Origin: Dehalococcoidia bacterium
Lineage (GTDB): Bacteria; Chloroflexota; Dehalococcoidia; UBA6926
Length of the DNA stretch: 64,000 bases
Reading direction: 5' to 3'
Assembly (NCBI GenBank): GCA_965214725.1
Contig: OZ243973.1
Coordinates: 801,938-865,937 of the forward strand
Each line of letters opens with the position of its first letter. Positions within the stretch are counted from its first letter, which is position 1. The translations under genes and the position numbers were made by a program. The notes under the pieces were generated by a model. The model was not told where the DNA came from. It was given only the letters and a program-made list of their open reading frames with translations, and searched no databases. Shown here piece after piece: positions 1 through 64,000 of the stretch.

Positions 1-311
1 ATCCGGAAGTGGTCGATGCGATGCGAGAGATCGGGCTGGACCTGGGAGACGCCACTCCGCAAGTCGTGACTGAAGAGATGCTGGAGGGGGCCGACCGTGT
101 CATCACCATGGGATGCAATGTTGATGACGCCTGCCCCGCCGCGATATTCGACGCGGAGGATTGGGGGCTGCCTGATCCCATGGGACGGCCGGCGCATGAG
201 GTTCGTGAAATCCGTGACACGATACGGGCGCGGGTGCTTGCACTGTTAGGGGAGTTGGGAATACCGGTATCCGAGGGGGTACGCGATGGATACAATCCCT
301 GGCAGGAATGA
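1..311 (+). CDS. C-terminal fragment of an ArsC/low-molecular-weight phosphatase family protein (arsenate reductase-like); 5' end lies outside the window
   Basis: Translation ...ITMGCNVDDACP...EDWGLPDP... resembles the C-terminal half of LMW-PTP/ArsC fold proteins. The ORF is open to position 1. Confidence 0.45.
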   Translation, partial: PEVVDAMREIGLDLGDATPQVVTEEMLEGADRVITMGCNVDDACPAAIFDAEDWGLPDPMGRPAHEVREIRDTIRARVLALLGELGIPVSEGVRDGYNPWQE

Positions 312-319
312 CGAGGCAT

Positions 320-336
320 CTTAACCCTCACTTAAT
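320..336 (+). promoter_or_regulatory. Candidate Pho-box-like direct repeat (CTTAAC n5 CTTAAT, 11-bp periodicity) upstream of pstC
   Basis: Two hexamer direct repeats with 11-bp centre-to-centre spacing lie about 60 nt upstream of the pstC start. No pstS lies between arsC-like and pstC. Confidence 0.25.
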
Positions 337-398
337 CTACGTGGGGCATTCTTAGGCCGGGGGTAGGGGAAATGACTGGGGTGGAGGACTAAAGATTC

Positions 399-1358
399 TT
401 GGCTGAAGCGTCATCGACATACAACGCGCCGCGCGCATCACGTGAGGACCTGCACAAGCGGCTGCTGTCCGGCTCTCGCTCAGGGCGCGGAACAGAGGCA
501 GTCATCCACGCGCTTCTCTTGGCGGCGACGGTTATCTCGATCGCCACGACGTTGGGCATCGTCTTCGTGCTGGTGAATGAGAGTTTCCGGTTCTTTCAGG
601 ACGTCTCCGTCATTGATTTCCTGACGGGCACAGTCTGGACTCCCCGCTTTCAGCCATCACTCTTCGGCGTGCTCCCGCTCGTGGCCGGCACTGTTCTGGT
701 TGCCGCCATCGCCATCATGGTTGCAGGGCCCGTCGGCCTCTTCACTGCCATCTTCCTGAGCGAGTACGCGCCGGACGGATTCCGCCGCGTCGTCAAGCCA
801 ATGTTGGAGATCCTCGCAGGAATCCCGACCGTGGTGTACGGCTACTTTGCGCTCACATTCGTGACGCCGCTGCTGCAGGAGTATCTGTTCCCGGACATGA
901 TCATCTTCAATGCGCTAAGCGCCGGCCTTGTCATGGGCGTCATGATCATCCCCATCGTGTCGTCACTGACAGAGGACGCAATGCTGGCCGTGCCGCGCTC
1001 TCTGCGTGAGGCCGCCTATGCGTTGGGGGCAACGCGGTTTGAGGTGGCGACGCGTGTCGTCACGCCCGCGGCGCTCTCCGGCATCGTCGCCGCCCTCATC
1101 CTTGGGCTGTCGCGCGCCATCGGCGAGACGATGCTGGTCACCATTGCGGCCGGAGCAACGCCGCGCCTCACCGTTGACCCGCGTGAGAGCATCCAGACGA
1201 TGACGGCGTACATCGTCCAGGTGGGGTTTGGTGAAACGCCGCAGGGCACGACGATTTACTACACCATCTTCGCTGTAGCGCTGCTCCTCTTCGTGATGAC
1301 ACTCGTGATGAACATCCTGGGGCAGTGGGTTGTCCGACGCTGGAGGCAGGCCTACTAA
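399..1358 (+). CDS. pstC: Phosphate ABC transporter permease PstC
   Basis: Multi-TM protein with the EAAxALGATRxE permease signature ([12 protein letters not shown]). First gene of the pst cluster. Confidence 0.85.
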
Positions 1359-1370
1359 GGCGCGGCATCC

Positions 1371-2282
1371 ATGGGAACACAACAACACAGCGCCCCCGTT
1401 AACAGCGTCAGCGCAGAGCAGTTCGATCGGAGTCTGCGAGGACGCCGCCTTATCGGCAAGGCGGCCGTGATCCTCTTCTTTCTCTCGACATTCGTCGGGC
1501 TGGCAACGCTGGCCGCGCTCCTCATTGATGTGCTCATTGACGGGCTGCCGTGGATCGATTGGGACTTCCTATCGACATATCCATCTCGCCGCCCGGAGGA
1601 TGCCGGCCTTCGCTCAGCCCTCTTTGGAACGCTCTGGATCGGGGGACTGACAGCCCTGTTCACGTTCCCCATCGGCACGGCAACGGCGATCTATCTGGAG
1701 GAATACGCGCCGCGCAACAGGCTCACGCAGCTGATTGAGGTGAACATCTCCAACTTGGCAGGTGTGCCTTCGATCGTCTATGGACTGCTCGGGTTGGCCG
1801 TCTTCGTCTTCCTGCTGGGCATGGGACGCGTAATCCTGGCCGGCGCGCTCACGCTCACCCTGCTTGTGCTGCCCCTGCTCATTGTGGCGGGGCGAGAGGC
1901 GATACGCGCAGTGCCGGACAGTTATCGGCAGGGATCATTGGCATTGGGGGCGACGCGATGGCAGACGGTGCGGCATGTGGTGCTGCCATCCGCGATGCCC
2001 GGCATCCTGACGGGCACCATCCTCGCAATGTCCCGGGCAATCGGCGAGGCGGCGCCGCTCCTCGCAATCTCCGGTCTCGTCTTTGTCACGTTCACGCCCG
2101 GCCATCCCCTCGAGCGGTTCACCGTTCTGCCGATTCAGATCTTCAATTGGGTCTCACGCCCGCAGCTGGATTGGCAGCACGTCACCGCGGCGGCGATCAT
2201 CATCCTGCTGCTGGTCTTGCTGTCAATGAATGCGACGGCGATCTTCCTACGGGACAGGTTCCAGCGGCGGTCAGAAGAATAG
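1371..2282 (+). CDS. pstA: Phosphate ABC transporter permease PstA
   Basis: Second permease; EAAxxLGA-like motif ([12 protein letters not shown]). Directly follows pstC. Confidence 0.85.
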
Positions 2283-2320
2283 CAGGACACATTTATGCGG
2301 ACACGGGAGAAAAGAGTCAC

Positions 2321-3109
2321 ATGACAACTGCGCCAGCGGTCTCTGCGCCGCCTGCCCTATCCGCCCGCGGGCTTAGCCTCTATTACGGAGGCTTCCGCGC
2401 GCTCAAGGACGTTGATCTGGAGATTCCCCAACACAAGATCACGTCCTTTATCGGGCCGTCCGGCTGCGGCAAGAGCTCACTCCTACGCTGCATGAATCGG
2501 ATGAATGACCTGATCCGGACAGCGCGCGTGGAGGGGCAGGTCTTCTTCAACGGGGATGACATCTACGCGGAGGAGGCGGACCCCACGCACATTCGGTTCC
2601 GCGTCGGCATGGTCTTTCAGAAGCCCAACCCGTTCCCGAAATCGATCTATGATAACGTCGCCTTTGGCCCCAGGCTCGCCGGCTACAAGGGTGATATGGA
2701 CGCGCTCGTTGAACGCTGCTTGAGGCAGGCCGCCCTGTGGGACGAGGTGAAAGACCGCCTGAAGGAATCCGCGTATCGGCTCTCCGGCGGGCAGCAGCAG
2801 CGGCTCTGCATCGCGCGGACGCTGGCGCCGGACCCGGAGGTCATCCTGATGGATGAGCCTTGCTCAGCGCTCGATCCCATCGCGACGCTCGCCATCGAGG
2901 AGTTGATGCGGGAGCTGGCGCCGAATTACACCATCGTGCTGGTCACCCACAACATGCAGCAGGCCGCCCGCGTCTCAGACCATACGGCGTTCCTCACCGT
3001 CGATGAGCACCGCACCGGCTATCTCGTTGAGTTCGGTGAAACGGGGACGATCTTCTCGATGCCGCGAGAGAAATCGACAGAAGATTACATTACAGGCCGC
3101 TTTGGCTAA
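2321..3109 (+). CDS. pstB: Phosphate ABC transporter ATP-binding protein PstB
   Basis: Walker [26 protein letters not shown] signature and the PstB-specific N-terminus ([14 protein letters not shown]). The six-frame ORF 1958..3109 has a spurious N-extension overlapping pstA; the ATG at 2321 matches PstB homolog length. Confidence 0.85.
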
Positions 3110-3124
3110 GGGGACAGGCGTACA

Positions 3125-4054
3125 ATGACACATCAGCTTAGGGAAGACACCGATGGCGGGGTGGCAATCGGCCCGCCTATCATGACCATGGTGGCGAACA
3201 GACAGGAACGAGACACTCGCATGGACATGCCCGGTGGGATGCCGCTGCCTGACCATCTCTCTGACCGCCTACCGGTGGCGGATCGCCCCATCTCCCTGAG
3301 CACGAAGAATATGTCGCTCTACTACGGCGAGTTCAGGGCGCTCAAGGACATCTCCGTTGAGATTCCGGAACGAACGGTCACGGCGATTATCGGCGCATCC
3401 GGCTGCGGCAAGAGTTCCTTCCTGCGCAGCTTCAACCGGATGAATGACCTGATCCCCGGCGCGCGCCTGGAGGGAACGGTGGAGCTGGGCGGCGTCCCCA
3501 TCTATGATCGGCGCGTTGATGTGACTGAGCTGCGCCGCGTCGTCGGCATGGTGTTCCAACGCCCCAACCCGCTCCCGATGTCCATCTATGAAAACATCGC
3601 CTACGGCCCCCGGAGGCGTGGCGTGGGGAATCGCGCAGAGCTGGACGGCATTGTCGAGAGATGCCTCACGCAGGCGGGGCTGTGGGATGAGGTGAAGGAC
3701 AAGCTCAAGCAGGAGGGCAATGAACTATCCGGCGGGCAGCAACAGCGGCTCTGCATCGCGCGGACGCTGGCCGTGGAGCCGGACGTCATCCTGATGGATG
3801 AGCCATGCTCCGCGCTCGACCCCGCCTCAACGCTGCACATCGAGGAACTCATGCAAGAGCTGGGGCGTGAGTACACGATCCTCGTCGTCACTCACAACAT
3901 GCAGCAGGCCGCACGCGTGTCTGAGATGACCGCATTTATGCATATGATTGAGGATCGCGCGGGCGCCCTGATAGAGTTTGGCCCAACAACAGGGATCTTC
4001 ACCAACCCGAAAGAAAAGACGACTGAGGACTACATCACGGGCCGTTTCAGTTAA
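3125..4054 (+). CDS. pstB: Second PstB-type phosphate ABC transporter ATPase paralog (alternative start at 3221)
   Basis: Walker [26 protein letters not shown] and [14 protein letters not shown]; a tandem paralog of the preceding pstB. Confidence 0.8.
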
Positions 4055-4100
4055 GAGGGCAGAGCGGCGGGCACGCTGATAGGCGAAGAGAGGAACTACA

Positions 4101-4781
4101 ATGGCAATGGAACGGCACCCCACCAGGCAGGACTTTGACCGGCTCCTGCAGGAGCTGCAGGATGATGTTCTTGCAATGGGCTCCATGGTGGACAAGTCCA
4201 TCGAAAGGTCGACAGAGGCGCTCGTCACCCGGGATGCCGCCCTCGCGCGGCAGGTAATCGCCGAGGATGAACAGATCGACGCGACGCGATTTGAGATTGA
4301 AGAGAAGGCCATCCGCCTCATCGCCACACAGCAGCCCATGGCGAGCGATCTGCGCGTATTAGTCACCGTCCTCTATGTCATTGTCGATCTTGAGCGGATG
4401 GCAGACCATGCGGAGGGGAACGGGCGCATCGCAGAGATGATCGGCGCGGACGGCACGATTCGGCCGCTTGAAACCCTACCCCGCATGGCGGATAAGTGCC
4501 GTGACATGCTTCGCCGGTCACTCTCCGCTCTGGTCAGTCATGACGCGGAGGCGGCGCGTCAGATCTGTGAGGAGGATGATGAGGTGGACGAGATGCAGAA
4601 CTCGTCCTACCACATGCTGCTGCAGGTCATGCTTGAGAACCCGTCCCGCGTCCAGGAGGCGACGTACCTGCTGTGGGCGACGCACAACCTGGAACGCATC
4701 GCAGACCGGACAACCAACATCGCAGAACGAGTCATCTACCTAGTAACCGGCCACATGGAAGAACTAGCCAGCAAGCTGTGA
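4101..4781 (+). CDS. phoU: Phosphate signalling complex protein PhoU
   Basis: Two PhoU repeats with the typical DLERxxDHA motif (VDLERMADHAEG); sits downstream of pstB. Confidence 0.85.
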   Translation: MAMERHPTRQDFDRLLQELQDDVLAMGSMVDKSIERSTEALVTRDAALARQVIAEDEQIDATRFEIEEKAIRLIATQQPMASDLRVLVTVLYVIVDLERMADHAEGNGRIAEMIGADGTIRPLETLPRMADKCRDMLRRSLSALVSHDAEAARQICEEDDEVDEMQNSSYHMLLQVMLENPSRVQEATYLLWATHNLERIADRTTNIAERVIYLVTGHMEELASKL

Positions 4782-4834
4782 GCGTGGGTGGGGCGGGGGC
4801 GCGAGTTGGGGGGCGGCTGTATACTAGGCGTGTC

Positions 4835-5167
4835 ATGAGTGCCCGGGAACTGAACCCTCAACAAGCGACGGAAACGTGGCCTGTTGCCATAGACAGCTTG
4901 CAACCGGATAGTTTGTTGCGCATTGTGGAGCCCATCGCGGTGACGTGGACCGTGGAAGATGACACAACAATCGCCAACGCCCCGGAAATTAACGAGTATG
5001 GCTACGGGGATTCGGTTACTGAAGCAATCGAGGATCTCCAGGCAACCATCGCCGAACTCTACCTTCACTTGGACGAGAACCACGATAACTTAGGCCCGGA
5101 CCTGCAAAACGTCTACAAAACTCTCACGAGAAAGCTCAAGAAGATCAATGCCAATCACGGCGCGTGA
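4835..5167 (+). CDS. HicB-like antitoxin (UPF0150/HicB fold)
   Basis: ...NEYGYGDSVTEAIEDLQATIAELYLHL... matches the HicB/UPF0150 core pattern (GYxAxxPELPGCxSxGDTxEEAxxNxxEAIELYLE). Overlaps the next small ORF by 21 nt. The six-frame ORF 4673..5167 N-extension overlapping phoU is rejected; the ATG at 4835 is used. Confidence 0.5.
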   Translation: MSARELNPQQATETWPVAIDSLQPDSLLRIVEPIAVTWTVEDDTTIANAPEINEYGYGDSVTEAIEDLQATIAELYLHLDENHDNLGPDLQNVYKTLTRKLKKINANHGA

Positions 5168-5311
5168 GTTTGACAGAATCGTCCGCAAGTTCGGTTTCGA
5201 ATTCCGTGAGAGCGGCGAGGGTACGGCCGAGGTGCACTCATTCCCCTCATACCCGCGCGTTCTCCTCATACCCGCGAAAGCGGGTATCCATCGGGGCTCC
5301 CAACCTTAGAG
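5147..5311 (+). pseudogene. HicA/YcfA-like toxin remnant; C-terminal half replaced by REP1 element sequence
   Basis: The N-terminus MPITAREFDRIVRKFGFEF resembles the YcfA/HicA family (…RKFGFELVRQKGSH…). The conserved GSH motif is missing, and the last ~25 codons are the translation of a REP1 repeat (…IPAKAGIHRG…). Confidence 0.4.
5264..5294. repeat. REP1-family palindromic element (core ATWCCCGCG-AAAG-CGGGWAT flanked by GATGG/CCATC and GAGGGGA/TCCCCTCA)
   Basis: cctcatacccgcgaaagcgggtatccatcgg; related copies at 8573, 19704, 20426, 20563, 26329, 36611, 37187 and 60679. Confidence 0.8.
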
Positions 5312-5343
5312 ACCACGGATGAGGCAGTGCGGCGAGCAGTGGA

Positions 5344-7158
5344 CTAAATCTTGTCCGCGTAGGGCCAGATTTCGATTATCTTCTCGGCCATCCACTTGCT
5401 GCGGCGCTCGATGGCGTCCTCGTCCCAGACATTTCCGGCCATCTCCAAGAGCTCGGTGTTGAGGCGCAACGTGGTGTGCTTCTTGAGTGTGTCAATCTTG
5501 CTTTCCCAAGCACCATTGGACAAGGAGACATTCAGTTTCTGCGTGACCAACGTAATGTTGCCAATCTCCTTGATTGCATTCGCCCTCTTGCCCAACCTCT
5601 CTTCATTCTGCATTTGCTCTGGCGGCAGCTGCCAGTTTCGTTGCCACGATTGGGGCATGATGTGTTCACGGGACAGATTGCCTGCAACAAGTTTCTCGGT
5701 CATTCCCGTCCGGATATGCTGCTCGATGGCCTCCAGTACCATCACTTGCCTTCCCACAGTGCCCTTCATAGGCTGTCCCACCAGGCTATCCCGGATATGA
5801 GAATCCAGCGGCCAAGTTCGATTTTCCGAAGTTTGACCTCGCAAGAACTCTACGATCGCATCTGGCACTGACCGATGCGTTTCGTGAATCAGCTTGCCAG
5901 TTAGTTCAAAGAAGAGTCTGTTCAATCCTTGGGATTGTTGGCCGCAGAGCATCCTTCTAACCAAGTAACTCTCAAGTGCCTTCGTTGATCGCACTATGTC
6001 ATCCTCAGCAACGTCTTCTGTGTAGAGCCGCAATAGGAGTGGAATGACAACGCCCAATTCCATCGTCTTGAGCCTCTGCAAAAACTGCTCTATTCCCGGC
6101 TGTCGCGCCTCCTCCATATCCAAATAAAATTGTCCAGCTCTGCGGAGTTCGGCAGCGATATTGTCTATATCATTTGGCCGCGACTCAACCACGGTTCGGA
6201 AACCCTTGTAAACTCGCTCCGCCGTCACTTCGACACCATCACCTTGTTTCATTGATTCTATTTCTAGGGCAGTCCAATAGTTCAGAAATCGATCCAAATG
6301 AATCCGGCTCAATCTACCTTCCTGGGTACCCCTTCGCCACCAATCTTGATCCTCTTCAAAGTACCCCCAAAGGTTACGAGCCTTTTGCTCGTCATCAACG
6401 ACATCGGCCCGGAACATAATTTCATTCTTGATGAGGTCAGATTCCAGTAGCCGTTCGGCTCGTGCATTCAGCACCGAGAATACAAAATGGGGTTTCTCGC
6501 TGGCATCCAGGTCAACTGTTGCCAATTTCATGTACTCGGACAGGGTCTTCTTCAAAGCCTCAGTCCGTTCCTCCCTCTCGCGCGGAGCCTCATTCATCCA
6601 AGACGTAGCCTTGCCCAAGAAATAGCTGAGGGCTTCATCGATGCCCCTTGCTGTAGGTGTCGCTGTTCCTTGCCGGATAACATTCTGAAATGAAGTCCTA
6701 TCACTCACATTTGATTGGCGCACTTTTGTCTGATTCTCGGTATCGTCAGTCCAAGATCTCTCGTCATTCAGCGTCAGCCTTTGGAGATCGTTCGCTCTAT
6801 CATTGTCACCAAGATTGCGGAAACACTGCTGCACGGCTCGAATCAAGACTTGCAGAGTCGTGAGCCTTTGCTGTCCGTCAACGACGATCTGTCGATCCAC
6901 CTTAGGGCCGGAACCCGAACTATACTGAGACTGCAAAATGATTGCCCCCATGAAGTGGGCGGGGACGTTTGAATCGGAGGATCTCATGAGTTCGAGAGCC
7001 TTGTCTTTCACATCTTCCCAAAGCGGGTACCATTGGTCATCCTCAGTCCACGCATACGGTCGCTGAAACACCGGAATCCGATACGAGACGTTATAGCCAA
7101 AGAGCTCGTCAAGCGTCCGCACATTTGCGTCCATAATCGTTATTCCCCTTTCTCTCAA
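5344..7158 (-). CDS. GmrSD-like DUF262 (ParB/Srx-like NTPase, DGQQRLTTL) fused to DUF1524 (HNH-like) — putative type IV modification-dependent restriction endonuclease
   Basis: N-terminal ...IPVFQRPYAWTEDDQW... and DGQQRLTTL motif (DUF262). C-terminal ...HIMPQSWQRNW...NLTLVTQKLNVSLSNGAWESKIDTLKK (DUF1524 His-Me finger-like). Visibly lower GC than its neighbours. Confidence 0.7.
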   Translation of the reverse strand: MRERGITIMDANVRTLDELFGYNVSYRIPVFQRPYAWTEDDQWYPLWEDVKDKALELMRSSDSNVPAHFMGAIILQSQYSSGSGPKVDRQIVVDGQQRLTTLQVLIRAVQQCFRNLGDNDRANDLQRLTLNDERSWTDDTENQTKVRQSNVSDRTSFQNVIRQGTATPTARGIDEALSYFLGKATSWMNEAPREREERTEALKKTLSEYMKLATVDLDASEKPHFVFSVLNARAERLLESDLIKNEIMFRADVVDDEQKARNLWGYFEEDQDWWRRGTQEGRLSRIHLDRFLNYWTALEIESMKQGDGVEVTAERVYKGFRTVVESRPNDIDNIAAELRRAGQFYLDMEEARQPGIEQFLQRLKTMELGVVIPLLLRLYTEDVAEDDIVRSTKALESYLVRRMLCGQQSQGLNRLFFELTGKLIHETHRSVPDAIVEFLRGQTSENRTWPLDSHIRDSLVGQPMKGTVGRQVMVLEAIEQHIRTGMTEKLVAGNLSREHIMPQSWQRNWQLPPEQMQNEERLGKRANAIKEIGNITLVTQKLNVSLSNGAWESKIDTLKKHTTLRLNTELLEMAGNVWDEDAIERRSKWMAEKIIEIWPYADKI

Positions 7159-7166
7159 CCCAACCC

Positions 7167-8519
7167 CTACGCAACCCCTGGGTGGTAGTCCATGCCGATG
7201 TGGCCCTTGTCTACTAGGTCTTGGTATTCCTCGTTTGAGTAGCCCATCACGCGCTTGTAGACGTATTCATTGTCTTGCCCGAGCAGCACGGCGTGCCGAC
7301 GGATCTCATACGGCGTGTTCTGCAGCCGGAATCCGACCGTCGGGTTCTTGTGCGTGCCCGCCTCCGGGTGCGTCACCTCCTGGAAGAACCCACGCTCCGC
7401 CACATGCGGGTCCACATGAACATCGTTCTCATCCATGACCATGCCGGCCGGGATGCCCGCCTCCTGCAGCCGGTTCATCGTCTCGCGCGCGTCCTGCTCG
7501 GCTGTCCACCGCGCGATGGCCTCGTCAAGCGCGCGCCGATTCTGATGCCGGCTGTGTGAGTCAGCAAAGCGGGGATCGTCGGCAAGGTTCGGCTCACCCA
7601 TGATCTGGCACAGCGTGCGGAACTCGGCGTCTGAGCGGCAGGCGATGGTCAGCCAGCGCTCATCGCCTGCACAGCGGTACACGTTATGAGGCGCCAAGAA
7701 CGGATGGCTGTTGCTGAGCTGCGTATAGACACGCCCGTTCATGGAGTAATCGAGTACGAAATCGCCAAGGAAAGGAACAAAGTTCTCGGCGGTGGGCGCC
7801 TCGATGAGGATTCCCTTGCCGGTCTTGTTGCGGTGTCGCAGGCCCATGACGAAAGCGAGCGCGCCACCGATGCCGCCCGCCGCATCGCTCGGCACACCGG
7901 TGGGGCCGCGGGACGGGTCTTCATCCGGGTAGGCGCGCAGGAGGGGATGCCCGGCGAGCGCCTCCATGTGGTTGCCCCAGGTGCGGTAGTTCTTATAGGG
8001 GCCCTCGATGCCGAACGCGGGCATCCGCACCATGATGAGGCGCGGATTGATGGCGGACAGGCGCTCCCATGTGATGCCGAAACGCTCCATGGAGATGGCG
8101 ACGTTGTTCTCCAGGAAGCCGTCTGCCTGCGCGACGAGTCTCTCCAGCGCCTCTTGCCCCTCCGGGCTGCCGAGGTCCATGGTGACGGAGAGCTTGTTGC
8201 GCCCATGCGTGTTGAAGATGGCCTGCCGGTTCCACGGCCGCTCGCCCGGATCATCATCAACGTAGCCCATGCCGGTGTTGCGCAGGCGCACCATCTCAAT
8301 GGGCGGGCGCGCCATCTGCCCGCGCGTACTGGTGGCGAAGTGTTTGATGGACTCGATGCGGATCACCTCCGCGCCCCAGTCCGCCAGGTGCATGGTGCCA
8401 TACGGGCCGGCCCACACAACGGTGATGTCCAGGATGCGCAGACCCTCAAGCGGCAGCTTGTCTGTGCCGGGAACGGGTGATCCGGTCATGTCTCGGCGGC
8501 CGTTCGATTGTGTGGTCAT
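7167..8519 (-). CDS. Family III CoA-transferase (CaiB/BaiF family)
   Basis: LEGLRILDITVVWAGPYGTMHLADWGAEVIRIES N-terminal signature of family III CoA transferases. Confidence 0.8.
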   Translation of the reverse strand: MTTQSNGRRDMTGSPVPGTDKLPLEGLRILDITVVWAGPYGTMHLADWGAEVIRIESIKHFATSTRGQMARPPIEMVRLRNTGMGYVDDDPGERPWNRQAIFNTHGRNKLSVTMDLGSPEGQEALERLVAQADGFLENNVAISMERFGITWERLSAINPRLIMVRMPAFGIEGPYKNYRTWGNHMEALAGHPLLRAYPDEDPSRGPTGVPSDAAGGIGGALAFVMGLRHRNKTGKGILIEAPTAENFVPFLGDFVLDYSMNGRVYTQLSNSHPFLAPHNVYRCAGDERWLTIACRSDAEFRTLCQIMGEPNLADDPRFADSHSRHQNRRALDEAIARWTAEQDARETMNRLQEAGIPAGMVMDENDVHVDPHVAERGFFQEVTHPEAGTHKNPTVGFRLQNTPYEIRRHAVLLGQDNEYVYKRVMGYSNEEYQDLVDKGHIGMDYHPGVA

Positions 8520-8572
8520 GATGTCAGGCTCCCTTGCGTTTCGTGTTGTCGCTTCTGTCTGTGTGTGTCAGT

Positions 8573-8640
8573 CCCGATGGTTTCCCGCTTTCGCGGGAAT
8601 GAGGGGAGTGGGCCGCGGGAATGAGGGTGTGGCCGCGGTG
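8573..8640. repeat. REP1-family element (one full copy plus a degenerate half copy)
   Basis: cccgatggtttcccgctttcgcgggaatgaggggag followed by gggccgcgggaatgagggtg. Confidence 0.75.
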
Positions 8641-8651
8641 AGGAGGCGCCA

Positions 8652-9869
8652 TCAGATCACCCCTTCGGAGCGCAGGAGTGACACCTCCTTGCCCTCGATG
8701 CCGATCTCATTCAGGATCTCAACCGTGTGCTCCCCCAGCAGTGGGGCACGGCGACGGGCGGGCCGTTCCCCGTCATCAAAATGGATGCGGGAATTGAACC
8801 CGGGGTAGAGTTGCGGGCCGGTGGCCGGGTGGTCGATGGTCTGCCAGAATCCGCGCTCAGCAAAGTCCTCGTCCTTGATAAGGTTCTCGATGGTGTTCAT
8901 CGGGCCGCCGAGCACGCCGAATTCCATGCAGGCACGCTGCACCTCCTTCATGGTGCGCTCCAGCATCCACGGGACCAGGATCGCCTCCCACTCCTCCGCC
9001 GCCTCAGGCCGAGACCGCGCCGCCACGCTGTCCCACCCGGGCTGTGAGAGAATCTCCTCCTGCCCCACCATACGCGCCATATTCGGAAACATGGCGGGGC
9101 CGGCCGTCGTCATGAACATCCCGTCAATGCACGGGTAGACACCGCTGCCCAGCCCGAGGCTCGCGCCCGGTGAGACGCGCATCGGCACCCTGCCGTTGTA
9201 CTGGTAGCCGAGCAGGCGCTGCATGCGACCATCGATGGACTGCAGCGTCACCTCAAAGTAGCTGACATCAATGTTCTCACCCTGCCCGCGCAGTTCAGCG
9301 TTGGTCAGGCCGAGGGCGGTGGCGAGCGCGGCGGCATAGCCAACATGGAAACTCGCCATGCGCCCCGCCGTCTTGATCGGCTCAAGCTCCGGATCGCCCG
9401 ATCCCCACATGTTGCCGCCCATCGCATACATGGTGAGGTCGAGCCCGACCCAATCCCGGTAGGGGCCGGTCTTGCCGAAGTTGCTGATGGAGGTCATCAC
9501 GAGGCGGGGGTTGATGCGGCTGAGCTCGTCATAGCCGAGGCCGGCATCCGGCATCACATCCGGCGGAAAGTTCTCGATGAGGATATCCGCATCCTTGACG
9601 AGGTCTTTGATGATCTGCTTGCCCTTTTCCGTCTTGAAATCCAACGTCATGGAGCGCTTATTGGTGTTGAGAAAGAGGAAGAGACCGCTCTTCTCAAGCC
9701 CCGGCTCATCATGGTAGAAGGGGCCGATGCGGCGGGCAGGATCGCCACCGCCTGGCTGCTCAATCTTGATAACATCGGCCCCATAATCGCCCAGGATGCG
9801 CGTGGCATACGGGCCGGCAGTGTAATGCGTCAGGTCAATGACGCGGACACCCTCCAACGGCATGAACAT
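8652..9869 (-). CDS. Family III CoA-transferase (CaiB/BaiF family), second adjacent paralog
   Basis: LEGVRVIDLTHYTAGPYATRILGDYGADVIKIEQPGGGDPAR signature. Confidence 0.8.
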   Translation of the reverse strand: MFMPLEGVRVIDLTHYTAGPYATRILGDYGADVIKIEQPGGGDPARRIGPFYHDEPGLEKSGLFLFLNTNKRSMTLDFKTEKGKQIIKDLVKDADILIENFPPDVMPDAGLGYDELSRINPRLVMTSISNFGKTGPYRDWVGLDLTMYAMGGNMWGSGDPELEPIKTAGRMASFHVGYAAALATALGLTNAELRGQGENIDVSYFEVTLQSIDGRMQRLLGYQYNGRVPMRVSPGASLGLGSGVYPCIDGMFMTTAGPAMFPNMARMVGQEEILSQPGWDSVAARSRPEAAEEWEAILVPWMLERTMKEVQRACMEFGVLGGPMNTIENLIKDEDFAERGFWQTIDHPATGPQLYPGFNSRIHFDDGERPARRRAPLLGEHTVEILNEIGIEGKEVSLLRSEGVI

Positions 9870-9890
9870 GATGTGTTCGCCCTCCTCCCC

Positions 9891-9925
9891 TCTCGTTGAC
9901 TCTCACCGCTCTCGTTGACTCTCAC
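9891..9925. promoter_or_regulatory. Two direct repeats TCTCGTTGACTCTCAC (19-bp period) in the divergent intergenic region
   Basis: Repeat copies at 9891-9906 and 9910-9925; each contains a TTGACT (-35-like) hexamer. The site lies between the CoA-transferase start (9869, minus) and the islet gene at 10075 (plus). Confidence 0.3.
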
Positions 9926-10074
9926 GGCAACATCAATCGATCCGCGAGTGCGCTAGGTAAGCGGCCTCCACCGCCGCCCATCACTCAGCCCCGCCACGCG
10001 AATAGATGACATATTGTTGCACCGAGAACAGGTGGGGTAAAGTGGTGATCCAATTAGCCAAAGGGGAGGAACGT

Positions 10075-10416
10075 GTGACAACTCGAGACAGGGAATCGAT
10101 ACAGGATAAGGTTCGATTCTGGGAAGAGCAAGACAAGATCAATCAGGAGCTGATTCCGCGGGTCATTCGCCAGAATGAGCTGCTATCTGCTCACGTAGCA
10201 GATCACGACAATCTACCTGCGTTAGCCGCAAATGCCGCGAGCGAGGCGTTGCGGACCGCAAGAGAAGGAGACAACCACCGCTACGAACAAGCCCTAGCTG
10301 CTGCCAAGCAGGACCTTATTCGAGAGTCGGTCGCTCTTCGACGGATACTCATCGGCATATCGTCGGTTGCGGTGGCGGCATGCATTATCGCGATACTTGT
10401 TGCCCTGTTCGTCTGA
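10075..10416 (+). CDS. Small hypothetical protein: N-terminal coiled coil, C-terminal transmembrane helix
   Basis: GTG start 7 nt downstream of the GGGGAGGA Shine-Dalgarno. C-terminal ILIGISSVAVAACIIAILVALFV is a single TM segment. Lower-GC islet. Confidence 0.4.
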   Translation: MTTRDRESIQDKVRFWEEQDKINQELIPRVIRQNELLSAHVADHDNLPALAANAASEALRTAREGDNHRYEQALAAAKQDLIRESVALRRILIGISSVAVAACIIAILVALFV

Positions 10417-10435
10417 GGCTAGTGAGTGGAGAACA

Positions 10436-11578
10436 ATGATGGAATCGACCAGCCTTTTTCCAGCGCTCCGTGAACTGCCAGCTGGCAGTCCGCTCAGTGG
10501 TATGTCATACAACGATACGATGCGCGACATCCTCGAGATGGATCGAGCTATGCTCGGTGCAGAGTTTGCGACCGCCATCTCCTTTGGACTTTGGCCACTT
10601 CTTGTTGGCACGCCGCTTACAGACGGGACCAATGTCCCTGACATTTTGTTCAACGCCTACTCCCAGAGATGGCCTGAGATGTCCCAAGAAATGTCTTTGT
10701 ATGACAAATGGCAAGAACTCTTGGAGACTGGCGAGGGAATCGAACACAACGGATGGTTCTTTAGTGGTCTGAAGGGTCAACTGGCTGAATTCGAAACCGT
10801 AGGAGTCTTCGAGTCTCACGGTTTCACTGAGGTACAGTTGGTTCTTACCGCCAACAATCCAGGCTGGGATGTCAGCGCTATCAACCCGGATGGAGAAGCA
10901 GTGCTGATACAGGTGAAGACCGGCACGTCCCTTACCGGATCCGAAATAGAAGACCTCATGCAGGAGGACCCGGAGTTTCTCTTTGCCCTGGGAGGAGAAC
11001 TCCACGATAAGGCCGTGGCGTATGGCATAGATACAGATGGCCGAGTCTTCGAGCTAGGACAAGACATCGAACTAGTTGAGGGCATTGACGACGGTCTAGA
11101 CATACTCAGCGCCAACATGGGAATCGACATTCCTGATGGTGTCGTCGATGTCGTTCCGTACGCTACCGTAATAGTAGGCGGCGCGAGGCTGATCTATAGC
11201 TTCATTAGGACTGAGCGAGATTTCAGCGAAGCGGATCGCTCTACTCGGAATCAGATTCAGGTCGTGCAGACTCTTACTCTAATGTCCAGAGTTGGAATCA
11301 GCACTGTCTTGGCTACTGCAGGAGGTACAGCGGGTAGCATAGCCGGAAGTGTCATACCGGGAGTAGGCAATATAGTCGCCGGTGTCACGGGAACGATTGC
11401 AGGGGCAGGAGCCGGCATGGCGCTAAATCACAAATTGCGTCCACGGATGTTGGACATTGCTCTAAGCATCACAGACTTGACCCGTGACGACTTGTTCTAC
11501 TACAAGAACAAGAAGAAGATTGATGATTTGGGCACCTCATTCCAGTCCAGAGCAACCGATCTGGCCCCCGTCGCTTAG
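10436..11578 (+). CDS. Hypothetical protein with a central Mrr-cat-like (PD-(D/E)xK restriction endonuclease fold) domain and a C-terminal glycine-zipper membrane segment
   Basis: GQLAEFETVGVFESHGFTEVQLVLTANNPGWDVSAINPDGEAVLIQVKTG matches the Mrr_cat pattern (GxxFExxV…GxxV…D.GiD…vliQcK). The C-terminal TAGGTAGSIAGSVIPGVGNIVAGVTGTIAGAGAGMAL is a glycine-zipper-type hydrophobic segment. ATG at 10436 follows the GAGTGGAG RBS. Confidence 0.5.
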   Translation: MMESTSLFPALRELPAGSPLSGMSYNDTMRDILEMDRAMLGAEFATAISFGLWPLLVGTPLTDGTNVPDILFNAYSQRWPEMSQEMSLYDKWQELLETGEGIEHNGWFFSGLKGQLAEFETVGVFESHGFTEVQLVLTANNPGWDVSAINPDGEAVLIQVKTGTSLTGSEIEDLMQEDPEFLFALGGELHDKAVAYGIDTDGRVFELGQDIELVEGIDDGLDILSANMGIDIPDGVVDVVPYATVIVGGARLIYSFIRTERDFSEADRSTRNQIQVVQTLTLMSRVGISTVLATAGGTAGSIAGSVIPGVGNIVAGVTGTIAGAGAGMALNHKLRPRMLDIALSITDLTRDDLFYYKNKKKIDDLGTSFQSRATDLAPVA

Positions 11579-11673
11579 TAGCCGCTGTTCCGCATCGCCC
11601 TACCCGCCCTCGCACCTTGTGGGGCGATGCGGATGCGTTGCCCGACCCAGTCGCTTAGTAGCCGCTGTTCCGC
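11570..11673. repeat. 24-bp direct repeat (gtcgcttagtagccgctgttccgc) at 11570-11593 and 11650-11673 flanking a 9-bp-stem hairpin; copy 1 includes the stop codon of the upstream gene
   Basis: Exact 24-bp duplication with an 80-bp period. The intervening gcatcgccc…gggcgatgc forms a stem. Confidence 0.7.
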
Positions 11674-11687
11674 GCCAAGACACCGCT

Positions 11688-11820
11688 GTCATTCTGAACG
11701 GAGCGCGATAGCGCGGAGTCGAAGAATCTCGCAAGCAGGTGGGCGCGTCGAGCGTACTGCGCCATGCACGTCACGCGTAGGGCGCGCCGCGGGATTCTTC
11801 GCTCCGCTCAGAATGACAGG
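11688..11820. repeat. Inverted pair of REP2-family elements (long form at 11688-11728, short form at 11791-11820) forming a ~130-bp MITE-like palindromic unit
   Basis: gtcattctgaacggagcgcgatagcgcggagtcgaagaatc … gggattcttcgctccgctcagaatgacagg. Confidence 0.7.
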
Positions 11821-11886
11821 GGGGCATCAGAGTGACAGTGGGGGCATCAGAATGCAGTGGGGTACCAGAGCCACAGGGGGATAGAG

Positions 11887-11897
11887 CCCCCCCCCCC
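11887..11897. repeat. Poly-C homopolymer (C11) about 50 nt upstream of the tlpA-like start
   Basis: gagccccccccccccgcccg. Confidence 0.6.
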
Positions 11898-11947
11898 GCC
11901 CGTACACATTCCTGCTTGGCGCGGTATACTCTATTCACGCGCGGGGT

Positions 11948-12623
11948 TTGGTGGCTTATGGTTGATGATGATGGTCGGGATGACCGACCACAGCACACTA
12001 CGGATGACGTGAACGGTGACGAGGCGGCTGATGCCGTCACGCCTCGTGGCGTGTCTGCGGTTGATGCGGCGGAGCAGCGGCGGCCCGGATTTGTTGTCGT
12101 CGGCGTTGCCGTCCTGGTCATGGCCGCGTTCATCGGCCTCCTCGCCTACAGCCTTGTGACGCGCGAGTCGATGCCGATGGACACGACGACGCGAACCAGC
12201 ATCGCGGCGCCATCCTTCACGCTCTCTCAGATTAATGGCGCGGGTGATGTGAGCCTGTCCGATTTCGAGGGCTCGCCCATCGTCGTCAATTTCTGGGCAT
12301 CCTGGTGCGCGCCGTGCCGCGTTGAAATGCCGCACCTTGTCGACGCGCATGAACGCTACGCCGCAGAGGGAGTCCGGTTCATTGGTGTCGCCATTCAGGA
12401 CACCAATCAGGACGCGCTCGCCTTTATTGAGGAGTTTGCTGTGCCGATTGATGATGGCTACATCATGGTCAGTGATCCGGATGGGCAAGCGACCATCGAT
12501 TACGGGGTGGGCGGCCTGCCGATCACGTTCTTCATTCAGGCCAATGGCATTGTCCATACACGATGGGCGGGCGTGGTGAATGACACGGTGCTCGATGAGA
12601 GAATCATGGAGATACTCGGATAG
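11948..12623 (+). CDS. TlpA/ResA-like membrane-anchored thiol:disulfide oxidoreductase (thioredoxin fold, WCxPC)
   Basis: N-terminal TM helix, then VVNFWASWCAPCRVEMPHL and the typical TlpA C-terminus. The six-frame ORF starts at 11832; the ATG at 11948 is used. Confidence 0.75.
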
Positions 12624-12638
12624 GCGCGGGGGCTGACG

Positions 12639-13619
12639 ATGGATCGCTTTCTCGCACTCTACGCCCTCGCCCTGTATCGGCCTCGCCTGATCGCCGGGGG
12701 ATTTCTGGTGTCACTTGGCGTCGCCATGCTTGTGTTTGCGGCAGGATACGTCGCGCTCTCCGCAAGCGCAGAGACGGGCCTCGAGGAGTTGAACGTGACG
12801 CAGGATGAGAGCGGGCTGACGCGCGCTGACCTCTCACGTGGGCTGGCGGCCTCCACGACTGATACGCCGGCGCCCGCGCCTGCGGAGCCAGCCACCGCTG
12901 CTGAAAGAAACGCGCCGGCGGACAACACCACCGGGGTGAGTGTGGCACGGGCGACACGCCCCCCCTCCTGGGTAACCGATTCATGGGCGAGGGCGATACC
13001 GGAGAGCGTGGACGAGGCGGATGCCAGTCCCTATGACGAATTCGGCATCCTGCGCGACGTCAGCCACTACACATCTGATGCGGATGGCAGGGCGCTGCTG
13101 CGGCCGCTGTCGCACAATTTCACGGCGATCACCTACGCGGACCTTGTCAAGACGCACGGAAAGCAGCCGCGCCCGGACCGCATCTATATTCCCTCGATCA
13201 ATCTGTCATCCCCGGTGGTCCCGCTCGATATTATGTGGGACGGCGAGGCGAGTGAGTGGGAGACGGCGGATGATGCGGTGGGTTTCCACCGCGGGTCCGC
13301 AACGCCGGGCGAGATCGGCAACACGGTGATGTCCGGCCATGTGAACTCACCCATCGCCCGGGAGGGGTCCATCTTCGCTCGGCTGGATGAGATTGCGCCG
13401 CAACTCCGGCGCGGTGAGATCGTCGACATCTACGTGATCGTGGGTGACACCGTCTATCTGTACCGCGCAACCGATACGCGCGTCGTGCTGCCGGAGGAAC
13501 TGGACGTGTTTGATTACTCAGACGAGCCGACGTTGTCCCTGGTCACATGCGCGCCGGCAACAACGTATTCCCACCGTTTCATCGTCAACGCCACGCTGGT
13601 AGGCATATCCCGCCCATAA
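12639..13619 (+). CDS. Sortase family transpeptidase (class E-like), N-terminal membrane anchor
   Basis: Conserved His in GNTVMSGH, the TLxTC-type active site (LSLVTC) and the sortase beta-barrel region. Confidence 0.75.
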   Translation: MDRFLALYALALYRPRLIAGGFLVSLGVAMLVFAAGYVALSASAETGLEELNVTQDESGLTRADLSRGLAASTTDTPAPAPAEPATAAERNAPADNTTGVSVARATRPPSWVTDSWARAIPESVDEADASPYDEFGILRDVSHYTSDADGRALLRPLSHNFTAITYADLVKTHGKQPRPDRIYIPSINLSSPVVPLDIMWDGEASEWETADDAVGFHRGSATPGEIGNTVMSGHVNSPIAREGSIFARLDEIAPQLRRGEIVDIYVIVGDTVYLYRATDTRVVLPEELDVFDYSDEPTLSLVTCAPATTYSHRFIVNATLVGISRP

Positions 13620-13717
13620 GCGCGCCACGGCCTGACGTCCAGTAGGGCGTTGACGAACACGTGACGTTCATCTACGCTCCCCTCATACACCCCCTGTCCC
13701 TTCGGTGGCAGGGCGCA

Positions 13718-13747
13718 GGGCTGCCGAAAGGCAGCCTTAGCTTTTGC
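13718..13747 (+). terminator. Putative intrinsic terminator (GNRA-tetraloop hairpin followed by a T-rich tract) after the sortase gene
   Basis: gggctgcc-gaaa-ggcagcc followed by ttagcttttgc. Confidence 0.4.
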
Positions 13748-13931
13748 TAGGACGATTTCCTATATCCAATTATCCAATGACTCGGATCTGCAGCTGCGCT
13801 CTGACTGGCGCACGCTCAGCGCGTTTGTGTGCCGATTCGTATAAACTAACGGGGACATTCCGGTGCGAGCGCCGCGCACAGTTCGCCTGTGTGTGAACGC
13901 GTGACTGCCGGGGACCGCGTCAGCATAATCT

Positions 13932-14675
13932 GTGGGAGTAGGTGGGGGTGTCTTTGTGACAACATCAGCGTCCGCTCTGTTCGGTGAGACGGTTGCGCGA
14001 GCGCGCGCCGAGGGGCGGCTTATTCTAACCGAAGAGGAATCCAAAGCGATCCTGCGTGAGCAGGGCATCCACGTGACGATGCCGACGCTTGCCGCCTCCG
14101 CGGAAGAGGCAGGGGCCGCGGCCGCACAGATCGGTTTTCCGGTGGTCATGAAGGTGTCATCGCGGGAGATTACACACAAGAGTGACGTTGGCGGCGTGCG
14201 GCTGGGCATCCAGGACGCGGACGCCGCCCGTGCGGCATTTGATGAGATTATGGCGAGCGCGCAGGCGGCAGAGCCGGGCGCGACGATTGACGGCGTGACG
14301 GTGCAGCAGCAGGCGCCGGGCGGTGGCGTTGAGGTCATCGTCGGCATGACCCGTGACCATCAATTCGGCCCGGTGATCATGTTCGGGCTTGGCGGTATCG
14401 CCGTTGAGGTTCTGCAGGACGTCGCTTTCCGCATCGCCCCCCTCACACAGCGGGATGCGGGCGCCATCATCCGAGAGATCAAGGGATACCCCCTGCTGAC
14501 GGGGCACCGCGCCACGCGGCCTGTTGATCTGCCTGCGCTGGAGGGGCTGATCAGCGCCGTCTCATCATTTGTCACTGAAACAGCAGACATCGCCGAAATG
14601 GACTTGAACCCGGTGATTGCCTACGCCGATGGCACGATCGCCGTCGATGCCCGTATCGTTCTCACCGCCTCATAG
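13932..14675 (+). CDS. Acetyl-CoA synthetase (ADP-forming)/acyl-CoA synthetase (NDP-forming) beta subunit, ATP-grasp domain
   Basis: ILTEEESKAILREQGIHV…IGFPVVMKVSS…ITHKSDVGGVRLGI is the ATP-grasp ligase module of NDP-forming acyl-CoA synthetases. The start may be a GTG near 13957. Confidence 0.7.
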   Translation: MGVGGGVFVTTSASALFGETVARARAEGRLILTEEESKAILREQGIHVTMPTLAASAEEAGAAAAQIGFPVVMKVSSREITHKSDVGGVRLGIQDADAARAAFDEIMASAQAAEPGATIDGVTVQQQAPGGGVEVIVGMTRDHQFGPVIMFGLGGIAVEVLQDVAFRIAPLTQRDAGAIIREIKGYPLLTGHRATRPVDLPALEGLISAVSSFVTETADIAEMDLNPVIAYADGTIAVDARIVLTAS

Positions 14676-14709
14676 AGCCACACGGAGACAGAAAAGGAGC
14701 GCCGTTGTT

Positions 14710-16149
14710 ATGGACGCAGCACGCAAGGCCAACCTGGACAGAGCGTTCAACCCACAGCTGATTGCCGTTGTTGGGGACAAGAAGATCACAGATTATATGT
14801 GGCTTAAGAGCGTCCGTGACGCCAAGGCCAAGGTTGTGTCCGTCCAAATCGATGAGAATGAGATCCCGGGCATTCTTGAGATGGGCTTCGAGAACTATCC
14901 GAGCCTCGCAGATGTGCCGGGGCAGGTCGACTATGTCATCGTTGCGGTGCCCCGGCCGATTGCGCCGCGCATCGTGTCCGATGCCATCAGTGTGGGCGCC
15001 GGCGCCGCCGCCCTCTTCACCTCCGGCTTTGCGGAAACGGGTGAGGAGCAGGGCGTGCAGCTCCAGGAGGCGCTCCAGCAGATGACGCACGATGCGAATT
15101 TCAACCTCGTCGGCCCCAACTGCATGTGCCTCTATCACTCCAAGGCGGGCATTCGCAACACCGCAGATCAGTGGATCGGTGATGCGGGAGACATCGGTTT
15201 CATGTCCAATTCCGGCACGCACGCGAGCGGCTTTGTTGTGCGTGCGCGAGCCAATGGCCTCTACCCACTCAAGTCCATCAGCATGGGCAACAGCATCTCC
15301 ATTGACCAGGGTGATTGGCTCGAGTATCTCGGCGATGATCCTGATGTGAAATCGATCGGCATGTACATTGAGGGAACGCGGGACGGGCGCAAGTTCTTCG
15401 ATGCGCTGCGCGATGTTGCCGCGCGAAAGCCGGTCATCATCTGGAAGGGTGGTCAGACCAGTGAAGGGGCACGCGCTGCGGCATCACACACCGGCCACCT
15501 CGCCTCCGATATGGCTCTCTGGGATGCCATGATCCGGCAGACCGGCGCTATCCGTGTTGATACACAGGACGAACTCATGGATGCCTTCAAGGCTCTGAAT
15601 TTCATGAAGCCGTTCACCGGAAACCGCATGGGTATTGTCGCGCAGACCGGCGGGCAGTCAGTCCTGGTGTCTGACGCCTTTGGCAGAGAGGGGCTCACCA
15701 TCCCTGACCTGACAGATGAGAGTTATGATTTCCTGCGCCCCTTCGTGACGCTCGTCGGAGGCAGTTACAAGAATCCGTTGGACGTTTCCGGCTCCCTGAC
15801 CAGCATCGAACGGGGACGCGACATGCTGGACACGCTGGCCAGTGATCCAAACACGGACATCGTCGTCATTGAGGCGAGCATCGGATTCCTTTCCCGGCGG
15901 CTGGAGCGACAGGGACAGGGCATGGATGACCTCATCGACATGTTCAAGGATTTTCAGGAGTCCATCGACAAGCCGTTTGGCGTGATCGCGACATGGAACC
16001 AGGATGAGGCGGCGCTGGCAGAGTTCCGGGGCAAGCTGGCAGACCGCGGGCTCGCCGTTTTCCCGTCATTCCAGGATGCTGCGCGCGCCATCCGCCGCCT
16101 GCGTGACTACTACATCGCCCAGCAAGAGATAGCCGCCGCAACGGGATAG
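14710..16149 (+). CDS. Acetyl-CoA synthetase (ADP-forming) alpha subunit (CoA-binding and CoA-ligase domains)
   Basis: LIAVVGDKK…YPSLADVPGQVDYVIVAVP… is a succinyl-CoA-synthetase-like CoA-binding domain, followed by a ligase-CoA domain. Spurious N-extension trimmed to the ATG at 14710. Confidence 0.7.
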   Translation: MDAARKANLDRAFNPQLIAVVGDKKITDYMWLKSVRDAKAKVVSVQIDENEIPGILEMGFENYPSLADVPGQVDYVIVAVPRPIAPRIVSDAISVGAGAAALFTSGFAETGEEQGVQLQEALQQMTHDANFNLVGPNCMCLYHSKAGIRNTADQWIGDAGDIGFMSNSGTHASGFVVRARANGLYPLKSISMGNSISIDQGDWLEYLGDDPDVKSIGMYIEGTRDGRKFFDALRDVAARKPVIIWKGGQTSEGARAAASHTGHLASDMALWDAMIRQTGAIRVDTQDELMDAFKALNFMKPFTGNRMGIVAQTGGQSVLVSDAFGREGLTIPDLTDESYDFLRPFVTLVGGSYKNPLDVSGSLTSIERGRDMLDTLASDPNTDIVVIEASIGFLSRRLERQGQGMDDLIDMFKDFQESIDKPFGVIATWNQDEAALAEFRGKLADRGLAVFPSFQDAARAIRRLRDYYIAQQEIAAATG

Positions 16150-16269
16150 ACAGCGGAGAGACGGCGAGCATGCACTACTCGCCGTCAATAGAGACCCGAG
16201 ACCGATGTCGCGCCAGGATTGTGTACTATTCTATTAGGCATAGCCCGGACATTCGGAGGCGACACGGTT

Positions 16270-16959
16270 ATGATCTCAGCTGAGACTGAAGCGCCGCGAT
16301 GGATGGAACGTCTCAACCTTCCGGCATACCGGCCCGGTTTGGCGGCCAAGTGTGCTCAGATACCTACGCAGAGTGTGGCGTATTGGCGGCGCGGGGCGGC
16401 GGGCCGGCCAAGGCCGGTTCTTGCGAGCACCCGAACGGACACATTGCTCTCTTATCTGGAATTGATAGAGCTCGCATTTGTCGCCTCGATGCGTCAAATG
16501 GGAATCCCCTTTGCCAAGATTCGGCGCACCCGGGAATATGCCCAGAAGGAACTGGGGTCCGAGCACCCGTTCTCTGAATATGCCTGGAAGACCAACGGCA
16601 TGCATCTCTTGCTTGGTCTCCATGAGGTGGATCCGTCGCTGGATGTCGACCGCCTGATAATCGGAGATTCATACGGACAGTTGACCTGGCATGGACTGGT
16701 GGACGACCGCTTCACTGAGTTCGATTACGAGAATGACTTCGTTGTGAGGTGGCACCCTCGGGGTAAGACGAACAGCGTGATTATTGACCCTCGAATCAGA
16801 TTCGGCGCCCCGAATGCAGGGGGGGTTATCACAATATTTGTTAAGGGGCGATATGAGGCTGGAGAATCTCTGAGCGATATTGAAGATGACCTTGGGCTCA
16901 CTACGGAGCAGGTTAAGGACGCTCTAATCTTTGAGGGCGTAGAATCCCTTACGGCCTAA
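16270..16959 (+). CDS. DUF433-containing protein with an ~170-aa N-terminal HTH-containing extension (antitoxin-like partner of the downstream PIN-like gene)
   Basis: C-terminal …VIIDPRIRFGAPNAGGVITIFVKGRYEAGESLSDIEDDLGLTTEQVKDAL matches DUF433 (DPRIxxGKPxIxGTRIPV…). N-terminal LNLPAYRPGLAAKCAQIPTQSVAYWRR looks like a helix-turn-helix. Confidence 0.55.
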   Translation: MISAETEAPRWMERLNLPAYRPGLAAKCAQIPTQSVAYWRRGAAGRPRPVLASTRTDTLLSYLELIELAFVASMRQMGIPFAKIRRTREYAQKELGSEHPFSEYAWKTNGMHLLLGLHEVDPSLDVDRLIIGDSYGQLTWHGLVDDRFTEFDYENDFVVRWHPRGKTNSVIIDPRIRFGAPNAGGVITIFVKGRYEAGESLSDIEDDLGLTTEQVKDALIFEGVESLTA

Positions 16960-17367
16960 ATGTCGTATCGTTCCGACCGGCCTACGCTCTTCTTCGACCG
17001 TGATGTAGGAAAACGACTGCCGGAGGCGCTTTCCCGGCTACGGTTGCCCGTAGATATCGAGATGCACCGGAATTATTTCGCCCAAGGGTCCAGCGACAAT
17101 GAATGGCTTCCGGTAGTTGGCGCTCGGGGGTGGGTCGTCATTGGGCACGATCGCAGACACCACACCGAGGAAGGGGAACTGGCGTCCATTATCGACCACA
17201 ACGTTCGTGACTTCTACTTGTGGGGTGGCTCAGCGCCTACATGGGAAAAGGCCAGATGTTTCTTGAGGGCATTTGAGGCAATTCAGGAGGCAATCCTGGA
17301 AATTGACCCTCCTTTCATTTTCGACGTGCTCGAGGATGGCCGGTTGCGGCGCGTACCCATTTCCTGA
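16960..17367 (+). CDS. DUF5615-family PIN-like (Mut7-C-like) putative ribonuclease/toxin
   Basis: LFFDRDVGKRL…DNEWLPVVGARGWVVIGHDRR pattern of DUF5615. Its start codon abuts the stop of the DUF433 gene. Confidence 0.5.
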   Translation: MSYRSDRPTLFFDRDVGKRLPEALSRLRLPVDIEMHRNYFAQGSSDNEWLPVVGARGWVVIGHDRRHHTEEGELASIIDHNVRDFYLWGGSAPTWEKARCFLRAFEAIQEAILEIDPPFIFDVLEDGRLRRVPIS

Positions 17368-17382
17368 TTGGCGGAGGAGCAT

Positions 17383-18573
17383 ATGCCTGGTATCTCCCTT
17401 TCTGCTGATGAGACTCGGCGGTTCCGCCTTCTCTCCCAAGGGTTGGCTGTCCCGACGGATGCGCTGCCGCCGCACGCTCCAGCCATGGCGGACACAACGG
17501 ATCCCGGCGCCGATGCCGTGCTGAACATTGTGCGGCGCGCCGGCGGCATCCAGGCGCAGGATATGAACGCCGCCCCCCTGCAAGTCCGTGCCCGCAGCGC
17601 CGCGCTGACACGCTCAGACGTCATCCGGGCCATCTCAGAGGACCGCGCCATCGTTCGTACGTGGCTCATGCGCGGCACACTGCACATCATCCCGGTGGAT
17701 GACCATCGATGGATGACATCGCTGTTCGGGGCGGCCTCCTTCTCCGCCGGGCATGGGCGCCGCCTCCAACTCGGGCTGGACGAACGCACGCTGGACACCG
17801 CCCTAACCCACGCGGTGGACATCCTCAACGCGGAGGGTCCGTTGACGCGCCGGGACCTTGCGGAACGGCTTGCCCCGCTCGGCATTGGCGTCGCTGATCA
17901 GGGTTTCCACCACATTGTCCGCTCAGGCGGCTTCCTGGGCATTCTCTGCCATGGTCCGCTTGTGGATGGCCGCACCGAGACATTCGCGGCGACCGATTCC
18001 TGGCTTGGAGGCATTGAGCGCCCTGCCCTTGAGCGCGATGAGGCGCTTGCCCGACTTGCACGCATCTACATCAACGCGTTCGGCCCCTCCACCACGCGGG
18101 ATTTCGCAGCGTGGGCCGGGCTGCCTCTCCGCGACGCTCGCGCCGGCTGGCACGCCATTGAGGACAATCTGCTGGAGGTGGTGGCCGACGGCGAGGCCGC
18201 ATGGATCCACGAGGACGATGCGCCCCGCCTCACTGCCGTGCAACAGCCTGCCCCCCACCCTGCCCTCCGCCTGCTCGGCTACTTTGACACCTATCTGCTT
18301 GGTTATCGAGGTCGCGGGCTTGCCGTTGCTCAGGAGCATTTTAGGCGCGTGAACGCCGGCGGCGGCATGATCCGGCCCGTCGTTCTCATTGACGGGCGCG
18401 CCGTGGCCACATGGTCGCTCAAGCGCGATACGCGCGCGGGCACGGCGGACGTGTCCATCGAGCCGTTCCCTGGGCTGGAGGATGCGCTGACTCCCGCGTG
18501 GGCGCAGGAGGCCGTACAGCGTGAGATTGACGATATCGGGCGGTTTCTGGGGTTGGAGAGTAGCGCCGCCTAG
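17383..18573 (+). CDS. Winged-helix DNA-binding domain protein of the YcaQ/AlkZ family (HTH_42; putative interstrand-crosslink DNA glycosylase)
   Basis: N-terminal …ADETRRFRLLSQGL… and an overall ~400-aa architecture typical of HTH_42/AlkZ-like proteins. The ATG at 17383 follows a GGAGGAG RBS; the TTG at 17368 is an alternative start. Confidence 0.45.
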   Translation: MPGISLSADETRRFRLLSQGLAVPTDALPPHAPAMADTTDPGADAVLNIVRRAGGIQAQDMNAAPLQVRARSAALTRSDVIRAISEDRAIVRTWLMRGTLHIIPVDDHRWMTSLFGAASFSAGHGRRLQLGLDERTLDTALTHAVDILNAEGPLTRRDLAERLAPLGIGVADQGFHHIVRSGGFLGILCHGPLVDGRTETFAATDSWLGGIERPALERDEALARLARIYINAFGPSTTRDFAAWAGLPLRDARAGWHAIEDNLLEVVADGEAAWIHEDDAPRLTAVQQPAPHPALRLLGYFDTYLLGYRGRGLAVAQEHFRRVNAGGGMIRPVVLIDGRAVATWSLKRDTRAGTADVSIEPFPGLEDALTPAWAQEAVQREIDDIGRFLGLESSAA

Positions 18574-19640
18574 CGCAGCAAGTCAGGGCTCTCCGCCACC
18601 CGCGCCGCCGCGCTGAGCGGTGAGAGCTCCCCCGCCTCCACCCGCCGCGTCATCTCCGCCAGCGCGCCATCCCCCTCCGCGCGCGCCAGCCGCTCCAACA
18701 GGCGGTCCCGCAGCGCCGTGTGAAACTCCACCCGCCGCTGCGCCGCGCGCCGCTCCTCAAGCCGCCCCGTCTCGCGCAGCGTCTCATGCCGATGCCCCAC
18801 CGCGTCCACCAGCTCATCCACACCGATCCCGCGGATGCCCTCCGTCTGCAGCACCGGTATCGTCCACCAGTCCATATCGCGGCTGCCGAGATGCGCCGTC
18901 ATCTCCAGGTCCGCCGCCATTCGCTTCGCGCCGGGGCGGTCTGACTTGTTGACGACGAAGATATCGGCGATCTCCAGCAACCCCGCCTTCATCGTCTGGA
19001 TCGCGTCACCCGCCTCCGGCACGACGACGACGACGACGCTGTCCACGGCGTGGAGAACATCGAGTTCCGTCTGCCCCACGCCCGCCGTCTCCACGATGAT
19101 GACATCCAGCCCGGCCGCGTCCAGCACACGCAGGGCGGACGGCACGATGGCGGACAGCCCGCCGGACGCGCCGCGCGTGGCCATGCTGCGGATAAACACG
19201 CCCGGGTCAAGGAAGTGGTCACGCATGCGGACGCGATCCCCAAGGATGGCGCCGCCCGTGAACGGGCTTGAGGGGTCAACGACGAGGACGCCAACCGTCC
19301 GGCCTCGAGCGCGCAGGCGGGCCGTCATTCCCTCCACGAGGGTGCTCTTCCCCGCGCCCGGCGGGCCCGTAATCCCCACGCGGTGAGCGCCGCCCGTGCT
19401 TGACGGCATTGTAGATTCCGCGGCTCCGCTATGCTCCGCTCGGAATGACAGAGGAGGGTGCGCGCTGTCCATCTCGCCCATGCCGACGCGCTCGGCGGGC
19501 GTGCTATCCCGCGCCGATAGATGGTTTGTGATGTGCTGCATCATCTCCTCGGCGCGCGCGTCACCCTTCTCAAGCAACGAGAGGATGCGCGGCGCGGCGG
19601 CAAGATCGCCGGTCAGCAGGCGACGTACAAGATCATCCAT
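18570..19640 (-). CDS. meaB: Methylmalonyl-CoA mutase-associated GTPase MeaB (ArgK family) with an unusually long linker containing a REP2-derived in-frame insert
   Basis: P-loop GITGPPGAGKSTLVEG and the VVDPSSPFTGGAILGDRVRM switch region typical of MeaB/ArgK. The N-terminal helix is followed by ~25 extra residues that coincide with a REP2 copy at 19412-19455. Confidence 0.8.
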   Translation of the reverse strand: MDDLVRRLLTGDLAAAPRILSLLEKGDARAEEMMQHITNHLSARDSTPAERVGMGEMDSAHPPLSFRAEHSGAAESTMPSSTGGAHRVGITGPPGAGKSTLVEGMTARLRARGRTVGVLVVDPSSPFTGGAILGDRVRMRDHFLDPGVFIRSMATRGASGGLSAIVPSALRVLDAAGLDVIIVETAGVGQTELDVLHAVDSVVVVVVPEAGDAIQTMKAGLLEIADIFVVNKSDRPGAKRMAADLEMTAHLGSRDMDWWTIPVLQTEGIRGIGVDELVDAVGHRHETLRETGRLEERRAAQRRVEFHTALRDRLLERLARAEGDGALAEMTRRVEAGELSPLSAAARVAESPDLLR

Positions 19641-19703
19641 GCCTTAAGGGTAGCGCATGGCGCGAGGGGAGTGGGGCGCCCCTCACCCCGGCCCTGGCGG
19701 GCC

Positions 19704-19740
19704 TCCCCTCATTCCCGCGCACGCGGGAATCCATCGGGGG
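19704..19740. repeat. REP1-family element
   Basis: cctcattcccgcgcacgcgggaatccatcggggg. Confidence 0.8.
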
Positions 19741-19757
19741 GCTGGTCCGGGGGGGTA

Positions 19758-20048
19758 TCAGTTGGGAAGGGTGAGTATGGCAACAAACATGGCGATGAAT
19801 CCCGCGAACATGCTGGCCCACATGAGGCCCAACATCACATTGATACGGGCGCCCAACCTTTCAATCTGTTGGCGGAGGGCCTCATCGCCCGTTTGCATGT
19901 CTTTGCGGAGGGCTTCAAAACCCTCGCGCGTTTCTTGGCGGAAGAGTATGTTGTGCCCCTGAATGTCATCGAGGCGCTTGTTCATCTGCTCGAAGGCGCC
20001 TTCGATCCGGGTCATGCGGTCGTTGTCTGTTGGTGTGCTTGTTGTCAT
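19758..20048 (-). CDS. Small XhlA-like protein (N-terminal coiled coil, C-terminal TM anchor), paralog 1
   Basis: MTTSTPTDNDRMTRIEGAFEQMNKRLDDIQG… ends in the hydrophobic LGLMWASMFAGFIAMFVAILTLPN. It is 55-85% similar to 20111..20374 and 25852..26178. Confidence 0.5.
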   Translation of the reverse strand: MTTSTPTDNDRMTRIEGAFEQMNKRLDDIQGHNILFRQETREGFEALRKDMQTGDEALRQQIERLGARINVMLGLMWASMFAGFIAMFVAILTLPN

Positions 20049-20082
20049 TGCCGTCGTTCCTCTCTACGACAGTGTACCAGGC

Positions 20083-20107
20083 GGGGGGCGGGGGGGGGGG
20101 GGGGGGG
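20083..20107. repeat. Homopolymeric G tract (G6-C-G18) between paralog 2 stop and paralog 1 start (35-60 nt upstream of the paralog 1 start codon)
   Basis: gcggggggcgggggggggggggggggggcgg. Confidence 0.7.
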
Positions 20108-20110
20108 CGG

Positions 20111-20374
20111 TCAGTTGGGGATGGTGAGGATGGCGATGAATCCGCCGACCATCGTCGCCCAGAGGAGGCCGAAGCCGATGAACATCATGTTCCGAAGGCC
20201 ATCAATCCGGCGGTCCATCGCATCAAGACGGCGGTCCATCCCATCAAAGCGGCGTTCCATGCTTTCGAACCGGAGGACTATCTGTTCCAAGGCGCCCTCG
20301 ATGTGGCTGATTCGTTCAGAATCCGGTGGGGGGGATGTGTCTGTTGTCATGACGGTCCCTCTCCTTCTGGGCAC
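20111..20374 (-). CDS. Small XhlA-like protein (coiled coil plus C-terminal TM), paralog 2
   Basis: MTTDTSPPPDSERISHIEGALEQIVLRFESMERRFDGMDRRLDAMDRRIDGL… ends in FIGFGLLWATMVGGFIAILTIPN. Confidence 0.5.
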   Translation of the reverse strand: MPRRRGTVMTTDTSPPPDSERISHIEGALEQIVLRFESMERRFDGMDRRLDAMDRRIDGLRNMMFIGFGLLWATMVGGFIAILTIPN

Positions 20375-20425
20375 AGTATAGCAGGGGCGTGTTGGGGGGG
20401 GCCTCCGCGCGGACGCAGGGCGCCT

Positions 20426-20466
20426 CCCCTCCCCTCATTCCCGCGCACGCGGGAATCCATCGGGGA
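20426..20466. repeat. REP1-family element
   Basis: cccctcattcccgcgcacgcgggaatccatcggggag. Confidence 0.8.
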
Positions 20467-20562
20467 GGGCTCCCGCCTGTCTCACCATTGGGGTGGCGTG
20501 GCATAGGGGGCCGGGAAGGGCGTGTTGGGGGGGCGATGCGTAGTGGAATGATGAATGGCGGC

Positions 20563-20600
20563 GGATGGATTCCCGTTTTCACGGGAATGAGGGGAGGGGG
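20563..20600. repeat. REP1-family element (variant cccgttttcacggg)
   Basis: ggatggattcccgttttcacgggaatgaggggag. Confidence 0.7.
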
Positions 20601-20619
20601 TGGGAATGACGGGATTGGA

Positions 20620-20640
20620 GGGGGGGGGGGGGGGGGGGGG
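20620..20640. repeat. Homopolymeric G tract (G21)
   Basis: ggag followed by 21 G, then atgagggg. Confidence 0.7.
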
Positions 20641-20741
20641 ATGAGGGGAGAAGAGTGTGGGGATGCGTTGGGGGCGGGAATGACGGGGATGGGAGTGGGG
20701 GTACGGGGGCAACATGTTGGGGGGGGGCTTAATGAGGAAGG

Positions 20742-20805
20742 GGGGCTGCCCTTGCGGGCAGCCCCCCTCTCTTTTCTCTCTCGGCTCTTCGTTCCCGTTT
20801 TAGGC
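20742..20805 (+). terminator. Strong GC hairpin (gggggctgccc-ttgc-gggcagccccc) followed by a T/C-rich tract; intrinsic-terminator-like, adjacent to the stop of the giant gene
   Basis: Perfect 11-bp stem with a tetraloop, followed by tctcttttctctctcggctcttcgttcccgtttt. Confidence 0.45.
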
Positions 20806-20834
20806 GGGAGCGCGTTGCCTTTGTGCGGCTTGGC

Positions 20835-23800
20835 TTATCCGCCGATCACTCCGTCACGCGTCGCGAACAGCAGGTAGCCCTTGCCCTTCTCAACAACCGC
20901 GCGATGCTCATCCATGGTGAACCCGTCCGTGGCCGTGCCGTTCGAGAAGTAGGTCTCGTACTGCGGCGGCGTCGCGGCTGAGTTCCACATCCGGATCATG
21001 CCCCAGCCGCTGTTCCCCAGCGCGCTCAGGTAGGCGTCCACCGGAACCATCGTCTCGTTGCCCGCGGGCGTGTAGCCGATGCTGTTCCAGCCGGCCGTCA
21101 CCGTGTACTGGGAGGGCGTGCGCTGGGGGCTGAACCGCTCTGTGAGCACCTTCACCGGATCGAACGTCGTGCTGCGGACAAAGTAGCCGCGCCCGTCAAC
21201 GATCTGTGTCAGTGTGCCCATCCATTCGCCGCTGTCGGCGTCCTTCCGTGCGAACTCCCAGATCTTCGTCTCGTTGTTCAGGCTCCAGACGTCCGTCACC
21301 ATCGATCCCTCAAGCACACCATCAATGCTCTTGTCCTGCGGGGTGCCCGGGATGGAGATGAGCGACCAGCCAGGGTTCACGGCAACCGATGCAGGCGCAG
21401 GCGCCGTGATCTTGAACACGTACCCGAACTTGCCCTCGTTGCCAGCCTCGTCCACGAAGTCGACGTTCAGGCGGTAGTTGCCGATGGCCAGGTCTGACAG
21501 GGCGACCACGTACCGAACGTGATTCGAGCTCTGCGCAGACCCGTCCTCAACTTCCCACGTCTCCGTCACTTCAACCATCGCGGCAGCCTTGAGCATGTCG
21601 TCGCTGTCAAGCGAGCCGGCTGACAGGCCCTCAAGGCCCAAGCCTGTGACGGTAACCATCTTCTTGGTGTCAGTTGACTTGTATTCGTCCCCGGTGCCTG
21701 TACCGTACTCGTTAGCCTCAGCAGCGAACTCGAAGTTGAGGAACACAACGTCATTGACCTCAATCGGCTGAGCAACCATGGGATCCGCGTCCTTGTCATA
21801 CACCCGTGCGGGGGGCATGCCGCCGTTCGCCTTGGTATCAAGCTCCCATGTGGACTTCATGCTCATACCATCATTGTCATTCGTATCCGTACCAGTGACG
21901 TGAACGGTGTACTTACCGCTAGCACTAGTTCCGCCAAGGTTCTCGGCCTTCCTGTTCGTGCTCACTGTCCACGTGTTGTCATCCGATGCGGCCCGCACAG
22001 ACAGTGGCTCGTCATAGGAGCCAAGCATCAAGCGTGCCTTCGGCGTCTGCTCGAGTTCCTCAGAGGCGACGATGGTGATTTCCAACTCATCATTGCTGAG
22101 CGGGTTGGCCACAGTCACCGTGAATACAGGAGCGAGCTCATCCACCGGCTTCGCCGTGTGATCGTTCCTGCTCTCGTTGCCAGCCAAGTCGCGCAGATCG
22201 CCATTGTCTATGTCGATTGTAGGTCGCGCATCGGTCGCCAGGTCGTTCTCAAGGGTCAAGAACAGAAGGTGCCTAGCGTCCTCACCATCGGCCATGTCGT
22301 CAGCGAGCCCGAGATCATCTCGAACGGCCACGCCGCCGACGGAACCAATCTTGCTACCGTTCGTGTTATCCAACCAAGTCACGCTGGTGACGCTGTTGCC
22401 GCTAACGCTGACATTCTGTGCATTCACGTCAGCCCCAGCGATGGCATCATCAAACACCAGCACGATGCCCTTCGTATTCTCGGTGACCAGTTCATAGGGA
22501 TCGCCATCGGAGCCGGCCTTGACGCTGACGCCCGTGAGAGCCTTCATCAGTTCCGGATCGATGTCATCCACCACGAACGTGTATGACTTCTTCGCCACGT
22601 TCCGCGCAAGGTCATACGCGGTGATATCGACTTTGACAGTCACGGTCTCCGGCTCGTCGTCGCCAGTGCCCTCTGCTGTCTGTACAGCACTGGTGACATC
22701 GAATTCAATCTCGTAACGCTCGCCATCAGTGATTTCGTCGTCGACATCTAGCTCAGCGGTGTCCCCGCCGTCCAAGTCGAGGACTGGCTCATCTTCGCCC
22801 TGACCGTACATTGCCATCCGCATGACGTGGTAGTGGCCATCACGGATCTCCTCTTCATGGGCATCCTCGGGGATGCCAGAGTCAGCATCCGTCACGTTGA
22901 AGAAGAAGGAGAAGTCATCATCCGCAACGTATGAACCGCTGGCGAGAGAGTTTCCGCCAATCGCCGGCGCAACAATGTCAACCTCTGTGCGTGCAGTGCG
23001 AGTGCCGGTGGGCTCCGCATCGCCATACCGAATCGTCACCGTGTCGCCATGCTCCACGCCGATAACGGCAGCCAGCAAAGCGTCCACCCTAGCACCCATC
23101 AGCCCAAGATTTCCTGTGTGACCGTTGATCGCATCAACAAGCGATACCGCCTGCATGCAATTCTTGTCTCTGTCGGCCATGTCGTCATCACCACAGAAGG
23201 AGTTGAAGACACCATCAATCTCGTCATCGCCCTGATCGGCCGTTCCAGTTGCCTGAACGGTTGCGAGCAAGGACGCAATGGTTCCGCTCGCCGCTTCTGT
23301 CGTGTAGTTCACCATGAACATGTCAGCCGTATCGGCCGTAGCCTCGTTGCCATCTTCAGCGACACTGCTCCCGTTAAGCGGGACCGCAACAGTAACAGTC
23401 CCATCGCTATTGACGGTCACCACATGATCGTTGGCCATGGTGGTCCGGACAGAACCATCGGTATCCACACCGGGCTTAAACATCACTTCCAAACTTCCGG
23501 ATACCAACGTATTCGCCGCTGAAACACCTGTAAGGTTGAACACCGCCGACGGCGCGGCAGCGATTGTGTTGGGATCATCCGGAGTCTCAGCGGTGTTAAC
23601 TGCTGGGGACACGACAGTAATCGTCTGCGCCTGAGCCTGTGGGGTCGGGACAAGGCCCGCGTAATCCGCAATCGCGTCCTTAAATTCCTTGCGGATGACT
23701 CCAAAGCGGCCAACAAACACACCAGAGTCTCGGGAGTCCGCAGCCGCAGGATCGAAACTTGTGATGTCGGTCCCGCCAAAGTTAGCAGCGCCGACACCGT

Positions 23801-24688
23801 TATCCAGTGCAGCATATGTGGCCAGGTTCTTCTCACTCACTGAGATCCTGATGGAACTCCGATCGGACGTGCTCGAGACCTCGACACGGCTCTTGTCCTG
23901 AAGGGTCTCAACTCTGTAATCGCTCGGATAAGTCAATGCATTTTCCCCAGCGGAGTCAAACCCGATTCGCAATGCTGGAACATACTCAACGTTATTCTCA
24001 GCAGCCGGCCTGTCCACAGTGGGTATTGAATCCCCTTCTTGAAGGTTAGGGATTAAGCCTCTATCTAGGTAGAGTCCGTCATTCGCTGTATTGATCCCAG
24101 CGAAGGCACCGCTCTGAAGGGCCCGCGTACCAACAAACTTGGCGGGAGCGGCCATTACCGGAGGGGTAGCACTGGGGTTAGCACGAACAGCCGGAAGGTA
24201 CCATCCAAGCTCAAGCTCGATATCTTCCCCATTCACAACACCGTCACGTGTATCATCACCGACGACCAAACTACCGAGAACCATTATCTCATCTGCTATG
24301 TCGTCAGCTGTGTCACGATCCGTGTCTAGACCCCGCGAAGCGAAGTCACCTACCAAATCACCGTTCGGCAGGTTAACGGCCACAGCAAAGCCAGCCGCTC
24401 CAGAGGAGGACGCCAAGCTGGGGTCGATCCTAAAAAGGGATCCACCAGGATTCGCATCTGGAAGGTTGGTGACGCGTCTTCGAGAGAGGTAACGGAGCCT
24501 GTCGTATCCGACACGTACTCGGTGCCCATGAGCTTTTCAAACGTTGAGCCAGTCTTCCCAGAGGGATTGGCGAGCTCATCGGGGGTAACGATTTTGACGT
24601 TACCGGCGGCTGCGCCGGCCCCGATGGCCGGGATCATGGCGAACGCGAGGATCGCGACCGTCAAGATAATGAGTGCTTTGCGCTTCAC
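20835..24688 (-). CDS. Very large (~1280 aa) acidic secreted/cell-surface protein with a Sec signal peptide; apparent frameshift near 24470-24500
   Basis: Signal peptide VKRKALIILTVAILAFAMIPAIGAGAAAG (GTG at 24688 after a GGAAGGGGG RBS) is in the frame of ORF 24350..24841. That frame switches to the 1193-aa ORF 20835..24416 around 24470-24500. The body is D/T/G/V-rich with repeated beta-rich segments (Ig-like/adhesin- or S-layer-like composition). No LPXTG sorting signal. Confidence 0.6.
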
Positions 24689-25179
24689 AGGAAGCCCCCT
24701 TCCGTAACTGTGATGTGGGCCACGGTTGCGGCCCGTCTTTCCAAGTGTAGTGGAATGTGCGGAATTCGTCACGCCGTCCGGTGTGGGGCTGCGTGACTGC
24801 CAAGGTTCTCGTGAACGCATCCTGCTCTCCTCCCGATCCATCGGTGGACGGTCCCGCGCTGGTCTCCGTCTCTCTCGGTCTCTCTCTATCCCACTCTTCT
24901 CGCTCTGTCAGCCGCCTGCCCGTCTGGCCATTCGTCAATCCATCTGCCAGCCGGCGTGATGCGTCTGAGCGAGTAACGATGCAACACAAAGCGGACAGCC
25001 CGCGTCCGGGCTTAATCCACTAAGCGCGACTATAGGCGAGATGGAGGGGGGTTGTCAATAGTGCGGGGTCAGCAGATGAGGGCAATTTGGGGGCTGTTTC
25101 AGATAGGATTTCCAAAAACAGGTTCAGAACCAGTTCAAGAAAGAGGGGCGCGGCGGGGGGCTTTGTCCGTCAACATTCT

Positions 25180-25223
25180 GGATTCTTCGGCTCCGCGCTA
25201 TCGCGCTGCGCTCAGAATGACAT
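25180..25223. repeat. REP2-family element, long form
   Basis: ggattcttcggctccgcgctatcgcgctgcgctcagaatgac. Confidence 0.75.
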
Positions 25224-25240
25224 GGGGGAGGGGGCCCCAC

Positions 25241-25413
25241 TGTCATGCCGGGCCTCTCACTGTCATACCGGGCCTCCCACTGTCATTCCGAGCCTCCCAC
25301 TGTCATTCCGGGCCCCCCACTGTCATTCCGAGCGCCCTTCATGTCATTCTGAGCGCGCCATGTCATTCTGAGCGCCCTTCATGTCATTCTGAGCGCAGCG
25401 AAGAATCCCGCAG
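25241..25413. repeat. Tandem array of ~8 units of ~20 bp derived from the REP2 half-site (cactgtcattccgRgcYYcc … atgtcattctgagcgc), ending in a full REP2
   Basis: Contiguous units with no spacers (minisatellite-like; not CRISPR). Confidence 0.8.
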
Positions 25414-25430
25414 GCCGCCTATCAGCCCCA

Positions 25431-25727
25431 TTACCAGTCACGCGCCAAATCAATCCACCGAGGGTTCGTGGATTCTATGAGGGCGATCTTCTTGCTACGC
25501 AGCCACCCCTTGATCTGCTTTTCGCGCTCCAACGCCACCTTGACGTCTGAGGTCTCCTCAAAGTAGACCAGCCAATTGATCTTGTACCTGCTGGCGAAGC
25601 CGGGCGTGAGGCCCTGTTTGTGCTCATGGATGCGCCGCTGGAGGTCCCTGGTCATGCCGACGTACAGCTTGTGCCTCGGGTTCGACAGGATGTAGACGAA
25701 GTAACGATGCTCTTGTCTGTTGTTCAT
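25431..25727 (-). CDS. GIY-YIG nuclease family protein (~98 aa, stand-alone GIY-YIG domain)
   Basis: …YFVYILSNPRHKLYVGMTRDLQRRIHEH… is the GIY-YIG motif. The six-frame ORF's N-extension is a translation of poly-G/REP and is rejected; the ATG at 25727 is used. Confidence 0.75.
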   Translation of the reverse strand: MNNRQEHRYFVYILSNPRHKLYVGMTRDLQRRIHEHKQGLTPGFASRYKINWLVYFEETSDVKVALEREKQIKGWLRSKKIALIESTNPRWIDLARDW

Positions 25728-25736
25728 GCTTGTTGG

Positions 25737-25765
25737 ATTCTTCGCTGCGCTCAGAATGACATATG
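25737..25765. repeat. REP2-family element, short form
   Basis: ggattcttcgctgcgctcagaatgacat. Confidence 0.8.
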
Positions 25766-25830
25766 GGGCCAGAATGGCGTATGGCGGGGCGTGGCGGGAA
25801 TGGGGGGACGGGAGGGGCGTGGCGGGAATT

Positions 25831-25849
25831 GGGGGGGGGGGGGGGGGGG
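25831..25849. repeat. Homopolymeric G tract (G19) immediately 3' of paralog 3
   Basis: gggaatt, then 19 G, then tatcag. Confidence 0.7.
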
Positions 25850-25851
25850 TA

Positions 25852-26178
25852 TCAGTCTGCGAGGGTGAGGATGAAGACGTACAGAGCGATGAATCCGGCA
25901 ACCGTCGTGACCCACATGATGCCCCCAATCATCAAGTAGAGGCGGTCAGCGACTCTATAGATCTTCTCGTCGAGCCGGACAACATCCTCGCGCATGTCTT
26001 TGCGGAGGGCATCAAGACCTTCGCGCGTATCCTTGCGGAGGGAGTCAAAACCTGCGTGCGTCTCTTGGCGGAAGAGTGTGTTTTGCCCTTGGATGTCATC
26101 GAGGCGCTTATTCATCTGCTCGAAGGCGCCTTCGATCCGGGTCATGCGATCGTTGTCTGTTGGTGTGCCTGTCGTCAT
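25852..26178 (-). CDS. Small XhlA-like protein (coiled coil plus C-terminal TM), paralog 3
   Basis: MTTGTPTDNDRMTRIEGAFEQMNKRLDDIQGQNTLFRQETHAGFDSLRKD… ends in YLMIGGIMWVTTVAGFIALYVFILTLAD. Confidence 0.5.
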   Translation of the reverse strand: MTTGTPTDNDRMTRIEGAFEQMNKRLDDIQGQNTLFRQETHAGFDSLRKDTREGLDALRKDMREDVVRLDEKIYRVADRLYLMIGGIMWVTTVAGFIALYVFILTLAD

Positions 26179-26179
26179 C

Positions 26180-26300
26180 GTCGTCGTTCCTCTGCGGACA
26201 ATGCGGCACGCGCGAGCGGGGAGGGAGGTGGGGGTATCAGGTCCGCGAGGGTGTGCCTGTCGTCATCGTCGTCGTTCCTGTGTAGGACAGTGTAGCACGC
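26180..26300. repeat. Partial duplication carrying a second copy of the paralog start (MTTGTP…) fused directly to a paralog 3' end (…tcaggtccgcgagggtg) — a deletion/recombination remnant of a fourth paralog
   Basis: gtgcctgtcgtcatcgtcgtcgttcct occurs at 26165-26200 and again at 26255-26290; the 3'-end motif occurs at 26225-26250. Confidence 0.55.
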
Positions 26301-26328
26301 GCGAGTTGGGGGGCGGGGCGGCGTGCCG

Positions 26329-26410
26329 GATGGATTCCCGCTTTCGCGGGAATGAGGGGAGGGGGGCGGGCGTGGCGGGAATGAGGGGAGGGAGGGCGGG
26401 AATGGGGGGG
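26329..26410. repeat. REP1-family element followed by two degenerate half copies
   Basis: ggatggattcccgctttcgcgggaatgaggggagg … ggcgggaatgaggggag … gggcgggaatggggg. Confidence 0.75.
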
Positions 26411-26431
26411 GGCGTCAGGCGGGTGGGCAAA

Positions 26432-26467
26432 TGGGTGCCCGCCCACGTCTCCCCTGAGGGAGACGTG
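26432..26467. terminator. 16-bp-stem hairpin (cccgcccacgtctccc-ctga-gggagacgtgggcgg) just 3' of the rho stop
   Basis: Perfect inverted repeat. Confidence 0.45.
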
Positions 26468-26486
26468 GGCGGACGGTGGCGGCCGC

Positions 26487-28295
26487 TTAGATCTCTCTTG
26501 AGAGGGTGGCCATGAACTCGGCGTTCGTCTTGGTCTTGCTGATGCGGTCCAGAATCCGCTCCGTGGCGTCTGAGGCGTCCAGGTTGGAGTTGGACAGCAT
26601 CGCCATCATGCGGCGCAGGGTGACGATGCCGCGGTACGTCTGGTCATCATACAGCCGCTCGTCCCGCCGCGTGCTGGACTTGAGCACGTCAATGGCCGGG
26701 TAGATGCGCCGCTCTGCCAGTTTGCGGTCCAGGTGCACCTCCATGTTGCCGGTGCCCTTGAATTCCTCGTAGATGACATCATCAAGCCGGGAGCCGGTGT
26801 CGACGAGGCACGTGGCGACGATGGTGAGGGTGCCGGATTCTTCCGTGTTGCGCGCGGCGCCGAAGAAGTGCTTGGGGGGGTACAGCGCGACGGGGTCCAT
26901 GCCGCCGGAGAGCGTGCGCCCGGAGGATGGGGCGGCAATGTTGTAGGCGCGCGCAAGTCGGGTGATGGAATCGAGCAGGATGACAACGTCCCGCCCGGCC
27001 TCAACCAGACGCTTGGCGCGCGCAAGAACCAGCTCGGCAACGCGTGTGTGCTCTTCAACGGGCTCGTCAAAGGTGGAGGCCATAACCTCGGCGCCCTTGA
27101 CGGTGCGCTCCCAGTCCGTCACCTCTTCCGGCCGCTCGCCGATGAGGGCCGCCATGATGTGGGTGCTGGGGTATTTGGCGGTGATCGCATCAGCGATCTG
27201 GTGGAGCAGGATGGTCTTGCCGGCCTTGGGTGGGGAGACAATCAGGGCGCGCTGCCCAAAGCCGATGGGGGCGATGAGGTTCAGCAGTCGCGCCGCAACA
27301 GCCTTCTGGCTGGTCTCCAGGTCATAGAGCCGGTCCGGGAAGAGGGCGGTCAGCTGGTCAAAGATGGGCCGACGCCGCGCGATCTCCGGCTCCTGGCCGG
27401 TGACGGCGTCAACACGGAGGAGGCCGTAGTATTTCTCACCGCTCTTGGGGGAACGGACGTGGCCGGTTACCCAGTCACCGGTGCGCAGGCCGAATCGCCT
27501 GACTTGAGATTGCGCGACGTAGACATCATTGATGTTGTGGCGGAGTGTGCGGTGCCGGATAAAGCCGTAGCCGTCATTGGTGATCTCTAGGATGCCGCTC
27601 GCGCTGATGGTGCCGCCACGCTCACCCAAGGTCTGGATGGCGCGATGCACCATCTCGTCCCGCCGGACAATGGCGCTGGCAGACATGCCGAGGAATTCGG
27701 CAAGGCGGGCGGCCTCGTCACGGTCGAGGGACTCAAGCTGCGGGATGGTGACACTGCGCAGTCCCTCCGGGAGGGAGGCGGCACGGGCGGCGCGCTCAGC
27801 CTCGCTCATCTCGTTGGACTCGTCAGGCTCAGGGCGCTGGCGTGGCGGCCGGTCACGGTCCGGCCGGCGGCGCGATGGGGCGCCGTTGGCAGAGCGGGGA
27901 CGCTGCGGGCGCCGGACGGGGGCCGGCTCATCATCAACAACAAAGTCATCAGCCGACGGCGCGTCCGGTGACATGGTGGCGGGGGGGAGTCCCTCCGTGA
28001 TGGAGGGCGTGCCATTGGTCGTGGACGGGGAGGCGGCGGTGACGCCGTTGGCCGGGGGCGCGTCGACTGTATCAGGGCGAGTGGCAACGGCAGCGCCGTT
28101 CTTCTCGGTGACGGCCTCATCAGTCACGGCATCACTTGGTGCGGCGGTGGCTGTGGCGCGGCGCGTGCGTGGCGGGCGGGCAATGCCGCGCCGTGTCACG
28201 GGGCGCTGCGGCTCGTCCGGGGTCGGGGTATCTGTCGTGTCCACGAAGGTCTCCTTTAGTGGGTGCTGCGGGCCGCTTTGCTGTGCCCGCCACAT
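26487..28295 (-). CDS. rho: Transcription termination factor Rho with a long Arg/Pro/Asp-rich N-terminal insertion domain
   Basis: The C-terminal ~420 aa contain the Rho cold-shock-like RNA-binding region, Q/R loops and the RecA-like ATPase. An N-terminal ~200-aa low-complexity extension precedes it. The ATG at 28295 lies immediately after the pyrG stop; the further-upstream part of ORF 26487..28589 overlaps pyrG and is rejected. Confidence 0.8.
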   Translation of the reverse strand: MWRAQQSGPQHPLKETFVDTTDTPTPDEPQRPVTRRGIARPPRTRRATATAAPSDAVTDEAVTEKNGAAVATRPDTVDAPPANGVTAASPSTTNGTPSITEGLPPATMSPDAPSADDFVVDDEPAPVRRPQRPRSANGAPSRRRPDRDRPPRQRPEPDESNEMSEAERAARAASLPEGLRSVTIPQLESLDRDEAARLAEFLGMSASAIVRRDEMVHRAIQTLGERGGTISASGILEITNDGYGFIRHRTLRHNINDVYVAQSQVRRFGLRTGDWVTGHVRSPKSGEKYYGLLRVDAVTGQEPEIARRRPIFDQLTALFPDRLYDLETSQKAVAARLLNLIAPIGFGQRALIVSPPKAGKTILLHQIADAITAKYPSTHIMAALIGERPEEVTDWERTVKGAEVMASTFDEPVEEHTRVAELVLARAKRLVEAGRDVVILLDSITRLARAYNIAAPSSGRTLSGGMDPVALYPPKHFFGAARNTEESGTLTIVATCLVDTGSRLDDVIYEEFKGTGNMEVHLDRKLAERRIYPAIDVLKSSTRRDERLYDDQTYRGIVTLRRMMAMLSNSNLDASDATERILDRISKTKTNAEFMATLSREI

Positions 28296-28299
28296 GTCA

Positions 28300-30063
28300 T
28301 CAGCGCGTGGCGGTCGTCTCTCTGGGTGGTGTTGCGTGTGGATGCTGCTCAGCGTTGTTGTTGGGGGAACGATGGGATGATGCATCAACGCGCTGGGCCG
28401 GGTGGGCCATGCCGTCTTGCGCGACGATGAGGGGTGGCTGCTCGCCGGCGCGGAGGATGCCGGCGGCAACGGAGACGAATTCCCGGAAAAGGGGATGGGC
28501 GCGCGTGGGCCGGGATTTGAATTCCGGGTGGAACTGCGTCCCAAGCATGAACGGATGATCACGCGCCTCTGAGATCTCAACAAGGTCAAGCTCCCGGTAG
28601 GCGCCGCTCACAATGAGGCCCGCCTCCTTAAAGGAGGCACGATAGGCGTTGTTGAATTCAAAGCGGTGCCGGTGCCGCTCAATGACGGTCTCCGGATCAC
28701 CATACGCATGGGCGGCAACGGTGCCGGGCGTGAGGTGGCAGAGGTAGGAGCCGAGGCGCATGGTGCCACCCTTGGCGCGGACACGCTCCTGCTCCTCCAT
28801 GATGTGGATGACAGGATGAGGCGTCCCGACATCAAACTCGGTGGAGTTGGCGCCGCTCAGACCGGCGACGCTGCGCGCAAATTCAATGACCATGATCTGC
28901 ATACCAAGGCAGAGGCCCAGATAAGGGATACGCTGCTCACGAGCGTAAGACGCGGCGCGGATCATTCCCTCGATCCCGCGAGACCCGAAGCCGCCCGGGA
29001 CAACGATGCCGTGCGCACGGGCGAGCCGTTCCTCCCAGCCGTCCACCTCCAACTCCTCCGCAGATATCCAATCAATGTCAATGTCCACGCCGATCTCAAG
29101 ACCGGAGTGGGTGAGCGCCTCCCGAACGGAGAGGTATGCATCACGCAGTTCAACATACTTGCCGACAATCGCGACGGTGAGCGGCGGCTTGGGTTCCTCA
29201 AAGCGCTGGACAAGGTCCCGCCAGTCATCGAGACGCGGCTCCATCTCCGCATACCCATCAAGCTTCATCCTGTTTAAGAGGTAGTCGCCAAGTCCGCGCT
29301 CCTCAAGCAGCAGCGGGACGCGATAGATGGTATCCACCGTCGAAAGCGGGATGACAGCCTGCGGCTCAACATCACAGAACAGGGCGATCTTCTCGATGGT
29401 TTCCTGCGTGGTCTCCACCTCGCTGCGGGCAATGATGACATCCGGCAGGATGCCGGCGCTGCGCCCAAGCTCACGGACGGAGTGCTGTGTCGGCTTTGTC
29501 TTGAGTTCGCCGGTGGCGTGGAGATACGGCAGATACGTCACATGGACAAAGATGGCCTCAGTCCGACCGAGTTCGTTGCGGACCTGGCGAATCGCCTCAA
29601 GGAACGGCTGCCCCTCAATATCACCAACGGTTCCGCCCACCTCGATGATGATGACCTCCGCGCCGGACTCGTCCGCAACCTGCCTCATGCGGTTCTTGAT
29701 GGAATTCGTGACATGGGGGACAACCTGGATTGTGCCGCCGAGGAAATCACCGCGCCGCTCACGGGAGAGCACGGATGAGTACACCTGGCCGGCCGTGACG
29801 CTGGACGCGCGTGTCATCTCGGCATCGACAAATCTCTCATAGTGGCCGAGGTCAAGGTCCGTCTCCGCACCATCACCCGTCACAAACACCTCCCCATGCT
29901 GGTACGGAGACATGGTGCCTGGATCGACGTTGAGATAGGGGTCAAGCTTCTGAACTGCGACCTTGATGCCGCGGCTCGTGAAAAGTCGGCCAATGGCAGC
30001 GGCCGTGATTCCTTTACCGATGGAACTAACGACGCCGCCTGTCACAAAGACGTACTTTGCCAT
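28300..30063 (-). CDS. pyrG: CTP synthase PyrG with a ~45-aa C-terminal extension
   Basis: MAKYVFVTGGVVSSIGKG synthetase N-terminus; glutamine amidotransferase domain with GLCLGMQ. Confidence 0.9.
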   Translation of the reverse strand: MAKYVFVTGGVVSSIGKGITAAAIGRLFTSRGIKVAVQKLDPYLNVDPGTMSPYQHGEVFVTGDGAETDLDLGHYERFVDAEMTRASSVTAGQVYSSVLSRERRGDFLGGTIQVVPHVTNSIKNRMRQVADESGAEVIIIEVGGTVGDIEGQPFLEAIRQVRNELGRTEAIFVHVTYLPYLHATGELKTKPTQHSVRELGRSAGILPDVIIARSEVETTQETIEKIALFCDVEPQAVIPLSTVDTIYRVPLLLEERGLGDYLLNRMKLDGYAEMEPRLDDWRDLVQRFEEPKPPLTVAIVGKYVELRDAYLSVREALTHSGLEIGVDIDIDWISAEELEVDGWEERLARAHGIVVPGGFGSRGIEGMIRAASYAREQRIPYLGLCLGMQIMVIEFARSVAGLSGANSTEFDVGTPHPVIHIMEEQERVRAKGGTMRLGSYLCHLTPGTVAAHAYGDPETVIERHRHRFEFNNAYRASFKEAGLIVSGAYRELDLVEISEARDHPFMLGTQFHPEFKSRPTRAHPLFREFVSVAAGILRAGEQPPLIVAQDGMAHPAQRVDASSHRSPNNNAEQHPHATPPRETTATR

Positions 30064-30338
30064 GCATCCCCAATGGCCTGCCCCACATGAATACGGTCAG
30101 GGGGGCAGTTACCGTTAGCCTTGTTCCCCATCAATGACTCGTCGTATTCATCCACAGCAACCCAAAAAGCGCTGCGCCGACTCTTCTCTCAGGGGAATTC
30201 TCCGCAAAAAGGACCGGCGCAACACGGCGCCAATCCCGATAACGGCTTTACTATGCCGCGTCCGCAAGTCACTGTCAAGTACGAACCCGCGCATACACAT
30301 CAATCTGCCCCGCTGACGGCCCGCGGCTGATAGCGCGC

Positions 30339-31448
30339 TCACTCGAAATCAGTGAGCCCGGCAATGATGTCCGGCGTCAGGCGGCGGACAACGTCCGCAA
30401 CAAGAATGACCGCATTCGCGAAATCGTCACGATGGATGACGCTGTTGTGGCTGTGCAGATAGCGCGTGGGAACAGCGATGTTGATGGATGGCGCGCCCGA
30501 TCCCGCTTTCTGCATCTCCGCGCCGTCCTCTCCATAGCCGCTCAACAAATTGAACTGGAGGGGCATCTCACGGTCGGCGGCCCCGTCCACAAACACATCA
30601 CGCAGGCGCAGGCTGGGCAGCATGGAGCTGTCATGCAGGAAAACCGTCGGCCCTTTCCCGAGCGCCTCCTGTGCCTCGTCCCGTGTGGTGCCCGGATAAT
30701 CACCCGCCACGCCCGATTCCACGTTGATGCCAACATCCGGCATGACGTGGAAGCTGCTGGTGTGCGCGCCACGCAGTCCGACTTCCTCTTGAACGGTGCC
30801 CACAAAGTAGATCGTCGCGGGCAGCGGATCCGTGGAGTCACGGAGTGCGCGGGCAACCTCAACGAGCGCGGCGAGCCCGGCTCGATCATCCCACGCCTTG
30901 CCGACATACAATTCCCCGCCCGCCATCTCCATAAAGGGGCTGTCCGGGGACACCGGATCGCCTGGGCGAATCCCGAGGCGCCCCTCCGCGTCCTCCCTAC
31001 TTGCTGCGCCAACGTCGATGAAGATCCCCTCCTTCTTGAAGATCTGTCCGCGAGCCTCCGGCTGCATCACATGCACCGTCTTGATTCCGGTCAGTCCCTT
31101 GATAGGGCCGTTGCGCGTCATCACAACCCACCGCTGGTTGATGAGCGCTTGATCCAGCCAGCCGCCGAGGGTCTGGATGGTCAGAAACCCCTCTGCCGTG
31201 ATCTGCCGCACCATGAGGCCCACCTCATCCATGTGGGCGGAGAGCATCACGCGGGGAACACCGTCATCCTCATGGCCAATCCGCGCAATGAGCGAGCCGA
31301 TGCCATCTGTCTCGATGGAGTCTGTCAGGGGAGTCAATTCCCGACGCAGGATGGCGCGGACAGCGCCCTCATGCCCTGTGGGCCCAAAGGCCTCAGACAG
31401 CTCTCGCAGCAGCCCACGCTGCCGCATGTAGGTCTCATTCGTCGTCAT
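30339..31448 (-). CDS. M42 family metallopeptidase (FrvX/YpdE-like glutamyl aminopeptidase)
   Basis: …AFGPTGHEGAVRAILRREL…MLSAHMDEVGLMVRQI… matches the M42 family. Confidence 0.75.
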   Translation of the reverse strand: MTTNETYMRQRGLLRELSEAFGPTGHEGAVRAILRRELTPLTDSIETDGIGSLIARIGHEDDGVPRVMLSAHMDEVGLMVRQITAEGFLTIQTLGGWLDQALINQRWVVMTRNGPIKGLTGIKTVHVMQPEARGQIFKKEGIFIDVGAASREDAEGRLGIRPGDPVSPDSPFMEMAGGELYVGKAWDDRAGLAALVEVARALRDSTDPLPATIYFVGTVQEEVGLRGAHTSSFHVMPDVGINVESGVAGDYPGTTRDEAQEALGKGPTVFLHDSSMLPSLRLRDVFVDGAADREMPLQFNLLSGYGEDGAEMQKAGSGAPSINIAVPTRYLHSHNSVIHRDDFANAVILVADVVRRLTPDIIAGLTDFE

Positions 31449-31770
31449 CAGCGTACAACCTCAACTCCCGATATTCGCCTGGTCGCATGGCATCGACAGC
31501 CGTGCCAATCTCAGCGACACGCAGTCTCAGCACGCGCCAATTCGGCGGATGCACAACCAATAGTGCGATGCCATAGCGTGGCAAATTCTGTTCATAGACG
31601 ATCCCCGCATCAGTGGAAATCAGTAAATCAAAGCCCTCTCGTTCTGCTGCTCGCAACAGGTCTCCATTGGCGATTCGTTCCCAGCCACGTTGCCGTGCAT
31701 ACACAACTGTATGGTGCGTCAGAAAACGGCGGAGGCTGTCGGGCACGCCATTGTCAAAGAGAATCCGCAT
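31435..31770 (-). CDS. DUF5615-family PIN-like protein (second copy in the window)
   Basis: MRILFDNGVPDSLRRFL…GDLLRAAEREGFDLLISTDAGIVYEQN matches the DUF5615 consensus (MKFLLDENLPRRLAELL…vlvTkDkDF). Confidence 0.6.
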   Translation of the reverse strand: MRILFDNGVPDSLRRFLTHHTVVYARQRGWERIANGDLLRAAEREGFDLLISTDAGIVYEQNLPRYGIALLVVHPPNWRVLRLRVAEIGTAVDAMRPGEYRELRLYADDDE

Positions 31771-32420
31771 TACCGGCCGGCGATGGCACCCGGGGAAGAA
31801 TCTCTGCGGCTTGATAGGTCAGTCTCCAAGAACGCCAAGATGGGCGCGACATCGTGCTCCTCAAGGCCGGACCCTTCGTAGAACCATTCAAGGAACTCGG
31901 ATAGTGGAAAATTGTCACGGAGCATGCTCAGGAGGTGCCCGACCGGCATTCTCGTATCGTAAATCACCAGTTGCCCGCTGACTTTGCCATGAAAACGATT
32001 CGTCTGGAGGCATGCGCTCCAATCAGTAATCCGATCCGTCGTCGGCTCCTGTCCCCACTGCTTTGTCCGATCGAAATAGGGGCCCTGCAACCATTCCGGC
32101 TTGAGTGTCTCGGTGTCTTGGATCGTGGTTGCCAGGTCATGCAACTCTCGATCGTAGATGTCGCGCGAGGGGCGGTACGCTTCCGCTGCGAGGAAGTCGA
32201 GGACCGTCCTGACATCCTGCTCACTGACCGTGTGCCCGCACCAATCGAGAAAGTCCTCAACTGTCCCATTCCGCCGCAGAACCGTGAACAGACCGGCTAC
32301 AGGAACATCCGTATCCCTAAAGACAAGCAGAGAGCCCCCTTCAGACGGGCCATCCGTGACGCAGGGGCATTCGCCCCAGAAGGTCAGCATATTCGTTGGG
32401 TCTGCCGCAACCGCCACCAT
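31770..32420 (-). CDS. Tandem-DUF433 protein (two DUF433 repeats), partner of the downstream DUF5615 gene
   Basis: Two repeats: …VFRDTDVPVAGLFTVLRRNGTVEDFLDWCGHTVSEQDVRTVLDFLAAE… and …VIYDTRMPVGHLLSMLRDNFPLSEFLEWFYEGSGLEEHDVAPILAFL…. The stop overlaps the start of the DUF5615 gene. Confidence 0.55.
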   Translation of the reverse strand: MVAVAADPTNMLTFWGECPCVTDGPSEGGSLLVFRDTDVPVAGLFTVLRRNGTVEDFLDWCGHTVSEQDVRTVLDFLAAEAYRPSRDIYDRELHDLATTIQDTETLKPEWLQGPYFDRTKQWGQEPTTDRITDWSACLQTNRFHGKVSGQLVIYDTRMPVGHLLSMLRDNFPLSEFLEWFYEGSGLEEHDVAPILAFLETDLSSRRDSSPGAIAGR

Positions 32421-32500
32421 CGCTCACCGCCCCTTTCACGCCTCCCTCTTTATTCGTCATTATAGGTAGAACCCGTTCACGCAAGGAGAGACCAACCCGC

Positions 32501-34276
32501 ATGTCACACCAGCACAATCAGTCAGGCAGCAACGGCGCCGCCCTTGAAGGCCGCTATGCCGGTGACAATGACACGCTCATCCGCATGCGTCATTCCGCCG
32601 CCCACATCATGGCAGAGGCTGTCCTCTCCATGTTCCCTGACGCCAAACTCGGCATCGGCCCCCCCATTGAGGATGGCTTCTATTACGACTTCCTCCTGCC
32701 CCGCTCACTCTCCACGGACGATCTCCCGGAGATTGAACGACGCATGCGGGAGAGTGTCACTGACGCGGAGCCGTTCATCGCCGCCGACGTCCCCCGCGCA
32801 GAGGCATTGCAGCGCTTCGCTGATCAACCCCTGAAGGTCGAAATCATCGAGAGCCTCCCGGATGAGACTGTCTCCACCTACACGCACCGCGGCTTTACGG
32901 ATCTCTGCCAGGGCCCGCACGTGGAGTCCACAGACAAGACGGGCGCGTTCACCCTGACCCGTGTGGCGGGCGCCTATTGGCGCGGCGATGAGACGAAGCC
33001 GCAGCTCCAGCGCATCTACGGCGCACTCTTTGAAACGCAAGACGAGCTCGACGCCCACCTGGAACGCTTGGCGGAGGCGGAGCGGCGCGACCACCGCCGC
33101 CTCGGCCGCGAGCTCGATCTTTTCTTCTTCGATCCCATCGCACCGGCCAGCCCCTTTTTCCTGCCAAAGGGCGCCACCGTCTACAACCTGATGGTCAATT
33201 TTATCCGGGAGCTCTATGAGCAGTACGGCTACCAAGAAATCATCACCCCCCAGATCTTTGCGACCGATCTCTGGAAACAGTCCGGCCACTATGACAACTA
33301 CCTGGAGAACATGTACCTCACGCAGTCCGATGAGGTCCAGTACGGTGTCAAGCCGATGAACTGCCCCGGCCACTGCGTCGTCTACAAATCCCAGCTGCAC
33401 TCCTACCGCGCCCTGCCCTTGCGGCTCGCCGATTTTGGCAGGCTCCACCGCAATGAGCGGTCCGGCGTCACACACGGCCTCACCCGTGTCCGCAGCTTTG
33501 CGCAGGATGACGCCCATATCTTCTGCCGGCTCGATCAGGTGCAAGTCGAGTTCTCGTCCCTGATCCGGATGATGCGGGATGTCTACCACGCATTCGGCCT
33601 GAATGAGCCGCGCTATACCCTCTCACTCCGGCCGGACAAGCGCGTCGGCAGTGACGAGACGTGGGATCAGGCCGAAAGCGCGCTGCGAGAGGCGCTCACC
33701 ATCGCCGGCGCAGACTTCGCGGAGATCCCCAACGAGGGCGCGTTCTACGGCCCCAAGATCGATCTCTTCTCGCAGGACGCCCTCCGGCGTGAGTGGCAGC
33801 TCAGCACGTTCCAACTCGATTTCAACCTGCCGGAACGGTTCGACCTCGAATACGTCACAGAGGATAACCGCCGTGAGCGCCCCGTGATGATCCATCGCGC
33901 CATCCTCGGCTCATTGGAGCGGTTCTTTGGCGTTCTCCTGGAGCACAACGCCGGCGCCTTTCCTCTCTGGCTCGCGCCCGTGCAAGCGACAATCATCCCA
34001 ATCGCAGACCGGCACATCCCCTACGCCGAGCAGGTGGAGCAGCAGCTGCGCGCCGCCGGCCTGCGGTGTGACATAGACGGCCGCAATGAGCGCATGAACG
34101 CCAAGATCCGTGAGGCACAGACGCGGCACGTGCCCTACATGCTGGTGGTGGGAGACCGCGAGGAGGAATCAGGCGCCGTCGCCGTCCGCCGCCGCGAAAA
34201 CAGCGAGAACCTGGGCGCGCTGCCCATCAACGAGTTCATCACCCAAGCACAAGAAGAGGTGACAGCACGGCGGTAG
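32501..34276 (+). CDS. thrS: Threonine--tRNA ligase (ThrS), apparently lacking the N-terminal TGS domain
   Basis: The editing-domain motif RHSAAHIMAEAV sits near the N-terminus; class II core motifs and the C-terminal anticodon-binding domain are present. The ATG at 32501 follows an AAGGAGAG RBS. Confidence 0.85.
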   Translation: MSHQHNQSGSNGAALEGRYAGDNDTLIRMRHSAAHIMAEAVLSMFPDAKLGIGPPIEDGFYYDFLLPRSLSTDDLPEIERRMRESVTDAEPFIAADVPRAEALQRFADQPLKVEIIESLPDETVSTYTHRGFTDLCQGPHVESTDKTGAFTLTRVAGAYWRGDETKPQLQRIYGALFETQDELDAHLERLAEAERRDHRRLGRELDLFFFDPIAPASPFFLPKGATVYNLMVNFIRELYEQYGYQEIITPQIFATDLWKQSGHYDNYLENMYLTQSDEVQYGVKPMNCPGHCVVYKSQLHSYRALPLRLADFGRLHRNERSGVTHGLTRVRSFAQDDAHIFCRLDQVQVEFSSLIRMMRDVYHAFGLNEPRYTLSLRPDKRVGSDETWDQAESALREALTIAGADFAEIPNEGAFYGPKIDLFSQDALRREWQLSTFQLDFNLPERFDLEYVTEDNRRERPVMIHRAILGSLERFFGVLLEHNAGAFPLWLAPVQATIIPIADRHIPYAEQVEQQLRAAGLRCDIDGRNERMNAKIREAQTRHVPYMLVVGDREEESGAVAVRRRENSENLGALPINEFITQAQEEVTARR

Positions 34277-34324
34277 CGGGGGCGGATGGGGGATGGGGGA
34301 TGGGAAAGTACGTCTGAACCGGGC

Positions 34325-34708
34325 TCAACTGCCATGACTGCCGTGATAGTGCAGTCGAGCCTCAACAAGTTGGCCATGAACAGGGTCCGCCGCCATCCCC
34401 AATCCCTCCAACGCATGTGCCCCAAGCAGTGGCTTGGCGCCGCTTGGACCGAACAGCACAATGGTCGTCGCCTCAAACCCGTTCACCTTAACGACGGCCT
34501 CGCCCATGTCCATGCTGATGACCCGACCGTCCGCTAATTCAAAGGGGCGCGACTGTGCAGGCGTGACACCGATGCTGGCGAGGAAATCGGATGGCAGCAC
34601 GCTATACGCGGCGCCGGTGTCCACCGTCGCCTCAACATCGCGCCCAGCATTGCCATCACGGCTCGCGAACTGAACCGTCGCATCAAACACACCCACAGAA
34701 TCTTGCAT
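34325..34708 (-). CDS. Retropepsin-like (clan AA) aspartyl protease, paralog 1
   Basis: VEATVDTGAAYSVLP catalytic DTG(A) motif plus the downstream GxxxLLGxxxL pattern. Confidence 0.65.
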   Translation of the reverse strand: MQDSVGVFDATVQFASRDGNAGRDVEATVDTGAAYSVLPSDFLASIGVTPAQSRPFELADGRVISMDMGEAVVKVNGFEATTIVLFGPSGAKPLLGAHALEGLGMAADPVHGQLVEARLHYHGSHGS

Positions 34709-34870
34709 TTTACTTCCCCATACAGACAAGTCGAATGGAATTCCGATTCTTCCCGTACCTCTTAATTCTAGCCCCCTTACAAATCTCAGACAGAACGGTG
34801 ACAATGGGTGCAGAGTTGGCCACCAGTTGGTAGCCAACTGGAAGCAATCAACGTAGGGGAGGGACGTTAC

Positions 34871-36586
34871 ATGGTCATGGAAGCTCGTAACAGGCGCCTG
34901 CCTGACTGGCTGATTCGTGTAAAGAGTGGCCAGTTAGCCCTTCCAAGATTTCAGCGATTCGAGAGCTGGGGCCACGGAGATATTGAAACTCTTCTAGACA
35001 CCGTACTCCGCAAGAGACCAATTGGGGCTGCGTTGGTACTTGCCATCGGCGACAAGGAGCCATTCGTAAGCCGCGCAATGGCAGGCGTACCGCAACCAAC
35101 TGAACGGACTACTGAGCACCTCTTGGACGGGCAACAGAGACTAACTGCGTTGTGGAAGGCACTAAACGACGGATACACGGACCGGACTTATTTTGCGGTG
35201 CTTCAGCCTGATGTTGACGATCCATCATTCGTCAAGAGCTACAGTCGATGGCACAGAAATGGACAACGGTACCCTCTTTGGGTTGACCGGCCAGCTGAAC
35301 AGTGGAATCGCGGTCTGGTGCCTTTGCGCCTTCTCAACCCGGACGCAGATTCCAGTGAAATAGGTGCTTGGTGTGATTCAGCTACAGATTCTCTAGAAGA
35401 CAGTCGTGACTTAGAGCGCAAACTGCAAGTACATCGAACCGCCTTGCAAGAGGCAAACCTCCCCTTCCTAGAATTACCGGTTGACACGCCTCCTGATGAA
35501 GCAATCGACGTCTTTATCAAGATGAATACTACTTCGGTCCGCCTCACTGCATTCGATATTGTAGTCGCTCAGATGGAAGCAGCCACAGGTCAATCGCTGC
35601 ACGAGCTTGAAGGATCGTTGCGTTCGGCAGTACGCGAGGCTGAATGGTATGTCGATATTTCGGACTTGATCCTCCGAGTAGCTGCCCTCAGGGAAAACCG
35701 ACCACCAACAGAGTCCTCCTTCATGCGCCTGGACATGCAACGGCTCTCGGACGAGTGGGAGGCCATTCAACAAGGGGTAGATGGTGCAATCAGATTTCTA
35801 AGGGAAGAGCACATCTATGATCGCGAGCGGTTGCCCACGGTCGCAGTGGTACCAGTTCTTGCGGCAATCTGGAGTCAAATGCCTCAGTCTCTTGATGCAC
35901 ATGGTGAAGCGCGTACGCTGCTCCGAACATATTTGTGGCGTGCATTCTTCACTGACAGGTATGATCGAGCGGCTGGCACGGCCGCCTTACAAGACTATCG
36001 TGGACTAAAGTCCCGGCTGGTTGACGCGGATGGTGATGCTCTAGCCCCAATATTCGAGGAGCATCGGTTCCCCGTAGCCGAAATCGAGCAAATAGAAAGG
36101 GCGCCTTGGCCTAGGCTCCGGAACACTTTGGCGCGCGCAATACTCGCAGTGTCGCTGCGGGCAGGTGGCAGGGATTTTGCCGACGATAGTCCAGTAAGTT
36201 CAGAATCTCTTTCCAGAAGGGAGTATCATCATCTTTTTCCCGAGGCTCTCTTGAGGAATGATGGCTTGCTTGAGGATTCAGAAATTCACTTGGCATTAAA
36301 CTGCGCTTTGGTCACTTGGAATACCAACCGTAATATCGCCGCCAAGGAACCTGTTGCCTACCTGCGGGAGCGTGTTGAACGGGCGCCACTAGGCGAGGAT
36401 CAGATTCGTAGCAGACTTGATTCCCACATCATCCCGTTCAGTTTCCTAAATGTTGGTGGTTATGCCAATATGGTCGATAAAGACGCTCGTGCAACGAAAA
36501 TCGGGACAGACTACAGCGATTTTGTACGAGCCCGCGCCGCGGCAATTCACGAGGTAGTAACTAGGCTGTGCAATGGCGAGGAGTAA
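34871..36586 (+). CDS. Second GmrSD-like DUF262/DUF1524 fusion protein (putative type IV restriction endonuclease)
   Basis: DGQQRLTALWKAL (DUF262). C-terminal …EYHHLFPEALL…HLALNCALVTWNTNRNIAAKEP (DUF1524 H-N-H-like). Low-GC gene. ATG at 34871 follows an AGGGGAGGGA RBS. Confidence 0.7.
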   Translation: MVMEARNRRLPDWLIRVKSGQLALPRFQRFESWGHGDIETLLDTVLRKRPIGAALVLAIGDKEPFVSRAMAGVPQPTERTTEHLLDGQQRLTALWKALNDGYTDRTYFAVLQPDVDDPSFVKSYSRWHRNGQRYPLWVDRPAEQWNRGLVPLRLLNPDADSSEIGAWCDSATDSLEDSRDLERKLQVHRTALQEANLPFLELPVDTPPDEAIDVFIKMNTTSVRLTAFDIVVAQMEAATGQSLHELEGSLRSAVREAEWYVDISDLILRVAALRENRPPTESSFMRLDMQRLSDEWEAIQQGVDGAIRFLREEHIYDRERLPTVAVVPVLAAIWSQMPQSLDAHGEARTLLRTYLWRAFFTDRYDRAAGTAALQDYRGLKSRLVDADGDALAPIFEEHRFPVAEIEQIERAPWPRLRNTLARAILAVSLRAGGRDFADDSPVSSESLSRREYHHLFPEALLRNDGLLEDSEIHLALNCALVTWNTNRNIAAKEPVAYLRERVERAPLGEDQIRSRLDSHIIPFSFLNVGGYANMVDKDARATKIGTDYSDFVRARAAAIHEVVTRLCNGEE

Positions 36587-36610
36587 GCGGGCCTGCCACG
36601 GTCCTCACCC

Positions 36611-36641
36611 GATGGATTCCCGCTTGCGCGGGAATGAGGGG
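36611..36641. repeat. REP1-family element
   Basis: gatggattcccgcttgcgcgggaatgaggggac. Confidence 0.8.
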
Positions 36642-36683
36642 ACGGGACACCGGAGCGGGGCGGGTTAGCGAGGAAGCAGGCCT

Positions 36684-36709
36684 GTCATTCTGAGCGCAGC
36701 GAAGAATCC
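36684..36709. repeat. REP2-family element, short form
   Basis: gtcattctgagcgcagcgaagaatcc. Confidence 0.8.
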
Positions 36710-36754
36710 AAGAGGGTGTTCTGGGGGCAGGGTGCTTCTGCAAGCGCCCCCGCC

Positions 36755-37108
36755 CTACAACGTCAATTCTGCTTGGATGAGCTCGCCTTTTAGGGGGTCC
36801 ACTTGCAGCGCCAACGCCTCCAGCGTGTAGGCGCCCAACAGCGGCCTCGACTCCTCTGGCCCGAAGATAACGTACGTTGACACGTTCACACCGTTATACG
36901 CGATCATCGCCTCCCCGATGGGCATGTCCAGTTTTCGGCCATCGGCGACGTTGAACGTTCGTGTCTGTGTTGGAGTGATGCCGAGTTCATCCAGCACGAC
37001 TGAGGGCAGGAGCGAGAAGAAGGCTCCGGTATCCACCAGGGCCTCAACATCGCGTGAGTGGGTTCCCTCTCGATTTGAAACCGTTATTCCTACCCGAAAC
37101 GCCCCCAT
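36755..37108 (-). CDS. Retropepsin-like (clan AA) aspartyl protease, paralog 2
   Basis: VEALVDTGAFFSLLP DTG motif; ~45% identical to the 34325..34708 product. Confidence 0.65.
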   Translation of the reverse strand: MGAFRVGITVSNREGTHSRDVEALVDTGAFFSLLPSVVLDELGITPTQTRTFNVADGRKLDMPIGEAMIAYNGVNVSTYVIFGPEESRPLLGAYTLEALALQVDPLKGELIQAELTL

Positions 37109-37186
37109 AGCACAATCGCTCCTTCCATTTCTGTAAGTCAGCCCGGTTGGCCAGTGTAATCGCGGATTAGTATACAGTCCTTCCCA

Positions 37187-37219
37187 GATGGATACCCGCT
37201 TTCGCGGGTATGAGGGGAG
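37187..37219. repeat. REP1-family element (tacccgc variant)
   Basis: gatggatacccgctttcgcgggtatgaggggagg. Confidence 0.8.
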
Positions 37220-37496
37220 GCGGGCATGAGGGAAGATGAGCGAGCGGGCACACCTACCGATTGTCACGGACAGGGTCAAAGCCTCTGAGCGGTTCAGCAC
37301 GCCTAGTCGCAATGCGCAGATAGTGGATTTTGGCCGTCCCCGCAATACCGGAGAGAGACGAGAATGAGGGCAGGCGGCGGCTCCTGTCCTTGACCGCGTC
37401 GGGCGGGACGCCTATCGTACTCGCAGATTGGGTGGCGTGGAGAATCAGAATCATAATGCCGCGCGGCGCGCCCTATCACCGGGGGAGAGGATCACC

Positions 37497-39893
37497 ATGA
37501 CCAATGGCACGCATGACACCGCGTTAGGACACCTGAGAGTCGTCGAATACGGCGAGATGCCGGCTGCGTATGCGGCTGGCTACCTGGCCGGACTCGGCGC
37601 GGACGTAATCAAAGTGGAGCCGCCGGGGGGTGATCCGAACCGTGCGCATGGGCCCTTTGCGGGCGGCATCGTGCACGCCGAGCGCGGCATCCCGTTCCTT
37701 AATGCCAACCTGAACCGGCGCAGCATCGTCCTGGATATCGATGATGCGGACGGGATGGCAACGCTGCAGCAGCTGGTGGAGCGGGCCGATATCTTTGTGG
37801 AATGCACGCCGCCCGGCCACCTCTCCGCACACGGCCTCACGGAGGAACGGCTCCAGGAAGTGAATCCCGGCCTCGTCACCGTTGCCATCACCCCGTTTGG
37901 ACAATCAGGGCCATACAGCCACTTCGCGGCGAATGAGGCCGTCGTCTCTGCCATGTCCGGCGTGATGATGAGCCAGGGGGATGATACGCGGGCGCCCGTT
38001 GTTCTGCCGTGCCAGATCGGCTCGCAGCTGGCGGCCGCCCACGGGGCCTATCTCGCCATCGCTGCCGTGCGGCACCGCCGCATAACGGGGCGGGGACAGC
38101 GCATCGATCTGTCATTGCAGGAGGCGCTCACATATACGGGCGTCAGCGCCATTGCGCGCTACAGCCAACGGAGTGAGATTGTCACGCGGCAGGGAAACAG
38201 CGGCGGTCCGGCGAACATCTATCAGACCAAGGACGGCAAGTACGTCCAGATCGCCATCTTTATGACGGGCCATTGGCGCATTCTGGCCCGCTCCTGGATG
38301 GAGGATGCCGTCCTCTCCGGCGATGACTGGGATTCCTCCCAATTCCGCACCGATAACGAGGACCTCGCGCAGGTCTTGATTCAATCATTCGTTGAACAGT
38401 TCGACCGCGATGAGTTCGTGGAGGAGGCGCAGAAGCGCGGCATCGCCGTCTGCCCCGTCAATACCTTTGAAGACTTTGTGACGGATGAGCATATGCGGCA
38501 GCGCGGCTGGTTCCAACGGGTGACGCACCCGGTGGTGGGTGAGTATGAAACACCGGGCCAGCCGTTCATCATGTCAGAGACACCATGGATACAGCCTCGC
38601 CCCGCCCCACTCCTTGACCAGCATCGCGATGAGGTTCTGAGCGAGATAGCGGCCATTCCGCCGCGTCGTGACGACGCCCCCGCCCCAACCAATGGACGCG
38701 CGCCTGATGCGCCGCTCCTTGAGGGCATCCGCGTCGCGGACATCACACGGGCATTTGCGGGGCCCATCGGCACCATGTTCCTCGGGTTCTATGGCGCTGA
38801 AGTCATCAAGGTTGAGTCAGAGAGCCTTGAGGCGAATCGTGAGCCGTCACGCCCACTCTTCCCGGACATGAACCGCGCAAAGCTGAGCTGCACCATTGAC
38901 CTGCGATCAGACGACGGCAAAGACCTGTTCCGTGATCTTGCCCGCACGAGTGACGTCGTTGTCGATAATTTCAGCGCAACCGTCATGAAACGGCTCGGTC
39001 TCGGCTATGAGGATCTGTCAGCCATCAATCCGGGCATCATCCAGATTGGGATGCCTGGCATGGGGACCACCGGCCCGCTCAATAACTGGGTCACATACGG
39101 CAACAACCTGCAAGCCATCACGGGGCTGTCCCTCCTGTGGGGGCACCCGGACTCCCCAATGCAGAGCCACGCAAAGGGAGTGATTCCGGATTACGTGGGG
39201 GCCGCATTCGTCGCGCTCTCCACACTCGCCGCGCTGGAATACCGGGACAGGACGGGACGCGGACAGCATATCGAGATCGCGCAGGTGGACGGACAAGGGC
39301 AGATGATGGGGACGGCCATCCTCGATTACACCATCAACGGAACCGTCTGGGGCAGCGTGGGGTACGATGAGCCGATAGCCGCTCACTATGCGCCATTCGG
39401 CGCGTATGCCTGCCGCTACCCGGACACCTGGATTGTCATCGCGTGTGAGACGGACGATCAGTGGCGCGCCCTCTCAACGGCCATGGGCGCCCCTCATTGG
39501 GCGGATGACCCTCGCTTTGCCGATGTGGCGGGCCGGCGCGCCAATCGGGACGAGATCGATCATGAGATTGCCGAGTGGACGCAGGCCTTCACGACACATC
39601 AGCTGCTTCACATGCTGCAGCGTGCCGGCGTGCCGGCGGGCGTCGCCATGAACGGAGAAGACCTCTACAACGATCCGCACCTGCGTGAACGTGGGCATGT
39701 GGTGCGAGCCACCCACTCGCCATGGGGACTGCTGTCTCACCAGGGGCTGCCGGGCATCCCGTCACTCTCCACGGCAAGCGCTGCGCGCCCCGCGCCATGG
39801 ATCGGCGCCGATAATGAGTATGTCTTCAAATCAGTGCTGGGCATGGATGATGCGCGCATCGCGGACGGCGTCGCGCGTGGCGTGCTAAGGTGA
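37497..39893 (+). CDS. Tandem-domain (fused) family III CoA-transferase, ~800 aa, with two complete CaiB/BaiF modules
   Basis: Module 1: LRVVEYGEMPAAYAAGYLAGLGADVIKVEPPGGDPNR. Module 2: LEGIRVADITRAFAGPIGTMFLGFYGAEVIKVESE. Each has its own conserved Asp-containing core. The ATG at 37497 follows a GGGGGAGAGG RBS. Confidence 0.75.
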   Translation: MTNGTHDTALGHLRVVEYGEMPAAYAAGYLAGLGADVIKVEPPGGDPNRAHGPFAGGIVHAERGIPFLNANLNRRSIVLDIDDADGMATLQQLVERADIFVECTPPGHLSAHGLTEERLQEVNPGLVTVAITPFGQSGPYSHFAANEAVVSAMSGVMMSQGDDTRAPVVLPCQIGSQLAAAHGAYLAIAAVRHRRITGRGQRIDLSLQEALTYTGVSAIARYSQRSEIVTRQGNSGGPANIYQTKDGKYVQIAIFMTGHWRILARSWMEDAVLSGDDWDSSQFRTDNEDLAQVLIQSFVEQFDRDEFVEEAQKRGIAVCPVNTFEDFVTDEHMRQRGWFQRVTHPVVGEYETPGQPFIMSETPWIQPRPAPLLDQHRDEVLSEIAAIPPRRDDAPAPTNGRAPDAPLLEGIRVADITRAFAGPIGTMFLGFYGAEVIKVESESLEANREPSRPLFPDMNRAKLSCTIDLRSDDGKDLFRDLARTSDVVVDNFSATVMKRLGLGYEDLSAINPGIIQIGMPGMGTTGPLNNWVTYGNNLQAITGLSLLWGHPDSPMQSHAKGVIPDYVGAAFVALSTLAALEYRDRTGRGQHIEIAQVDGQGQMMGTAILDYTINGTVWGSVGYDEPIAAHYAPFGAYACRYPDTWIVIACETDDQWRALSTAMGAPHWADDPRFADVAGRRANRDEIDHEIAEWTQAFTTHQLLHMLQRAGVPAGVAMNGEDLYNDPHLRERGHVVRATHSPWGLLSHQGLPGIPSLSTASAARPAPWIGADNEYVFKSVLGMDDARIADGVARGVLR

Positions 39894-40002
39894 TGGGGAG
39901 AGCAGACACAGCGTTGACGGCCATTCTTGACGGCCTGAACGGGCGGATTGTATAGTCCGTGCTTGAGAAACGCGGCTGAGACGGAACGGCGAGGGAGCAG
40001 AC

Positions 40003-40602
40003 ATACCGAGAGATTATCGCGTCAACCAGCGCATCACCGTGCCGGAGGTGCTTGTCGTCACCGACACAGGAGAGCGCGTTGGAGTGATGCAAACAACAGA
40101 GGCCATTCGTATGGCATTTGACCGGGGGCTTGATTTGGTGGAAGTAGCCCCCGGCGCTCAGCCGCCTGTGTGCCGCATCCTTGATTACGGACGGTATCGT
40201 TACGAACAGTCCAAAAAGGAGCGCGAACTCCGCAAGGGGCAGCACACACAGGAGCTTGGCGAGGTTCGGCTGAGGCCAAAGATCGGCCAACACGATATCG
40301 ATTTCAAGACGCGCACCGTTCGCAAGTTGATCGACGCCGGCGATAAGGTCAAGGTCTCCGTCATCTTTCGGGGCCGGGAGGCCACCCACCCTGAGCTGGC
40401 GATCAATCTGTTGAAGAAGGTGACGGAGCAGGTGGAGGACATCGCAGGGATTGACACGGCGCCGCAGTTGGAGGGACGAGGCATGAGCATGATCCTCGCG
40501 CCCCTCAAGCGCAAGAATGCGGCGGCGCCCAAGCAGACCCCTGAAGATCCGGACCCGATAGAAACCGAAGAGGTAGCCGCAACAGCCGGAACAATCGATT
40601 AA
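40003..40602 (+). CDS. infC: Translation initiation factor IF-3, probably initiating at a non-AUG codon (AUA at 40003 after a GAGGGAG Shine-Dalgarno; alternatives TTG 39964 or GTG 40039)
   Basis: …RVNQRITVPEVLVVTDTGERVGVMQTTEAIRMAFDRGLDLVEVAP… matches the IF-3 N-domain. The conserved residues extend upstream of the first in-frame GTG, which implies an unusual start as in E. coli infC (AUU). Confidence 0.65.
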   Translation: MPRDYRVNQRITVPEVLVVTDTGERVGVMQTTEAIRMAFDRGLDLVEVAPGAQPPVCRILDYGRYRYEQSKKERELRKGQHTQELGEVRLRPKIGQHDIDFKTRTVRKLIDAGDKVKVSVIFRGREATHPELAINLLKKVTEQVEDIAGIDTAPQLEGRGMSMILAPLKRKNAAAPKQTPEDPDPIETEEVAATAGTID

Positions 40603-40673
40603 ACTGAGTAGGCTTCGGCGCGTAACGCCGGGGCTGAACCGGGCACGCTGCGCGGGGATGGATAAAGAACGTT

Positions 40674-40880
40674 ATGGCAAAATACAAGCTCAAGACGCAC
40701 AAGGGAACGCAGAAGCGTATCGGCATGACCGGCTCCGGCAAGCTGACGAAGCGCAAGGGGCATCAGAGCCACCTGCGCCGCCGCAAGCCGAAGGATGTCA
40801 AACGCCTCTACAGCGATGAGATGCCGCTGAGCCCGGCGGACAGGCGGCGCGTGCAGCGCCTGCTCCCGTACGGCCCATAA
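40674..40880 (+). CDS. rpmI: 50S ribosomal protein L35
   Basis: MAKYKLKTHKGTQKRIGMTGSGKLTKRKGHQSHL… is a basic, short L35 pattern; position between infC and rplT. Confidence 0.8.
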   Translation: MAKYKLKTHKGTQKRIGMTGSGKLTKRKGHQSHLRRRKPKDVKRLYSDEMPLSPADRRRVQRLLPYGP

Positions 40881-40925
40881 GGCCCTCGCACTTTCCGCGG
40901 AACAGACGCAGAGAGGAATATCCAC

Positions 40926-41300
40926 ATGACCCGAATCAAGGGCGGGCCGCGAACACGCCGCCGACACAAGGAAGTTATCCACCTCATGAAGGGGCAGTGG
41001 GGCTCCCGACACAAGCTCTTTCGTCGGGCGCAGGAGTCCCTCCTCCATTCTTGGCAGTACGCCTATGAGCACAGGCGAGAGCGCAAGGGCGACTTTCGGC
41101 GCCTGTGGATCACGCGCATCAACGCCGCCGCGCGCCAGAATGGCATCACATACGGGAACCTGATCCACGGCCTCAAACTCGCCAACGTGGCAGTTGACCG
41201 CAAGATGCTCGCTGACCTTGCCGTTCGTGACGGGGCCGCCTTTGCGCGCATCGCAGACGCCGCCAAAGAAGCCCTCGCAGCGGAGCAGGCAGCGGCATAG
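40926..41300 (+). CDS. rplT: 50S ribosomal protein L20
   Basis: MTRIKGGPRTRRRHKEVIHLMKGQWGSRHKLFRRAQE… canonical L20. Confidence 0.9.
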   Translation: MTRIKGGPRTRRRHKEVIHLMKGQWGSRHKLFRRAQESLLHSWQYAYEHRRERKGDFRRLWITRINAAARQNGITYGNLIHGLKLANVAVDRKMLADLAVRDGAAFARIADAAKEALAAEQAAA

Positions 41301-41379
41301 GGATTTCTCGCATGCGTCCTGCCTGACCGCCGCACCTGCCGGCGCCGGTGACAATCGCAACGGCAAAGGATAGCCCGTC

Positions 41380-41955
41380 ATGGCCACAACAACCGCAAGC
41401 GCATCGACCAAGCCTCAGGTCGTCACAGCAGATGACCTGTTGCAGCGTGGCTCCACTGGCCCGCGCGGGGAGCTTATTCGAGGAGTGTTTTGCGAGATGC
41501 CGCCACCGGGACATGAGCATGGAGAAATCATCATGCGCCTTGGCGCTATGCTTCTTGGCGCCGTGACTCAATCCGGACTGGGCAGAGTTTCGGGCGCCGA
41601 CTCCGGCGTCTGGGTTGAGCGGAATCCCGACACGGTGCGGGCGCCGGACGTCTCCTTCTTTTCGGTTGAACGGATGCCGCTTGATGCCGCCATCCCCGGC
41701 TATGCAGAGATTGTGCCGGACCTGGCCGTTGAAGTTGTCTCACCGAATGATCGAGTAACCGAGGTTAATGACAAGGCCCGCATGTGGATCGATGCCGGCG
41801 TCAAACTCGTCTGGGTGGTCTGGCCGCAGTGGCACACCGTTGAGGTTCATCAACCCGACGCAGCAACCATTGAGCTCAGCGGAGATGCCACGCTTGACGG
41901 TCAGGATGTGCTGCCCGGCTTCTCCACGCCCATCAGCGCCATCTTCGCAGCCTGA
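41380..41955 (+). CDS. Uma2 family (DUF820) putative restriction-endonuclease-like protein, tandem copy 1
   Basis: …PDLAVEVVSPNDRVTEVNDKARMWIDAGVKLVWVV… is a typical Uma2/PD-(D/E)xK signature. Confidence 0.75.
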   Translation: MATTTASASTKPQVVTADDLLQRGSTGPRGELIRGVFCEMPPPGHEHGEIIMRLGAMLLGAVTQSGLGRVSGADSGVWVERNPDTVRAPDVSFFSVERMPLDAAIPGYAEIVPDLAVEVVSPNDRVTEVNDKARMWIDAGVKLVWVVWPQWHTVEVHQPDAATIELSGDATLDGQDVLPGFSTPISAIFAA

Positions 41956-41967
41956 GGATAGCCCGTC

Positions 41968-42543
41968 ATGGCCACAACAACCGCAAGCGCATCGACCAAG
42001 CCTCAGGTCGTCACAGCAGATGACCTGCTGCAGCGTGGCTCTACTGGCCCGCGCGGGGAACTTATTCGAGGAGTGTTTTGCGAAATGCCACCAGCGGGAC
42101 TTGAACATGGGCGTGTCGTCGCAAATCTCACAGTGTTGGTCTTGACGGCCGTGAGACAGAATGCACTGGGTACTGTGGCGTCAAATGACCCCGGCGTCTG
42201 GGTGGAGAAAGACCCCGATACCGTGCGGGCGCCGGACGTCGCCTTCTTTTCCACAGAACGTATGGACCCGACCGCAGCTGTCCATGGCTATGCAGAGATT
42301 GTGCCGGACCTGGCCGTTGAAGTTGTCTCACCGAATGATCGCGTAACCGAGGTTAATGACAAGGCCCGTATGTGGATCGATGCCGGCGTCAAACTCGTCT
42401 GGGTGGTGTGGCCGCAGTGGCACACCGTTGAGGTTCATCAACCCGACGCAGCAATCATTGAGCTCAGCGGAGATGCCACGCTTGACGGTCAGGATGTGCT
42501 GCCCGGCTTCTCCACCCCCATCAGCGCCATCTTCGCAGCCTGA
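41968..42543 (+). CDS. Uma2 family (DUF820) protein, tandem copy 2 (identical N- and C-termini to copy 1, divergent central ~70 aa)
   Basis: 588-bp tandem duplication unit including ~10 nt of the 5' leader (gatagcccgtcATG). Terminal thirds are identical; the middle is diverged. Confidence 0.75.
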   Translation: MATTTASASTKPQVVTADDLLQRGSTGPRGELIRGVFCEMPPAGLEHGRVVANLTVLVLTAVRQNALGTVASNDPGVWVEKDPDTVRAPDVAFFSTERMDPTAAVHGYAEIVPDLAVEVVSPNDRVTEVNDKARMWIDAGVKLVWVVWPQWHTVEVHQPDAAIIELSGDATLDGQDVLPGFSTPISAIFAA

Positions 42544-42578
42544 GGCCCCGGCCTCCCCCGCCACTCATGGCGGCTCTC

Positions 42579-43517
42579 CTACCCCTTGAAGACGTGCGTG
42601 TTATGCCACTCAAGGGCGTCCCGATCCGGCCTGTCAATCTCTGATTCAGGGATGAGAATCTCCTGACCGTCGTAGGCATAATATTCTCGCCCATTCTGGA
42701 ATTCCCATCTGATGCTCCCGCTGACTTTGAAGTGATAGTCCGGCGTAACGGTGACGTATCCCTCATCAAAGAGCTTGTGGATGTCCCGACGGAGCAACAA
42801 ACCATTGCTCGGCTCGTGTTCTCCATCCTTGCGGTACGGGCGGATGTGTGCCGCCTCTAAGGCGGGCAGCGTACGTTCCCGAGTAACAGCACACCGACGG
42901 TCATAAAGGTCCGCAACAATCGTTCGGAAACCACCCTGCCCCAGCCTTGGCTTAACGACCTGCGGGGCTCCGTACCTCTCTCGTCCTTCTGCAACAAGAG
43001 TTGCTGCCTCTCGAACTGCCTCGCGAGCTACGCGCTCCTGGAAAGCCCCCCTGAGTGCGCGTTCTATCTCTTGATCCTTTACACTGTCGTACCCCTTGCC
43101 GGTGACAATGTTCGGATGCCAGTCAGGAGGCGGGTCCATCCAGTCAGCCTCATCGAAAAAGAATGGCTGCAAGAGGACTCGGCATACGATCTCCGTGCGT
43201 GGGCCCTTCCACCCGTGTTTCGTGAGTCCCTCAAGAAATTCCTCTGGAGTTTCTGCCCCGTTATTTTCCTCGAAGGATTCCCAAGCAAAAAAGGGCGGGA
43301 GGATGGTTGAATACCGAAAATATGCTCCACCGACAATCTTGTTCCTAGGCGCATGCAACTTGAACAGGAACAGAGCACCCTGTTCAAGAGAACCAAGATT
43401 GTCCTTGCCAGACGGTGACCAAAAATTGACTTCACTTGGCTGGGGTTGGCGCTCTCTCAGCGTCCGAAACCAGTCATAGTCCGTGACCGCGACGACGAGG
43501 TTGATGGGCATGGTCAC
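42579..43517 (-). CDS. HNH endonuclease (HNH_2-type, AHIxPY…NGLLLRxDIHxLFD) with an N-terminal uncharacterised (possibly PUA/EVE-like) domain
   Basis: …CAVTRERTLPALEAAHIRPYRKDGEHEPSNGLLLRRDIHKLFDEGYVTV… is the HNH_2 signature. The N-terminal ~150 aa are unassigned. Confidence 0.6.
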   Translation of the reverse strand: MTMPINLVVAVTDYDWFRTLRERQPQPSEVNFWSPSGKDNLGSLEQGALFLFKLHAPRNKIVGGAYFRYSTILPPFFAWESFEENNGAETPEEFLEGLTKHGWKGPRTEIVCRVLLQPFFFDEADWMDPPPDWHPNIVTGKGYDSVKDQEIERALRGAFQERVAREAVREAATLVAEGRERYGAPQVVKPRLGQGGFRTIVADLYDRRCAVTRERTLPALEAAHIRPYRKDGEHEPSNGLLLRRDIHKLFDEGYVTVTPDYHFKVSGSIRWEFQNGREYYAYDGQEILIPESEIDRPDRDALEWHNTHVFKG

Positions 43518-43611
43518 TCCAGGGTGTCTAGCCGTCTAAACAGTATGGTAGCAGATAATCCCCGCTCATTCCCCTCATCCCCGCCGCGCCTCTCCCACGT
43601 ACAATGGATAT

Positions 43612-44304
43612 GTGGACACACCAACTCTGAGACGCCCCGCCACGGTGATCTGCGCCGCCTTGGTGGTGGCTGCCCTCCTCCTCATCGGTTGTGGCAGCGA
43701 GGATTCACCGGCCGTGACGCCATCCCCCACCACGCCGCCAGCATCAACCGCCACCCCCGTTCCAACTCCAACGTCACCGCCGACACCTGTCGCCCCAGCA
43801 GAGACATCCACCCCCGAGTCGGACGGGCCGCAGGCGCCCGATTTCTCGCTGCCGACAGGCGATGGCGCAACGCACACGCTGGACGGGCTGTTGGCGGGGC
43901 GCGAGGCGCTCGTGTTGGTCTTCTATCGCAGCTACCTTTGAGGCATCTGCCAACAGCAGCTCGTCGAGCTGCAGACCCTGTACCATGAGTTTGAGGGCCG
44001 AAACGTCGGACTCGCCGCCATCAGCACAGACACCCGGACGAATGCGGAGCAGATGCGGGATTTCGCCGCAGCCGAGTTCCCGATCCTCGCGGATACGAGC
44101 GAGGATGTCGCCAAAGAGTACGGTGTGTTCAACCTGTTGGAAGACGGCGTGGCCGCGCCCGCAACGTTCATCATTCAGCCGGACGGCGCCATTGTCTGGT
44201 GGTACATCGGTGTCAACATAGGCGACCGCGTCCCTACCCGGGCGATTTTGGAGGTGCTCGACGCGTTTCTGGAGGGTGGGCCGGTCAGGACAGCGGCCGT
44301 GTAG
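43612..44304 (+). CDS. Candidate selenoprotein: lipoprotein-anchored peroxiredoxin/redoxin-family thiol peroxidase with in-frame UGA (43939-43941) at the first position of the CxxC active site (U-G-I-C)
   Basis: N-terminal lipoprotein signal (LLLIGCGS), a Pro/Thr linker, then …ALVLVFYRSYL-TGA-GICQQQLVELQ…. This aligns to the redoxin motif FYRGxW-C-PxC-xxQL with the TGA at the catalytic Cys. The reading frame stays open after the TGA to 44304 and encodes the rest of a redoxin domain (…FPILADTSEDVAKEYGV…). An 8-bp-stem hairpin with a GUC apical loop starts 12 nt downstream of the UGA (43954-43974), consistent with a bacterial SECIS. Confidence 0.55.
43954..43974 (+). promoter_or_regulatory. bSECIS-like hairpin (cagcagcuc-GUC-gagcugcag) 12 nt downstream of the in-frame UGA
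   Basis: Seen directly in the sequence; the apical loop contains GU, as in characterised bacterial SECIS elements. Confidence 0.45.
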
Positions 44305-44490
44305 GCGGGCGCACACTCATCACACTAGCAAGCAGCAAAAGCCTAATCCTGCCCTTGCTCACGCACCACGGCCTTGCGGGCGCACACTTCACACGCGCAA
44401 GCAGCAAAAGCCTAATCCTGCCCTTGCTCACGCACCGCGGCCTTGCGGGCGCACACTCATCACACTAGCAAACAGCAAAAGCTTAAAATC
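44305..44490. repeat. ~70-bp tandem direct repeat, 2.6 copies, between convergent genes
   Basis: Unit ggcgcacac…gcaagcagcaaaagcctaatcctgcccttgctcacgcaccRcggccttgcg is repeated at 44307, 44378 and 44447 (partial). Confidence 0.8.
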
Positions 44491-44965
44491 CATTCCAGGC
44501 TGGGAGGGTGGCGGCCTGTCTGAACCAGTCCGCGAGCTGCTCCGCATCAAAGTCGCCCTCATACAAGTCGATCCAGCGGGCATCCGGGTCCTTGCCGCCG
44601 CCGGGCGGCACGGGCTCAAGCGAGGCGCCATTCAAGAACGTCACCTTGATGTACCTGGCAAAGACGTGATAACTAGTGAACCACCCATGCTCCTCCGTGC
44701 CATAGAACGGAGAGTTCCACCGCACCGCCTTGCGGACATGCGGGACGCTCGACACGATGAGGTTGTCGAGGCGTCTGCCAACATCACTCTTCCATTCCGG
44801 CATGGCCGCAATATAGGCCTGCACGGGAGCGTCTCCGTCACCCTTCGCGATCTGCGGATTGCCGCCGGAAAGGTAGACAACCCCGTTGGCGGCGGGTTTC
44901 AGGCCGGGCTGCTTGGCTGGGTTCCGCGCCCTGCCCTTCGGCGCCGCTGACGTCTCTTCTGCCAC
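44483..44965 (-). CDS. DUF1801 domain protein (YdhG-like)
   Basis: …VQAYIAAMPEWKSDVGRRLDNLI…NSPFYG…YHVFARYIKVTF matches the DUF1801 pattern. Confidence 0.55.
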   Translation of the reverse strand: MAEETSAAPKGRARNPAKQPGLKPAANGVVYLSGGNPQIAKGDGDAPVQAYIAAMPEWKSDVGRRLDNLIVSSVPHVRKAVRWNSPFYGTEEHGWFTSYHVFARYIKVTFLNGASLEPVPPGGGKDPDARWIDLYEGDFDAEQLADWFRQAATLPAWNGF

Positions 44966-45033
44966 GTCGTCGTTCCCTTCCCGTGCTCTATGGTGGCGCG
45001 GACTGCCTGGCGATGGACGATACGGCGCGGCGG

Positions 45034-46218
45034 TCAGTACTCTGAGGAGCGTTCCGCGTGGGCGTGGTCCGGCAAGCGGTAGGATATGCCCTCATCGTTA
45101 TACGCAGAGGCGTCCAGCAGGGCTGCGAAATTACCGGAGCCACCACTGAGGAACCGTGCACGCAGCCGTTGGATCTTCTGATCCAGGCGGAAGAAGAAGA
45201 GGGGGAACGGCAGGCCACGTTTAGGGAATCTCAGCGCGTCCGCCATCTCGTTGCCAATGAGGCCGCGTGAGACGGGGTAAATGACGCGGCTGACTAGCTT
45301 GTCCCGCTCGTCCTTATCTTCGATGCCAGCAACAAGCGGCGCGGAATTGATGAGCGCATTCGTCATGACAATCGCATCTGTCTCGGGAACGGGCTCACAC
45401 ATGCCGCCAATCCGATAGAGGCGCAAGGCATCCTCCTCATTCGTGTAGAGGATGCTGTCCGGTATGCCCATCAGGTGCCCGGCGTACCGCCACACGTCAT
45501 GGAAGCTCGCGCGTTCCTCGGCAGTGTACCGCGCCCCCAAAGACTCGGAGTGTTTGACGGTCCGAGCAGAAAAGCACGCGATTGAATACCCTACATGGGC
45601 GGCGCTGATCGGGACCCCATACACATCCTCGCCACCCCACTCATCCGTTTGCGACAGCAGCCGCCGGACCTGTGCGTGGACAAGACGGATGCGCACGGAC
45701 AGTTTCCACCCATCCCCTTGCCGCATGAGGCCGCCCGGCCAGAAGATCTCCAACATCTGCCGGTTATTCTGCTTCAGCCGCCAGACGCCGTTGTCGAATA
45801 TCCGTCCTGTCTGGACGAATGATTTGCTGATCATGGTGTGGAAGCCATCAATCAACACTCCGGTGACGAACGCCGCGAGAACCATGGCGGAGTTACGCTG
45901 AAAGGCGCGGATCCCGGGCCCAAACGCCTCATAATCCACCCAGTCCGGCACGGGTGGCGGGTCATCCATAAAGAAATCACGCAGCAACGGCGGAGCGCCC
46001 TGCAGGCCCTCTCGGTCCTCATCCATGCCGGCCCGAATGAAGGCCTGCGCCTTTTCACGCGGGAGCGTCGACAGCTCCTCGACGATGGCATCCATGACTG
46101 GGTCGCCAATCATGGTATGCGCAATGTACCTGTCGGCGATTTCGGCGTCGACAAGCCGGGCTTCCCGATAGCCCTCCTCATAGACAGAAGGCACATTCAT
46201 CCCGCTCACCCCACCCAC
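45034..46218 (-). CDS. Hypothetical protein, possibly of the MpaB/DUF2236 oxygenase family
   Basis: Helical ~390-aa protein. The weak resemblance to DUF2236 is from memory only. Confidence 0.35.
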   Translation of the reverse strand: MGGVSGMNVPSVYEEGYREARLVDAEIADRYIAHTMIGDPVMDAIVEELSTLPREKAQAFIRAGMDEDREGLQGAPPLLRDFFMDDPPPVPDWVDYEAFGPGIRAFQRNSAMVLAAFVTGVLIDGFHTMISKSFVQTGRIFDNGVWRLKQNNRQMLEIFWPGGLMRQGDGWKLSVRIRLVHAQVRRLLSQTDEWGGEDVYGVPISAAHVGYSIACFSARTVKHSESLGARYTAEERASFHDVWRYAGHLMGIPDSILYTNEEDALRLYRIGGMCEPVPETDAIVMTNALINSAPLVAGIEDKDERDKLVSRVIYPVSRGLIGNEMADALRFPKRGLPFPLFFFRLDQKIQRLRARFLSGGSGNFAALLDASAYNDEGISYRLPDHAHAERSSEY

Positions 46219-46391
46219 CGTTTTGTCTTGGGTGGATTGCTGCTAAGAGTAATGACTGTGTTGGCAAGCGTATCGCCCAAGAGAAGCTCTAATCCACCCT
46301 AGAGGGTATGAACAATCCCACCTATTCGTCAAGATTCAGTTTCGGCAGGCTGATTTCATGCAGCCTCCCATCATCAACAGCCACTGCGCCG

Positions 46392-47003
46392 TCACTCAAG
46401 CCACGTGACACGTTCAGTGTGAGGCGTGCGCTCGGTTGCGGTCTGTTCCGCGGCGACGCCGATGAAGACGACGCCCACCATCATCCAGTTGTCATCCGCG
46501 CCCAGCAGCCCGGCAAGTCCCGGGAGCTTGGTCAGCCGTCCTGTGCTCCACCCAAGGCTCAGGCCCTCAGCGACGGCCGCCAGCGCCATGTTGTGAATGG
46601 CGAGGCAGGAGCTCGCATAGTTCTCCTGCGTAATCTCCTCAACAAGCCCCCGAACACTATAGACGTAGACCATGGAGGGGGCGTCCATCACCCGCCGGCG
46701 GAGATCATCAGCTGAACGCGTCTTCTGCTGATTGCTCGGGTTCGCCACACCGTCATATGCGGCCTGCCACGCAACGTCGGCGATTCTCTGTCGCACGGCG
46801 CCGTCCTTGTGCACCGCAAAGAAGCGCGTCGGCTCATTCAGGCGGTGATTGGGCGCCCAGACAGCCGCAGAAAAGAGCCTCTCCAACGTGTCACGCGGCA
46901 CAGGGTCAGACGTAAACTCTTTCACGTGCCGTCGGCGAAAGATTGCCTCATAGACACTGACGGACGTGTCAGGTACGTCAACATGATCGCTATTCAGCTT
47001 CAT
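46392..47003 (-). CDS. Nitroreductase family protein
   Basis: …YEAIFRRRHVKEFTSDPVPRDTLERLFSAAVWAPNHRLNEPTRFFAV… is the nitroreductase fold signature. ATG at 47003 (MKLNSDH). Confidence 0.75.
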   Translation of the reverse strand: MKLNSDHVDVPDTSVSVYEAIFRRRHVKEFTSDPVPRDTLERLFSAAVWAPNHRLNEPTRFFAVHKDGAVRQRIADVAWQAAYDGVANPSNQQKTRSADDLRRRVMDAPSMVYVYSVRGLVEEITQENYASSCLAIHNMALAAVAEGLSLGWSTGRLTKLPGLAGLLGADDNWMMVGVVFIGVAAEQTATERTPHTERVTWLE

Positions 47004-47027
47004 CACACACTCCACGGACTTGCTGCT

Positions 47028-47100
47028 GAGCGGGCGTATGGGCCGCCCGGGGGTCGAACCCGGAACCTTGGGATTAAAAGTCCCCTGCTCTGCCGATTGA
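47028..47100 (-). tRNA. tRNA-Lys (anticodon UUU); CCA not encoded
   Basis: Manual cloverleaf: acceptor GGGCCGU/GCGGCCC, D-arm GCUC-AAUCGGCA-GAGC, anticodon arm with loop CUUUUAA, variable loop AGGUU, T-arm CCGGG-UUCGACC-CCCGG. One mismatch (G27-A43) in the anticodon stem. Confidence 0.7.
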
Positions 47101-47150
47101 GCTAACGGCCCGTGCGCATCTCTATGATACGGTTTGCGCGGGCGGGCGTC

Positions 47151-47846
47151 TCAGGCGGCGGAATACGCCTCAGTTTGATGGGGTGACAGCCCAATGTCCT
47201 GCGCGGGCCAGTACGTCAGCAGAGCCTTGCCGACAATTGCGTCACGGCCAATCATCCCCCAGGTGCGGGAATCCTGGCTTGATCGGCGGTTGTCACCCAT
47301 CACAAAGTACTCGTCCGCGGCAAGCGTGACATCCTCTCCGTATATCCGTTGGCCCTCGGACAGCCACGCCTCATCTATCTCCACGCCATTAATCCGGATA
47401 GGGCCTCCGGTACTGTCAAACGTGATCGTATCGCCCGGCACGCCAATCACGCGTTTGATGAGGTTGAGATTGTCGCTATTCGGTGAGGTGAGCACAACCA
47501 CCTCACCTCGTTGAGGGGGGTGAAACAGGTAGACATCATCACCCTCCGGCAGATCAAAGAACGGCAGGAAGTCGTCGACGGTGTCCCTGTTCAGCCTCAG
47601 ATAGACGGCCTTATTGACGATGATGAGCTCGCCATTGTGGACGGACGGCTCCATACTGCCGCCTGTGACAACATAATTCTGCGCAAGGGCCTGCACGACG
47701 ATGAACAGGAGCAACGCAAGCCCAATCGTCTCCGCAACATCAATAATGAGACGGCGGATGGGGTGTTCCTCCGGCAAAGCGAGGACCCCCTCCGGGAGGT
47801 AATCCTCTTGCGGGTCATCAGTGGGGCTGACCGGAACGTATCTCAT
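47151..47846 (-). CDS. lepB: Signal peptidase I (LepB, S26 family)
   Basis: Catalytic Ser in GGSMEPS; GDNRRSSQDSR box D/E. Confidence 0.8.
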   Translation of the reverse strand: MRYVPVSPTDDPQEDYLPEGVLALPEEHPIRRLIIDVAETIGLALLLFIVVQALAQNYVVTGGSMEPSVHNGELIIVNKAVYLRLNRDTVDDFLPFFDLPEGDDVYLFHPPQRGEVVVLTSPNSDNLNLIKRVIGVPGDTITFDSTGGPIRINGVEIDEAWLSEGQRIYGEDVTLAADEYFVMGDNRRSSQDSRTWGMIGRDAIVGKALLTYWPAQDIGLSPHQTEAYSAA

Positions 47847-47959
47847 TGGCGTTCGTTCAGTATACGTTTGACCGTCACGCGGGGCATTCCGCTATCTTCT
47901 GCGCCCGCCGCGCGTTTCCTGCATCATAGGAGAGTAGTCTATCCGGCAGCCGTGACGGC

Positions 47960-48796
47960 GTGTCGGGCGGAGGGAACGCTGTGTCCATTATCAAGGCGAT
48001 CAGAAACATGTCACTCCCTGCGGCGCTGATTCTGGCGCTCCTCGCGCTGTCCGTCGCAGCATCTGCCGCCTGTAATGGGGACGACGATGATGACGACTCC
48101 GATCTGTCGTCACGGGAGGGCTATGAAAGCGCGACTGTGATCGACGGGACGGATCAAGGCATATGGGTGACCGGGTCCGGGCGAGCATCCACCCCGCCGG
48201 ACATCGCCACCCTCCGCATCGGCGTTGAGGCGAGCGACGAGACGGTGAGCGACGCCATGTCCGATGCCGCGGACGCAATGCAGGCCATCATTGACAGCCT
48301 GACATCTGCAGGCATTGCCGAGGATGACATCCGGACACTGACGTTCAACGTTTCCCAGCAGTATGAATGGAATGACACGCTCCGGCGCAGCGAGATGGTG
48401 GGCTTCTCCGTGACGAATACCGTTCAGGCAACCGTTCGCCAGCTTGACATGATCGCAGGCGTGCTGGACGGCGCCGTGCGCGCCGGCGGGGATAATGCGC
48501 GCGTTGACGGCCTGTCATTCAGGCTTGAGGACGCCGCGGCGGCTGAGAGCGAGGCGCGCACGTTGGCGATGCAGGCGGCGCGCGAGCAGGCGCAGCAGCT
48601 CGCATCGCTGGCCGGCGTTGAACTCGGGGAGCCGTTCTTCATCGGTGAGTCCGGCGCCGCCCCATTCGTGGGGGATGATATGGATATGTCCTCCCCAGCC
48701 AGGGCGTTCGCCGCTGATGAGGCGGCATCCACGCCCATATTGCCGGGCGAATCAGATGTCGTCATCTACGTCCGCGTCGGCTACGAGATCTCCTGA
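47960..48796 (+). CDS. SIMPL/DUF541 domain (YggE-like) lipoprotein
   Basis: Lipobox …LSVAASAAC; a poly-Asp linker; the DUF541 pattern (…RTLTFNVSQQYEW…). Confidence 0.6.
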   Translation: MSGGGNAVSIIKAIRNMSLPAALILALLALSVAASAACNGDDDDDDSDLSSREGYESATVIDGTDQGIWVTGSGRASTPPDIATLRIGVEASDETVSDAMSDAADAMQAIIDSLTSAGIAEDDIRTLTFNVSQQYEWNDTLRRSEMVGFSVTNTVQATVRQLDMIAGVLDGAVRAGGDNARVDGLSFRLEDAAAAESEARTLAMQAAREQAQQLASLAGVELGEPFFIGESGAAPFVGDDMDMSSPARAFAADEAASTPILPGESDVVIYVRVGYEIS

Positions 48797-48867
48797 GACT
48801 CGACACCCTCCCGCGCGGCGGTGCGCTATAGTATCAGCACTGCAACCGGAGTGGGGGATGGCAGCGT

Positions 48868-49440
48868 ATGGTCTTGAATGATACCGACATCCGCGCCGAA
48901 ATCGGGAACGGCCGCATCACCATTGAACCGCTTGATATGGGTGATGTTCAGCCGGCGAGTGTTGACGTGCATCTGAGCGACAAGATCCTCGTGTTCCGCA
49001 ACTCGCGCCGGCCCTATATCGATGTACGTGAGGATGTCAGCGATCTCACAGAGATGGTAGCGATCCGCGAGGGCTCGCCATTCATCCTGCACCCCGGTGA
49101 ATTCGTGCTCGGCAGCACCATTGAGGACATCGGCCTCCCGGATGACCTCGTCGCGCGGCTGGAGGGGAAGAGCTCTCTGGGGCGCATCGGGCTCCTCATC
49201 CACTCAACGGCCGGCTACGTGGACCCGGGATGGCGCGGCCGCCTCACCCTTGAACTCAGCAACGTCAATAACCTCCCCATCACCCTGTACAGCGGCATGC
49301 CCATCGGCCAAATCTCCTTTACGCGCCTCTCCGGGCCGGCAGAGCGGCCATACGGCTCACAACTGCTCGGCAGCAAGTACCAGGGGCAGTCTGAGCCGAC
49401 GCCGAGCCGGGCGTACCGCGACTTTCAGGCTCAACCGTGA
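48868..49440 (+). CDS. dcd: dCTP deaminase
   Basis: MVLNDTDIRAEIGNGRITIEPLD… with the dUTPase-like fold and a GxxxxGxxR-type motif. Confidence 0.85.
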   Translation: MVLNDTDIRAEIGNGRITIEPLDMGDVQPASVDVHLSDKILVFRNSRRPYIDVREDVSDLTEMVAIREGSPFILHPGEFVLGSTIEDIGLPDDLVARLEGKSSLGRIGLLIHSTAGYVDPGWRGRLTLELSNVNNLPITLYSGMPIGQISFTRLSGPAERPYGSQLLGSKYQGQSEPTPSRAYRDFQAQP

Positions 49441-50603
49441 CGCATGCCTCACCCTCGCCCATGGCACGGGCGCTGGAATTGGGACGGCAAGCGCTCGGAT
49501 ACTCCAGCCCCAACCCTGCAGTCGGCGCTGTCATCGTGCGTGACGGTGAGATCATCGGGGAGGGGCACACACAGCAGCCCGGCGGCCCCCACGCGGAGGT
49601 TGTCGCGCTCCAACAGGCAGGAGATCGGGCACGCGGCGCGACGATGTACACCACACTGGAGCCCTGCTCGCACCACGGCCGAACGCCTCCCTGCGCGGAG
49701 GCGATGGTCACCGCCGGCCTTGGAGCCGTCGAGATTGCCGTCCTGGACCCCCACCCCCCGGTGAACGGGTCCGGCCGTCGCTTGCTGGAGCAGCACGGCA
49801 TCGCCACACGCGTTGGCGACTGCGCGGACGAGGCGACACAGCACTTTCAGGGCTACTTTAAGCGCGAGGAAACAGGCCTGCCGCTGCTCATCGCCAAATA
49901 CGCCATGAGCATGGACGGCAGGATTGCGAGCTCGACGGGCGATTCACGCTGGATTACGGGAGCGGCAGCCCGCGCGCGCGTTCACGAGCTGCGCGCACAC
50001 GTGGATGCCATCATCACGGCGGCGGGAACGGTGATCGCGGACGATCCGCAGCTGACGGCGCGGGACACGGACGGCAACGCCCTGCCTCGCCAGCCGCTGC
50101 GCGTCATCGCGGACAGCACCGGCCGCACACCACCCACAGCCCGATTGTTCAGTGAGCCGGGCAAGACACTGATCGCAACCGCCTCGTCAGAGGCGTGTTC
50201 TCTATTCGATAATCAGGGCGAGAACGTGACGGCCATCGCCCTTCCATCCGAGAATGGCCGCGTCGATCTGGCAGCCCTGCTGCAGCACCTAGGGAGGCTT
50301 GGCGCGGTGCAGGTGATGACGGAGGCGGGTGAGGAGCTGCTGGGCGCATTCTTTGATGAGGGGCTCGTCGATCAGGTGGACATCTCCATCGCGCCGATTA
50401 TCATCGGCGGGAGCGAGGCGCCGGGGCCGGTGGGCGGCGCGGGCGCGCAGCTCGTGAGGAACGCCCACCGATTCATGCGCATGGAAACTGACTACATCCC
50501 GCACGCAGACAATGATGGCGCCCCGCACGCAGACTCCACCCACGCCACCAAGGACATCCACATCCGCGGCATCCTCCGCCACTACACGGGCGGCCACCGT
50601 TAG
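49437..50603 (+). CDS. ribD: Bifunctional riboflavin biosynthesis deaminase/reductase RibD
   Basis: CMP/dCMP-type deaminase motif HAEVVAL…PCSHHGRTPPC, plus a C-terminal RibD reductase domain. Confidence 0.85.
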   Translation: MTHASPSPMARALELGRQALGYSSPNPAVGAVIVRDGEIIGEGHTQQPGGPHAEVVALQQAGDRARGATMYTTLEPCSHHGRTPPCAEAMVTAGLGAVEIAVLDPHPPVNGSGRRLLEQHGIATRVGDCADEATQHFQGYFKREETGLPLLIAKYAMSMDGRIASSTGDSRWITGAAARARVHELRAHVDAIITAAGTVIADDPQLTARDTDGNALPRQPLRVIADSTGRTPPTARLFSEPGKTLIATASSEACSLFDNQGENVTAIALPSENGRVDLAALLQHLGRLGAVQVMTEAGEELLGAFFDEGLVDQVDISIAPIIIGGSEAPGPVGGAGAQLVRNAHRFMRMETDYIPHADNDGAPHADSTHATKDIHIRGILRHYTGGHR

Positions 50604-50711
50604 GCAGCGTGGCGGCACCCCTCCTGCCCTGCCCTCACGCTTTCGCCTATACTGTGTCCGTGCGTGGAGTGGATCCGTGGGATGTGGACGGATGGTGGGT
50701 GAGTAGGCGAG

Positions 50712-51335
50712 ATGTTTACTGGGATCGTTGAAGAGGTGGGGCGCATTGTCGCCATCGGCGAGGGCGGCCTGATTGCCGAGGCTGCCGTCACCCTCGAGGA
50801 CACACGCATCGGCGATAGCCTGTCCGTCAACGGAGCATGCCTGACCGTCACGGACATGACGGACAGCCGCGTCAGCTTTGATGTGATGCCGGAGACGCTG
50901 CGGCGCACGGCGATGAGCGCGCTCAAGCCCGGCAGCGCCATCAATCTGGAGCGCGCCGTCACGTTCAGCAGCCGTCTTGGCGGACACCTCGTACAGGGTC
51001 ATGTCGACGCCACAGGCACCGTCACGGCAATCACGCCGGAGGCGGACGCGCGGGTGGTTCGCGTCAGCGTCCCGCCGGAGGTCATGCGGTATCTTGTCGA
51101 CAAGGCATTCATTGCCGTGAACGGCATCAGTCTCACCGTGATGGACGTTGATGAGACATCATTCGCCGTGTCATTGGTGCGGCATACGTATGAGCACACG
51201 GATCTTGGCGAGGCGTACGTCGGGATGCCGGTGAACCTGGAAATCGATATCCTTGCCAAGTATACGGAGAGGCTGTTGCAGGGGGACCGCGAGGGCATCA
51301 GCGCGTTGCAGGGGGATGTGGAGGCAGGCACATGA
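50712..51335 (+). CDS. ribE: Riboflavin synthase alpha subunit
   Basis: MFTGIVEEVGRI… with two lumazine-binding repeats. Confidence 0.85.
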   Translation: MFTGIVEEVGRIVAIGEGGLIAEAAVTLEDTRIGDSLSVNGACLTVTDMTDSRVSFDVMPETLRRTAMSALKPGSAINLERAVTFSSRLGGHLVQGHVDATGTVTAITPEADARVVRVSVPPEVMRYLVDKAFIAVNGISLTVMDVDETSFAVSLVRHTYEHTDLGEAYVGMPVNLEIDILAKYTERLLQGDREGISALQGDVEAGT

Positions 51336-52555
51336 GCATCATCGATGTCGAGAGCGCCGCCGCGCGCATGCGGCGGGGCGAGTTTGTCATTATTGTTGAT
51401 GACGCAGAGCGCGAGAACGAAGGTGATCTCGCGCTTGCGGCGGACTTGATCACGCCTGAGAAGGTCAATTTCATGGCCATGCACGCCCGCGGCCTCGTCT
51501 GCGTGCCCCTCCTCGGTGAACGCCTCGATGAGCTTGGCATTCCCATGATGGCGCAGAAAAATACCTCTCCGCTCACCACAGCCTTCACGGAATCTGTCGA
51601 CGCCAAGACGGGCGTCACCACGGGCATCTCCGCGGCTGACCGCGCCGCGACAATCCGGGCCCTTGTCCACCCGGAGACGCGGTCCGGGGATCTCAATCGG
51701 CCTGGCCATATGTTTCCGCTCCGATACCGCGAGGGCGGCGTTCTAGTCCGCACAGGCCATACGGAGGCCGTTATCGATCTGGCGCGGGCGGCGGGGCTGT
51801 ACCCGGCCGGCGTCATCTGCGAAATCATGAACGAGGACGGCACCATGGCCCGCATGCCGGAACTCGTGAAACTATCCGAGACGTGGGACATCCCCATCGT
51901 GACGATTGCCCAAATCATTGAGTTCCGCCGACAGCGCGAGACCATGGTGGAACGCCGTGGCGTCGCCGATCTCCCCACCCGCCACGGCGTGTTCCGCGCC
52001 TACGGCTACACCAGCGCCATTGATGCCAAGGAGCACGTCGCCCTCGTCATGGGCGAGATCACGCCGGACACCCCCGTCCTAACGCGTGTCCATAGCGAGT
52101 GCGTGACGGGTGACGTCTTTAGTTCTATGCGCTGCGACTGTGGTGAACAGCTGGATCTGGCCCTGGAGCACATTGCTGCCGAGGGCGCCGGTGTCTTTCT
52201 CTACATGCGGCAGGAGGGGCGCGGCATCGGCCTCCACAACAAGCTGCGGGCCTATGCGCTTCAGGACTCCGGGCTCGATACCGTTGAGGCGAACGTGGAG
52301 ATTGGCTTCCCGCCGGATCTGCGCGACTACGGCATCGGCGCGCAGATACTCGTTGACCTGGGCGTGCGCAGGCTCAAACTGATGACGAACAACCCGCGCA
52401 AGGTCGTGGGGCTGGACGCCTTTGGCATCGAGCTGGTAGAACGGGTGCCGATTGAGGTTGAGCCGAACGATCATAATCGCCGCTACCTTGAGACAAAGCG
52501 GGACAAGATGGGGCACATCCTGCCCGGAATCACGGGCGATGCCACAGACTACTGA
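51332..52555 (+). CDS. ribBA: Bifunctional 3,4-dihydroxy-2-butanone-4-phosphate synthase / GTP cyclohydrolase II
   Basis: DHBP synthase N-domain (…RENEGDL…). GTP cyclohydrolase II C-domain with the zinc motif CxxGDVFSSMRCDCG. Confidence 0.9.
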   Translation: MSIIDVESAAARMRRGEFVIIVDDAERENEGDLALAADLITPEKVNFMAMHARGLVCVPLLGERLDELGIPMMAQKNTSPLTTAFTESVDAKTGVTTGISAADRAATIRALVHPETRSGDLNRPGHMFPLRYREGGVLVRTGHTEAVIDLARAAGLYPAGVICEIMNEDGTMARMPELVKLSETWDIPIVTIAQIIEFRRQRETMVERRGVADLPTRHGVFRAYGYTSAIDAKEHVALVMGEITPDTPVLTRVHSECVTGDVFSSMRCDCGEQLDLALEHIAAEGAGVFLYMRQEGRGIGLHNKLRAYALQDSGLDTVEANVEIGFPPDLRDYGIGAQILVDLGVRRLKLMTNNPRKVVGLDAFGIELVERVPIEVEPNDHNRRYLETKRDKMGHILPGITGDATDY

Positions 52556-53024
52556 GCCTCTCGCATGGAACCACACGGATGATCATGCGCGCATCGGAAT
52601 CATCGTCGCGCGCTTCAATGAGGTCATCACCAACCGCATGCGTGATGGCGCCCTCATGGCGCTGCGAGATAACCGCGTTCCCGATGAGTCGATAGACCTC
52701 GCGTATGTTCCCGGCTCATTCGAGGTCGGCTCGGCGGCGCAGGCAATGGCACAGACAGGCCGCTACGCCGCCATCATCTGCATTGGCGCAGTTATCCGTG
52801 GCGAGACCGCGCATTTCGATTTCGTCTCATCCGCAGTGACGCAGGCGGTCACACGCATCTCTCTGGATACCGGGGTGCCGTGCATGTTCGGCGTGCTGAC
52901 GACGGATACGATGGAGCAGGCGCTCGCCCGCTCAGGCGGTCCCGGCTCGAATCGGGGATATGACGCCGCAACCGGGGCTCTGGAAATGGCCGGGCTGCTG
53001 GCGCGGATCAGATCAACGGAGTGA
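52539..53024 (+). CDS. ribH: 6,7-dimethyl-8-ribityllumazine synthase
   Basis: …ARIGIIVARFNEVIT… lumazine synthase signature. The ATG at 52539 overlaps the ribBA 3' end by 17 nt; the six-frame ORF from 52452 is rejected. Confidence 0.8.
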   Translation: MPQTTEPLAWNHTDDHARIGIIVARFNEVITNRMRDGALMALRDNRVPDESIDLAYVPGSFEVGSAAQAMAQTGRYAAIICIGAVIRGETAHFDFVSSAVTQAVTRISLDTGVPCMFGVLTTDTMEQALARSGGPGSNRGYDAATGALEMAGLLARIRSTE

Positions 53025-53076
53025 ACCCGAACGGGAGCGGGGCGCGGCGCGCGCCCCGCTCCTTCAGTCAGTCAGT

Positions 53077-53379
53077 CTATGAACCCTTCTTGACTGCGCC
53101 GGCGAGTTCCGTTCCGGGGGAGAACCCGACGCGCTGATGCGCCGGAACCTTTGTGGGCTTGCCGGCATTCTCGCCGCGCAGTGGGCGCACCGTGCGCTCC
53201 TTGATCTTGCGAACCTCAAAGCTGCCAAACCCCGTAATGACGACACGATTGCCGCGCGTCAGAGATTCCTGGATCGCGCCGGTCACCGCATTCAGCGCCG
53301 CCTCTCCACTTGAGCGGGTCCCGCCCATGCGCTGTGCCACCAGCCCGGCCAGGTCACCCTTGTGCAAGGTCTCTGCCAT
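53077..53379 (-). CDS. HU family nucleoid-associated DNA-binding protein
   Basis: …GFGSFEVRKIKERTVRPLRGENAGKPTKVPA… conserved HU arm. Confidence 0.8.
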   Translation of the reverse strand: MAETLHKGDLAGLVAQRMGGTRSSGEAALNAVTGAIQESLTRGNRVVITGFGSFEVRKIKERTVRPLRGENAGKPTKVPAHQRVGFSPGTELAGAVKKGS

Positions 53380-53795
53380 CTCATCCACCTCCTGCATACG
53401 GTGGCAGACTCACGTCCCGCCACCCCCAATGGACTTTCGCAGAGAACCGTACCATAACACACACCACTTTTCAAGTGCGGCAACATGGCGCGGACGCTCT
53501 AGACAATGGAATACCACATCGCCACGCGCTACAGCATGCTCAGAGGCGAATCCACGCAGTCTATATGCCTGTACTCGGTGGGACATTCGGCATAAGAAAA
53601 CGTTATGTTCTTCAACCGGGCTGTGCAAAACGTCCTCAGCACAACATATGGGATTAGATGACCTTAAACACCATGCGCCCGACTCTGCCAGCCCGGAATC
53701 GCGCGTCTCACGCCAATAACCGCTGTCAAGCGCATAGCCCGAATGAGCGCCAGGCGCGGCAGGATACTGCGAGAAAACGACCCTCGGCGTCCGCC

Positions 53796-54137
53796 CTACT
53801 GGGAGGAGCCGCTGTCAGTCAGGCGCGTATAGAACGGCGTCCAAAAGAGGGGGTGTACGTATTCGAAGTCGACCTCCTCGGAGAGCTTGTCATCGCCATC
53901 GTTGTCACTGATATAGACAGGGCGATCATCCGGGTGAGCGGCGAGGGCGTCCAGGAGGTTCTTCTTACGGTCGACACTCAGGAACTCAGGGAAGCCGGCA
54001 TCCTTTGGCCGGAGGGGGGACGGGGACACAATGACGACTGTGTGACCCATTCCGTTCAATTCGTGCAGCACAGGCACGGGAATCGGCCCGTCACCGGTAT
54101 CGAGGGTTCCATCAACATCAAAGCAGAGCAGCGCCAT
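53796..54137 (-). CDS. Small HAD-superfamily-like protein (DxDGT motif)
   Basis: MALLCFDVDGTLD (motif I). ATG at 54137 after a GGGGAG RBS. Only ~113 aa, so a truncated or minimal HAD. Confidence 0.45.
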   Translation of the reverse strand: MALLCFDVDGTLDTGDGPIPVPVLHELNGMGHTVVIVSPSPLRPKDAGFPEFLSVDRKKNLLDALAAHPDDRPVYISDNDGDDKLSEEVDFEYVHPLFWTPFYTRLTDSGSSQ

Positions 54138-54212
54138 CGCGTTTTCTCCCCTCATTGCCACGCAGGCAGGTCATTTACCGTTCTCCGCTATCATTCTAGC
54201 GGAGGGCGCGGC

Positions 54213-54929
54213 ATGACAGACAGGTCAGGAGACGGGGCGGCGCGGGCAGGTTCACGATGGTTCCTGCTTATTGTTGCGGCGTTCATCGCATCGCTTCTCA
54301 CATCCAATATCATCGCCGTCCGCATCGTGACGCTTGGTGATGCTCCCCTCATCGGTGAGCTCATCGTCACATCAGCAATCGTTGTCTTTCCCCTCAGCTA
54401 CATCGTCGGCGACATCCTGACGGAGGTATACGGATACGCGGCGGCGCGGCGCGTCATCTGGGCCGGCTTTGGCGCCAATCTCATCATGGTCATCGCGATC
54501 TATCTTGGCGGCCTGCTGCCCGCGGCGAGCCAATGGGAGGACCAGGCCGCCTATGACACCATCCTCGGCTTTACCGGCCGGCTGCTCATCGCCTCCTTCA
54601 TCGCCTACATCATCGGTTCATTCGTCAACGCATTCATCCTGGCGCGGCTCAAGATAACCACGCAGGGGCGCATGCTCTGGCTGCGGACAATCGCGTCGAC
54701 CATTGGCGGGCAGGCGTTGGACTCCTTCTTCTTCACGTTCATCGCCTTTCTGGGCGTGCTGTCCACCGGCGATGTCTGGCGAATCTTCTTTATTGAATGG
54801 CTCACAAAGGTGATCTATGAGACGGCCGCCACCCCCTTCACCTACGCCGTCGTCACGTTCCTCAAGCGGCAGGAGGGGCTTGACGTGTACGATCACACCA
54901 CAGACATGAACCCGCTGGCGATTCGATAA
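54213..54929 (+). CDS. Queuosine precursor transporter YhhQ/DUF165 (VUT family)
   Basis: Multi-TM protein …PLSYIVGDILTEVYGY… typical of DUF165. The ATG at 54213 is used; the upstream part of ORF 53658.. is antisense to the HAD gene. Confidence 0.65.
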   Translation: MTDRSGDGAARAGSRWFLLIVAAFIASLLTSNIIAVRIVTLGDAPLIGELIVTSAIVVFPLSYIVGDILTEVYGYAAARRVIWAGFGANLIMVIAIYLGGLLPAASQWEDQAAYDTILGFTGRLLIASFIAYIIGSFVNAFILARLKITTQGRMLWLRTIASTIGGQALDSFFFTFIAFLGVLSTGDVWRIFFIEWLTKVIYETAATPFTYAVVTFLKRQEGLDVYDHTTDMNPLAIR

Positions 54930-55041
54930 ACAGCCGGCGTCGTGTACCAACGCAGCAACTGATTGCGCGGTGTACACTGAGACTGACTGAGATTGACTGA
55001 GATTGACGGGAAAAGGTGCACAGGACTCGTGGGGGACGTCG

Positions 55042-56229
55042 ATGGCCTCGGACTCTTTGAGCGTGACCGATAACAGGACCGGCAAGCAGTATGAACTGCC
55101 CATCGCTGAGGGGGCTGTCCGTGCCGCGGACCTGAGACAGATCAAGACCTCCGATGATGACTTCGGTCTCATGAGTTATGACCCGTCTCTGCTGAATACG
55201 GCCAGCGTGCGCAGCTCCGTGACGTACATTGACGGCGATGCCGGCATTCTGCGCTACCGCGGCTACCCGATTGAGCAGTTGGCGGAGCACTCCACCTACA
55301 TGGAGATTGTGTATCTGCTCCTCAACGGGGAGCTGCCCACCCCCGCCCAGCTCCTCTCATTTGAGTCGGACATCCGCTATCGCACCATGGTGTTGGAAGC
55401 CGTGCGGGAGCAGATGGAAACCTACCGCTATGACGCCCACCCCATGGGGATGCTGCTCGGCACAATGGGCACCATGAGCACCTACTACCCGGAATCACGG
55501 AACATCACAGACCCGGATTCACGGAGAGTGCAGACCGTCCGCGCCATCGGCAAGGTCGCCACCGTCGCCGCATGGTGTTACCGCCACACACTGAGCTACC
55601 CGTTCATCTATCCCGATAATGATTTGACCTACACCGGCAACTTCCTCAACATGCTCTTCCGCATGGTTGAGCCCAAGTATGTGCCAAACCCGGCCATTGA
55701 ACGCGCCATTGACGTGCTGTTTATCCTGCATGCCGACCATGAACAGAATGCGAGCGCGAACGCCATGCGCGCCATCGCCAGTTCACAGGCGGATCCCTTT
55801 TCCGCGCTTGCCGGCGCGATAGGCTCACTCTCCGGCCCGCTCCATGGCGGCGCGAACGAGGCAGTCATCCGCATGTTGCAGCAGATCGGCAGCATCATCA
55901 AGACAATGGCAGACCAGGTCTTTGAGGTGACGGGCGTCAACCCGCTGCTTGAAATCGCGCTCGAGTTGGAGCGCATCGCCCTGCAGGATGATTTCTTCGT
56001 CTCGCGGCAGCTCTACCCCAACGTTGATTTCTACTCAGGCCTCATCTATCAGGCCATGGGGTTCCCGGTGGAGATGTTCCCAGTCCTCTTCGCCGTCCCG
56101 CGCACGGCCGGATGGATGGCGCAGTGGAACGAGGGTATCGTAGACCGGGAGCAGCGCATCGTCCGCCCACGCCAGCTCTACATCGGCGCCGACAAGCGCG
56201 ACTACGTCCCCATCAACCAACGCAGCTAA
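55042..56229 (+). CDS. gltA: Citrate synthase
   Basis: …ILRYRGYPIEQLAE…, the HGGANE catalytic motif (SGPLHGGANEAV) and a C-terminal Asp. Confidence 0.85.
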   Translation: MASDSLSVTDNRTGKQYELPIAEGAVRAADLRQIKTSDDDFGLMSYDPSLLNTASVRSSVTYIDGDAGILRYRGYPIEQLAEHSTYMEIVYLLLNGELPTPAQLLSFESDIRYRTMVLEAVREQMETYRYDAHPMGMLLGTMGTMSTYYPESRNITDPDSRRVQTVRAIGKVATVAAWCYRHTLSYPFIYPDNDLTYTGNFLNMLFRMVEPKYVPNPAIERAIDVLFILHADHEQNASANAMRAIASSQADPFSALAGAIGSLSGPLHGGANEAVIRMLQQIGSIIKTMADQVFEVTGVNPLLEIALELERIALQDDFFVSRQLYPNVDFYSGLIYQAMGFPVEMFPVLFAVPRTAGWMAQWNEGIVDREQRIVRPRQLYIGADKRDYVPINQRS

Positions 56230-56301
56230 ACGGGGCCACAGCGACGGGCGGAAAAGCCGCCTCCGCCGGCCTCGTCTCAACCGCCCCTGCCTACTCCCCT
56301 G

Positions 56302-57042
56302 CTACCCGCTGTTCTGCCAGGGCAGGCCGCGTTTGCCTTGCATGATGTAGGACGCGGCCAGCGCGCCGATGCCGCCGCCCACGAGCGGGCCGATCCAGTA
56401 CACGTAGTGGTCTGTCCAGTATCCCGCTACCAGCGCAGGCGCGAACGCGCGCGCCGGATTCAGCGCGGCTCCCGTCAACGGCCCGCCCATCAGCGCGCCC
56501 AGCGTGATGGTCATGCCGATGGCGAGCGGCGCAATCATGCCCGGGCCGTTCTCATCCACTGCCACCTGAAAGATCACAAACACGAGTATGAACGTCAGCG
56601 CAGCCTCAATGAGGATGCCCATCGCCGGCGTGACGTCGCCATGCAGGGCTGTTGCGCCCAGATTGGTCGATTCCACAGCGTTGGCGAGGTCGGTCATGTC
56701 ACCGCCGCCGGTAAAGGCAATGTTCAGGACAAGCACGCCGATGATTCCACCAAGCAGCTGCGAGCCCCAATAGGCCAACGCCGTGAGCGGGGCAATCTTT
56801 CCGGCGACAAGGAATCCGAACGTGACGGCCGGATTGAAATGGCCACCGGAGATGTGGCCGACGGCGGACACGCCGATAAAGATGGCGAGGCCGTGCGCGA
56901 ATGCAATCACAATCAGGTTGTCGCCGCCCGGCGAGGTTGCCGTCGCCGTCATAATCGACCCTGCGCCGATCAAGAGCAGCACAAAAGCCCCGAATGCCTC
57001 CGCCACGGACATCTTGAGAATACCCGGTATCTGCACGGTCAC
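56302..57042 (-). CDS. MIP-family channel (aquaporin/glycerol facilitator)
   Basis: Two NPA motifs (SGGHFNPAVT; NPARAF) and six TM helices. Confidence 0.85.
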   Translation of the reverse strand: MTVQIPGILKMSVAEAFGAFVLLLIGAGSIMTATATSPGGDNLIVIAFAHGLAIFIGVSAVGHISGGHFNPAVTFGFLVAGKIAPLTALAYWGSQLLGGIIGVLVLNIAFTGGGDMTDLANAVESTNLGATALHGDVTPAMGILIEAALTFILVFVIFQVAVDENGPGMIAPLAIGMTITLGALMGGPLTGAALNPARAFAPALVAGYWTDHYVYWIGPLVGGGIGALAASYIMQGKRGLPWQNSG

Positions 57043-57061
57043 CTCCCGATACGTTGAACGT

Positions 57062-58102
57062 CTAGCTTGTTGTTAGCACAATCTTGCCAAAGAAATCGCG
57101 TGATTCCATGAGGCGGTGGGCCTCTGCCGTCTCTGACAACGGAAGGACGCGCCCAACGGCGCCCCGCAGTTTGCCCTGGTGAACAAGCCGCATGACCGTC
57201 TCAAAGTCGGACGTCCGGAACCCGCCAATGCCCATGATCTCCAGCCCGCGCAGGAACGTCTGCCCGAGGTGGAGGGAGACGCGGTGGCCGGCCGTCACGC
57301 CACACGTGACAAAGCGCCCTTGCCTCCCCATGACGCGGAAACTGCCGTCCCACAGCGGCGCGCCCACGTTGTCGATGACTGCATCCACGCCCTCATTTTC
57401 TGTGAGCGCCATGACGATCTCCGGCCATGTCTCGCCGTCCGCGTAGCTGACACACTCATCCGCGCCCAGTTCACGCGCGCGCTCCAATTTCCAGTCCGCG
57501 CCGGCCGTAGCAATGACACGGCACCCGAGCAGCTTCGCGATCTGCAGCGCGGCCGTCCCCACACCGCTGCCGATGGCGTGAATGAGAACCGTCTCGCCGG
57601 GCTGAACGCGCGCCTTTGTCGTCAACATACGCCACGCCGTCTTGAAAACGATGGGCATGGCAGCCGCCTCCTCGAATGACAGCGAATCCGGGATGATATG
57701 CACGGCGCGGGCGGGGACGGCAATCATCTCGGCGTAGGCGCCATGGACGCGGGAGCCGAGATCGAACCGATCCGCGCAGTCCTCGTCCCTGCCGAGCCGG
57801 CAATAGCGGCACATCTGGCACGGCATACGGGGATCAACCACCACCCGCGTGCCGGGCACCATACCGGCCTCCAACGCGGGCAGGCCGGCGTCGAGCACCT
57901 CCCCTGCCAGGTCAAGACCGAGGATGCGCGGCAGACCGACCATCACGCCGTTCTCGCCGGCGCGCGCATTCAGGTCAAAGCGGTTCACGGATGCGGCCCG
58001 GATGCGGATCAGGACGCGGTCATCGCTCATCTCCGGGTCCGGCATATCACCGTAGATCAGATTGTCCGGCCCGCCTCGTTCCTCGATATAGACGGCCTTC
58101 AT
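57062..58102 (-). CDS. Zinc-type/MDR-superfamily alcohol dehydrogenase-like oxidoreductase
   Basis: MKAVYIEERGGPDNL…; GroES-like N-domain plus the Rossmann GxGxxG motif (AIGSGVGTAA). Confidence 0.8.
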   Translation of the reverse strand: MKAVYIEERGGPDNLIYGDMPDPEMSDDRVLIRIRAASVNRFDLNARAGENGVMVGLPRILGLDLAGEVLDAGLPALEAGMVPGTRVVVDPRMPCQMCRYCRLGRDEDCADRFDLGSRVHGAYAEMIAVPARAVHIIPDSLSFEEAAAMPIVFKTAWRMLTTKARVQPGETVLIHAIGSGVGTAALQIAKLLGCRVIATAGADWKLERARELGADECVSYADGETWPEIVMALTENEGVDAVIDNVGAPLWDGSFRVMGRQGRFVTCGVTAGHRVSLHLGQTFLRGLEIMGIGGFRTSDFETVMRLVHQGKLRGAVGRVLPLSETAEAHRLMESRDFFGKIVLTTS

Positions 58103-58117
58103 GACCGTGCCGCCCTA

Positions 58118-58282
58118 TCCTTATCCATTCGGGGCGGACTCAGAGCCCGGCATCCCCTCCGGTTCCCGGATCTTGCTGTGCATGGCAATGTACAGCGTCG
58201 GCACGACGAGTACAACAACGAACCCCAAGAGCACAATCGGCCCGAGAATCAACAGGGCAACAACCGTTGGAATAGCCCACAT
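58118..58282 (-). CDS. Small (54 aa) hydrophobic membrane peptide, unannotated in the ORF track (<60 aa)
   Basis: MWAIPTVVALLILGPIVLLGFVVVLVVPTLYIAMHSKIREPEGMPGSESAPNG, with a strong GGAGGAAAGAGG RBS 6 nt upstream. Confidence 0.35.
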
Positions 58283-58294
58283 ACCTCTTTCCTC

Positions 58295-59386
58295 CTATCC
58301 CTCATCGCGAGCGAGCGTTGCGCTCGCCCCCGCAACCGTGTCGGCAGCATCCAGCCCACGCCCGGTGGCGAGCAGGGCGGCCATGCGGATGGCGGCGGCC
58401 ATGCTGACAGCCTCCGCCACGCCCGCCCCGGCGATATCATACGCCGTGCCGTGATCGACAGACGTCCGCACAAACGGCAAGCCCAGATTCACGCTGACGC
58501 TCCCATGGAAGTCATGCATCTTGACGGCAATGTGCCCCTGGTCATGGTAGAGCGCGAGAACGGCATCATAATCGCCAGCCGCGCCGCGTAGGAAAACGGA
58601 GTCGGCCGGCATCGGCCCCTCGGCCGCAATGCCCTCTGCGACAGCCTGCTCAACGGCGGGCGCGATCTCCTCGATCTCCTCACGCCCGAGGAGGCCGTTG
58701 TCGCCGCCATGGGGATTGAGGGCGGCGACGGCGATGCGCGGCGCAGTGACACCCCACTGCCGAAAGGTCTTGTCCGTCAAGCGGAGGCGTGACAGCACCC
58801 GCTCCTTGGTGACGTGGACGTGCGCCTCACTGAACGGGACATGCGTCGTCAGGTGCACGGCGCGGAGGCGGCGCGCCACAAGCATGGTGGCGATGTCCGT
58901 GATGCTGGCCATTCGCGCGAGCACCTCTTGATGGCCGATCTCCGTGTACCCGGCCAGATTCACCGCCTCCTTGTTGATCGGCGCGGTTGAGATGGCATGG
59001 ATGTGGCCCTCCAGAGCGAGGGTGGCGGCGGATTCTATGGCCGTGATGGACGCAACACCGCCGGCGATGGTCGCCTCGCCAAACGGAACCTCAGCGGCGC
59101 CGGCCGTCGGCACGCTCCACACCGGAACCCGCCCGCCGCCCCATGCGCCATCCGCAAGTTGGTCATGGGATTCAACGGCAACAAGGGAGAGACCGTTCGC
59201 GAATCGACGCGCAGATGCCTCAGCGACGGCATAATCGCCAACGATCAGCGGCCTGCAGACGGCCGGGGGCAGCGCGGCGGCGTCAGCAATGGCCTTGACG
59301 ACCACCTCAGGCCCGATGCCGGCGGGGTCGCCAAGCGTGATCCCAACAATGGGCGGCAAAGCGCCGCCGCTGTCATCATTCGTCAT
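58295..59386 (-). CDS. pdxA: 4-hydroxythreonine-4-phosphate dehydrogenase PdxA
   Basis: …ITLGDPAGIGPEVVVKA… and a conserved metal-binding His pattern. Confidence 0.85.
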   Translation of the reverse strand: MTNDDSGGALPPIVGITLGDPAGIGPEVVVKAIADAAALPPAVCRPLIVGDYAVAEASARRFANGLSLVAVESHDQLADGAWGGGRVPVWSVPTAGAAEVPFGEATIAGGVASITAIESAATLALEGHIHAISTAPINKEAVNLAGYTEIGHQEVLARMASITDIATMLVARRLRAVHLTTHVPFSEAHVHVTKERVLSRLRLTDKTFRQWGVTAPRIAVAALNPHGGDNGLLGREEIEEIAPAVEQAVAEGIAAEGPMPADSVFLRGAAGDYDAVLALYHDQGHIAVKMHDFHGSVSVNLGLPFVRTSVDHGTAYDIAGAGVAEAVSMAAAIRMAALLATGRGLDAADTVAGASATLARDEG

Positions 59387-59567
59387 AACCCCCCTATTGT
59401 ACGCCCTACACCGCGTCCGTATTCACGCCAACCCTCCCCCAAGGAGAGCGGGGGCACCCAATCCGGAAAGGGGGACCCAACCGTCCGTCATGCCGGCAGG
59501 GGACGAATGGCGAGGCGCAATACCATCCGTCACGCCGGAAGGGGCCAGCATCCACCTTGAGTGCGTC

Positions 59568-59699
59568 TGTCATTCCGAGCGCAGCCGAGGAATCTAAAGG
59601 GCCGCCCCATGGACAACGTGAATGGCGCAACCTACTCGCCGTGGCCACCTGCTTGCGGGATTCTTCGGCCCCGCGCTAGCGCGCTGCGCTCAGAATGAC
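59568..59699. repeat. Two REP2-family elements (short form 59568-59594; long form with palindromic core 59657-59699)
   Basis: gtcattccgagcgcagccgaggaatc … ggattcttcggccccgcgctagcgcgctgcgctcagaatgac. Confidence 0.75.
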
Positions 59700-59735
59700 A
59701 GGAAGGGGAGCGCGCGAAGGGCATGAGGAGGGGGC

Positions 59736-60620
59736 ATGAGTGTGGAGGAGGGGCGAGTGGTCAGCACAATCGGCGGCCGATACGGCTTAGCGCTCGCGGT
59801 GGCGGCGGCAGCTGCTGGACTTTCTGCCTCAGCTCTCGCAACGGTGGGGATGCTGTCTGCCTTCGAATGGGTCTATGAGAGCGAGACGTTTCCGGGGAGT
59901 GGATGGGCGATCGGGCTCGCCATAGCACGAGCGCTCCTTATCCCGGTTATGCTCGTTCTCGTCATCCGAATGACGCGAAGAGCCATACGAATCTCACGGC
60001 AGGATCATAAGGTGGTCCCGCGCACAGCAAACACGGCCATCCTGTATTACGGCGTGACGGCCGCCTACCTCTCTTTGGGCATGTTCATACCGATCTTTTG
60101 GGTTGTTGTTCCTGTACTCATTGAACCAATCCTCTATCCGTTGGCTGCAGTCTTCCTGCTTGTGACGACTGTCCGCGCAATCCGGTTTGATGGGAACCTG
60201 CCGGGTGACCCACTTCTATCACCGCAGAAGGCTGCGCTCGTTATTGCAGTCGGTTTAGCCATCGTCTTTGGGGCAAGCGTGGGCTATGCGTATTTTGCCT
60301 CCTCAGCAGACCTTGGTGAGTGCATCCTCGGACAATGCTCATTCAGTCGAACGCTCGGCGTTATCGGCCTTATGGCCTCCACTGCTGTTCCAGTGGCGAC
60401 GATGGCCGTATGGGGTCTCCATTCGACTTTGCAGACAGCGCAACGAGGAGTCATCGGCGTACTGGGGTTTGCGTGCCTTGCCCTCCTGTTCCCGATTGCC
60501 GTCCTGCCGACATTCGTCCTGCCGTATAACGCCTTCGTGCCGGCCTTCTTCTACGGCGCGGCGGCGTTCCTATTCCTACTCGCCGTCATAGCACGCAAAG
60601 ACGCTCCCGACGACAGCTAG
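59736..60620 (+). CDS. Hypothetical polytopic membrane protein (at least 7 predicted TM segments)
   Basis: Long hydrophobic stretches and no recognisable motif. Bounded by REP2 copies at 59568-59699 and REP1/REP2 copies at 60679-60825. Confidence 0.45.
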   Translation: MSVEEGRVVSTIGGRYGLALAVAAAAAGLSASALATVGMLSAFEWVYESETFPGSGWAIGLAIARALLIPVMLVLVIRMTRRAIRISRQDHKVVPRTANTAILYYGVTAAYLSLGMFIPIFWVVVPVLIEPILYPLAAVFLLVTTVRAIRFDGNLPGDPLLSPQKAALVIAVGLAIVFGASVGYAYFASSADLGECILGQCSFSRTLGVIGLMASTAVPVATMAVWGLHSTLQTAQRGVIGVLGFACLALLFPIAVLPTFVLPYNAFVPAFFYGAAAFLFLLAVIARKDAPDDS

Positions 60621-60678
60621 CGCCCGAGTCCCCCTCGCCCCTTTTCCCACGCAATTCCGACACGAACGGGGCCGCCCG

Positions 60679-60710
60679 GATGGATACCCGCTTTCGCGGG
60701 TATGAGGGGA
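60679..60710. repeat. REP1-family element
   Basis: ggatggatacccgctttcgcgggtatgagggga. Confidence 0.8.
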
Positions 60711-60747
60711 AGGGAGCGAGCGGGGGACGCGAGTATGAGGGGACTCT

Positions 60748-60825
60748 AGTATGTCATTCTCAGCCAAATGGTATGTCATTCTCAGCGAAATAGTATGTCA
60801 TTCTGAGCGCAGCGAAGAATCCCGC
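60748..60825. repeat. Three tandem ~23-bp units derived from the REP2 half-site (gtatgtcattctcagcNaaat) ending in a full REP2
   Basis: gtatgtcattctcagccaaatg gtatgtcattctcagcgaaata gtatgtcattctgagcgcagcgaagaatcc. Confidence 0.8.
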
Positions 60826-60839
60826 AACGCGCCCTGCCG

Positions 60840-62096
60840 TCAAATCTGGCGTAGGCGTGGCGTCGTTACTGTGATCAGCAACACGAAAACGATCAACATC
60901 AGGCCGTTGAAGATGATGGCGAACTGCGGCGTCGTGAAATCAGACAGCGCGCCAACCTCCAGATGCCCGGCCGGGCCGGCGCCCACGCCCATCACCCAGA
61001 TCCCCATCGCCCTGCCGCGTTGCTCCTCGCCCACGGCGAGCTGCAAAGCCGCCTGCTGCAGCGTGTCAAAGATCGCCGCCATCGTCCCCGCCAGACCCAA
61101 GAAAATCAGCGCAGTCACAATCCATGGCTGTGAGCCGAAGGCGGCGAGGCTCAGCCCGAATAGCGCGCTCGCAACCAGCAGCGTCTTGCCGCGCGGCAGC
61201 CGGTCACCGATAAACGCGAGGGTGACAACCCCCAGAACGGACCCGACGGCACGCGAGGCGACCATGATGCCGAACCCTTGCTCGCCAATCTCCAGCACAT
61301 CACGCGCGAAGATGGAAATCATGACGATGTGCGAGAAGGCGAATATCTCTGTGGCGACGGACAGGAGCAGCAGTGCGCGCACGGACGGATTCCGTCCAAC
61401 AAGGCTGAGCGCCACGCCGAATGACTGCCGGACAGATGGCTGTTCCGGCGCGCCGAGTCCCGGGCGGGAGGCGGTGCGTGTGAAAAAGAGGATGCCCAGC
61501 GCGAGCGCATAGCCGCCCGCCATGATCAGAAATGTCCCGCCGATTCCGAGCACGCCCAGCAGAACACCGCCCAGCAGGCCCCCAAATACCCCCATGAGAC
61601 GCTGAGCGAATTGCGTCAGGGCGAGGCCGTTCACCACAAAGCGGCTCCCCACAATGTCATGCACATACGCTTGCCGCGTCGGCATGAGAAAGGCGTTCAC
61701 CGTGCCGTACAGAAAGGCGCCGCTGATGGCGACAGGGATGGTGAGGAGGCCGTTCAGCTCCAGCACGCCCAGCACGGCGCTCAGCGCCAGGTTGCAGGCG
61801 ACGATGACACGCAGCAGGATGCGCCGCTCAAGCCGGTCCGCTATTGTGCCGGCAACAAGGCCGAAGAGCAGGAACGGGGCGAGGCGGGCGGCCTCCGCCG
61901 CTCCAACCAGAAATGCGGAGTCAGACATCTGGAGCACCAGCCAGCCCAACGTGAGCTGCTGCATCCAGAACCCCATGGCCATGGGCATGGTGGCCGCCCA
62001 CAGGACACGGAAATCCCGGAATTGGAGTGTGCGGAGCGGTCCGGCGAGCAGGAGGCCGGTCGTTGCGGACGGAGGGTTGTCGGTTGGGTCTGCCAC
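60840..62096 (-). CDS. MFS transporter
   Basis: 12-TM organisation; MFS motif A-like G(x)LxDRxGRR (GTIADRLERR). Confidence 0.8.
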   Translation of the reverse strand: MADPTDNPPSATTGLLLAGPLRTLQFRDFRVLWAATMPMAMGFWMQQLTLGWLVLQMSDSAFLVGAAEAARLAPFLLFGLVAGTIADRLERRILLRVIVACNLALSAVLGVLELNGLLTIPVAISGAFLYGTVNAFLMPTRQAYVHDIVGSRFVVNGLALTQFAQRLMGVFGGLLGGVLLGVLGIGGTFLIMAGGYALALGILFFTRTASRPGLGAPEQPSVRQSFGVALSLVGRNPSVRALLLLSVATEIFAFSHIVMISIFARDVLEIGEQGFGIMVASRAVGSVLGVVTLAFIGDRLPRGKTLLVASALFGLSLAAFGSQPWIVTALIFLGLAGTMAAIFDTLQQAALQLAVGEEQRGRAMGIWVMGVGAGPAGHLEVGALSDFTTPQFAIIFNGLMLIVFVLLITVTTPRLRQI

Positions 62097-62102
62097 GGCG
62101 CG

Positions 62103-63149
62103 CTAAGCGCCTGACGCGCTTTCTGAATTCACGCCGCCATCAAAGACGCTGCCCGCCTCAACCGACGCGCCGGCCGGCACAACGGCGCCCTGTGCGACAA
62201 TCACGCCCCGGAGCGTCGACGCCGCGCCGATGCGTGCACCGGCCAACACGACACTGTCCTCGACGTGAGCCGCGTCCTCAACCATGACACCGTCACCCAG
62301 CACAACCGGTCCCACAATGCGAGCGGCCTCACCAATGGATACACCGTTGGCAATGCTGACGGGTTCATCGATGCGGGCTGAGGCGTGCACCGTCGGAGCA
62401 GTTGCGGGCTGCGCGAGCGGGCGGTGGGACGGCGCCGCCCCGGTGAGGACATCGCGGTTGAGCCGGAGGTAGCTCTCCGGGGTGCCCATGTCCATGAAAT
62501 AGCCATCCCACGGGAATGTCCCGATCTCCACACCGGACATCAAGGCGGCCGGAAACAGATCTCGCTCGAACATCGAGAACCCATCACCGATGAAGTTGAA
62601 CATCTCCGGCTCCACCACATACGCGCCACTGTTCACCGTGTGGGCCGGGAAACGGGGGCCGGGCGGCTTCTCCACAAAGCGGCTGACATAGCCGATGCCG
62701 TCCACAGCAACAACACCATAGCGCGAGGGGTCATCAACCGTGTGAACGGCGAGCGTGGCATACTCGCGTCGCTCAACGTGCTGGTCAACCATGGCGGCAA
62801 GGTCAATCTCCGTCACGCAATCACCGTTGAGGACAAGGAACGTTTCCTTGAGTTCCGGCAAGAGGGCGCGCACGGCGCCGGACGTGCCGAGCGGCGCGTC
62901 CTCGACAACATAGTCGATTTCCAGCCCATACGCCCCGCCGTCACCGAAACGGTCAATCAACGGCTGCGCGCGGTAGCCGAGCGCCATAATCACCCGGGTC
63001 ACACCCGCCGCTCGCAGGTGGTCAAGCATGTACTCAAAGAACGGGCGGTTCGCGACCGGCAGAACGGGTTTCGGCATGGTGGCCGTGAGGGGGCGCAAGC
63101 GTGTGCCCTCCCCACCCGCAAGAACAACGGCGGTCAGGCCGCTCAACAT
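62103..63149 (-). CDS. Sugar-phosphate nucleotidyltransferase (GlmU/RmlA/mannose-1-P guanylyltransferase-like) with a C-terminal left-handed beta-helix
   Basis: N-terminal VVLAGGEGTRLRPLT signature; C-terminal hexapeptide repeats. Confidence 0.75.
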   Translation of the reverse strand: MLSGLTAVVLAGGEGTRLRPLTATMPKPVLPVANRPFFEYMLDHLRAAGVTRVIMALGYRAQPLIDRFGDGGAYGLEIDYVVEDAPLGTSGAVRALLPELKETFLVLNGDCVTEIDLAAMVDQHVERREYATLAVHTVDDPSRYGVVAVDGIGYVSRFVEKPPGPRFPAHTVNSGAYVVEPEMFNFIGDGFSMFERDLFPAALMSGVEIGTFPWDGYFMDMGTPESYLRLNRDVLTGAAPSHRPLAQPATAPTVHASARIDEPVSIANGVSIGEAARIVGPVVLGDGVMVEDAAHVEDSVVLAGARIGAASTLRGVIVAQGAVVPAGASVEAGSVFDGGVNSESASGA

Positions 63150-63188
63150 CGGCTGCTGGCGCTGCCCGGACGACGATGACTCGCCCGG

Positions 63189-64000
63189 CTAATCATCATC
63201 CGGAATGCCCGCCTCGCGGCGGAGAGCGTCAGCCTTGTCCGTTTGCTCCCACGGGAGGTCGACGTCCATGCGGCCGAAATGGCCGTATGCAGCAACCTGG
63301 CGATAGATGGGCTGGCGCAGGTTGAGGTCGCGGATAATCGCGCCGGGCCGCAGATCAAAGTTCTGCTGAATCAGGCTTTGTATGACAGTGTCATCTATGC
63401 GCCCTGTCCCATACGTCTCAACAGCAATGGATGCCGGGGTCGCCATCCCGATGACGTATGCGAGCTGGATCTCGCAGCGTTCCGCGATGCCCGCTGCCAC
63501 AATGTTCTTGGCGATATAGCGCGCCATGTAGGCGCCGGAGCGATCAACCTTCGTCGGGTCTTTGCCTGAGAACGCCCCTCCACCGTGCTTGTAGCCGCCG
63601 CCATACGTATCGACAAGGATCTTGCGTCCCGTCAGGCCCGCGTCCGCCATGGGGCCGCCCAGCACAAAGCGTCCGGACGCATTGATGTGGTACTTGGTGT
63701 CCCGGTCCAGGAGGTCATGCGGGACAACCTCGCGGATAACCAGTTCACGCAGGTCACGCTGCAGCGCCTCATTGCTCACCTCAGGGTCATGCTGCGCCGC
63801 CAGCGTGATGCTGTCCACGCGGACCGGCCGCCCATTCCGGTATTCAACGGTCACTTGTGATTTGCCGTCAGGCCTCAGATAGGGGAGCTGGCCGTTCCTG
63901 CGCACCTGCGCGAGTTTCGCGACTAGCAGGTGGGAGAGATAGATGGGCATCGGCATCAGGGATGGTGTCTCAGAGCAGGCAAAGCCGATCATTATTCCCT
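63189..64000 (-). CDS. metK: S-adenosylmethionine synthetase (MetK), C-terminal ~270 aa; the gene continues beyond the window end
   Basis: [32 protein letters not shown] signature. The ORF is open at position 64000. Confidence 0.85.

Follow-up and report, generated by a model that had tools for sequence, protein, structure and literature searches.

What are the long G/C homopolymers that border a family of small membrane-protein genes in an uncultivated Chloroflexota lineage, and do they act as switches of the genes beside them? The window analysed here, which is the whole 64-kb stretch of DNA under study (G+C of 61%), contains four runs of at least 10 identical nucleotides and no others: a G18 (20090-20107), a G21 (20620-20640), a G19 (25831-25849) and a C11 (11887-11897). 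The G18 is read in the sequence directly behind a G6-C (20083-20089), the two together forming a G6-C-G18 tract at 20083-20107. An earlier note on this DNA, which proposed the tracts as slipped-strand phase-variation switches or else as assembly artefacts, had placed all four exactly. A G18 arises in none of 100 dinucleotide-preserving shuffles of the sequence. The tracts lie in no reading frame, and an Rfam search of the whole window identifies one tRNA only and no known RNA family at the tracts.

The genes closest to the three G runs are small paralogues on the minus strand, and the runs are therefore poly-C in the mRNA sense. P1 (19758..20048, 96 aa) combines an N-terminal coiled coil with a C-terminal transmembrane helix, P2 (20111..20350) has 79 aa, and P3 (25852..26178) has 108 aa, or 119 aa in two related strains through one extra copy of a 33-nt repeat whose number also differs among the paralogues. 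Read on the minus strand, the tract at 20083..20107 is C18-G-C6; it starts 3 nt past the P2 stop codon (20111-20113), extends towards a putative P1 promoter and covers the positions 35-59 nt upstream of the P1 ATG, as the earlier description of a tract between the P2 stop and the P1 start had it. The poly-C19 (25831..25849, minus strand, G19 as shown) begins 2 nt past the P3 stop, and the next start codon, 103 nt away, is that of a GIY-YIG gene and not of a paralogue. The poly-C21 (20620..20640, minus strand, G21 as shown) sits in a C-rich repeat spacer that separates P2 from a large surface-protein gene; it follows the stop codon of this gene, which encodes 1193 aa, at a distance of 194 nt and precedes the start of P2 by 269 nt. 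Thus the proposal that both of these tracts directly follow stop codons of neighbouring copies holds for the G19 and fails for the G21, which no paralogue stop precedes. A shorter run that had gone unremarked, a poly-C7 (G7 as shown) at 19749..19755 on the minus strand, lies 2 nt past the P1 stop, in the same place as the run after P3. The C11 (11887..11897) lies on the plus strand and ends 5 nt 5' of the predicted -35 of a tlpA-like/sortase operon.

Whether such runs are real can be judged from related strains. Exact-protein look-ups lead to three further long contigs that carry the whole locus (ENA analysis ERZ25070917; L001/L109, L002 and L003), and a cluster look-up places these proteins in four contigs only, including the 1.87-Mb contig from which the window is taken. 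All four are long-read metagenome contigs of co-assembled strains, each contig assembled separately, and the long tracts were compared by alignment, as their flanks differ. Between the P2 stop and the P1 promoter the run is C18-G-C6 in the window, C9 in L002, C10 in L003 and C26 in L109. After the P3 stop it measures 19 nt in the window and 16, 18 and 15 nt in L002, L003 and L109, and after the P1 stop 7 nt in the window and 10, 10 and 8 nt in the same three contigs. At the site of the G21 there is no run in L002 or L003 and a run of 7 in L109. Upstream of the tlpA-like operon the C11 of the window is replaced by C5-A-C5 in L003 and by C5A(CCA)n...C9 in L109, the position being outside the locus coverage of L002. 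A coding or read-through role for the tracts was considered and rejected, as the lengths after P3 do not agree modulo 3 and the frames are not the same.

The sequence around the tracts behaves very differently. For MeaB, the AlkZ-like protein, rho, P1, the GIY-YIG gene and the C-terminal portion of the large protein, identity among the four strains is 97-99.7% with zero gaps, amounting to ~5 kb of flanking coding sequence that aligns gap-free. Short runs served as controls: 0 of 53 comparisons of runs of 5 reveal a difference, and one coding C7 of P2 and one of rho keep the same length throughout. In the strain comparison, instability of length grows with run length. Homopolymers longer than 15 nt are error-prone in every sequencing technology, and the coverage of the related contigs, taken from their names, is 13-14x; for runs beyond 15 nt, the small differences of 1-3 bases among 15, 16, 18 and 19 may in part reflect consensus noise at this depth. 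Differences of 9 versus 26 or 7 versus 21 are far beyond such noise. All four contigs have a run at each of the three post-stop positions, and in distant genomes, whose assemblies come from other groups, shorter C runs are found at the homologous position. The view that the tracts are sequencing or assembly artefacts is thus largely refuted, and we regard it as very improbable. Because positions are conserved while lengths vary, because the flanks are gap-free and 97-99% identical, and because runs of 5 are invariant, the tracts are genuine, slippage-prone hot spots bordering small membrane-protein genes. The hypermutability that the earlier note had predicted is in this way borne out between strains (9, 10, 18 and 26 at one site, 7 and 21 at another), and the uniform length across strains that the note had named as counter-evidence is not what the four contigs present. 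These features, namely tracts longer than chance that are polymorphic between close strains within conserved flanks, are among those by which contingency loci are recognised.

The variability extends beyond the tracts. The gene for the large secreted protein (20835..24416, minus strand) is hypervariable over its N-terminal ~900 aa, which share 45-57% identity between the four strains, whereas its last 250 residues and all flanks share 97-99%. The P2 copy of L109 is frameshifted. Given the divergence of the large protein, the varying number of 33-nt repeats in the paralogues and this frameshift, the tracts sit in a generally unstable surface-protein locus. The order of large secreted protein, P and meaB is kept in distant Dehalococcoidia MAGs. 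Neither the paralogues nor the large protein match Pfam or NCBIfam above threshold, exact look-ups of P1 and P2 return no record, and the top relatives from a profile search of 1.8 billion proteins themselves show sub-threshold coiled-coil or XhlA-like matches only.

The position of the runs relative to the paralogues is explained in part by the unit in which these genes are repeated. An internally deleted copy at 26237..26266 (minus strand) is reduced to nine codons (MTTGTPSRT and a stop) and retains promoter, start, stop, TA and C5; since both ends survive in it, the repeated unit runs from the promoter through the post-stop C run. After P1, P2, P3 and the deleted copy alike, the stop codon is followed by TA or CCG (2-4 nt) and then by the C run. 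The arrangement is shared by distant relatives: among 13 distant homologues from Dehalococcoidia, 7 have a C run of at least 4 nt no more than 4 nt from the stop, against a background of 14 of 239 ORFs. We considered a genome-wide habit of placing C runs after stops and rejected it, the same 14 of 239 ORFs comparing with 11 of 239 that carry G runs there. A degenerate pattern for the paralogue 3' ends retrieved 89 stretches from the JGI metagenome collection, all of them chance matches. In L013 and L016 a TAA-CCCC(C) occupies the short spacer before meaB, which we take to be the ancestral state, and in L013 a different second small tail-anchored protein has TAA-C9-TGGTAAACT upstream and TAA-C6 downstream. 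Other lineages depart from this arrangement: the tandem paralogue arrays of L110 contain no homopolymer at all, and L111 has a run of G in the sense orientation, accompanied by (GGGCAANN)n arrays that precede promoters.

The proximity of these runs to promoters bears directly on the switch hypothesis. A scan for consensus sigma-70 promoters around the paralogues gives no match. The motif TGnTAYACT recurs 22-25 nt before the ATG of the window copies, with P3's own copy degenerate (TGC CGCATT), and the looser TGnTAnnnT is found 6-25 nt before the start in the window copies and in 10 of 13 distant homologues from Dehalococcoidia MAGs. On the strength of this conservation, TGG TACACT at 20071..20079 (minus strand), 22 nt before the ATG, is the putative extended -10 of P1. 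The P2-P1 tract abuts this conserved element (TGnTACACT) on its upstream side and does not lie between two recognisable hexamers, a clear -35 being absent. A -35-like CTGACC shares bases with the P2 stop codon. This stop lies 34, 19, 24 and 34 nt from the TACACT of P1 in the four strains, and the optimal 17 nt spacing for CTGACC is reached in L002 only, which in one of four strains may be chance. At the tlpA-like operon the predicted promoter is TACACA-16-TATACT (11903-11930, plus strand), whose -35 starts downstream of the C11, and the first in-frame ATG (11958) lies 60 nt from the C11.

In its classical form, the switch hypothesis holds that all four tracts are promoter-spacer or 5'UTR switches that turn surface-associated genes ON or OFF by their length. 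Every tract is indeed length-polymorphic between strains, and the neighbouring genes encode membrane or secreted proteins, the large one hypervariable. Other simple repeats, (GGGCAANN)n arrays and a G14, lie upstream of paralogue promoters in other lineages, and the P2-P1 tract and the C11 fall within 21-80 nt of a start codon, the promoter-overlap window used in PMC1891110. The G19 and G21 are too far from starts (103 and 269 nt) to be spacer switches, the G19 moreover keeping a fixed position relative to the stop upstream of it, and the C11 lies outside the spacer of its promoter. The lack of any tract inside a frame and the extended -10 type of the paralogue promoters, which have no recognisable -35, also speak against the classical scheme, and as an account of all four tracts we consider it unlikely. 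The promoter-spacer or 5'UTR placement claimed at the outset is therefore retained for the P2-P1 tract, which abuts the extended -10, and is withdrawn for the G19, the G21 and the C11. Extended -10 promoters work without a -35, so that tract length may not matter here and graded tuning is the most to be expected. On sequence grounds an on/off switch role is plausible, and unproven, for the P2-P1 tract only.

The location directly behind stop codons also invites an explanation at the level of RNA, in which C-rich, G-poor, unstructured transcript immediately after the stop would load Rho and terminate or insulate the paralogue units in place of hairpin terminators. Poly(C) is the strongest activator of the Rho ATPase, and this genome encodes a Rho that carries a long N-terminal extension. 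A terminator scan detects no minus-strand terminator-like hairpin after P1, P2 or P3, while L110 and L111 have their own GC-rich hairpin at that position after every paralogue. Of the 100 nt past the P3 stop, 60 are C and 11 are G, and the stretch folds no better than shuffles (z = -0.3). In this it resembles rut sites, for which at least about 70-80 nt of C-rich, G-poor, unstructured RNA would be expected downstream of the stop. The other two of the three post-stop regions depart from rut sites in composition or length: past the P1 stop the sequence is rich in G and forms structure (42 C, 36 G; -59 kcal/mol), and the P2-P1 spacer is just 62 nt long. Tract lengths from 7 to 26 speak against a length-constrained signal, and rut sites are not known as pure homopolymers or as hypervariable in length. 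Strong C skew past stops is not general in the window (median C-G = 1), for which reason we also discarded it as a terminator signal common to this genome. The L111 homopolymer has the opposite strand sense, and this run together with the (GGGCAANN)n arrays points to repeat instability at the level of DNA and not to an RNA signal. Rho loading is in our estimation an improbable explanation of the tracts, although a C-rich unstructured 3' region is retained as the alternative reading of the post-P3 tract.

A second source of C runs in the locus is provided by hairpin repeats. Hairpins of the form CCTCATTCCCGCGnnnCGCGGGAATCCAT, together with their 5' half-sites rich in C, make up the locus spacers. 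Of the core ATTCCC-N8-GGGAAT there are 6 intergenic copies (five of them exact) where 0.17 are expected, four of them clustering within 19.7-26.4 kb. One of the repeats, CCTCATTCCCGCGCACGCGGGAATCCAT, lies at 19707..19734 (plus strand) and the further ones at 20433-20460 (plus), 20565-20592 (minus), 26330-26357 (minus), 8577-8604 (minus) and 36612-36639 (minus). As DNA hairpins they fold with z = -2.2 to -4.1. Their 5' flanks are C-rich in all 29 of the examples examined, and several long runs directly adjoin them: the C19 and a C9 in the window adjoin ATTCCCGCC arms, the C19 after P3 leading without interruption into the half-hairpin arm AATTCCCGCC, and a C12 in L003 and a C11 in L010 likewise abut hairpin arms. 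Two hairpin insertions in L010 are bracketed by C11...C5 and by C5GC10...C6, where L013 has only CCCA and CCCC.

These repeats resemble the targets of a nuclease system described in Neisseria. In N. meningitidis the 94-aa GIY-YIG protein SsnA binds NTS repeats and cuts single-stranded DNA a few nt 5' of the hairpin, in its variable flank, and the NTS repeats cluster around divergent membrane-protein genes (PMC11893778). The palindromic core of the window repeats, CCTCATTCCCGCGCACGCGGGAATCCAT, is identical to that of the Neisseria NTS consensus CGTCATTCCCGCGMAVGCGGGAATCYRG, the dRS3/NTS core being ATTCCC-N8-GGGAAT (Chenal et al. 2025, PMC11893778). As with NTS and SsnA, the window repeats are intergenic, surround strain-divergent surface genes and enclose a small single-domain GIY-YIG gene (25431..25727, minus strand; 98 aa; Pfam GIY-YIG over residues 9-80, E = 1.4e-15). 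Its product has the size and build of the Ssn family (cd10448), whose members are single-domain GIY-YIG proteins of ~94-100 aa, and is a candidate Ssn-type ssDNA nuclease. A PDB search returns only weak UPF0213 and Slx1 matches. Across the four strains the gene is conserved at 99-100%, in contrast to the changing spacers.

The correspondence is incomplete at the level of the repeat pattern. The published SRM pattern HGTCWYN(0-2)YYVSBRHN(0-5)WNVSBRGN(0-2)RNCYNB has 0 matches in the window and 9 canonical matches in related Dehalococcoidia MAG loci; relaxed at a single G (GTC to NTC) it recovers 9 genuine window copies. The window copies have CTC for GTC, differing at the base 5' of TC, and end in CCAT and not CYRG. 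Because the published pattern is unmatched, we call the window hairpins NTS/dRS3-like and not SRM members. A further departure from the NTS/SsnA arrangement is that the window GIY-YIG gene is itself flanked by a related but distinct repeat, GTCATTCTGAGCGCAGCGAAGAATCC, and these GTCATTCTGAGCG...GAATCC repeats have the termini of SRM and lack its pattern. The homologue of the gene in L016 (42% identical) has canonical SRM hairpins on both sides.

These likenesses raise the possibility that a local Ssn-type GIY-YIG nuclease nicks single-stranded DNA in the C-rich flank 5' of the hairpins and that repair of the nicks drives changes in run length and copy number. The cleavage side of SsnA, the crowding of same-core hairpins in the window, the runs that abut hairpin arms and the conservation of the nuclease gene amid changing spacers are all consistent with this idea. 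The most variable tract, that between P2 and P1, has no hairpin arm within 60 nt, and the one base at which the window hairpins miss the SRM pattern (GTC to CTC) is important for cleavage in Neisseria. The nuclease activity of the 98-aa protein is moreover putative, and plain slippage accounts for the data without a nuclease. We consider nuclease hot spots an improbable explanation. Long homopolymers beside NTS/SRM repeats are not mentioned in PMC11893778.

The reading to which we incline, with modest confidence, is that the genuine poly(dC).poly(dG) tracts were expanded by slippage from the short C runs of two local modules and that the P2-P1 tract probably tunes P1. The first module would be the border of the paralogue unit, at which a stop codon is followed, after 2-4 nt, by a C run; where copies lie in tandem, this post-stop run would double as the -35-zone sequence upstream of the extended -10 (TGnTAYACT) of the next copy. 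The second would be the C-rich 5' flanks and half-site arrays of the NTS/dRS3-like hairpins that fill the spacers near the small GIY-YIG gene. We infer that once a C run from either module passes about 7-9 nt, slipped-strand mispairing at replication would make its length unstable, the outcome being a heritable length polymorphism between strains, from 7 to 26 nt. Only the P2-P1 tract appears able to act on a promoter, in that its length would set the spacing of the P1 extended -10 to upstream sequence. Its effect would be a graded, stochastic tuning of P1 transcription and of read-through from P2, and not a frame-dependent ON/OFF state. Both the post-P3 tract and that at 20620-20640 most likely arose as by-products of this instability. 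A long uninterrupted run is kept after P3 in 4 of 4 strains (15-19 nt), however, and this conservation could reflect selection rather than a by-product.

The closest known case is found in Bordetella, where the promoter C-stretches of fim2, fim3 and fimX measure 10-22 nt, are polymorphic between strains and control these paralogues (PMC1891110). In fim2/fim3/fimX/fimN, as upstream of P1, a long C run on the sense strand lies just upstream of the -10 and stands in for the -35; the paralogues near the tracts encode surface-exposed proteins in both cases, and length is polymorphic between close strains. In Bordetella, the tract sets how far the site of the activator BvgA lies from the -10, with a measured effect on transcription, whereas the promoter proposed here is putative, three of the four tracts are not promoter-proximal, and runs extend up to 26 nt. 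The tracts also resemble the contingency loci of Neisseria, Haemophilus, Campylobacter and Helicobacter in being poly-G/C beyond chance, in lying beside envelope genes and in their strain-variable length. In host-adapted bacteria, strain variation in the length of homopolymer contingency loci is attributed to slipped-strand mispairing, and most such tracts produce ON/OFF states from a position within a reading frame or between the two promoter hexamers (-35 and -10). The tracts described here differ from these in occupying neither position.

The four tracts thus represent genuine contingency-type repeats of a known sort in an uncultivated Chloroflexota lineage, in which the switch function is putative. 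To our knowledge, homopolymer contingency loci have not been described in Chloroflexota of the Dehalococcoidia-like kind, and nearly all known contingency loci of the simple-sequence type come from cultivated pathogens adapted to a host. The signature found here consists of extreme poly-C runs of strain-specific length next to envelope-protein paralogues. A bolder interpretation, which we regard as speculative and rather improbable, is that the C runs mark the cleavage-side flank of an Ssn-type nuclease/hairpin system and that nicking and slippage together make up a localised diversity generator at this surface-protein locus. If true, such a generator would alter homopolymer length, the copy number of half-repeats and allele exchange; it would target, in this uncultivated Dehalococcoidia-like lineage, the hypervariable large secreted protein together with the small tail-anchored proteins that are its partners, and Ssn/SRM would have a role outside Neisseria. 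Should tract length have no effect on expression, the locus would serve as a warning that G/C runs of 15-26 nt in HiFi-based MAGs can be genuine and strain-specific. If tract length does affect expression, the locus would provide a natural system in which to ask what Ssn-associated repeat clusters do, and stochastic surface variation would be extended to a new phylum.

Tandem 33-nt repeats, each encoding 11 residues of coiled coil, lie inside the small minus-strand membrane-protein paralogues (P1-P3) and vary in copy number by strain (window 25988-26072; related-strain contigs L002 8001-8360, L003 570-929 and L109 7643-7960). P3 accordingly measures 108 vs 119 aa between strains, depending on the number of 33-nt repeats, and in L109, P2 contains a 36-nt triplication as well as a 1-nt deletion that shifts its membrane helix out of frame. 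A mini-ORF, MTTGTPSRT* (26237-26266, minus strand), is the derivative of a tandem P3 copy produced by internal deletion: it retains the promoter, both the start and the stop codon, and the C5 after the stop, its deletion junction falls at the microhomology CACC, and it is conserved in the related contig L001. Directly upstream of the paralogue cluster lies the gene for Rho (26487-28589, minus strand), whose product begins with a long N-terminal extension of low complexity, rich in Pro, Arg and Ser; its maximal ORF is 700 aa, and the gene calls in the related contigs give 587 aa.

The start codon of meaB is preceded by TGCTACCCT TAAGGC ATG in the window (19641-19660, minus strand) and by TGCTACCCT TAACCC ATG in the more distant Dehalococcoidia locus L010 (~6290-6310). 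Because an extended -10-like motif lies 6 nt ahead of the start codon, the sequence suggests that the meaB mRNA is leaderless. The P homologues of L010 and two further distant loci (L013, L016) show the same layout, TACACT GTCCCC ATG.

An NTS/dRS3-like hairpin family, CCTCATTCCCGCG...GGGAATCCAT, with a sub-variant ATACCC...GGGTAT, is present in the window on the plus strand (5264-5291, 19707-19734 and 20433-20460) and on the minus strand (8577-8604, 20565-20592, 26330-26357, 36612-36639, 37188-37215 and 60680-60707). A single base (CTC for GTC) sets these hairpins apart from the published SRM search pattern, whereas other Dehalococcoidia MAG loci have copies that match the Neisseria NTS consensus exactly. 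The 98-aa GIY-YIG (Ssn-like) gene (25431-25727, minus strand) is flanked (25200-25400 and 25735-25765) by a second repeat type, with GTCATTCTGAGCGCAGCGAAGAATCC upstream and an array of ~8 units of 20 nt, CACTGTCATTCCGGGCCTCC / CATGTCATTCTGAGCGC, downstream; other copies of this type occur at 11690-11820, 36684 and 59569-59700. L002 is the only strain in which an inserted rve-family integrase (IS element; 8822-9793) separates the GIY-YIG gene from the gene of the large protein.

The large secreted protein (20835-24688) has a conserved signal peptide starting at ~24688 (minus strand), which in the window copy does not share the reading frame of the 1193-aa ORF: there is a frameshift near 24464-24481, apparently through loss of one base after ...LEDA. 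Its orthologues are intact (1323-1334 aa), and its N-terminal part is 45-57% identical across strains, compared with 97-99% for the flanks.

In loci of other lineages (ENA ERZ21830300), genes of the P1-P3 small-protein family are arrayed in tandem, with five paralogues in L110 (1026-3234) and three in L111 (1501-2966). These arrays come after a large fn3-like protein, and their paralogues differ in repeat number, each having a hairpin terminator of its own and a promoter of the form TTGTGG-17-TA(C/G)AAT. Long arrays of a G-rich 8-nt unit, GGGCAANN (L111 750-890 and 1260-1460), and a G14 tract (1247-1260) are located upstream of the first L111 paralogue promoter, and shorter GGGCAANN arrays lie upstream of each later paralogue. 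The L111 GGGCAANN arrays could form G-quadruplexes.

Follow-up and report, generated by a model that had tools for sequence, protein, structure and literature searches.

Hypervariable alleles that are shuffled by recombination are known from the sap S-layer cassettes of Campylobacter fetus, from pilE/pilS of Neisseria and from the giant, strain-specific surface proteins of marine bacteria. The gene described here, which lies on the minus strand of a 64-kb stretch of DNA (the window), belongs to a family that resembles these systems. An invariant leader and N-terminus and an invariant C-terminus enclose a centre that is wholly different between near-identical strains, the segments of this centre have differing nearest relatives, and an allele breakpoint falls within a short conserved stretch. 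Unlike in these systems, neither silent cassettes nor inverted copies were found in the 64-kb window, and no invertase or recombinase is adjacent to the gene. Also, in contrast to sap and pilE/pilS, the variation is seen between strains, being known from strain comparison rather than within a clone.

Other known cases are instructive as well. Like dnaX and the IS3-family transposases, the window gene shows two overlapping frames that need a -1 shift to be fused. In contrast to them, it has no slippery site, no stimulatory structure and no conserved arrangement, and its two frames meet at a 73-nt deletion. Its single lesion against a background of intact orthologues, the loss of conserved residues and an otherwise open ORF are also features of ordinary recent unitary pseudogenes. 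From these it does not differ in kind; its only peculiarities are which gene is hit and that the lesion lies at an allele-exchange boundary. As to the product, the members of the family share with the SbsB/SbsC-type S-layer proteins of Geobacillus a signal peptide, a mass of 120-150 kDa, a pI of about 4, almost no Cys, an Ig/FN3-like chain, a single gene copy, a strong promoter-like site and a long leader. They differ from SbsB/SbsC in having no SLH domain or other known anchor and no Pfam, NCBIfam or PDB sequence match, the structural likeness being generic. Dehalococcoidia are reported to bear S-layers (PMC10284905, PMC10444878). For the present family, a lattice and high abundance are putative, the strong promoter-like site and the long conserved leader being the only indirect hints of them.

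The coordinates which an earlier, sequence-only reading had given for both ORFs were all rechecked and are correct. On the minus strand, the signal-peptide ORF (frame A) runs from the GTG at 24688 to a TAG at 24352-24350 and overlaps by 184 nt with a 1193-codon ORF in the -1 frame (frame B). The latter is open from 24536, after a TGA at 24539-24537, has its earliest start codon, a TTG, at 24416 and stops at 20837-20835. The step from frame A to frame B is a -1 shift, i.e. one base is missing modulo 3. Homology follows this change of frame: in tblastn, the orthologue P0002 matches frame A with its residues 1-127 (24820-24449, E 1e-52) and frame B with its residues 151-1334 (24458-20838, E 0). 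Judged by these matches, the two-frame coding layout is far beyond chance. The main features of the locus are collected in Table 1. Upstream of the start codon, the Shine-Dalgarno-like element occupies 24703-24695, leaving a spacer of 6 nt to the GTG, and the predicted promoter stretch is 100% identical to that of loci L001 and L024. In some orthologues the leader is translated by the gene callers as MRSREPWQ..., other orthologues being called from the GTG. The signal peptide, with its KRK n-region, hydrophobic core and Ala/Gly-rich end, was recognized by eye and not by a predictor. An Rfam scan of 19000-27000 returned one sub-threshold chance match only.

Table 1. Features of the disrupted gene and its surroundings, 5' to 3' along the gene (positions in the window).
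Feature	Position	Strand	Evidence
Sigma-70-like promoter (predicted), TTGACA-18-TATAGT, 11/12 matches, ~340 nt 5' of the start codon	25029..25058	-	Consensus scan only
Long conserved 5' leader, including Shine-Dalgarno-like GGAAGGGGG	24689..25028	-	98-100% nucleotide identity to loci L001 and L024
GTG start and signal-peptide-like N-terminus, VKRKALIILTVAILAFAMIPAIGAGAAAG	24602..24688	-	Same GTG/VKRK start in 21/21 orthologous loci
Conserved N-terminal module, frame A, NVKIVTPDELANPSGKTGSTFEKLMGTEYVSDTTGSVTSLEDA	24473..24601	-	Aligns to all homologues; tblastn match in frame A
Deletion junction, 73 nt missing between the two bases	24472..24473	-	Three-way DNA alignment against L001 and L002; homologues
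Out-of-frame tail of frame A, SPTFQMRILVDPFLGSTPAWRPPLERLALLWPLTCRTVIW*	24350..24472	-	Without homologues; annotated within the 156-aa P0038
Gene body, frame B; 1211 stop-free codons, of which ACC at 24470 is the first full one, then stop	20835..24471	-	
Hypervariable central region	21627..24620	-	Identity profiles; nucleotide identity to a near-identical relative's allele 35-70%
Conserved C-terminal domain, 193 aa, ending ...GKGYLLFATRDGVIGG	20838..21416	-	98% identical to P0002 and P0003
G+C-rich perfect hairpin, 70-95 nt 3' of the stop, possible transcript end	20739..20768	.	Pattern scan only

A three-way DNA alignment revealed a 73-column gap in the window gene against both L001 and L002. 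The lost DNA amounts to 24 codons plus one base, and the junction lies between 24473, the last base of a GCG (Ala) codon, and 24472, where the TC remnant of a TTC Phe codon begins. This gap size rests on the three-sequence alignment together with the protein evidence, a 22-sequence MAFFT DNA alignment having misaligned the window across the gap. The lost codons encode GGTLYVVIEDNDxxxNxLTDYYAY, followed by the first base of the Phe codon. This motif is found at residues 72-74 in 21/21 orthologous loci, shows no length variation and is nearly invariant across the 33 homologues, with D70, G73, T74, L75, V78, D81, N82, D83 and N87 each conserved in at least 90% of them. When the intact orthologue P0007 is modelled with AF2 (pLDDT 80), the residues missing from the window gene form strands 74-80 and 89-96 of the first domain. 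The missing segment is absent elsewhere in the 64-kb window. Clear microhomology is lacking at the junction: with an ACGCG repeat as its cause, the loss would be 69 nt instead of 73.

One possibility raised by the sequence-only reading was a sequencing indel that a correction of 1 nt would repair. Because the gap measures 73 nt and includes 24 conserved codons, such a correction would fuse the frames without restoring the protein, the most conserved motif of the family still being absent. Its suggestion of a recent inactivating mutation fared better, as inactivation is supported by the orthologues, while the lesion turned out to be a 73-nt deletion.

The orthologues were drawn from a comparison set of 33 homologous proteins and 21 homologous loci. 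In each of these loci the gene is one uninterrupted ORF of 1130-1420 aa that begins at the same GTG, and about 20 homologues span 100% of an artificially fused query as a single protein. Such a lesion occurs in none of the 21, several of which are contigs with the same naming style. Synteny is kept (CTP synthase - rho - X - meaB), with gene X in single copy. Judged from synteny and alignment, the locus is one gene, not two, namely the local orthologue of a single-copy exported protein of sponge/coral-associated Dehalococcoidia with genomes of about 2 Mb. In the public annotation it appears as P0038, of 156 aa, and P0001, of 1149 aa and called from an internal ATG; one disrupted gene would be a better annotation than these two hypothetical proteins. 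As far as the alignments go, the disruption takes away both conserved sequence and reading frame in comparison with the intact orthologues, as in a pseudogene or null allele.

We consider it probable, at roughly 0.6, that the window gene is a recently and genuinely deleted, and thus broken, copy of the gene for a single-copy envelope protein. Four parts make up the intact protein: the signal peptide is followed by a short N-terminal module that is invariant, then by a hypervariable, strain-specific chain of β-sandwich domains and finally by an invariant C-terminal domain. In this genome, the 73-bp deletion would have taken out 24 nearly invariant codons and one base. Ribosomes starting at the normal GTG would then produce a 112-residue signal-peptide fragment ending out of frame, and the 1211-codon body would lack both a start and an export signal. 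The lesion appears to be recent, since the body contains no further stops. Over the last 243 codons, 6 non-synonymous and about 5 synonymous differences separate the window from L001 and L024, the direction of change not being polarized. The open body and the C-terminal differences would fit a very recent event as well as an artefact.

The deletion is probably present in the cells rather than in the assembly alone, and the dropping of a conserved stretch is unlike the expected consensus error. A less likely explanation, which we hold only tentatively, is that the gene is intact in the organism and that 73 nt were lost when reads from the alleles of co-occurring strains were collapsed or polished. 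The locus is indeed strain-variable, one sample holds two coexisting alleles with identical flanks, and in a related sample one contig breaks off 1.9 kb upstream of the gene. Also in keeping with such a fault, the body ORF is fully intact, the lesion lies at the border of the variable region, and each of the junction-bearing products, P0038 and P0001, has been seen in a single contig, no independent assembly having the same junction. However, nothing in the gene is better conserved between alleles than the lost stretch, and a mixed consensus should be best aligned there. The gene is intact in all 21 other loci, among them the contigs of the same naming style and both alleles of the two-allele sample. 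Moreover, over the 500-700 nt on its flanks the window agrees with independent assemblies at 100% identity and without indels, so that random indel error is low. Two further points speak against a real deletion: the loss of a single-copy coat protein might be deleterious, and at a strain-variable hotspot an assembly or polishing fault would look alike.

Very improbable, in turn, is the existence of two genuine genes or of a shortened but functional protein whose translation begins internally (at the TTG at 24416 or the ATG of the 1149-aa product), although the public gene calls do give two proteins. Two genes had been envisaged for the case that orthologues were also split, which holds for 0 of the 21 orthologous loci. 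The tail of frame A and the head of frame B are out-of-frame translations without homologues. A product from an internal start would have neither a signal peptide nor a hydrophobic segment, though the family always has a signal peptide.

Of its three alternatives, the sequence-only reading leaned towards testing a programmed or regulatory frameshift, in view of the contingency-like repeats around the gene, and it suggested a search for a slippery heptamer. In favour of such a frameshift are the overlap of 184 nt, the two frames of which a -1 shift would fuse, and the long poly-G tracts nearby. In this search, no X_XXY_YYZ heptamer was found in the 0 frame of frame A (24688-24350). The sole heptamer-like run, CCCTTTT at 24439, does not fit the register; it is also 3' of the point where homology switches (24473/24472), past the change to frame B homology (24467). 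The longest homopolymer run in the overlap is 5 nt. The RNA downstream has an MFE of -40.1, the shuffles averaging -36.8 (z -0.96); of 200 shuffles, 35 fold equally well. The G18-G21 tracts (20090-20107, 20620-20640 and 25831-25849) come after the stops of small genes in the neighbourhood and lie neither in the gene nor in its promoter-to-start interval (25058-24688). A phase-variable contingency gene was also considered and rejected, on the run lengths in the overlap and the position of the G tracts. A product fused by a frameshift would still be without the two conserved β-strands. Given the lack of frameshift signals, the single ORFs of all orthologues and the loss of 73 nt, two genes are rejected and a programmed -1 frameshift or slippage-dependent contingency regulation, joining the signal-peptide ORF to the body, is scarcely credible. 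The frameshift as such is therefore of little weight, an ordinary disabling deletion or an assembly fault.

Strains that agree at 97-100% in the flanks share only 35-70% identity over the central ~3 kb, and the N-terminal third of this region is its most divergent part. The closest allele of the variable region is only 53-67% identical, and a closer one from which the pre-deletion sequence could be rebuilt was not found in the genome or metagenome contig collections. The deletion lies where the invariant N-terminal module gives way to the hypervariable part. Because in another strain pair, L001/L024, the 5' allele breakpoint falls inside the very segment deleted in the window, the deletion would most simply result from imprecise recombination or repair at a cassette boundary. 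It is conceivable, if rather doubtful, that a cassette exchange keeps re-assorting the surface coat between strains of sponge-associated Dehalococcoidia and has its 5' crossover site in the invariant 73-nt stretch. The window would then represent a genuine imprecise crossover and a coat-less null lineage within the host, which would have lost its major surface protein naturally, under phage or host-recognition pressure. As the family differs completely between strains with identical flanking DNA, it could serve as a marker for strain tracking, and it is a target for studying phage or host recognition of uncultured symbionts.

Read from 24470, the body comprises 1211 aa, with a mass of 128 kDa and a pI of 4.1. 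It is rich in D (10.5%), A (10.8%), G (9.5%) and T (8.7%), has 2 Cys and contains neither an LPXTG motif nor a hydrophobic stretch. The expectation of a large, acidic, exported product without LPXTG is thus borne out by the composition, the signal peptide again being a judgement by eye. This composition is typical of S-layer proteins, and the combination of a Sec-type signal peptide, as seen by eye, with a large, acidic, low-Cys protein is what is expected of them. Pfam and NCBIfam scans of both ORFs and of one intact orthologue gave nothing, save a sub-threshold T7SS match (E 0.015) that was disregarded, and no recognized cell-wall anchoring module (SLH, CWB2, etc.) was detected by them. A profile search against PDB sequences gave chance matches only (E >0.1). 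The fold is a chain of multiple Ig/FN3-like β-sandwiches; its Foldseek matches include 5ftx (SbsC) and 4aq1 (SbsB) at E ~1e-6 and are generic (TM up to 0.25). Plausibly, the family protein is an S-layer or cell-coat protein.

More useful than the frameshift is a by-product of the analysis, the definition of an unannotated family without a Pfam or NCBIfam model, with only about 36 relatives among 5.8 billion protein clusters. For the cell-coat protein of Dehalococcoidia associated with sponges and corals, this family is the best candidate. In the case of the C-terminal domain, the AF2 model is of low confidence (pLDDT 61) and Foldseek found no fold match. The same domain is also found alone, in a 303-aa paralogue (L022).

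The large minus-strand gene is distributed over two reading frames, one carrying the signal peptide (frame A) and the other the body of the protein (frame B). They overlap over 184 nt, and a -1 shift leads from A into B. The N-terminus encoded in frame A, VKRKALIILTVAILAFAMIPAIGAGAAAG, is signal-peptide-like. In tblastn, an intact orthologue matches frame A with its residues 1-127 (E 1e-52) and frame B with its residues 151-1334 (E 0). Because the match to one uninterrupted protein is divided in this manner, the two-frame structure is real in the sequence, far beyond chance, and the layout proposed by the sequence-only reading is confirmed. That reading had also rightly described a large, acidic product, rich in Asp, Thr and Gly and lacking LPXTG: the body product has 128 kDa, a pI of 4.1 and 2 Cys, with abundant Asp, Ala, Val, Gly and Thr, and scanning it revealed neither an LPXTG motif nor a hydrophobic segment.

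Positions in the window of the two-frame gene and of the surrounding genes and repeats
Feature	Position	Strand	Remarks
Upstream signal of frame A, GGAAGGGGG	6 bases before GTG 24688	minus	
Frame A	start GTG 24688; end TAG 24352-24350	minus	open throughout
Frame B	open after TGA 24539-24537; first start codon TTG 24416; stop 20837-20835	minus	1193 codons from TTG
Three paralogous small genes	19758-20048; 20111-20374; 25852-26178	minus	87-108 aa
200-nt direct repeat	19864-20063; 25994-26193		85% identical
G homopolymer tracts	20090-20107; 20620-20640; 25831-25849	plus-strand G	18-21 nt; poly-C on the coding minus strand
REP-like palindromic elements, CCTCCCCTCATTCCCGCGCACGCGGGAATCCATCGGGG	19702-19739; 20428-20465; 20562-20600; 26327-26365		
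Small GIY-YIG nuclease-domain gene	25434-25727	minus	Pfam E 6e-15; adjoins the hypervariable gene
Repeat regions listed with the GIY-YIG gene	25236-25400; 25728-25769		
rho ORF	26487-28589	minus	700 codons open

For the homologue search, an artificially fused protein (frame A plus frame B) was used as query. This gave 36 strong relatives, about 20 of which span all of it in one polypeptide of 1260-1420 aa; the public calls for the window's gene are two fragments of 1149 aa (P0001) and 156 aa (P0038), each recorded on a single 1,868,702-bp contig. After the N-terminal module, all homologues read ...LEDA-GGTLYVVIEDNDxxxNxLTDYYAY-FT..., and the stretch between LEDA and FT shows zero length variation and contains several nearly invariant columns of the family. 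In its place the window has LEDA followed directly by (T)C ACC, i.e. ...VTNLPDANPGGSLFRIDP. DNA alignment against two syntenic loci showed a gap of exactly 73 nt, corresponding to 24 codons and the first base of a Phe codon, with the junction between 24473 and 24472. The missing piece was not found in the rest of the 64-kb window. The 21 orthologous loci that were retrieved represent about 20 Dehalococcoidia species, with chromosomes mostly of 1.85-2.45 Mb. Every one of them has an uninterrupted ORF with the same GTG start and the motif at residues 72-74; the split layout is thus absent from these orthologues. According to an AlphaFold2 model (mean pLDDT 80) of P0007, which is an intact orthologue, two β-strands of the first domain (74-80, 89-96) are made up of the residues deleted here, so that a 1-nt repair would fuse the frames without restoring the protein. 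The simple 1-nt indel suggested initially therefore does not hold.

The deletion lies in a hypervariable gene. Compared to the closest relative, locus L001, identity is 99-100% over the 500 nt upstream and 97-100% over the final 700 nt of the gene but drops to 35-70% in the central 3 kb (~24620-21627), and the nearest relative of the window's allele changes from segment to segment. The G+C content of the variable part (21700-24400) is 0.50-0.58, compared to 0.62-0.70 in neighbouring genes and intergenic repeats. L001 and a further orthologous locus, L024, come from one metagenome (ENA sample ERZ25070917, both contigs labelled 13x) and carry different alleles between flanks that are 98-100% identical; the contig of L024 begins just 1.9 kb upstream of the large gene. 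Both observations indicate that the locus separates co-occurring strains and breaks assemblies. The 5' identity breakpoint between L001 and L024 falls inside the 73-nt stretch absent from the window. The deletion thus took a short conserved stretch at the border between an invariant leader module and a variable cassette, a position compatible with imprecise recombination or repair. No convincing microhomology was detected at the junction, where an ACGCG repeat would account for 69 lost nt instead of 73.

We consider a genuine recent deletion, leaving a null allele or pseudogene that is possibly polymorphic, the best explanation, with a probability of roughly 0.6. The stretch lost is the best conserved one between alleles and hence the one that a mixed consensus would be expected to lose last. 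Moreover, none of the 21 other loci, including contigs named in the same style and the two-allele sample, shows such a lesion, and the flanks match independent assemblies base for base. An assembly artefact is a less probable but serious possibility: the locus is a hotspot of strain variation at which a related contig ends, the other 1211 codons are fully intact, and the junction is present in no second assembly. Of the three interpretations offered from sequence alone, only the inactivating mutation survives, albeit as a 73-nt deletion rather than a point indel.

Two genuine genes, or a product from an internal start, were rejected as very improbable. A programmed -1 frameshift or contingency slippage joining the frames is least credible of all, and the proposed regulatory role was rejected: no X_XXY_YYZ heptamer occurs in frame A across the whole overlap (the sole heptamer-like run, CCCTTTT at 24439, is out of register and 3' of the homology's switch to frame B), homopolymers there do not exceed 5 nt, the 120 nt 3' of the junction fold like shuffled sequence (z -0.96), and no orthologue conserves the arrangement. 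The supposed coupling to contingency-like repeats fails likewise, as the long poly-G tracts begin 2-3 nt past the stops of small neighbour genes (20111-20374, 25852-26178) and are absent from the large gene and from the interval between a promoter-like site (25058-25029) and its start. Matching positions in related loci hold C10-C26 (L001 5022, 10773; L024 318, 932, 6579, 6920), thus tract length differs between strains. The tracts may represent C-rich 3' ends that resemble Rho-utilisation sites, mutable sequence or places prone to sequencing errors.

The small paralogous genes, which combine a coiled-coil N-terminal part with a C-terminal hydrophobic helix, are arranged in direct orientation around the large gene and its GIY-YIG neighbour; they match no Pfam family, and the 64-kb window contains no other copies. 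REP-like elements occupy the intergenic DNA on either side of the large gene, two copies being 100% identical and the others inverted (88-95%); in Rfam, one copy gave a sub-threshold chance match (Pab91, E 0.16). Tandem repeats of 20 nt, with the core TGTCATTCCGAGC, come after the GIY-YIG gene, with an inverted copy at its 5' end. A GIY-YIG gene also adjoins the large gene elsewhere, upstream in L001 and L024 and downstream in the orthologous locus L002. In the rho ORF, a long Pro/Ser/Ala/Arg-rich N-terminal extension precedes the Rho RNA-binding and ATPase parts; orthologues are called at 587 and 626 aa.

As far as frameshifting goes, the case is an ordinary one. The family to which the gene belongs, an unannotated, strain-hypervariable coat-protein candidate of sponge-associated Dehalococcoidia, is by itself of moderate interest. 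The gene is single-copy, within a conserved order of CTP synthase, rho, the small genes or GIY-YIG gene, the large gene and meaB. Searches of Pfam, NCBIfam and PDB sequences with its protein returned no relatives. The predicted structure is a chain of β-sandwich domains, for which the Foldseek matches were generic: Ig/FN3 chains (contactin, titin, α2-macroglobulin) and, among them at E ~1e-6 and with low TM, the S-layer proteins SbsC and SbsB of the Geobacillus type, likewise built of β-sandwich domains. S-layers have been observed on Dehalococcoidia cells (PMC10284905, PMC10444878). Taken with general properties of the gene, namely the signal peptide, an acidic, Cys-poor composition, the single copy, and the strong promoter-like site with its leader of ~340 nt (100% conserved between strains), this makes the protein a candidate S-layer or cell-coat protein. 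For the conserved C-terminal domain (193 aa), the model has low confidence, and a fold search gave no match. A 303-aa paralogue consisting essentially of just this domain is encoded in another Dehalococcoidia MAG (locus L022, OZ250138.1, 5899-6810), without an obvious signal peptide and distant from the main locus; it shares 38% identity with P0007 residues 880-1127.

Follow-up and report, generated by a model that had tools for sequence, protein, structure and literature searches.

A BrxU-like restriction gene and minimal retropepsin-like proteases as probable independent tenants of a hypervariable interval in the thrS-infC cluster of uncultured Chloroflexota

In the 64,000-nucleotide stretch of Dehalococcoidia DNA analyzed here (the window), a low-GC nuclease gene of the GmrSD family, GmrSD2, lies between two small aspartic protease genes, A and B. 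This trio is probably not a system; its members more likely occupy, independently of one another, a single hypervariable stretch of accessory genes. The locus is an ordinary defence/toxin-antitoxin hotspot with one mildly unusual trait, in that minimal retropepsin paralogs have accumulated there. The nuclease gene is predicted to encode a BrxU-like type IV restriction enzyme and has been subject to horizontal exchange, and the proteases are under strong purifying selection (dN/dS about 0.1). This result averts a false call of a "protease-nuclease defence system"; the sandwich probably shows a small hotspot at one moment of its history. It also provides a clean natural example of type IV restriction cassette switching, in which GmrSD2 takes turns with another type of DUF262 gene and with an Mrr-like gene, in uncultured Chloroflexota and amid their translation genes. 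That four paralog groups of retropepsin-type proteases, the smallest known, have expanded locally offers research on bacterial clan AA a modest lead.

Layout of the locus and identity of its genes

All of the features described in the earlier note on this DNA are present at the coordinates reported below. The classical neighbourhood of thrS is infC-rpmI-rplT. In the window, the variable interval is bounded on its left by the conserved thrS ORF (threonyl-tRNA synthetase, 32501..34276, + strand), whose start was set from the MSHQ... start of its relatives, and on its right by a conserved gene for a double-domain family III CoA-transferase (37497..39893, +) in which Pfam CoA_transf_3 matches twice; infC-rpmI-rplT come next after it. 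The genes in between are those for retropepsin-like aspartic protease A (group A; 34325..34708, −; 127 aa; Pfam PF13975/PF13650), GmrSD2 (34871..36586, +; 571 aa) and retropepsin-like aspartic protease B (group B; 36755..37108, −; 117 aa; same Pfam families as A). A search for a vapBC remnant within the window found none, and a promoter/terminator scan returned weak consensus matches only and zero terminators.

Two repeats had been placed at the 3′ end of GmrSD2, and both are there: a first copy of REP1 (36598..36642, +; 45 nt) and a copy of REP2 (36684..36708, +; GTCATTCTGAGCGCAGCGAAGAATC). A second copy of REP1 (37174..37218, +) marks the right breakpoint of the strain-variable cassette described below. 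The two REP1 copies are direct, 84% identical and spaced 576 bp apart, and they bracket REP2 and protease B. The window contains eight copies of REP1 and five of REP2, against 0 expected by chance for each.

The central gene had been described as AT-richer than its surroundings, and its composition confirms this. GmrSD2 has a GC content of 0.53 and a GC3 of 0.507 compared with a window mean GC3 of 0.70, the lowest value among 53 long ORFs (z = −2.5), and is compositionally foreign. Proteases A and B have host-like GC3 values of 0.64 and 0.70, above that of GmrSD2.

GmrSD2 had also been called a DUF262/DUF1524 gene, and the DUF262 half of this description is confirmed. Pfam GmrSD_N (PF03235) matches with an E value of 4.7e-20 (73 bits; cut-off 33.2), and the N-terminal DUF262 domain (ParB/Srx-like NTPase) carries the DGQQR motif. 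Pfam GmrSD_C (PF07510, DUF1524) gives no match to GmrSD2 and matches two of 19 family members (E 0.005), so the putative C-terminal nuclease domain is assigned from its conserved motifs and its fold. Residues D86-G87-Q88-Q89-R90, H453-H454, N477 and N486 are invariant in 60 GmrSD2 homologues. The AlphaFold2 (AF2) model of GmrSD2 (pLDDT 90) gave BrxU (PDB 7p9k) as its best full-length Foldseek match (E 3.6e-13) and SspE as the second, and also matched the Cas9 HNH domain weakly. BrxU is in addition the sole significant PDB sequence match, over residues 16-99. PADLOC assigned the models HEC-05 and PDC-M55C, and when profiles of the GmrSD2 family and of the other GmrSD gene of the window (5344-7158) were compared, the N-terminal domain alone aligned, with low probability. 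GmrSD2 is predicted to be a stand-alone type IV (modification-dependent) restriction enzyme, with a DUF262 domain and a His-Me-finger-like C-terminus. By analogy with BrxU, it would act alone against phage DNA as an NTP-dependent, modification-dependent endonuclease; the GmrSD-family type IV enzymes are characterised by cutting DNA with modifications such as glucosyl-hmC, at the expense of NTP, and by protecting against phage.

The two protease genes, reported earlier as about 45% identical and on the opposite strand to the nuclease gene, are true paralogs: A and B share 47% identity over 115 aa (E 6e-41), and no third copy was found in the window. Both match Pfam gag-asp_proteas and Asp_protease_2. 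Against TIGR03698 (NCBIfam, cut-off 57.35 bits), protease B scores 59.9 bits and protease A 56.8 bits, 0.55 short of the cut-off. The true start of protease A is most likely GTG 34696, giving a protein of 123 aa beginning MGVFDATV, because this start agrees with a 99% identical orthologue and with the family consensus. In a 19-sequence alignment, V-D-T-G-A is invariant and L-L-G-A nearly so (G-A invariant); the proteases thus have the catalytic Asp-Thr/Ser-Gly and the hydrophobic-hydrophobic-Gly motif of clan AA. The AF2 model of protease B (pLDDT 93.6) shows the retropepsin fold and gave 41 PDB matches in Foldseek at E ≤ 1e-3. Proteases of XMRV, EIAV, FIV and HIV lead the matches, along with Rickettsia APRc and Ddi1, and of the 50 listed almost every one is a retroviral protease, APRc, an RVP domain of Ddi1 or RloA2. 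As the retropepsin domain fills the whole 117-127 aa, there is no signal peptide or membrane anchor, and A and B are predicted to be cytosolic dimeric aspartic proteases. The dN/dS ratio is 0.07 for protease A and 0.04-0.14 for protease B.

Changing cargo between conserved flanks

We compared the interval at nine loci, namely the window, the closely related locus L083 and seven further syntenic loci. By blastn, the flanks of L083 are 97.5-98% identical to the window up to 34695 and from 37183, and within 34697..37182 only the REP repeats match; this segment, to which no strand applies, is the strain-variable cassette. The flanking proteins follow the same pattern, with 98.6% identity to L083 for ThrRS versus 84-88% to L003, L004, L172 and L173, and 99.6% for the CoA-transferase versus 79-83% in the relatives. 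From the start codon of protease A to a REP1 copy, the L083 cassette contains vapB and another DUF262 gene, of 634 aa and GC 0.51, whose product has 24% identity to GmrSD2; protease B is absent.

The remaining loci differ again. L003 and L004 contain GmrSD2 and vapCB with no protease, and L172 contains GmrSD2, vapCB and B. The outgroup L173 has GmrSD3, B and vapCB; L178 has GmrSD3, C, vapCB and B; and L175 has Mrr_cat, B, C, vapCB and D. In L177 the interval holds A, a 190-aa ORF, vapB, B and D and no nuclease, of which a search recovered a 16-residue trace only. Differing cargo between conserved flanks in close relatives, with nine locus variants, is what identifies the interval as a hotspot. 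The contents of the nine loci are explained just as well by repeated loss as by genes passing laterally between relatives.

The earlier note had proposed a synteny and co-occurrence comparison, in which its reading would fall if relatives had the same three genes at uniform GC and the families were not associated elsewhere. The outcome agrees with this only in part: the three-gene arrangement was found in no relative, the low GC of the nuclease gene persists there, and the two families do not co-occur elsewhere. GmrSD2 genes have a GC content below that of their own flanks in most host genomes, and about 0.09 below in the syntenic relatives. The subfamily is tight (54-82% identity) and occurs in Chloroflexota, Latescibacterota, Acidimicrobiia and others; members from different phyla are 65-71% identical, suggesting that the subfamily has spread horizontally in recent times. 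Among L003, L004 and L172, dS is saturated for GmrSD2 while it is 0.57-0.76 for ThrRS, which indicates allele exchange and not simple descent. Faster protein evolution was considered as a cause of this divergence among close relatives and rejected, as the synonymous sites are saturated too.

These uncultured Dehalococcoidia-like Chloroflexota form a clade in which thrS is separated from infC-rpmI-rplT by a variable stretch and by the CoA-transferase gene. We propose that a slot just downstream of thrS, on the same strand, accommodates a single low-GC gene for a nuclease of type IV restriction character, which would be swapped between lineages and even strains, presumably by homologous recombination via the conserved flanks and REP repeats. 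In the window the slot contains GmrSD2; in L083, a strain 98% identical to it, the DUF262 gene with 24% identity; in another relative a gene with an Mrr catalytic domain; and in a fourth nothing. Behind the slot, on the opposite strand, lie a vapBC toxin-antitoxin pair and zero to three minimal (117-127 aa) retropepsin-like protease genes, drawn from four old paralog groups, A-D, each of which some lineages would have retained and others lost. The strain of the window would have kept A and B and lost vapBC, and the "sandwich" would be the outcome.

Weighing other readings of the sandwich

The earlier note had suggested that the nuclease gene was inserted into a pre-existing tandem protease pair. 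In its broader form, in which a defence gene entered an older protease-bearing locus and landed between the resident paralogs A and B, we regard this as unlikely. It would account for group B identities between lineages (82-87%) that track those of ThrRS (83-88%), as expected of long vertical residence, for the presence of A, B and D without a nuclease in L177, and for the GC of the nuclease gene being below that of the proteases. Tandem protease pairs are also known in other genomes (L084-L091; 8/80 loci), but these are recent duplicates, 74% identical, with no relation to the A/B split. Among the four paralog groups, B is 58-61% identical to C, about 50% to D and 46% to A; A and B are thus the most distant pair, nearer neighbours of B being C and D, and do not represent a split tandem duplicate. 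A recent local duplication giving rise to A and B was likewise rejected, given their 47% identity versus 76-91% among B orthologues. Protease A orthologues adjoin thrS at the same position in L083 (99%) and L177 (83%), and in L177 other genes lie between A and B. Outside the species of the window, six of the seven loci, including outgroup L173, have the nuclease directly after thrS and no protease A, while the seventh, L177, has protease A and no nuclease; the slot and the proteases therefore seem to be of equal age, and what changes is the allele within an existing nuclease slot.

The positional linkage of proteases and nuclease inside the clade is real: one or more proteases and a nuclease occupy the same interval at six of the nine loci, which leaves a loose functional link some probability on comparative data. 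It is tempting to speculate that groups A-D, with vapBC and the type IV nucleases, are a component of an immunity or addiction module that has gone unrecognised, so that their clustering is functional and does not reflect a shared permissive site; the proteases might then cleave the antitoxin or phage proteins, possibly as paralog heterodimers. We consider this quite improbable. The families were followed beyond the interval in both directions, the GmrSD2 census comprising 82 loci (80 drawn from 381 matches in the genome collection, with L001 and L002 added by a protein look-up). At none of the 80 loci of this family from other genomes does a protease adjoin the nuclease gene, and only two have any protease homologue within 10 kb, both 9.4 kb away. 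Conversely, none of 80 protease loci (424 kb) contains a DUF262 gene, in a search that combined a single subfamily HMM, phmmer with three queries, a motif scan and, for the immediate neighbours, Pfam, nor was a DGQQR motif present. In these samples, co-occurrence of the two families does not extend beyond one lineage.

The possibility that the small proteases are semi-mobile "selfish" cassettes resembling toxin-antitoxin genes, which would hop between intergenic sites by recombination at REP repeats and pile up in permissive hotspots, has a very low probability. Group B does vary in its position relative to vapBC (L172 versus L173 and L178) and appears at unrelated loci (L174 and L179), the direct REP1 copies around protease B and REP2 include one that contains the strain breakpoint, and the family tends towards local multi-copy clusters. 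However, no transposase, integrase or inverted-repeat structure was found around the proteases, and 2.9 million viral contigs contained no relatives of the family. Their host-like GC3, the strong purifying selection and a divergence that tracks housekeeping genes also argue against such a lifestyle, as does the lack of a partner gene conserved alongside them: clustering of the ORFs near the 80 protease loci gave no cluster of more than 10 loci, and the largest clusters were metabolic or spurious high-GC ORFs.

Least probable of all is a functional module in which the proteases process, activate or regulate the type IV nuclease or vapBC, for example through antitoxin degradation or proteolytic activation upon infection. 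A protease gene lies less than 200 bp from the nuclease gene in the window, L083, L173, L175 and L178, the proteases share a strand with a complete vapBC pair in L172, L173, L175 and L178, and protease A has a weak PADLOC match to a "protease" model (E 0.0055). Yet the distribution of the genes speaks against the functional association raised in the earlier note: each partner occurs without the other in the clade, as in L003 and L004, which retain GmrSD2 and vapBC without any protease, the same protease groups adjoin three unrelated nuclease types or none, and co-occurrence fails both ways outside it. Orthologues of B (76-91% identical) are found in the interval of L172, L173, L175, L177 and L178, but those elsewhere, in L174 and L179, adjoin rpoD or PmbA/TldD genes with no nuclease, and a Pfam scan of 150 immediate neighbours of proteases returned varied, ordinary metabolic and housekeeping genes. 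Gaps of 150-280 bp and opposite strands speak against co-translation, and BrxU, like other characterised GmrSD enzymes, works on its own (PMC8565348). Altogether, the distribution of these genes favours independent tenancy of a common interval.

Comparison with known systems

The proteases are closest to TIGR03698, the "clan AA aspartic protease" (DTGF subfamily), with which A and B share a length of about 107-120 aa, a single retropepsin domain with full-length HMM coverage, the VDTGA and LLGA motifs and a retroviral-protease-like fold; in contrast to that subfamily, they carry DTGA and not DTGF. We know of no TIGR03698 member with a described function. Like RimB (PMC11957791), A and B are small stand-alone clan AA enzymes, but they have no rimK/ATP-grasp partner such as RimB has. 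The neighbours of A and B are thrS, GmrSD2 and the CoA-transferase gene; among the 25 families listed for the 150 protease neighbours there is no RimK family, and the ATP-grasp matches are two to ATP-grasp_5, beside Succ_CoA_lig and CoA_binding_2 (two each). APRc and RloA2 share the clan AA fold and are among the structural matches of protease B. However, Rickettsia APRc is membrane-embedded (PMC4140852) and the Pseudomonas aeruginosa Rlo enzymes are secreted or periplasmic (PMC12239564), whereas A and B have neither signal peptide nor membrane anchor. The setting in a defence/toxin-antitoxin hotspot further separates A and B from RimB, APRc and the Rlo enzymes.

GmrSD2 resembles BrxU and other GmrSD enzymes (PDB 7p9k; PMC8565348, PMC12409352) in its N-terminal DUF262 domain, DGQQR motif, helical middle and C-terminal H...N...N region, a putative His-Me-finger-like nuclease, and resembles BrxU in being a single-gene system of low GC in a variable island. 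It differs from BrxU in that the two are only 16% identical, Pfam GmrSD_C is silent and the gene lies outside any BREX locus.

As in described defence islands and hotspots (PMC8565348, PMC10952713), unrelated nucleases alternate in one slot between core flanks that are 98% identical at the nucleotide level, and toxin-antitoxin genes, REP repeats and low-GC cargo are found at the thrS-infC interval. In contrast to them, no integrase or tRNA is involved; the interval is very small, about 2.5 kb with one nuclease at a time, it lies inside the thrS-infC translation gene cluster, and it houses as many as three retropepsin paralogs, unusual cargo for a hotspot.

The nuclease and its flanking proteases

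As the earlier note had described, a low-GC GmrSD gene (GmrSD2, the second of the window; 34871-36586, plus strand, 571 aa) lies between two retropepsin-like genes on the opposite, minus strand, those of protease A (34325-34708) and protease B (36755-37108). The AT-richness of the central gene was confirmed: its GC is 0.53 versus about 0.61-0.63 in the flanks, and no other of the window's 53 long ORFs has a GC3 as low (0.507, z = -2.5). The description as a DUF262/DUF1524 gene held for the first domain (Pfam GmrSD_N, E = 4.7e-20), whereas Pfam GmrSD_C (DUF1524) gave no match to the protein. GmrSD2 also matches the PADLOC DUF262-type candidates HEC-05 and PDC-M55C, and D86-G-Q-Q-R90 and H453-H454...N477...N486 are invariant across 60 full-length homologues (54-77% identity). 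Its AlphaFold2 model (mean pLDDT 90) has as best PDB structural match, in a full-length alignment, BrxU (E = 3.6e-13), a GmrSD-family type IV restriction enzyme (PMC8565348, PMC12409352), followed by SspE; the C-terminal part weakly resembles the Cas9 HNH domain. BrxU was also the sole significant match in a sequence search of the PDB. The invariant motifs and the BrxU match in fold and sequence thus point to a GmrSD-type layout in which the C-terminal nuclease domain is divergent. Like BrxU, GmrSD2 is predicted to work alone, as an NTP-dependent and modification-dependent endonuclease (PMC8565348, PMC12409352). The window's first GmrSD gene (5344-7158, minus strand), likewise low in GC (0.51), carries both Pfam domains (GmrSD_N 2.1e-28, GmrSD_C 9.3e-19), adjoins two CoA_transf_3 genes (7167-8519, 8652-9869) and shows no relation to GmrSD2 at blast level. 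A 403-aa ORF (10367-11578, plus strand) with no Pfam match, part of a patch of reduced GC (GC 0.53, GC3 0.57), may be a further foreign or defence-type gene.

Proteases A and B both match Pfam gag-asp_proteas and Asp_protease_2, and NCBIfam TIGR03698 'clan AA aspartic protease' spans each full-length, with A (56.8 bits) below and B (59.9 bits) above the cut-off of 57.35 bits. Their identity, put at ~45% in the earlier note, was measured as 47% (E = 6e-41), the DTGA motif is present, and no third copy was found across the window. GC3 is host-like (0.64 and 0.70). A 19-sequence family alignment shows VDTGA in every member and LLGA in nearly every one. Structural matches of the protease B model (pLDDT 93.6) comprise the XMRV, EIAV, FIV and HIV-1 retroviral proteases, Rickettsia APRc, Ddi1 RVP domains and P. 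aeruginosa RloA2. The retropepsin domain occupies all 117-127 aa, leaving space for neither signal peptide nor membrane anchor, and we infer putative cytosolic dimeric aspartic proteases. The true start of protease A is probably GTG 34696, judging from an orthologue of 99% identity and from the MG(T/V)F consensus of the family. The in-frame ATG upstream of it is overlapped by a sigma-70-like promoter match (TCGACT-16-TAAAAT, 34707-34734, minus strand, ending at 34707), which agrees only weakly with the consensus and would favour the GTG start with a very short leader.

A variable stretch between thrS and infC

The 717 kb ENA contig of a same-species strain (L083) is 97.5-98% identical in nucleotides to window positions 26487-31476, 32417-34695 and 37183-44717, but holds no nucleotide counterpart of 34696-37182. 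Another DUF262 gene (634 aa, GC 0.51), which shares 24% identity with GmrSD2, and a vapB antitoxin gene take the place of this segment, and protease B is absent. The two sequences diverge precisely at the start codon of protease A on the left and within a REP1 repeat copy on the right. A second strain-variable patch lies directly upstream of thrS (window 31435-32420, L083 12263-12574, L175 9350-11207), with no nucleotide match of 31477-32416 in L083: it consists of a DUF5615-like gene (111 aa) and a double-DUF433 gene (216 aa) in the window, one 103-aa DUF433 gene only in L083, and three DUF433 genes plus DUF5615 in L175.

Syntenic relatives share the left-flank order Rho, CTP synthase, M42 peptidase, DUF433, thrS and the right flank CoA-transferase, infC, rpmI, rplT, while the stretch between differs by locus. 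It holds A, GmrSD2 and B in the window; A, a second DUF262 type and vapB in L083; GmrSD2 and vapCB in L003 and L004; GmrSD2, vapCB and B in L172; the second DUF262 type, B and vapCB in L173; a Mrr_cat/NA-iREase1 nuclease, B, C, vapCB and D in L175; the second DUF262 type, C, vapCB and B in L178; and A, a 190-aa hydrophobic ORF, vapB, B and D, with no nuclease, in L177. This strongly hydrophobic ORF (7749-8321, no Pfam match) fills the nuclease slot of L177 in a lower-GC patch (0.55 vs 0.60) and could be another cargo type.

Within the flanks, the window's Rho ORF (26487-28589, minus strand) reaches 700 aa through a long proline/arginine/alanine-rich N-terminal extension of very high GC (0.72 around 27600-28200), part of which may be untranslated, as Rho is called at 587 aa in L083. 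Directly after rplT comes a tandem pair of Uma2-family genes for putative restriction endonucleases of 191 aa (41380-41955 and 41968-42543, plus strand), with about 86% nucleotide identity between them, and then a lower-GC HNH_2 gene (42579-43517, minus strand), an arrangement repeated in L083.

We consider it likely that the locus is a small hypervariable accessory interval within the thrS-infC neighbourhood. One slot in it would receive type IV-like nuclease genes by horizontal exchange, and the small genes on the opposite strand (vapBC and the retropepsin paralogs A-D) would be differentially retained; the window's sandwich would have arisen by retention of A and B and loss of vapBC.

Probable nuclease exchange and protease paralogs

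Any two GmrSD2 alleles share about 75-82% identity, and this includes those of L003, L004 and L172, among which ThrRS and CoA-transferase are conserved at 92-94% identity. Among these three, GmrSD2 synonymous divergence is saturated, versus a ThrRS dS of 0.57-0.76, which indicates allele exchange rather than fast protein evolution alone. In most of 80 host genomes, GmrSD2-family genes are poorer in GC than the sequence around them. MAGs with the labels Dehalococcoidia, Chloroflexota, Latescibacterota and Acidimicrobiia contain family proteins of 60-77% identity (L003-L017, L024), in unrelated genomic contexts and mostly at GC below flanks; identities of 65-71% recur in those named Dehalococcoidia, Latescibacterota and Acidimicrobiia. 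This distribution over several phyla points to horizontal spread and suggests recent movement between phyla, possibly inside sponge microbiomes; record names suggest that several MAGs are sponge symbionts, a group with documented enrichment in restriction and TA genes (PMC5649159).

The protease tree resolves four paralog groups, with identities of 83-99% (A), 76-91% (B), 89% (C) and 79% (D) within and 35-61% between groups. A dN/dS of 0.04-0.14 in every comparison indicates functional genes. The group B orthologue of L172 (6001-6354), otherwise 87% identical to the window's B, has VDMGA in place of VDTGA at the catalytic motif and may be an inactivated copy. At least two protease copies occur at 8/80 protease loci, and other genomes hold recent tandem pairs (74% identical), so that local multiplication is characteristic of this family. 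Outside the interval, group B is found at unrelated loci, adjoining rpoD (L179) or near PmbA/TldD genes (L174); its between-lineage identity (82-87%) tracks that of ThrRS (83-88%), which fits long residence. Nuclease type and protease groups are patchily distributed over the species tree built from ThrRS and CoA-transferase (L173 / {L175, L178} / {window, L083} / {L003, L172, L177, L004}). We regard insertion of the nuclease into an older protease locus as unlikely.

The two REP-like families of the window have 8 and 5 copies versus 0 expected. One REP1 and one REP2 copy lie just 3' of GmrSD2, where the earlier note had placed them, and a further REP1 copy past protease B yields a direct REP1 pair, 576 bp apart, bracketing REP2 and protease B. 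Semi-mobile protease cassettes shifted by REP recombination might leave such a pair, yet we find this reading improbable.

Test for protease-nuclease co-occurrence, and known systems

The functional protease-nuclease association that had been proposed found no support from either side. Among 82 GmrSD2-family loci with up to 10 kb of flank each (80 out of 381 genome-collection matches, plus L001 and L002 from protein look-up), only two had a protease homologue, 9.4 kb distant in both. Conversely, 80 metagenome protease loci (424 kb) contained no GmrSD2 HMM match, no phmmer match to three DUF262 proteins and no DGQQR motif. A Pfam census of 150 immediate protease neighbours returned scattered metabolic and housekeeping families only (including Pyr_redox 8, Peptidase_M50 5, PmbA/TldD 4), and 2.9 million viral contigs held no protease relatives. 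Inside the clade, L003 and L004 have the nuclease without a protease, and L177, L174 and L179 a protease without a nuclease. We find a true protease-nuclease or protease-TA module improbable.

The components (the GmrSD family, TIGR03698 clan AA proteases, VapBC, REP repeats and defence hotspots) are all of known kinds; the novelty lies in a well-documented case where uncultured Chloroflexota switch nuclease cassettes, and in the local accumulation of four paralog groups of minimal retropepsins.

Follow-up and report, generated by a model that had tools for sequence, protein, structure and literature searches.

The tandem genes UmaA and UmaB, located in the stretch of 64,000 nucleotides analysed here (the window), form a recombination mosaic in which nearly identical ends flank a strongly diverged centre of 64 codons. 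We consider it probable that such tandem Uma2 genes combine homogenised ends with an ancient, separately evolving cassette of 64 codons which serves as a recognition module on a constant scaffold. What each Uma2 protein recognises may be determined by this swappable middle. Among the orphan families with a nuclease fold, Uma2/COG4636 ranks as one of the largest; its members account for up to 2% of the genes of a genome (Gloeobacter), yet the function is not established. A block that is exchanged by recombination beside invariant catalytic residues, and that recurs in arrays and alleles, is the part of these proteins worth testing. The pair is also a clean natural case in which concerted evolution leaves a maintained segment untouched.

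Organization of the locus

Repeat and ORF analysis placed the beginning of the direct repeat at 41367 and gave a start-to-start spacing of 588 nt for the two ORFs (Table 1), in agreement with the tandem 588-bp duplication described in a first-pass annotation of this DNA. The leader shared by the copies, given there as 10 nt, is indeed shared but has a length of 13 nt. The Pfam model PF05685 matches both proteins with E ~5e-30 (cut-off 27 bits; 167 of 172 profile positions covered), and no NCBIfam model matching UmaA or UmaB was found. The PADLOC PDC-S03 HMMs match UmaA and UmaB with E-values of 5.6e-17 and 1.1e-16, respectively, a class that denotes candidate defence genes only. No further Uma2 copies are present in the window. 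With two paralogues on the same strand, a 12-nt spacer and no separate antitoxin, the arrangement is that of a COG4636-COG4636 paralogue cassette, and the two genes are probably co-transcribed.

Table 1. Coordinates of the features of the Uma2-HNH region in the window
Feature	Position	Strand	Description
UmaA	41380-41955	+	191 aa, Uma2/COG4636 PD-EXX-K nuclease-fold protein; Pfam PF05685, 104.7 bits
UmaB	41968-42543	+	191 aa, second Uma2 paralogue; Pfam PF05685, 104.9 bits; catalytic residues retained
13-nt leader AGGATAGCCCGTC	41367-41379	+	AGGA Shine-Dalgarno-like motif; same letters precede UmaB; the first 588-bp unit begins here
12-nt spacer GGATAGCCCGTC	41956-41967	+	between UmaA and UmaB, doubles as UmaB leader; unchanged in sister strain L007
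UmaA divergent centre	41506-41697	+	codons 43-106: helix α1 (45-65), strands 68-95 with conserved PD motif, loop 96-106
UmaB divergent centre	42094-42285	+	codons 43-106; outlier cassette
PUA-like-HNH endonuclease gene	42579-43517	-	convergent with the Uma2 pair; likely start ATG 43511
N-terminal domain	43083-43517	-	~145 aa, predicted PUA-like (ASCH/EVE-type) β-barrel, putative modified-base sensor
C-terminal HNH nuclease region	42582-42965	-	aa 185-312; family-invariant H224, N238 and H247

The surroundings are as annotated before, with infC-rpmI-rplT upstream of the Uma2 pair and a peroxiredoxin-like ORF, which contains a TGA in frame, downstream of the pair and the HNH gene. Within 8 kb of the pair there is a GmrSD gene in addition to the PUA-HNH gene. 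A promoter and terminator scan yielded nothing above background, and the same holds for folding of the 35-nt gap between the convergent Uma2 pair and HNH gene.

Mosaic divergence between UmaA and UmaB

The two proteins are identical over residues 1-42 and, except for T163I, over the 85-residue tail (residues 107-191), while residues 43-106 show 55% identity (35/64). Of the earlier estimates, those of about 42 identical residues at the start and a core of about 50% identity agree well with these counts; the identical tail had been put at only about 75 residues, and at the nucleotide level the ends are near-identical rather than identical. Differences between the genes amount to 5/126 nt in codons 1-42, 75/192 in codons 43-106 and 5/258 in codons 107-191 (Fisher p = 2.9e-30 for heterogeneity among segments), corresponding to 96-98% nucleotide identity in the end segments and 61% in the centre. 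Nine of the ten end differences are synonymous.

The dS values of the three segments are 0.17, 1.26 and 0.07, in the order of the gene. The nearly equal numbers of transitions and transversions in the centre (35:40) point to saturation, in this segment only; dS of the centre is saturated and omega is 0.3-0.5. The GC content of the centre equals that of the flanks and of the genome. A gap in dS of about 10-fold between segments of a single gene indicates a recombination mosaic and not uneven constraint, and the mosaic of UmaA and UmaB is real.

Of the two centres, that of UmaB is farther from the family consensus. An exhaustive search of 1.84 billion representatives, in a library whose clustering at 50% limits its reach, revealed no donor of the UmaB centre. 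The closest representative was UmaA itself (61%), excepting the UmaB orthologue P0002 (97%), which belongs to the cluster represented by UmaA and is hence absent from the representatives listed. Since no donor was found, the data fit either order of events: an old duplication followed by homogenisation of the flanks, or a recent duplication followed by import of a centre.

Conservation in a sister strain

The independently assembled sister strain L007 carries the same Uma2 arrangement at 98% identity, which rules out an assembly artefact. Its centres differ from those in the window by 2 nt (copy A) and 6 nt (copy B) in 192 nt; within helix α1 there are no differences in copy A and two in copy B, both synonymous. 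As the centres are nearly unchanged between the strains, both are maintained. At nucleotides 312-318, copy B of L007 shows four clustered differences, all of the A type, i.e. matching the paralogue. The chance of such clustering is about 0.003, to be multiplied by (1/3)^4 for the agreement of all four with the paralogue. L007 thus directly shows a later conversion tract, from A to B, that shifted the edge of the block, which bears out the gene conversion postulated in the first-pass annotation. In the four-way comparison of the copies in both strains, sites 117, 123, 375 and 441 are paralogue-specific, and site 479 carries a strain-specific change in both paralogues of one strain.

Predicted fold, active site and variable positions

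The AF2 model of UmaA has a pLDDT of 87, and Foldseek matched it to the structures 1wdj, 3ot2, 6okh and 9y1l (E = 1e-13, TM 0.7-0.89). Both UmaA and UmaB possess the predicted active-site residues H47, D90, E118 and K132. An alignment of 121 sequences shows H47, D90 and E118 to be invariant, with K132 conserved in at least 90%; the four map to H43, D83, E111 and K127 of all3650 (Feder & Bujnicki, PMC551604). Although H47 and D90 belong to the divergent block, they are conserved, and E118 and K132 are located in the near-identical C-terminal part. The proposal that the core carries the catalytic region is overstated: E118 and K132 fall outside, and all four residues are invariant between the copies.

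Within the block, variation is found in helix α1 (residues 45-65) and the loop 96-106. Conserved buried positions of the helix (50, 51, 54, 58, 61 and 62) are interspersed with variable ones (52, 53, 56, 57, 59, 60 and 63-66). The left edge of the block coincides with GELIRGV.CE and the right edge with GYAE.VPDL.VEV.SP, which are the two most conserved motifs of the family. From the constancy of the active-site residues and the restriction of variation to helix α1 and the loop we infer that the block is a recognition module.

The same block in related loci

The boundaries of the block come up again independently in other loci. A five-copy array in a relative (L005) shows N-terminal flanks of 94-99% nucleotide identity versus 59-80% in the centres. 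Copies c1 and c5 of this array have a common centre and different C-termini, and 55% of the informative site pairs are incompatible, a chequerboard pattern with a PHI-like p < 0.0005. Three metagenomic arrays (L087, L040 and L074) display the same mosaic pattern, and in three other Uma2 arrays (L018, L036 and L056) it is absent. The block is also visible in allelic comparisons: at a single-copy locus (L013 versus L001) the surroundings are 96-100% identical, with only 56-84% identity over Uma2 codons ~38-100. Among 121 family members, the similarity of flanks and centres is discordant. Many pairs combine a flank identity of at least 0.9 with a centre identity of 0.55-0.7, the reverse case occurs as well (flank 0.86, centre 0.98), and the pair P0006/P0009 represents a half-cassette case. 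That central segments shuffle among copies, as was suspected from the window alone, is thus seen in related arrays, both in the chequerboard of L005 and in the discordance within the family.

At least two Uma2 copies occur in 12 of the ~90 loci that were fetched, and 11 of these 12 are same-strand tandems. A Pfam scan of the flanks of the five-copy array was uninformative, detecting just an HTH domain and one that is HicB-like. The search of viral contigs yielded no relatives of Uma2, and the neighbourhoods of Uma2 relatives contain no consistent company of defence genes.

The neighbouring PUA-like-HNH gene

The HNH_2-type endonuclease annotated earlier on the opposite strand downstream of the pair is confirmed by a match to PF13391 at aa 209-257 (E = 8e-13, 48.4 bits against a cut-off of 21). 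The start codon preferred in Table 1 is the likelier one because database homologues begin with MPINL or MAINL. An alignment of 47 homologues shows no variation at H224, N238 and H247, and the HNH region matches VcaM4I (6yex) with E = 4e-6 as a single sequence and 9e-10 as a profile. Full-length homologues number more than 7,500, with a length of ~305 aa.

Residues 1-169 have no Pfam match at E ≤ 1, the EVE, ASCH, SRA and YTH families included, and a sequence search of the PDB gave no match outside the HNH region. The AF2 model of the N-terminal domain has a pLDDT of ~83-90, and Foldseek relates it to ASCH domains (probability 1.0, TMt 0.6-0.7, with 0.68 for ZmASCH), a similarity at the level of structure prediction only. 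Further Foldseek matches are af2351, archaeal McrB-N, YTH, TagI and full-length VcaM4I (E = 5e-8). The first-pass guess of a PUA-, EVE- or SRA-like domain finds support in these predictions; the domain should be filed as PUA-like and not as EVE. Assignment to the phosphorothioate-DNA-dependent endonucleases (NF045808) was rejected, as the score is 62.4 bits against a cut-off of 180 and only residues 195-311 align. No DNA methyltransferase is adjacent to the HNH gene in the window or in the L007, L014 or P0171 loci; the P0171 loci contain a single called methyltransferase, which belongs to the UbiE/Methyltransf_11 type and lies at a distance of ~4.5 kb. The analysis suggests that the HNH protein is a predicted Type IV modification-dependent endonuclease. 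The locus also brings to light a widespread family of PUA-like-HNH proteins of ~305 aa, with an unannotated sensor domain and with in-place replacement of alleles between strains that are nearly identical.

Interpretation of the divergent block

In the scenario that we favour, tandem duplication of the 588-bp unit would have produced two co-oriented Uma2 paralogues whose ends are of recent common ancestry and are kept homogenised by gene conversion or unequal crossing-over between array members, residues 43-106 being an old cassette that evolves apart from the ends. The conserved motifs at the edges of the block probably act as recombination anchors. Each copy would hold its own cassette across strains, and in relatives the cassette would be exchanged among array members and alleles. 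Selection would act on the block, which could set the binding target (nucleic acid, an invader or a partner protein) or the subunit partner. A tandem array would then represent a small repertoire of specificities, most plausibly used in defence or in a toxin-like conflict, and the locus supports a conflict-related role for Uma2.

It is possible, though somewhat unlikely, that helix and loop instead form a dimer interface whose divergence prevents mixed dimers or enforces an A-B heterodimer, so that the block governs the choice of partner. At the variable positions of the helix, residues are mostly hydrophobic and differ in side-chain size (A/G/I/F at 56, A/E/L/M at 57 and G/L/F/W/R/V at 59), which resembles a protein-protein interface more than a DNA-contacting surface. 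Solved Uma2 structures contain 2-3 chains per entry, and the two-gene Uma2-Uma2 arrangement is a recurrent one. The same variation among alleles is seen in single-copy Uma2 genes, which speaks against such insulation of subunits, though dispersed paralogues in the same genome could interfere with each other.

Another explanation, which we judge unlikely, is that the mosaic is a neutral by-product: the least constrained part of the gene, its centre, drifts below the identity needed for pairing, conversion then homogenises the flanks only, and the block has no function in specificity. This could be extended by ectopic conversion from dispersed paralogues, confined between the two conserved motifs and free of selection for diversity. 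The edges of the block are indeed the most conserved motifs, the GC content of the centre is unremarkable, and family-wide entropy peaks at residues 52-66, at 96-106 and also at 159-171. In the L005 array, most pairs with unsaturated dS give dN/dS values of 0.8-1.3 for the helix and 0.8-2.4 for the loop, compared to 0.1-0.4 for the flanks; values around 1 and not clearly above it, calculated over segments of 25 and 11 codons, fit relaxed constraint as well as positive selection. However, the strong conservation of the centres between strains indicates purifying selection on each of them as a distinct sequence, the replacement of the block in a single-copy allele within a 96-100% identical region would need repeated fixation of imports, and the high-entropy segment 159-171 lies outside the sharply bounded mosaic of the window pair.

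That the Uma2 pair and the HNH gene constitute one three-gene nuclease system, in line with the 'nuclease islet' of the first-pass annotation, is very improbable. The genes are adjacent, convergent and 35 nt apart in both strains, with Uma2 and the peroxiredoxin-like ORF as the neighbours of the HNH gene, but in a related species (L014) no Uma2 accompanies the HNH gene, which is found close to rplT and a peroxiredoxin gene, with rhodanese and AhpC as neighbours. Uma2 relatives (L001-L006, L012 and L013) have no HNH neighbour, and P0171, an HNH homologue, stands alone with IS elements around it. In L007, moreover, the body of the HNH gene was replaced (59% amino acid identity to the window protein) while the Uma2 genes stayed 98% identical. 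The islet does not hold as a unit: the HNH gene is an element separate from the Uma2 pair, in the same strain-variable spot, and not a conserved Uma2 partner.

Uneven neutral drift after a simple duplication, without a mosaic, which the first-pass annotation had named as the outcome that would contradict its reading, agrees with the greater variability of the centre in the alignment of the family but is already refuted by dS values of 0.07-0.17 versus 1.26 within one gene, by saturation in the centre only, by the sharp boundaries and by the visible conversion tract, and has practically no probability left. Hardly any credence can be given to programmed diversification of the centre by a diversity-generating retroelement, an inversion shufflon or phase variation: a sharply bounded variable block between constant regions is what it would produce, but there is no adenine bias (13/75 differences at A in copy A, 22/75 in copy B), meaningful inverted repeats are absent beside the block, the centres are stable between the two strains, and neither a reverse transcriptase nor a recombinase is among the genes called in L007 within ~8 kb to each side.

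Comparison with known systems

Uma2/COG4636 (DUF820) proteins are described as putative PD-EXX-K nucleases that include 'cassettes of paralogous genes', and the recurrence of Uma2-Uma2 gene pairs is likewise recognised (PMC551604, PMC2701414). UmaA and UmaB match this family in HMM, fold and the H/D/E/K pattern of the active site. The pair likewise corresponds to the known cassettes in being tandem and on the same strand, in having no methyltransferase or antitoxin, and in its lineage-specific expansion, here in Dehalococcoidia. The host belongs to the Chloroflexota, unlike the cyanobacteria and Thermus of the cases described. A further difference is the sharply bounded exchangeable block within homogenised copies, of which the accessible portions of the Uma2/COG4636 literature contain no description. 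Our literature search returned no experimental function or biochemical characterisation for any Uma2 member, and no paper giving a phenotype for PDC-S03.

In the HsdS subunit of Type I restriction enzymes, target-recognition domains are swapped between conserved anchors, which changes the specificity while the catalytic machinery stays constant. The Uma2 genes similarly possess conserved frameworks that flank divergent cassettes traded between alleles and paralogues. This is an analogy only: the proteins are unrelated in sequence and fold, and the Uma2 cassette covers ~64 aa in a single-domain nuclease, with a putative role in specificity. A wider generalisation, which we put forward tentatively and regard as doubtful, is that Uma2 proteins as a family consist of a constant catalytic scaffold and an exchangeable hypervariable recognition cassette (helix α1 and loop 96-106) that alleles and paralogues would trade at the conserved anchors, the arrays being germline repertoires diversified by conflict with phages and mobile elements. 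If true, this would be a functional analogue of Type I target-recognition-domain shuffling inside a single small protein.

The human RHD and RHCE genes have been treated with models of gene conversion with selection, in which duplicates are homogenised save for a segment with maintained differences. The Uma2 pair is similar in that conversion homogenises the duplicates and differences are kept in one segment; it differs in being a prokaryotic tandem array and in that alleles and members of arrays also trade the segment.

For the HNH gene, the comparable enzymes combine a domain of the PUA superfamily with HNH, namely VcaM4I and TspA15I (EVE-HNH), TagI and ScoA3IV (SRA-HNH) and ScoA3V (distant PUA-HNH) (PMC6765204, PMC7897488). 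The window protein resembles these in its length of ~310 aa, its predicted N-terminal PUA-like β-barrel and C-terminal HNH domain, and its VcaM4I-like HNH sequence, and also in that no methyltransferase is adjacent and the gene is solitary in other genomes. It is set apart by an N-terminal domain that matches no Pfam family and that, according to the model, is structurally nearest to ASCH. Both the Uma2 tandem cassettes and the PUA-HNH enzymes are kinds of system that are already known.

Mosaic structure of the tandem Uma2 genes

UmaA and UmaB each match the Pfam family Uma2 (PF05685) with about 105 bits. The two genes repeat at a spacing of 588 nt and are separated by 12 nt (GGATAGCCCGTC), which recur upstream of UmaA (13 nt if the preceding A is counted). 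The encoded proteins are identical over residues 1-42 and differ only at T163I over residues 107-191, whereas residues 43-106, here called the block or centre, share 55% identity. The corresponding nucleotide differences are 5/126, 75/192 and 5/258, with nine of the ten flank differences being synonymous; the rates are heterogeneous among the three segments (Fisher p = 3e-30), and dS values (Nei-Gojobori) are 0.17, 1.26 and 0.07. Transitions and transversions occur in near-equal numbers (35:40) in the centre, its GC content is the same as in the flanks and the genome, and a search for adenine bias among the UmaA-UmaB substitutions found none. The dS contrast, the heterogeneity and the unbiased spectrum together show that the mosaic described in the first-pass annotation is real; the uniform drift that it had named as the refuting pattern is contradicted by the dS values. 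Unequal constraint is ruled out by the same dS and Fisher values, and the mosaic carries no signature of a retroelement.

Locations of the Uma2 genes, neighboring features and loci compared
Feature	Location	Strand	Description
UmaA	window 41380-41955	+	191-aa ORF (ORF listing, repeat finding)
UmaB	window 41968-42543	+	191-aa ORF (ORF listing, repeat finding)
Predicted PUA-like-HNH gene	window 42579-43517	-	HNH_2 match, residues 209-257
HNH gene body	window 42620-43410; L007 8660-9450		Allele comparison
L014 locus	L014 7001-9165		Order rplT, 127-aa ORF, AhpC, HNH
L005 Uma2 array	L005 3695-7247		Five tandem genes in another Dehalococcoidia MAG
Single-copy Uma2	L013 8001-8567; L001 6001-6564		Beside ATP-synthase operon; near-identical genomes compared
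GmrSD_N-domain protein	window 34808-36586	+	Within 34325-37345
Retropepsin-like aspartyl-protease ORFs	window 34325-34837; 36755-37345	-; -	On both sides of the GmrSD_N gene
Peroxiredoxin/thioredoxin-fold ORF	window 43612-44304	+	Lipoprotein-like, proline/threonine-rich N-terminal leader
69-nt tandem repeat	window 44305-44486		2.6 copies, 90% matches

The Uma2 sequences match all four solved structures of the family, which are uncharacterised structural-genomics entries, and the AlphaFold model (pLDDT 87) resembles these with TM values of 0.7-0.89. Feder & Bujnicki (PMC551604) defined an unusual PD-EXX-K site for the family, formed in all3650 by H43, D83, E111 and K127. The equivalents H47, D90, E118 and K132 are present in both UmaA and UmaB, and show no or almost no variation in a 121-sequence alignment. 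In the model, the block corresponds to helix α1 (45-65), strands 68-95, where the conserved DPDTVRAPD motif lies, and a loop (96-106). Helix α1 has conserved hydrophobic positions (50, 51, 54, 58, 61, 62) and variable ones (52, 53, 56, 57, 59, 60, 63-66), several of the latter alternating between hydrophobic residues of different size.

Recombination seen in a sister strain and in related loci

The 292-kb metagenomic contig L007 represents a sister strain (96-99% identity) with the same infC-rpmI-rplT-Uma2-Uma2-HNH order, which allows a four-way comparison of two paralogues in two strains. Paralogue-specific flank sites 117, 123, 375 and 441 are common to both strains, and at site 479 a substitution is confined to one strain, where both paralogues have it. 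Four differences fall within 7 nt (312-318) at the right edge of the block, where UmaB of L007 carries A-type sequence; the probability of such clustering is ca. 0.003, or ca. 4e-5 when agreement of all four with the paralogue is also required. This patch is a gene-conversion tract younger than the strain split. The centres differ between strains at only 2 (A) and 6 (B) of 192 nt, with none in the A helix, so both centre types have been maintained.

The closest Uma2 relatives occur in Dehalococcoidia MAGs. The five-gene array L005 has the layout of the window pair, with N flanks 94-99% and centres 59-80% identical at the nucleotide level. It is a chequerboard mosaic, with centres and C-terminal tails combined independently of one another: copies 1 and 5 have a common centre and different C-termini, the C-terminus of copy 1 recurs in copy 2, and copies 4 and 5 have the same C-terminal tail. 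Incompatibility of 55% of informative site pairs (PHI-like permutation test, p < 0.0005) bears out a shuffling of centres among copies. Where dS is not saturated, most L005 pairs have dN/dS values of 0.8-1.3 for the helix and 0.8-2.4 for the loop, as compared to 0.1-0.4 for the flanks; this is suggestive, although the segments are short. The L005 spacers contain two leader types, and the array lies between an upstream HicB-like domain and a downstream HTH_3 protein. Conserved flanks with a divergent centre recur in the metagenomic arrays L087, L040 and L074; the pattern is absent in L018, L036 and L056.

Comparison of L013 and L001 showed that identity drops from 96-100% in the surroundings to 56-84% (nt) exactly at codons ~38-100 of a single-copy Uma2 gene; the variable block is thus also an allelic polymorphism, not confined to tandem arrays. 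In a set of 121 database proteins, many pairs combine flank identity of at least 90% with centre identity of 55-70%, others have centres 95-98% and flanks ca. 86%, and in one pair the differences are confined to the helix half of the block. The A centre is 69% identical to distant family members versus 55% to the B centre, and, apart from the B centre's own orthologue, none of 1.84 billion representatives exceeds 61% identity to it. In one 709-aa representative (P0245), nine separate stretches match the 77-aa Uma2 centre query; it may contain repeated Uma2-like segments or be a fused array.

The flanks owe their recent common ancestry to duplication and conversion inside the array. The centre is an old cassette between the most conserved motifs of the family, swapped or kept as a unit. 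The earlier proposal of conversion at the ends with a diversified or exchanged middle is largely correct, and is supported by the 312-318 tract and the chequerboard. The window pair may be either an old one whose ends were homogenised or a recent duplication into which a foreign centre was later brought; relatives show examples of both processes.

Concerning function, we infer that the block is a recognition module on a constant nuclease scaffold. In the strongest alternatives, the block would set subunit pairing, which would fit the hydrophobic, size-variable helix positions, or would be a neutral outcome of the limits on where conversion can run. For the pair, a role in conflict or defence is suggested only indirectly: both proteins have matches to the PADLOC candidate models PDC-S03, within 8 kb lie a GmrSD gene and the putative PUA-HNH gene, and selfish-element or solo-toxin roles have been put forward for the family in the literature.

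The neighboring HNH gene and other variable features

The ATG at 43511 is the probable start codon of the HNH gene. Its product is a member of a family with more than 7,500 proteins, ca. 305 aa long and conserved in both halves. The C-terminal half matches the EVE-HNH enzyme VcaM4I by sequence, and a Pfam search with residues 1-169 gave no family match. The AlphaFold model (pLDDT ca. 85 in the N-terminal domain) supports the earlier suggestion of a PUA/EVE/SRA-like fold, as Foldseek links the predicted domain to ASCH domains (TMt up to 0.69), af2351, archaeal McrB N-domains, YTH domains, full-length VcaM4I and TagI.

The gene body is only about 55-65% (nt) and 59% (aa) identical between the window and L007, the amino-acid identity being ca. 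43% in the putative sensor half and ca. 70% in the nuclease half, whereas the first 34 and last ~15 codons are identical and the surroundings 98-100%. One allele has replaced another in place here, and the breakpoints lie within the gene. Identity to the L007 allele is about the same (59%) for the window allele and for the allele of the related species L014.

The HNH gene is no conserved partner of Uma2: L014 has HNH without Uma2. The 'nuclease islet' first perceived is a strain-variable spot with independent elements rather than a functional unit. Since the window order is rplT, Uma2, Uma2, HNH, peroxiredoxin-like ORF, the HNH gene is found on one side of the peroxiredoxin gene in the window and on the other side in L014, a difference that points to rearrangement, or to independent insertion at a hot spot, downstream of rplT.

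The region around the GmrSD_N gene, between thrS and a CoA-transferase gene, is a second strain-variable defence spot; the sister strain has a different GmrSD there, on the opposite strand, and a PIN/PSK toxin-antitoxin pair. The peroxiredoxin-like ORF has a single in-frame TGA at 'FYRSYL*GICQQ' in a U-x-x-C arrangement, making it a candidate selenoprotein; gene callers split its L007 counterpart into two genes. The 69-nt repeat occupies the convergent gap between this ORF and a DUF1801 gene, differs in copy number from the sister strain, and has no other occurrence in the 64-kb window.

Comparison with known systems

Modification-dependent (Type IV) endonucleases are known that combine a PUA sensor with an HNH nuclease (PMC6765204, PMC7897488). 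The HNH domain, the predicted PUA-like N-domain and the lack of an adjoining DNA methyltransferase gene in the window and in homologous loci fit this architecture, and the HNH protein is a putative Type IV endonuclease.

Tandem Uma2 pairs have been reported before: 114 COG4636-COG4636 pairs are listed in PMC2701414, and tandem duplications were already noted in PMC551604; the consulted parts of these two papers contain no description of a bounded exchangeable block. Both kinds of gene are previously known, whereas a recurrent, recombination-exchanged Uma2 block beside an invariant active site appears to be unreported in the literature sections examined, and it provides a concrete, testable handle on this orphan family.
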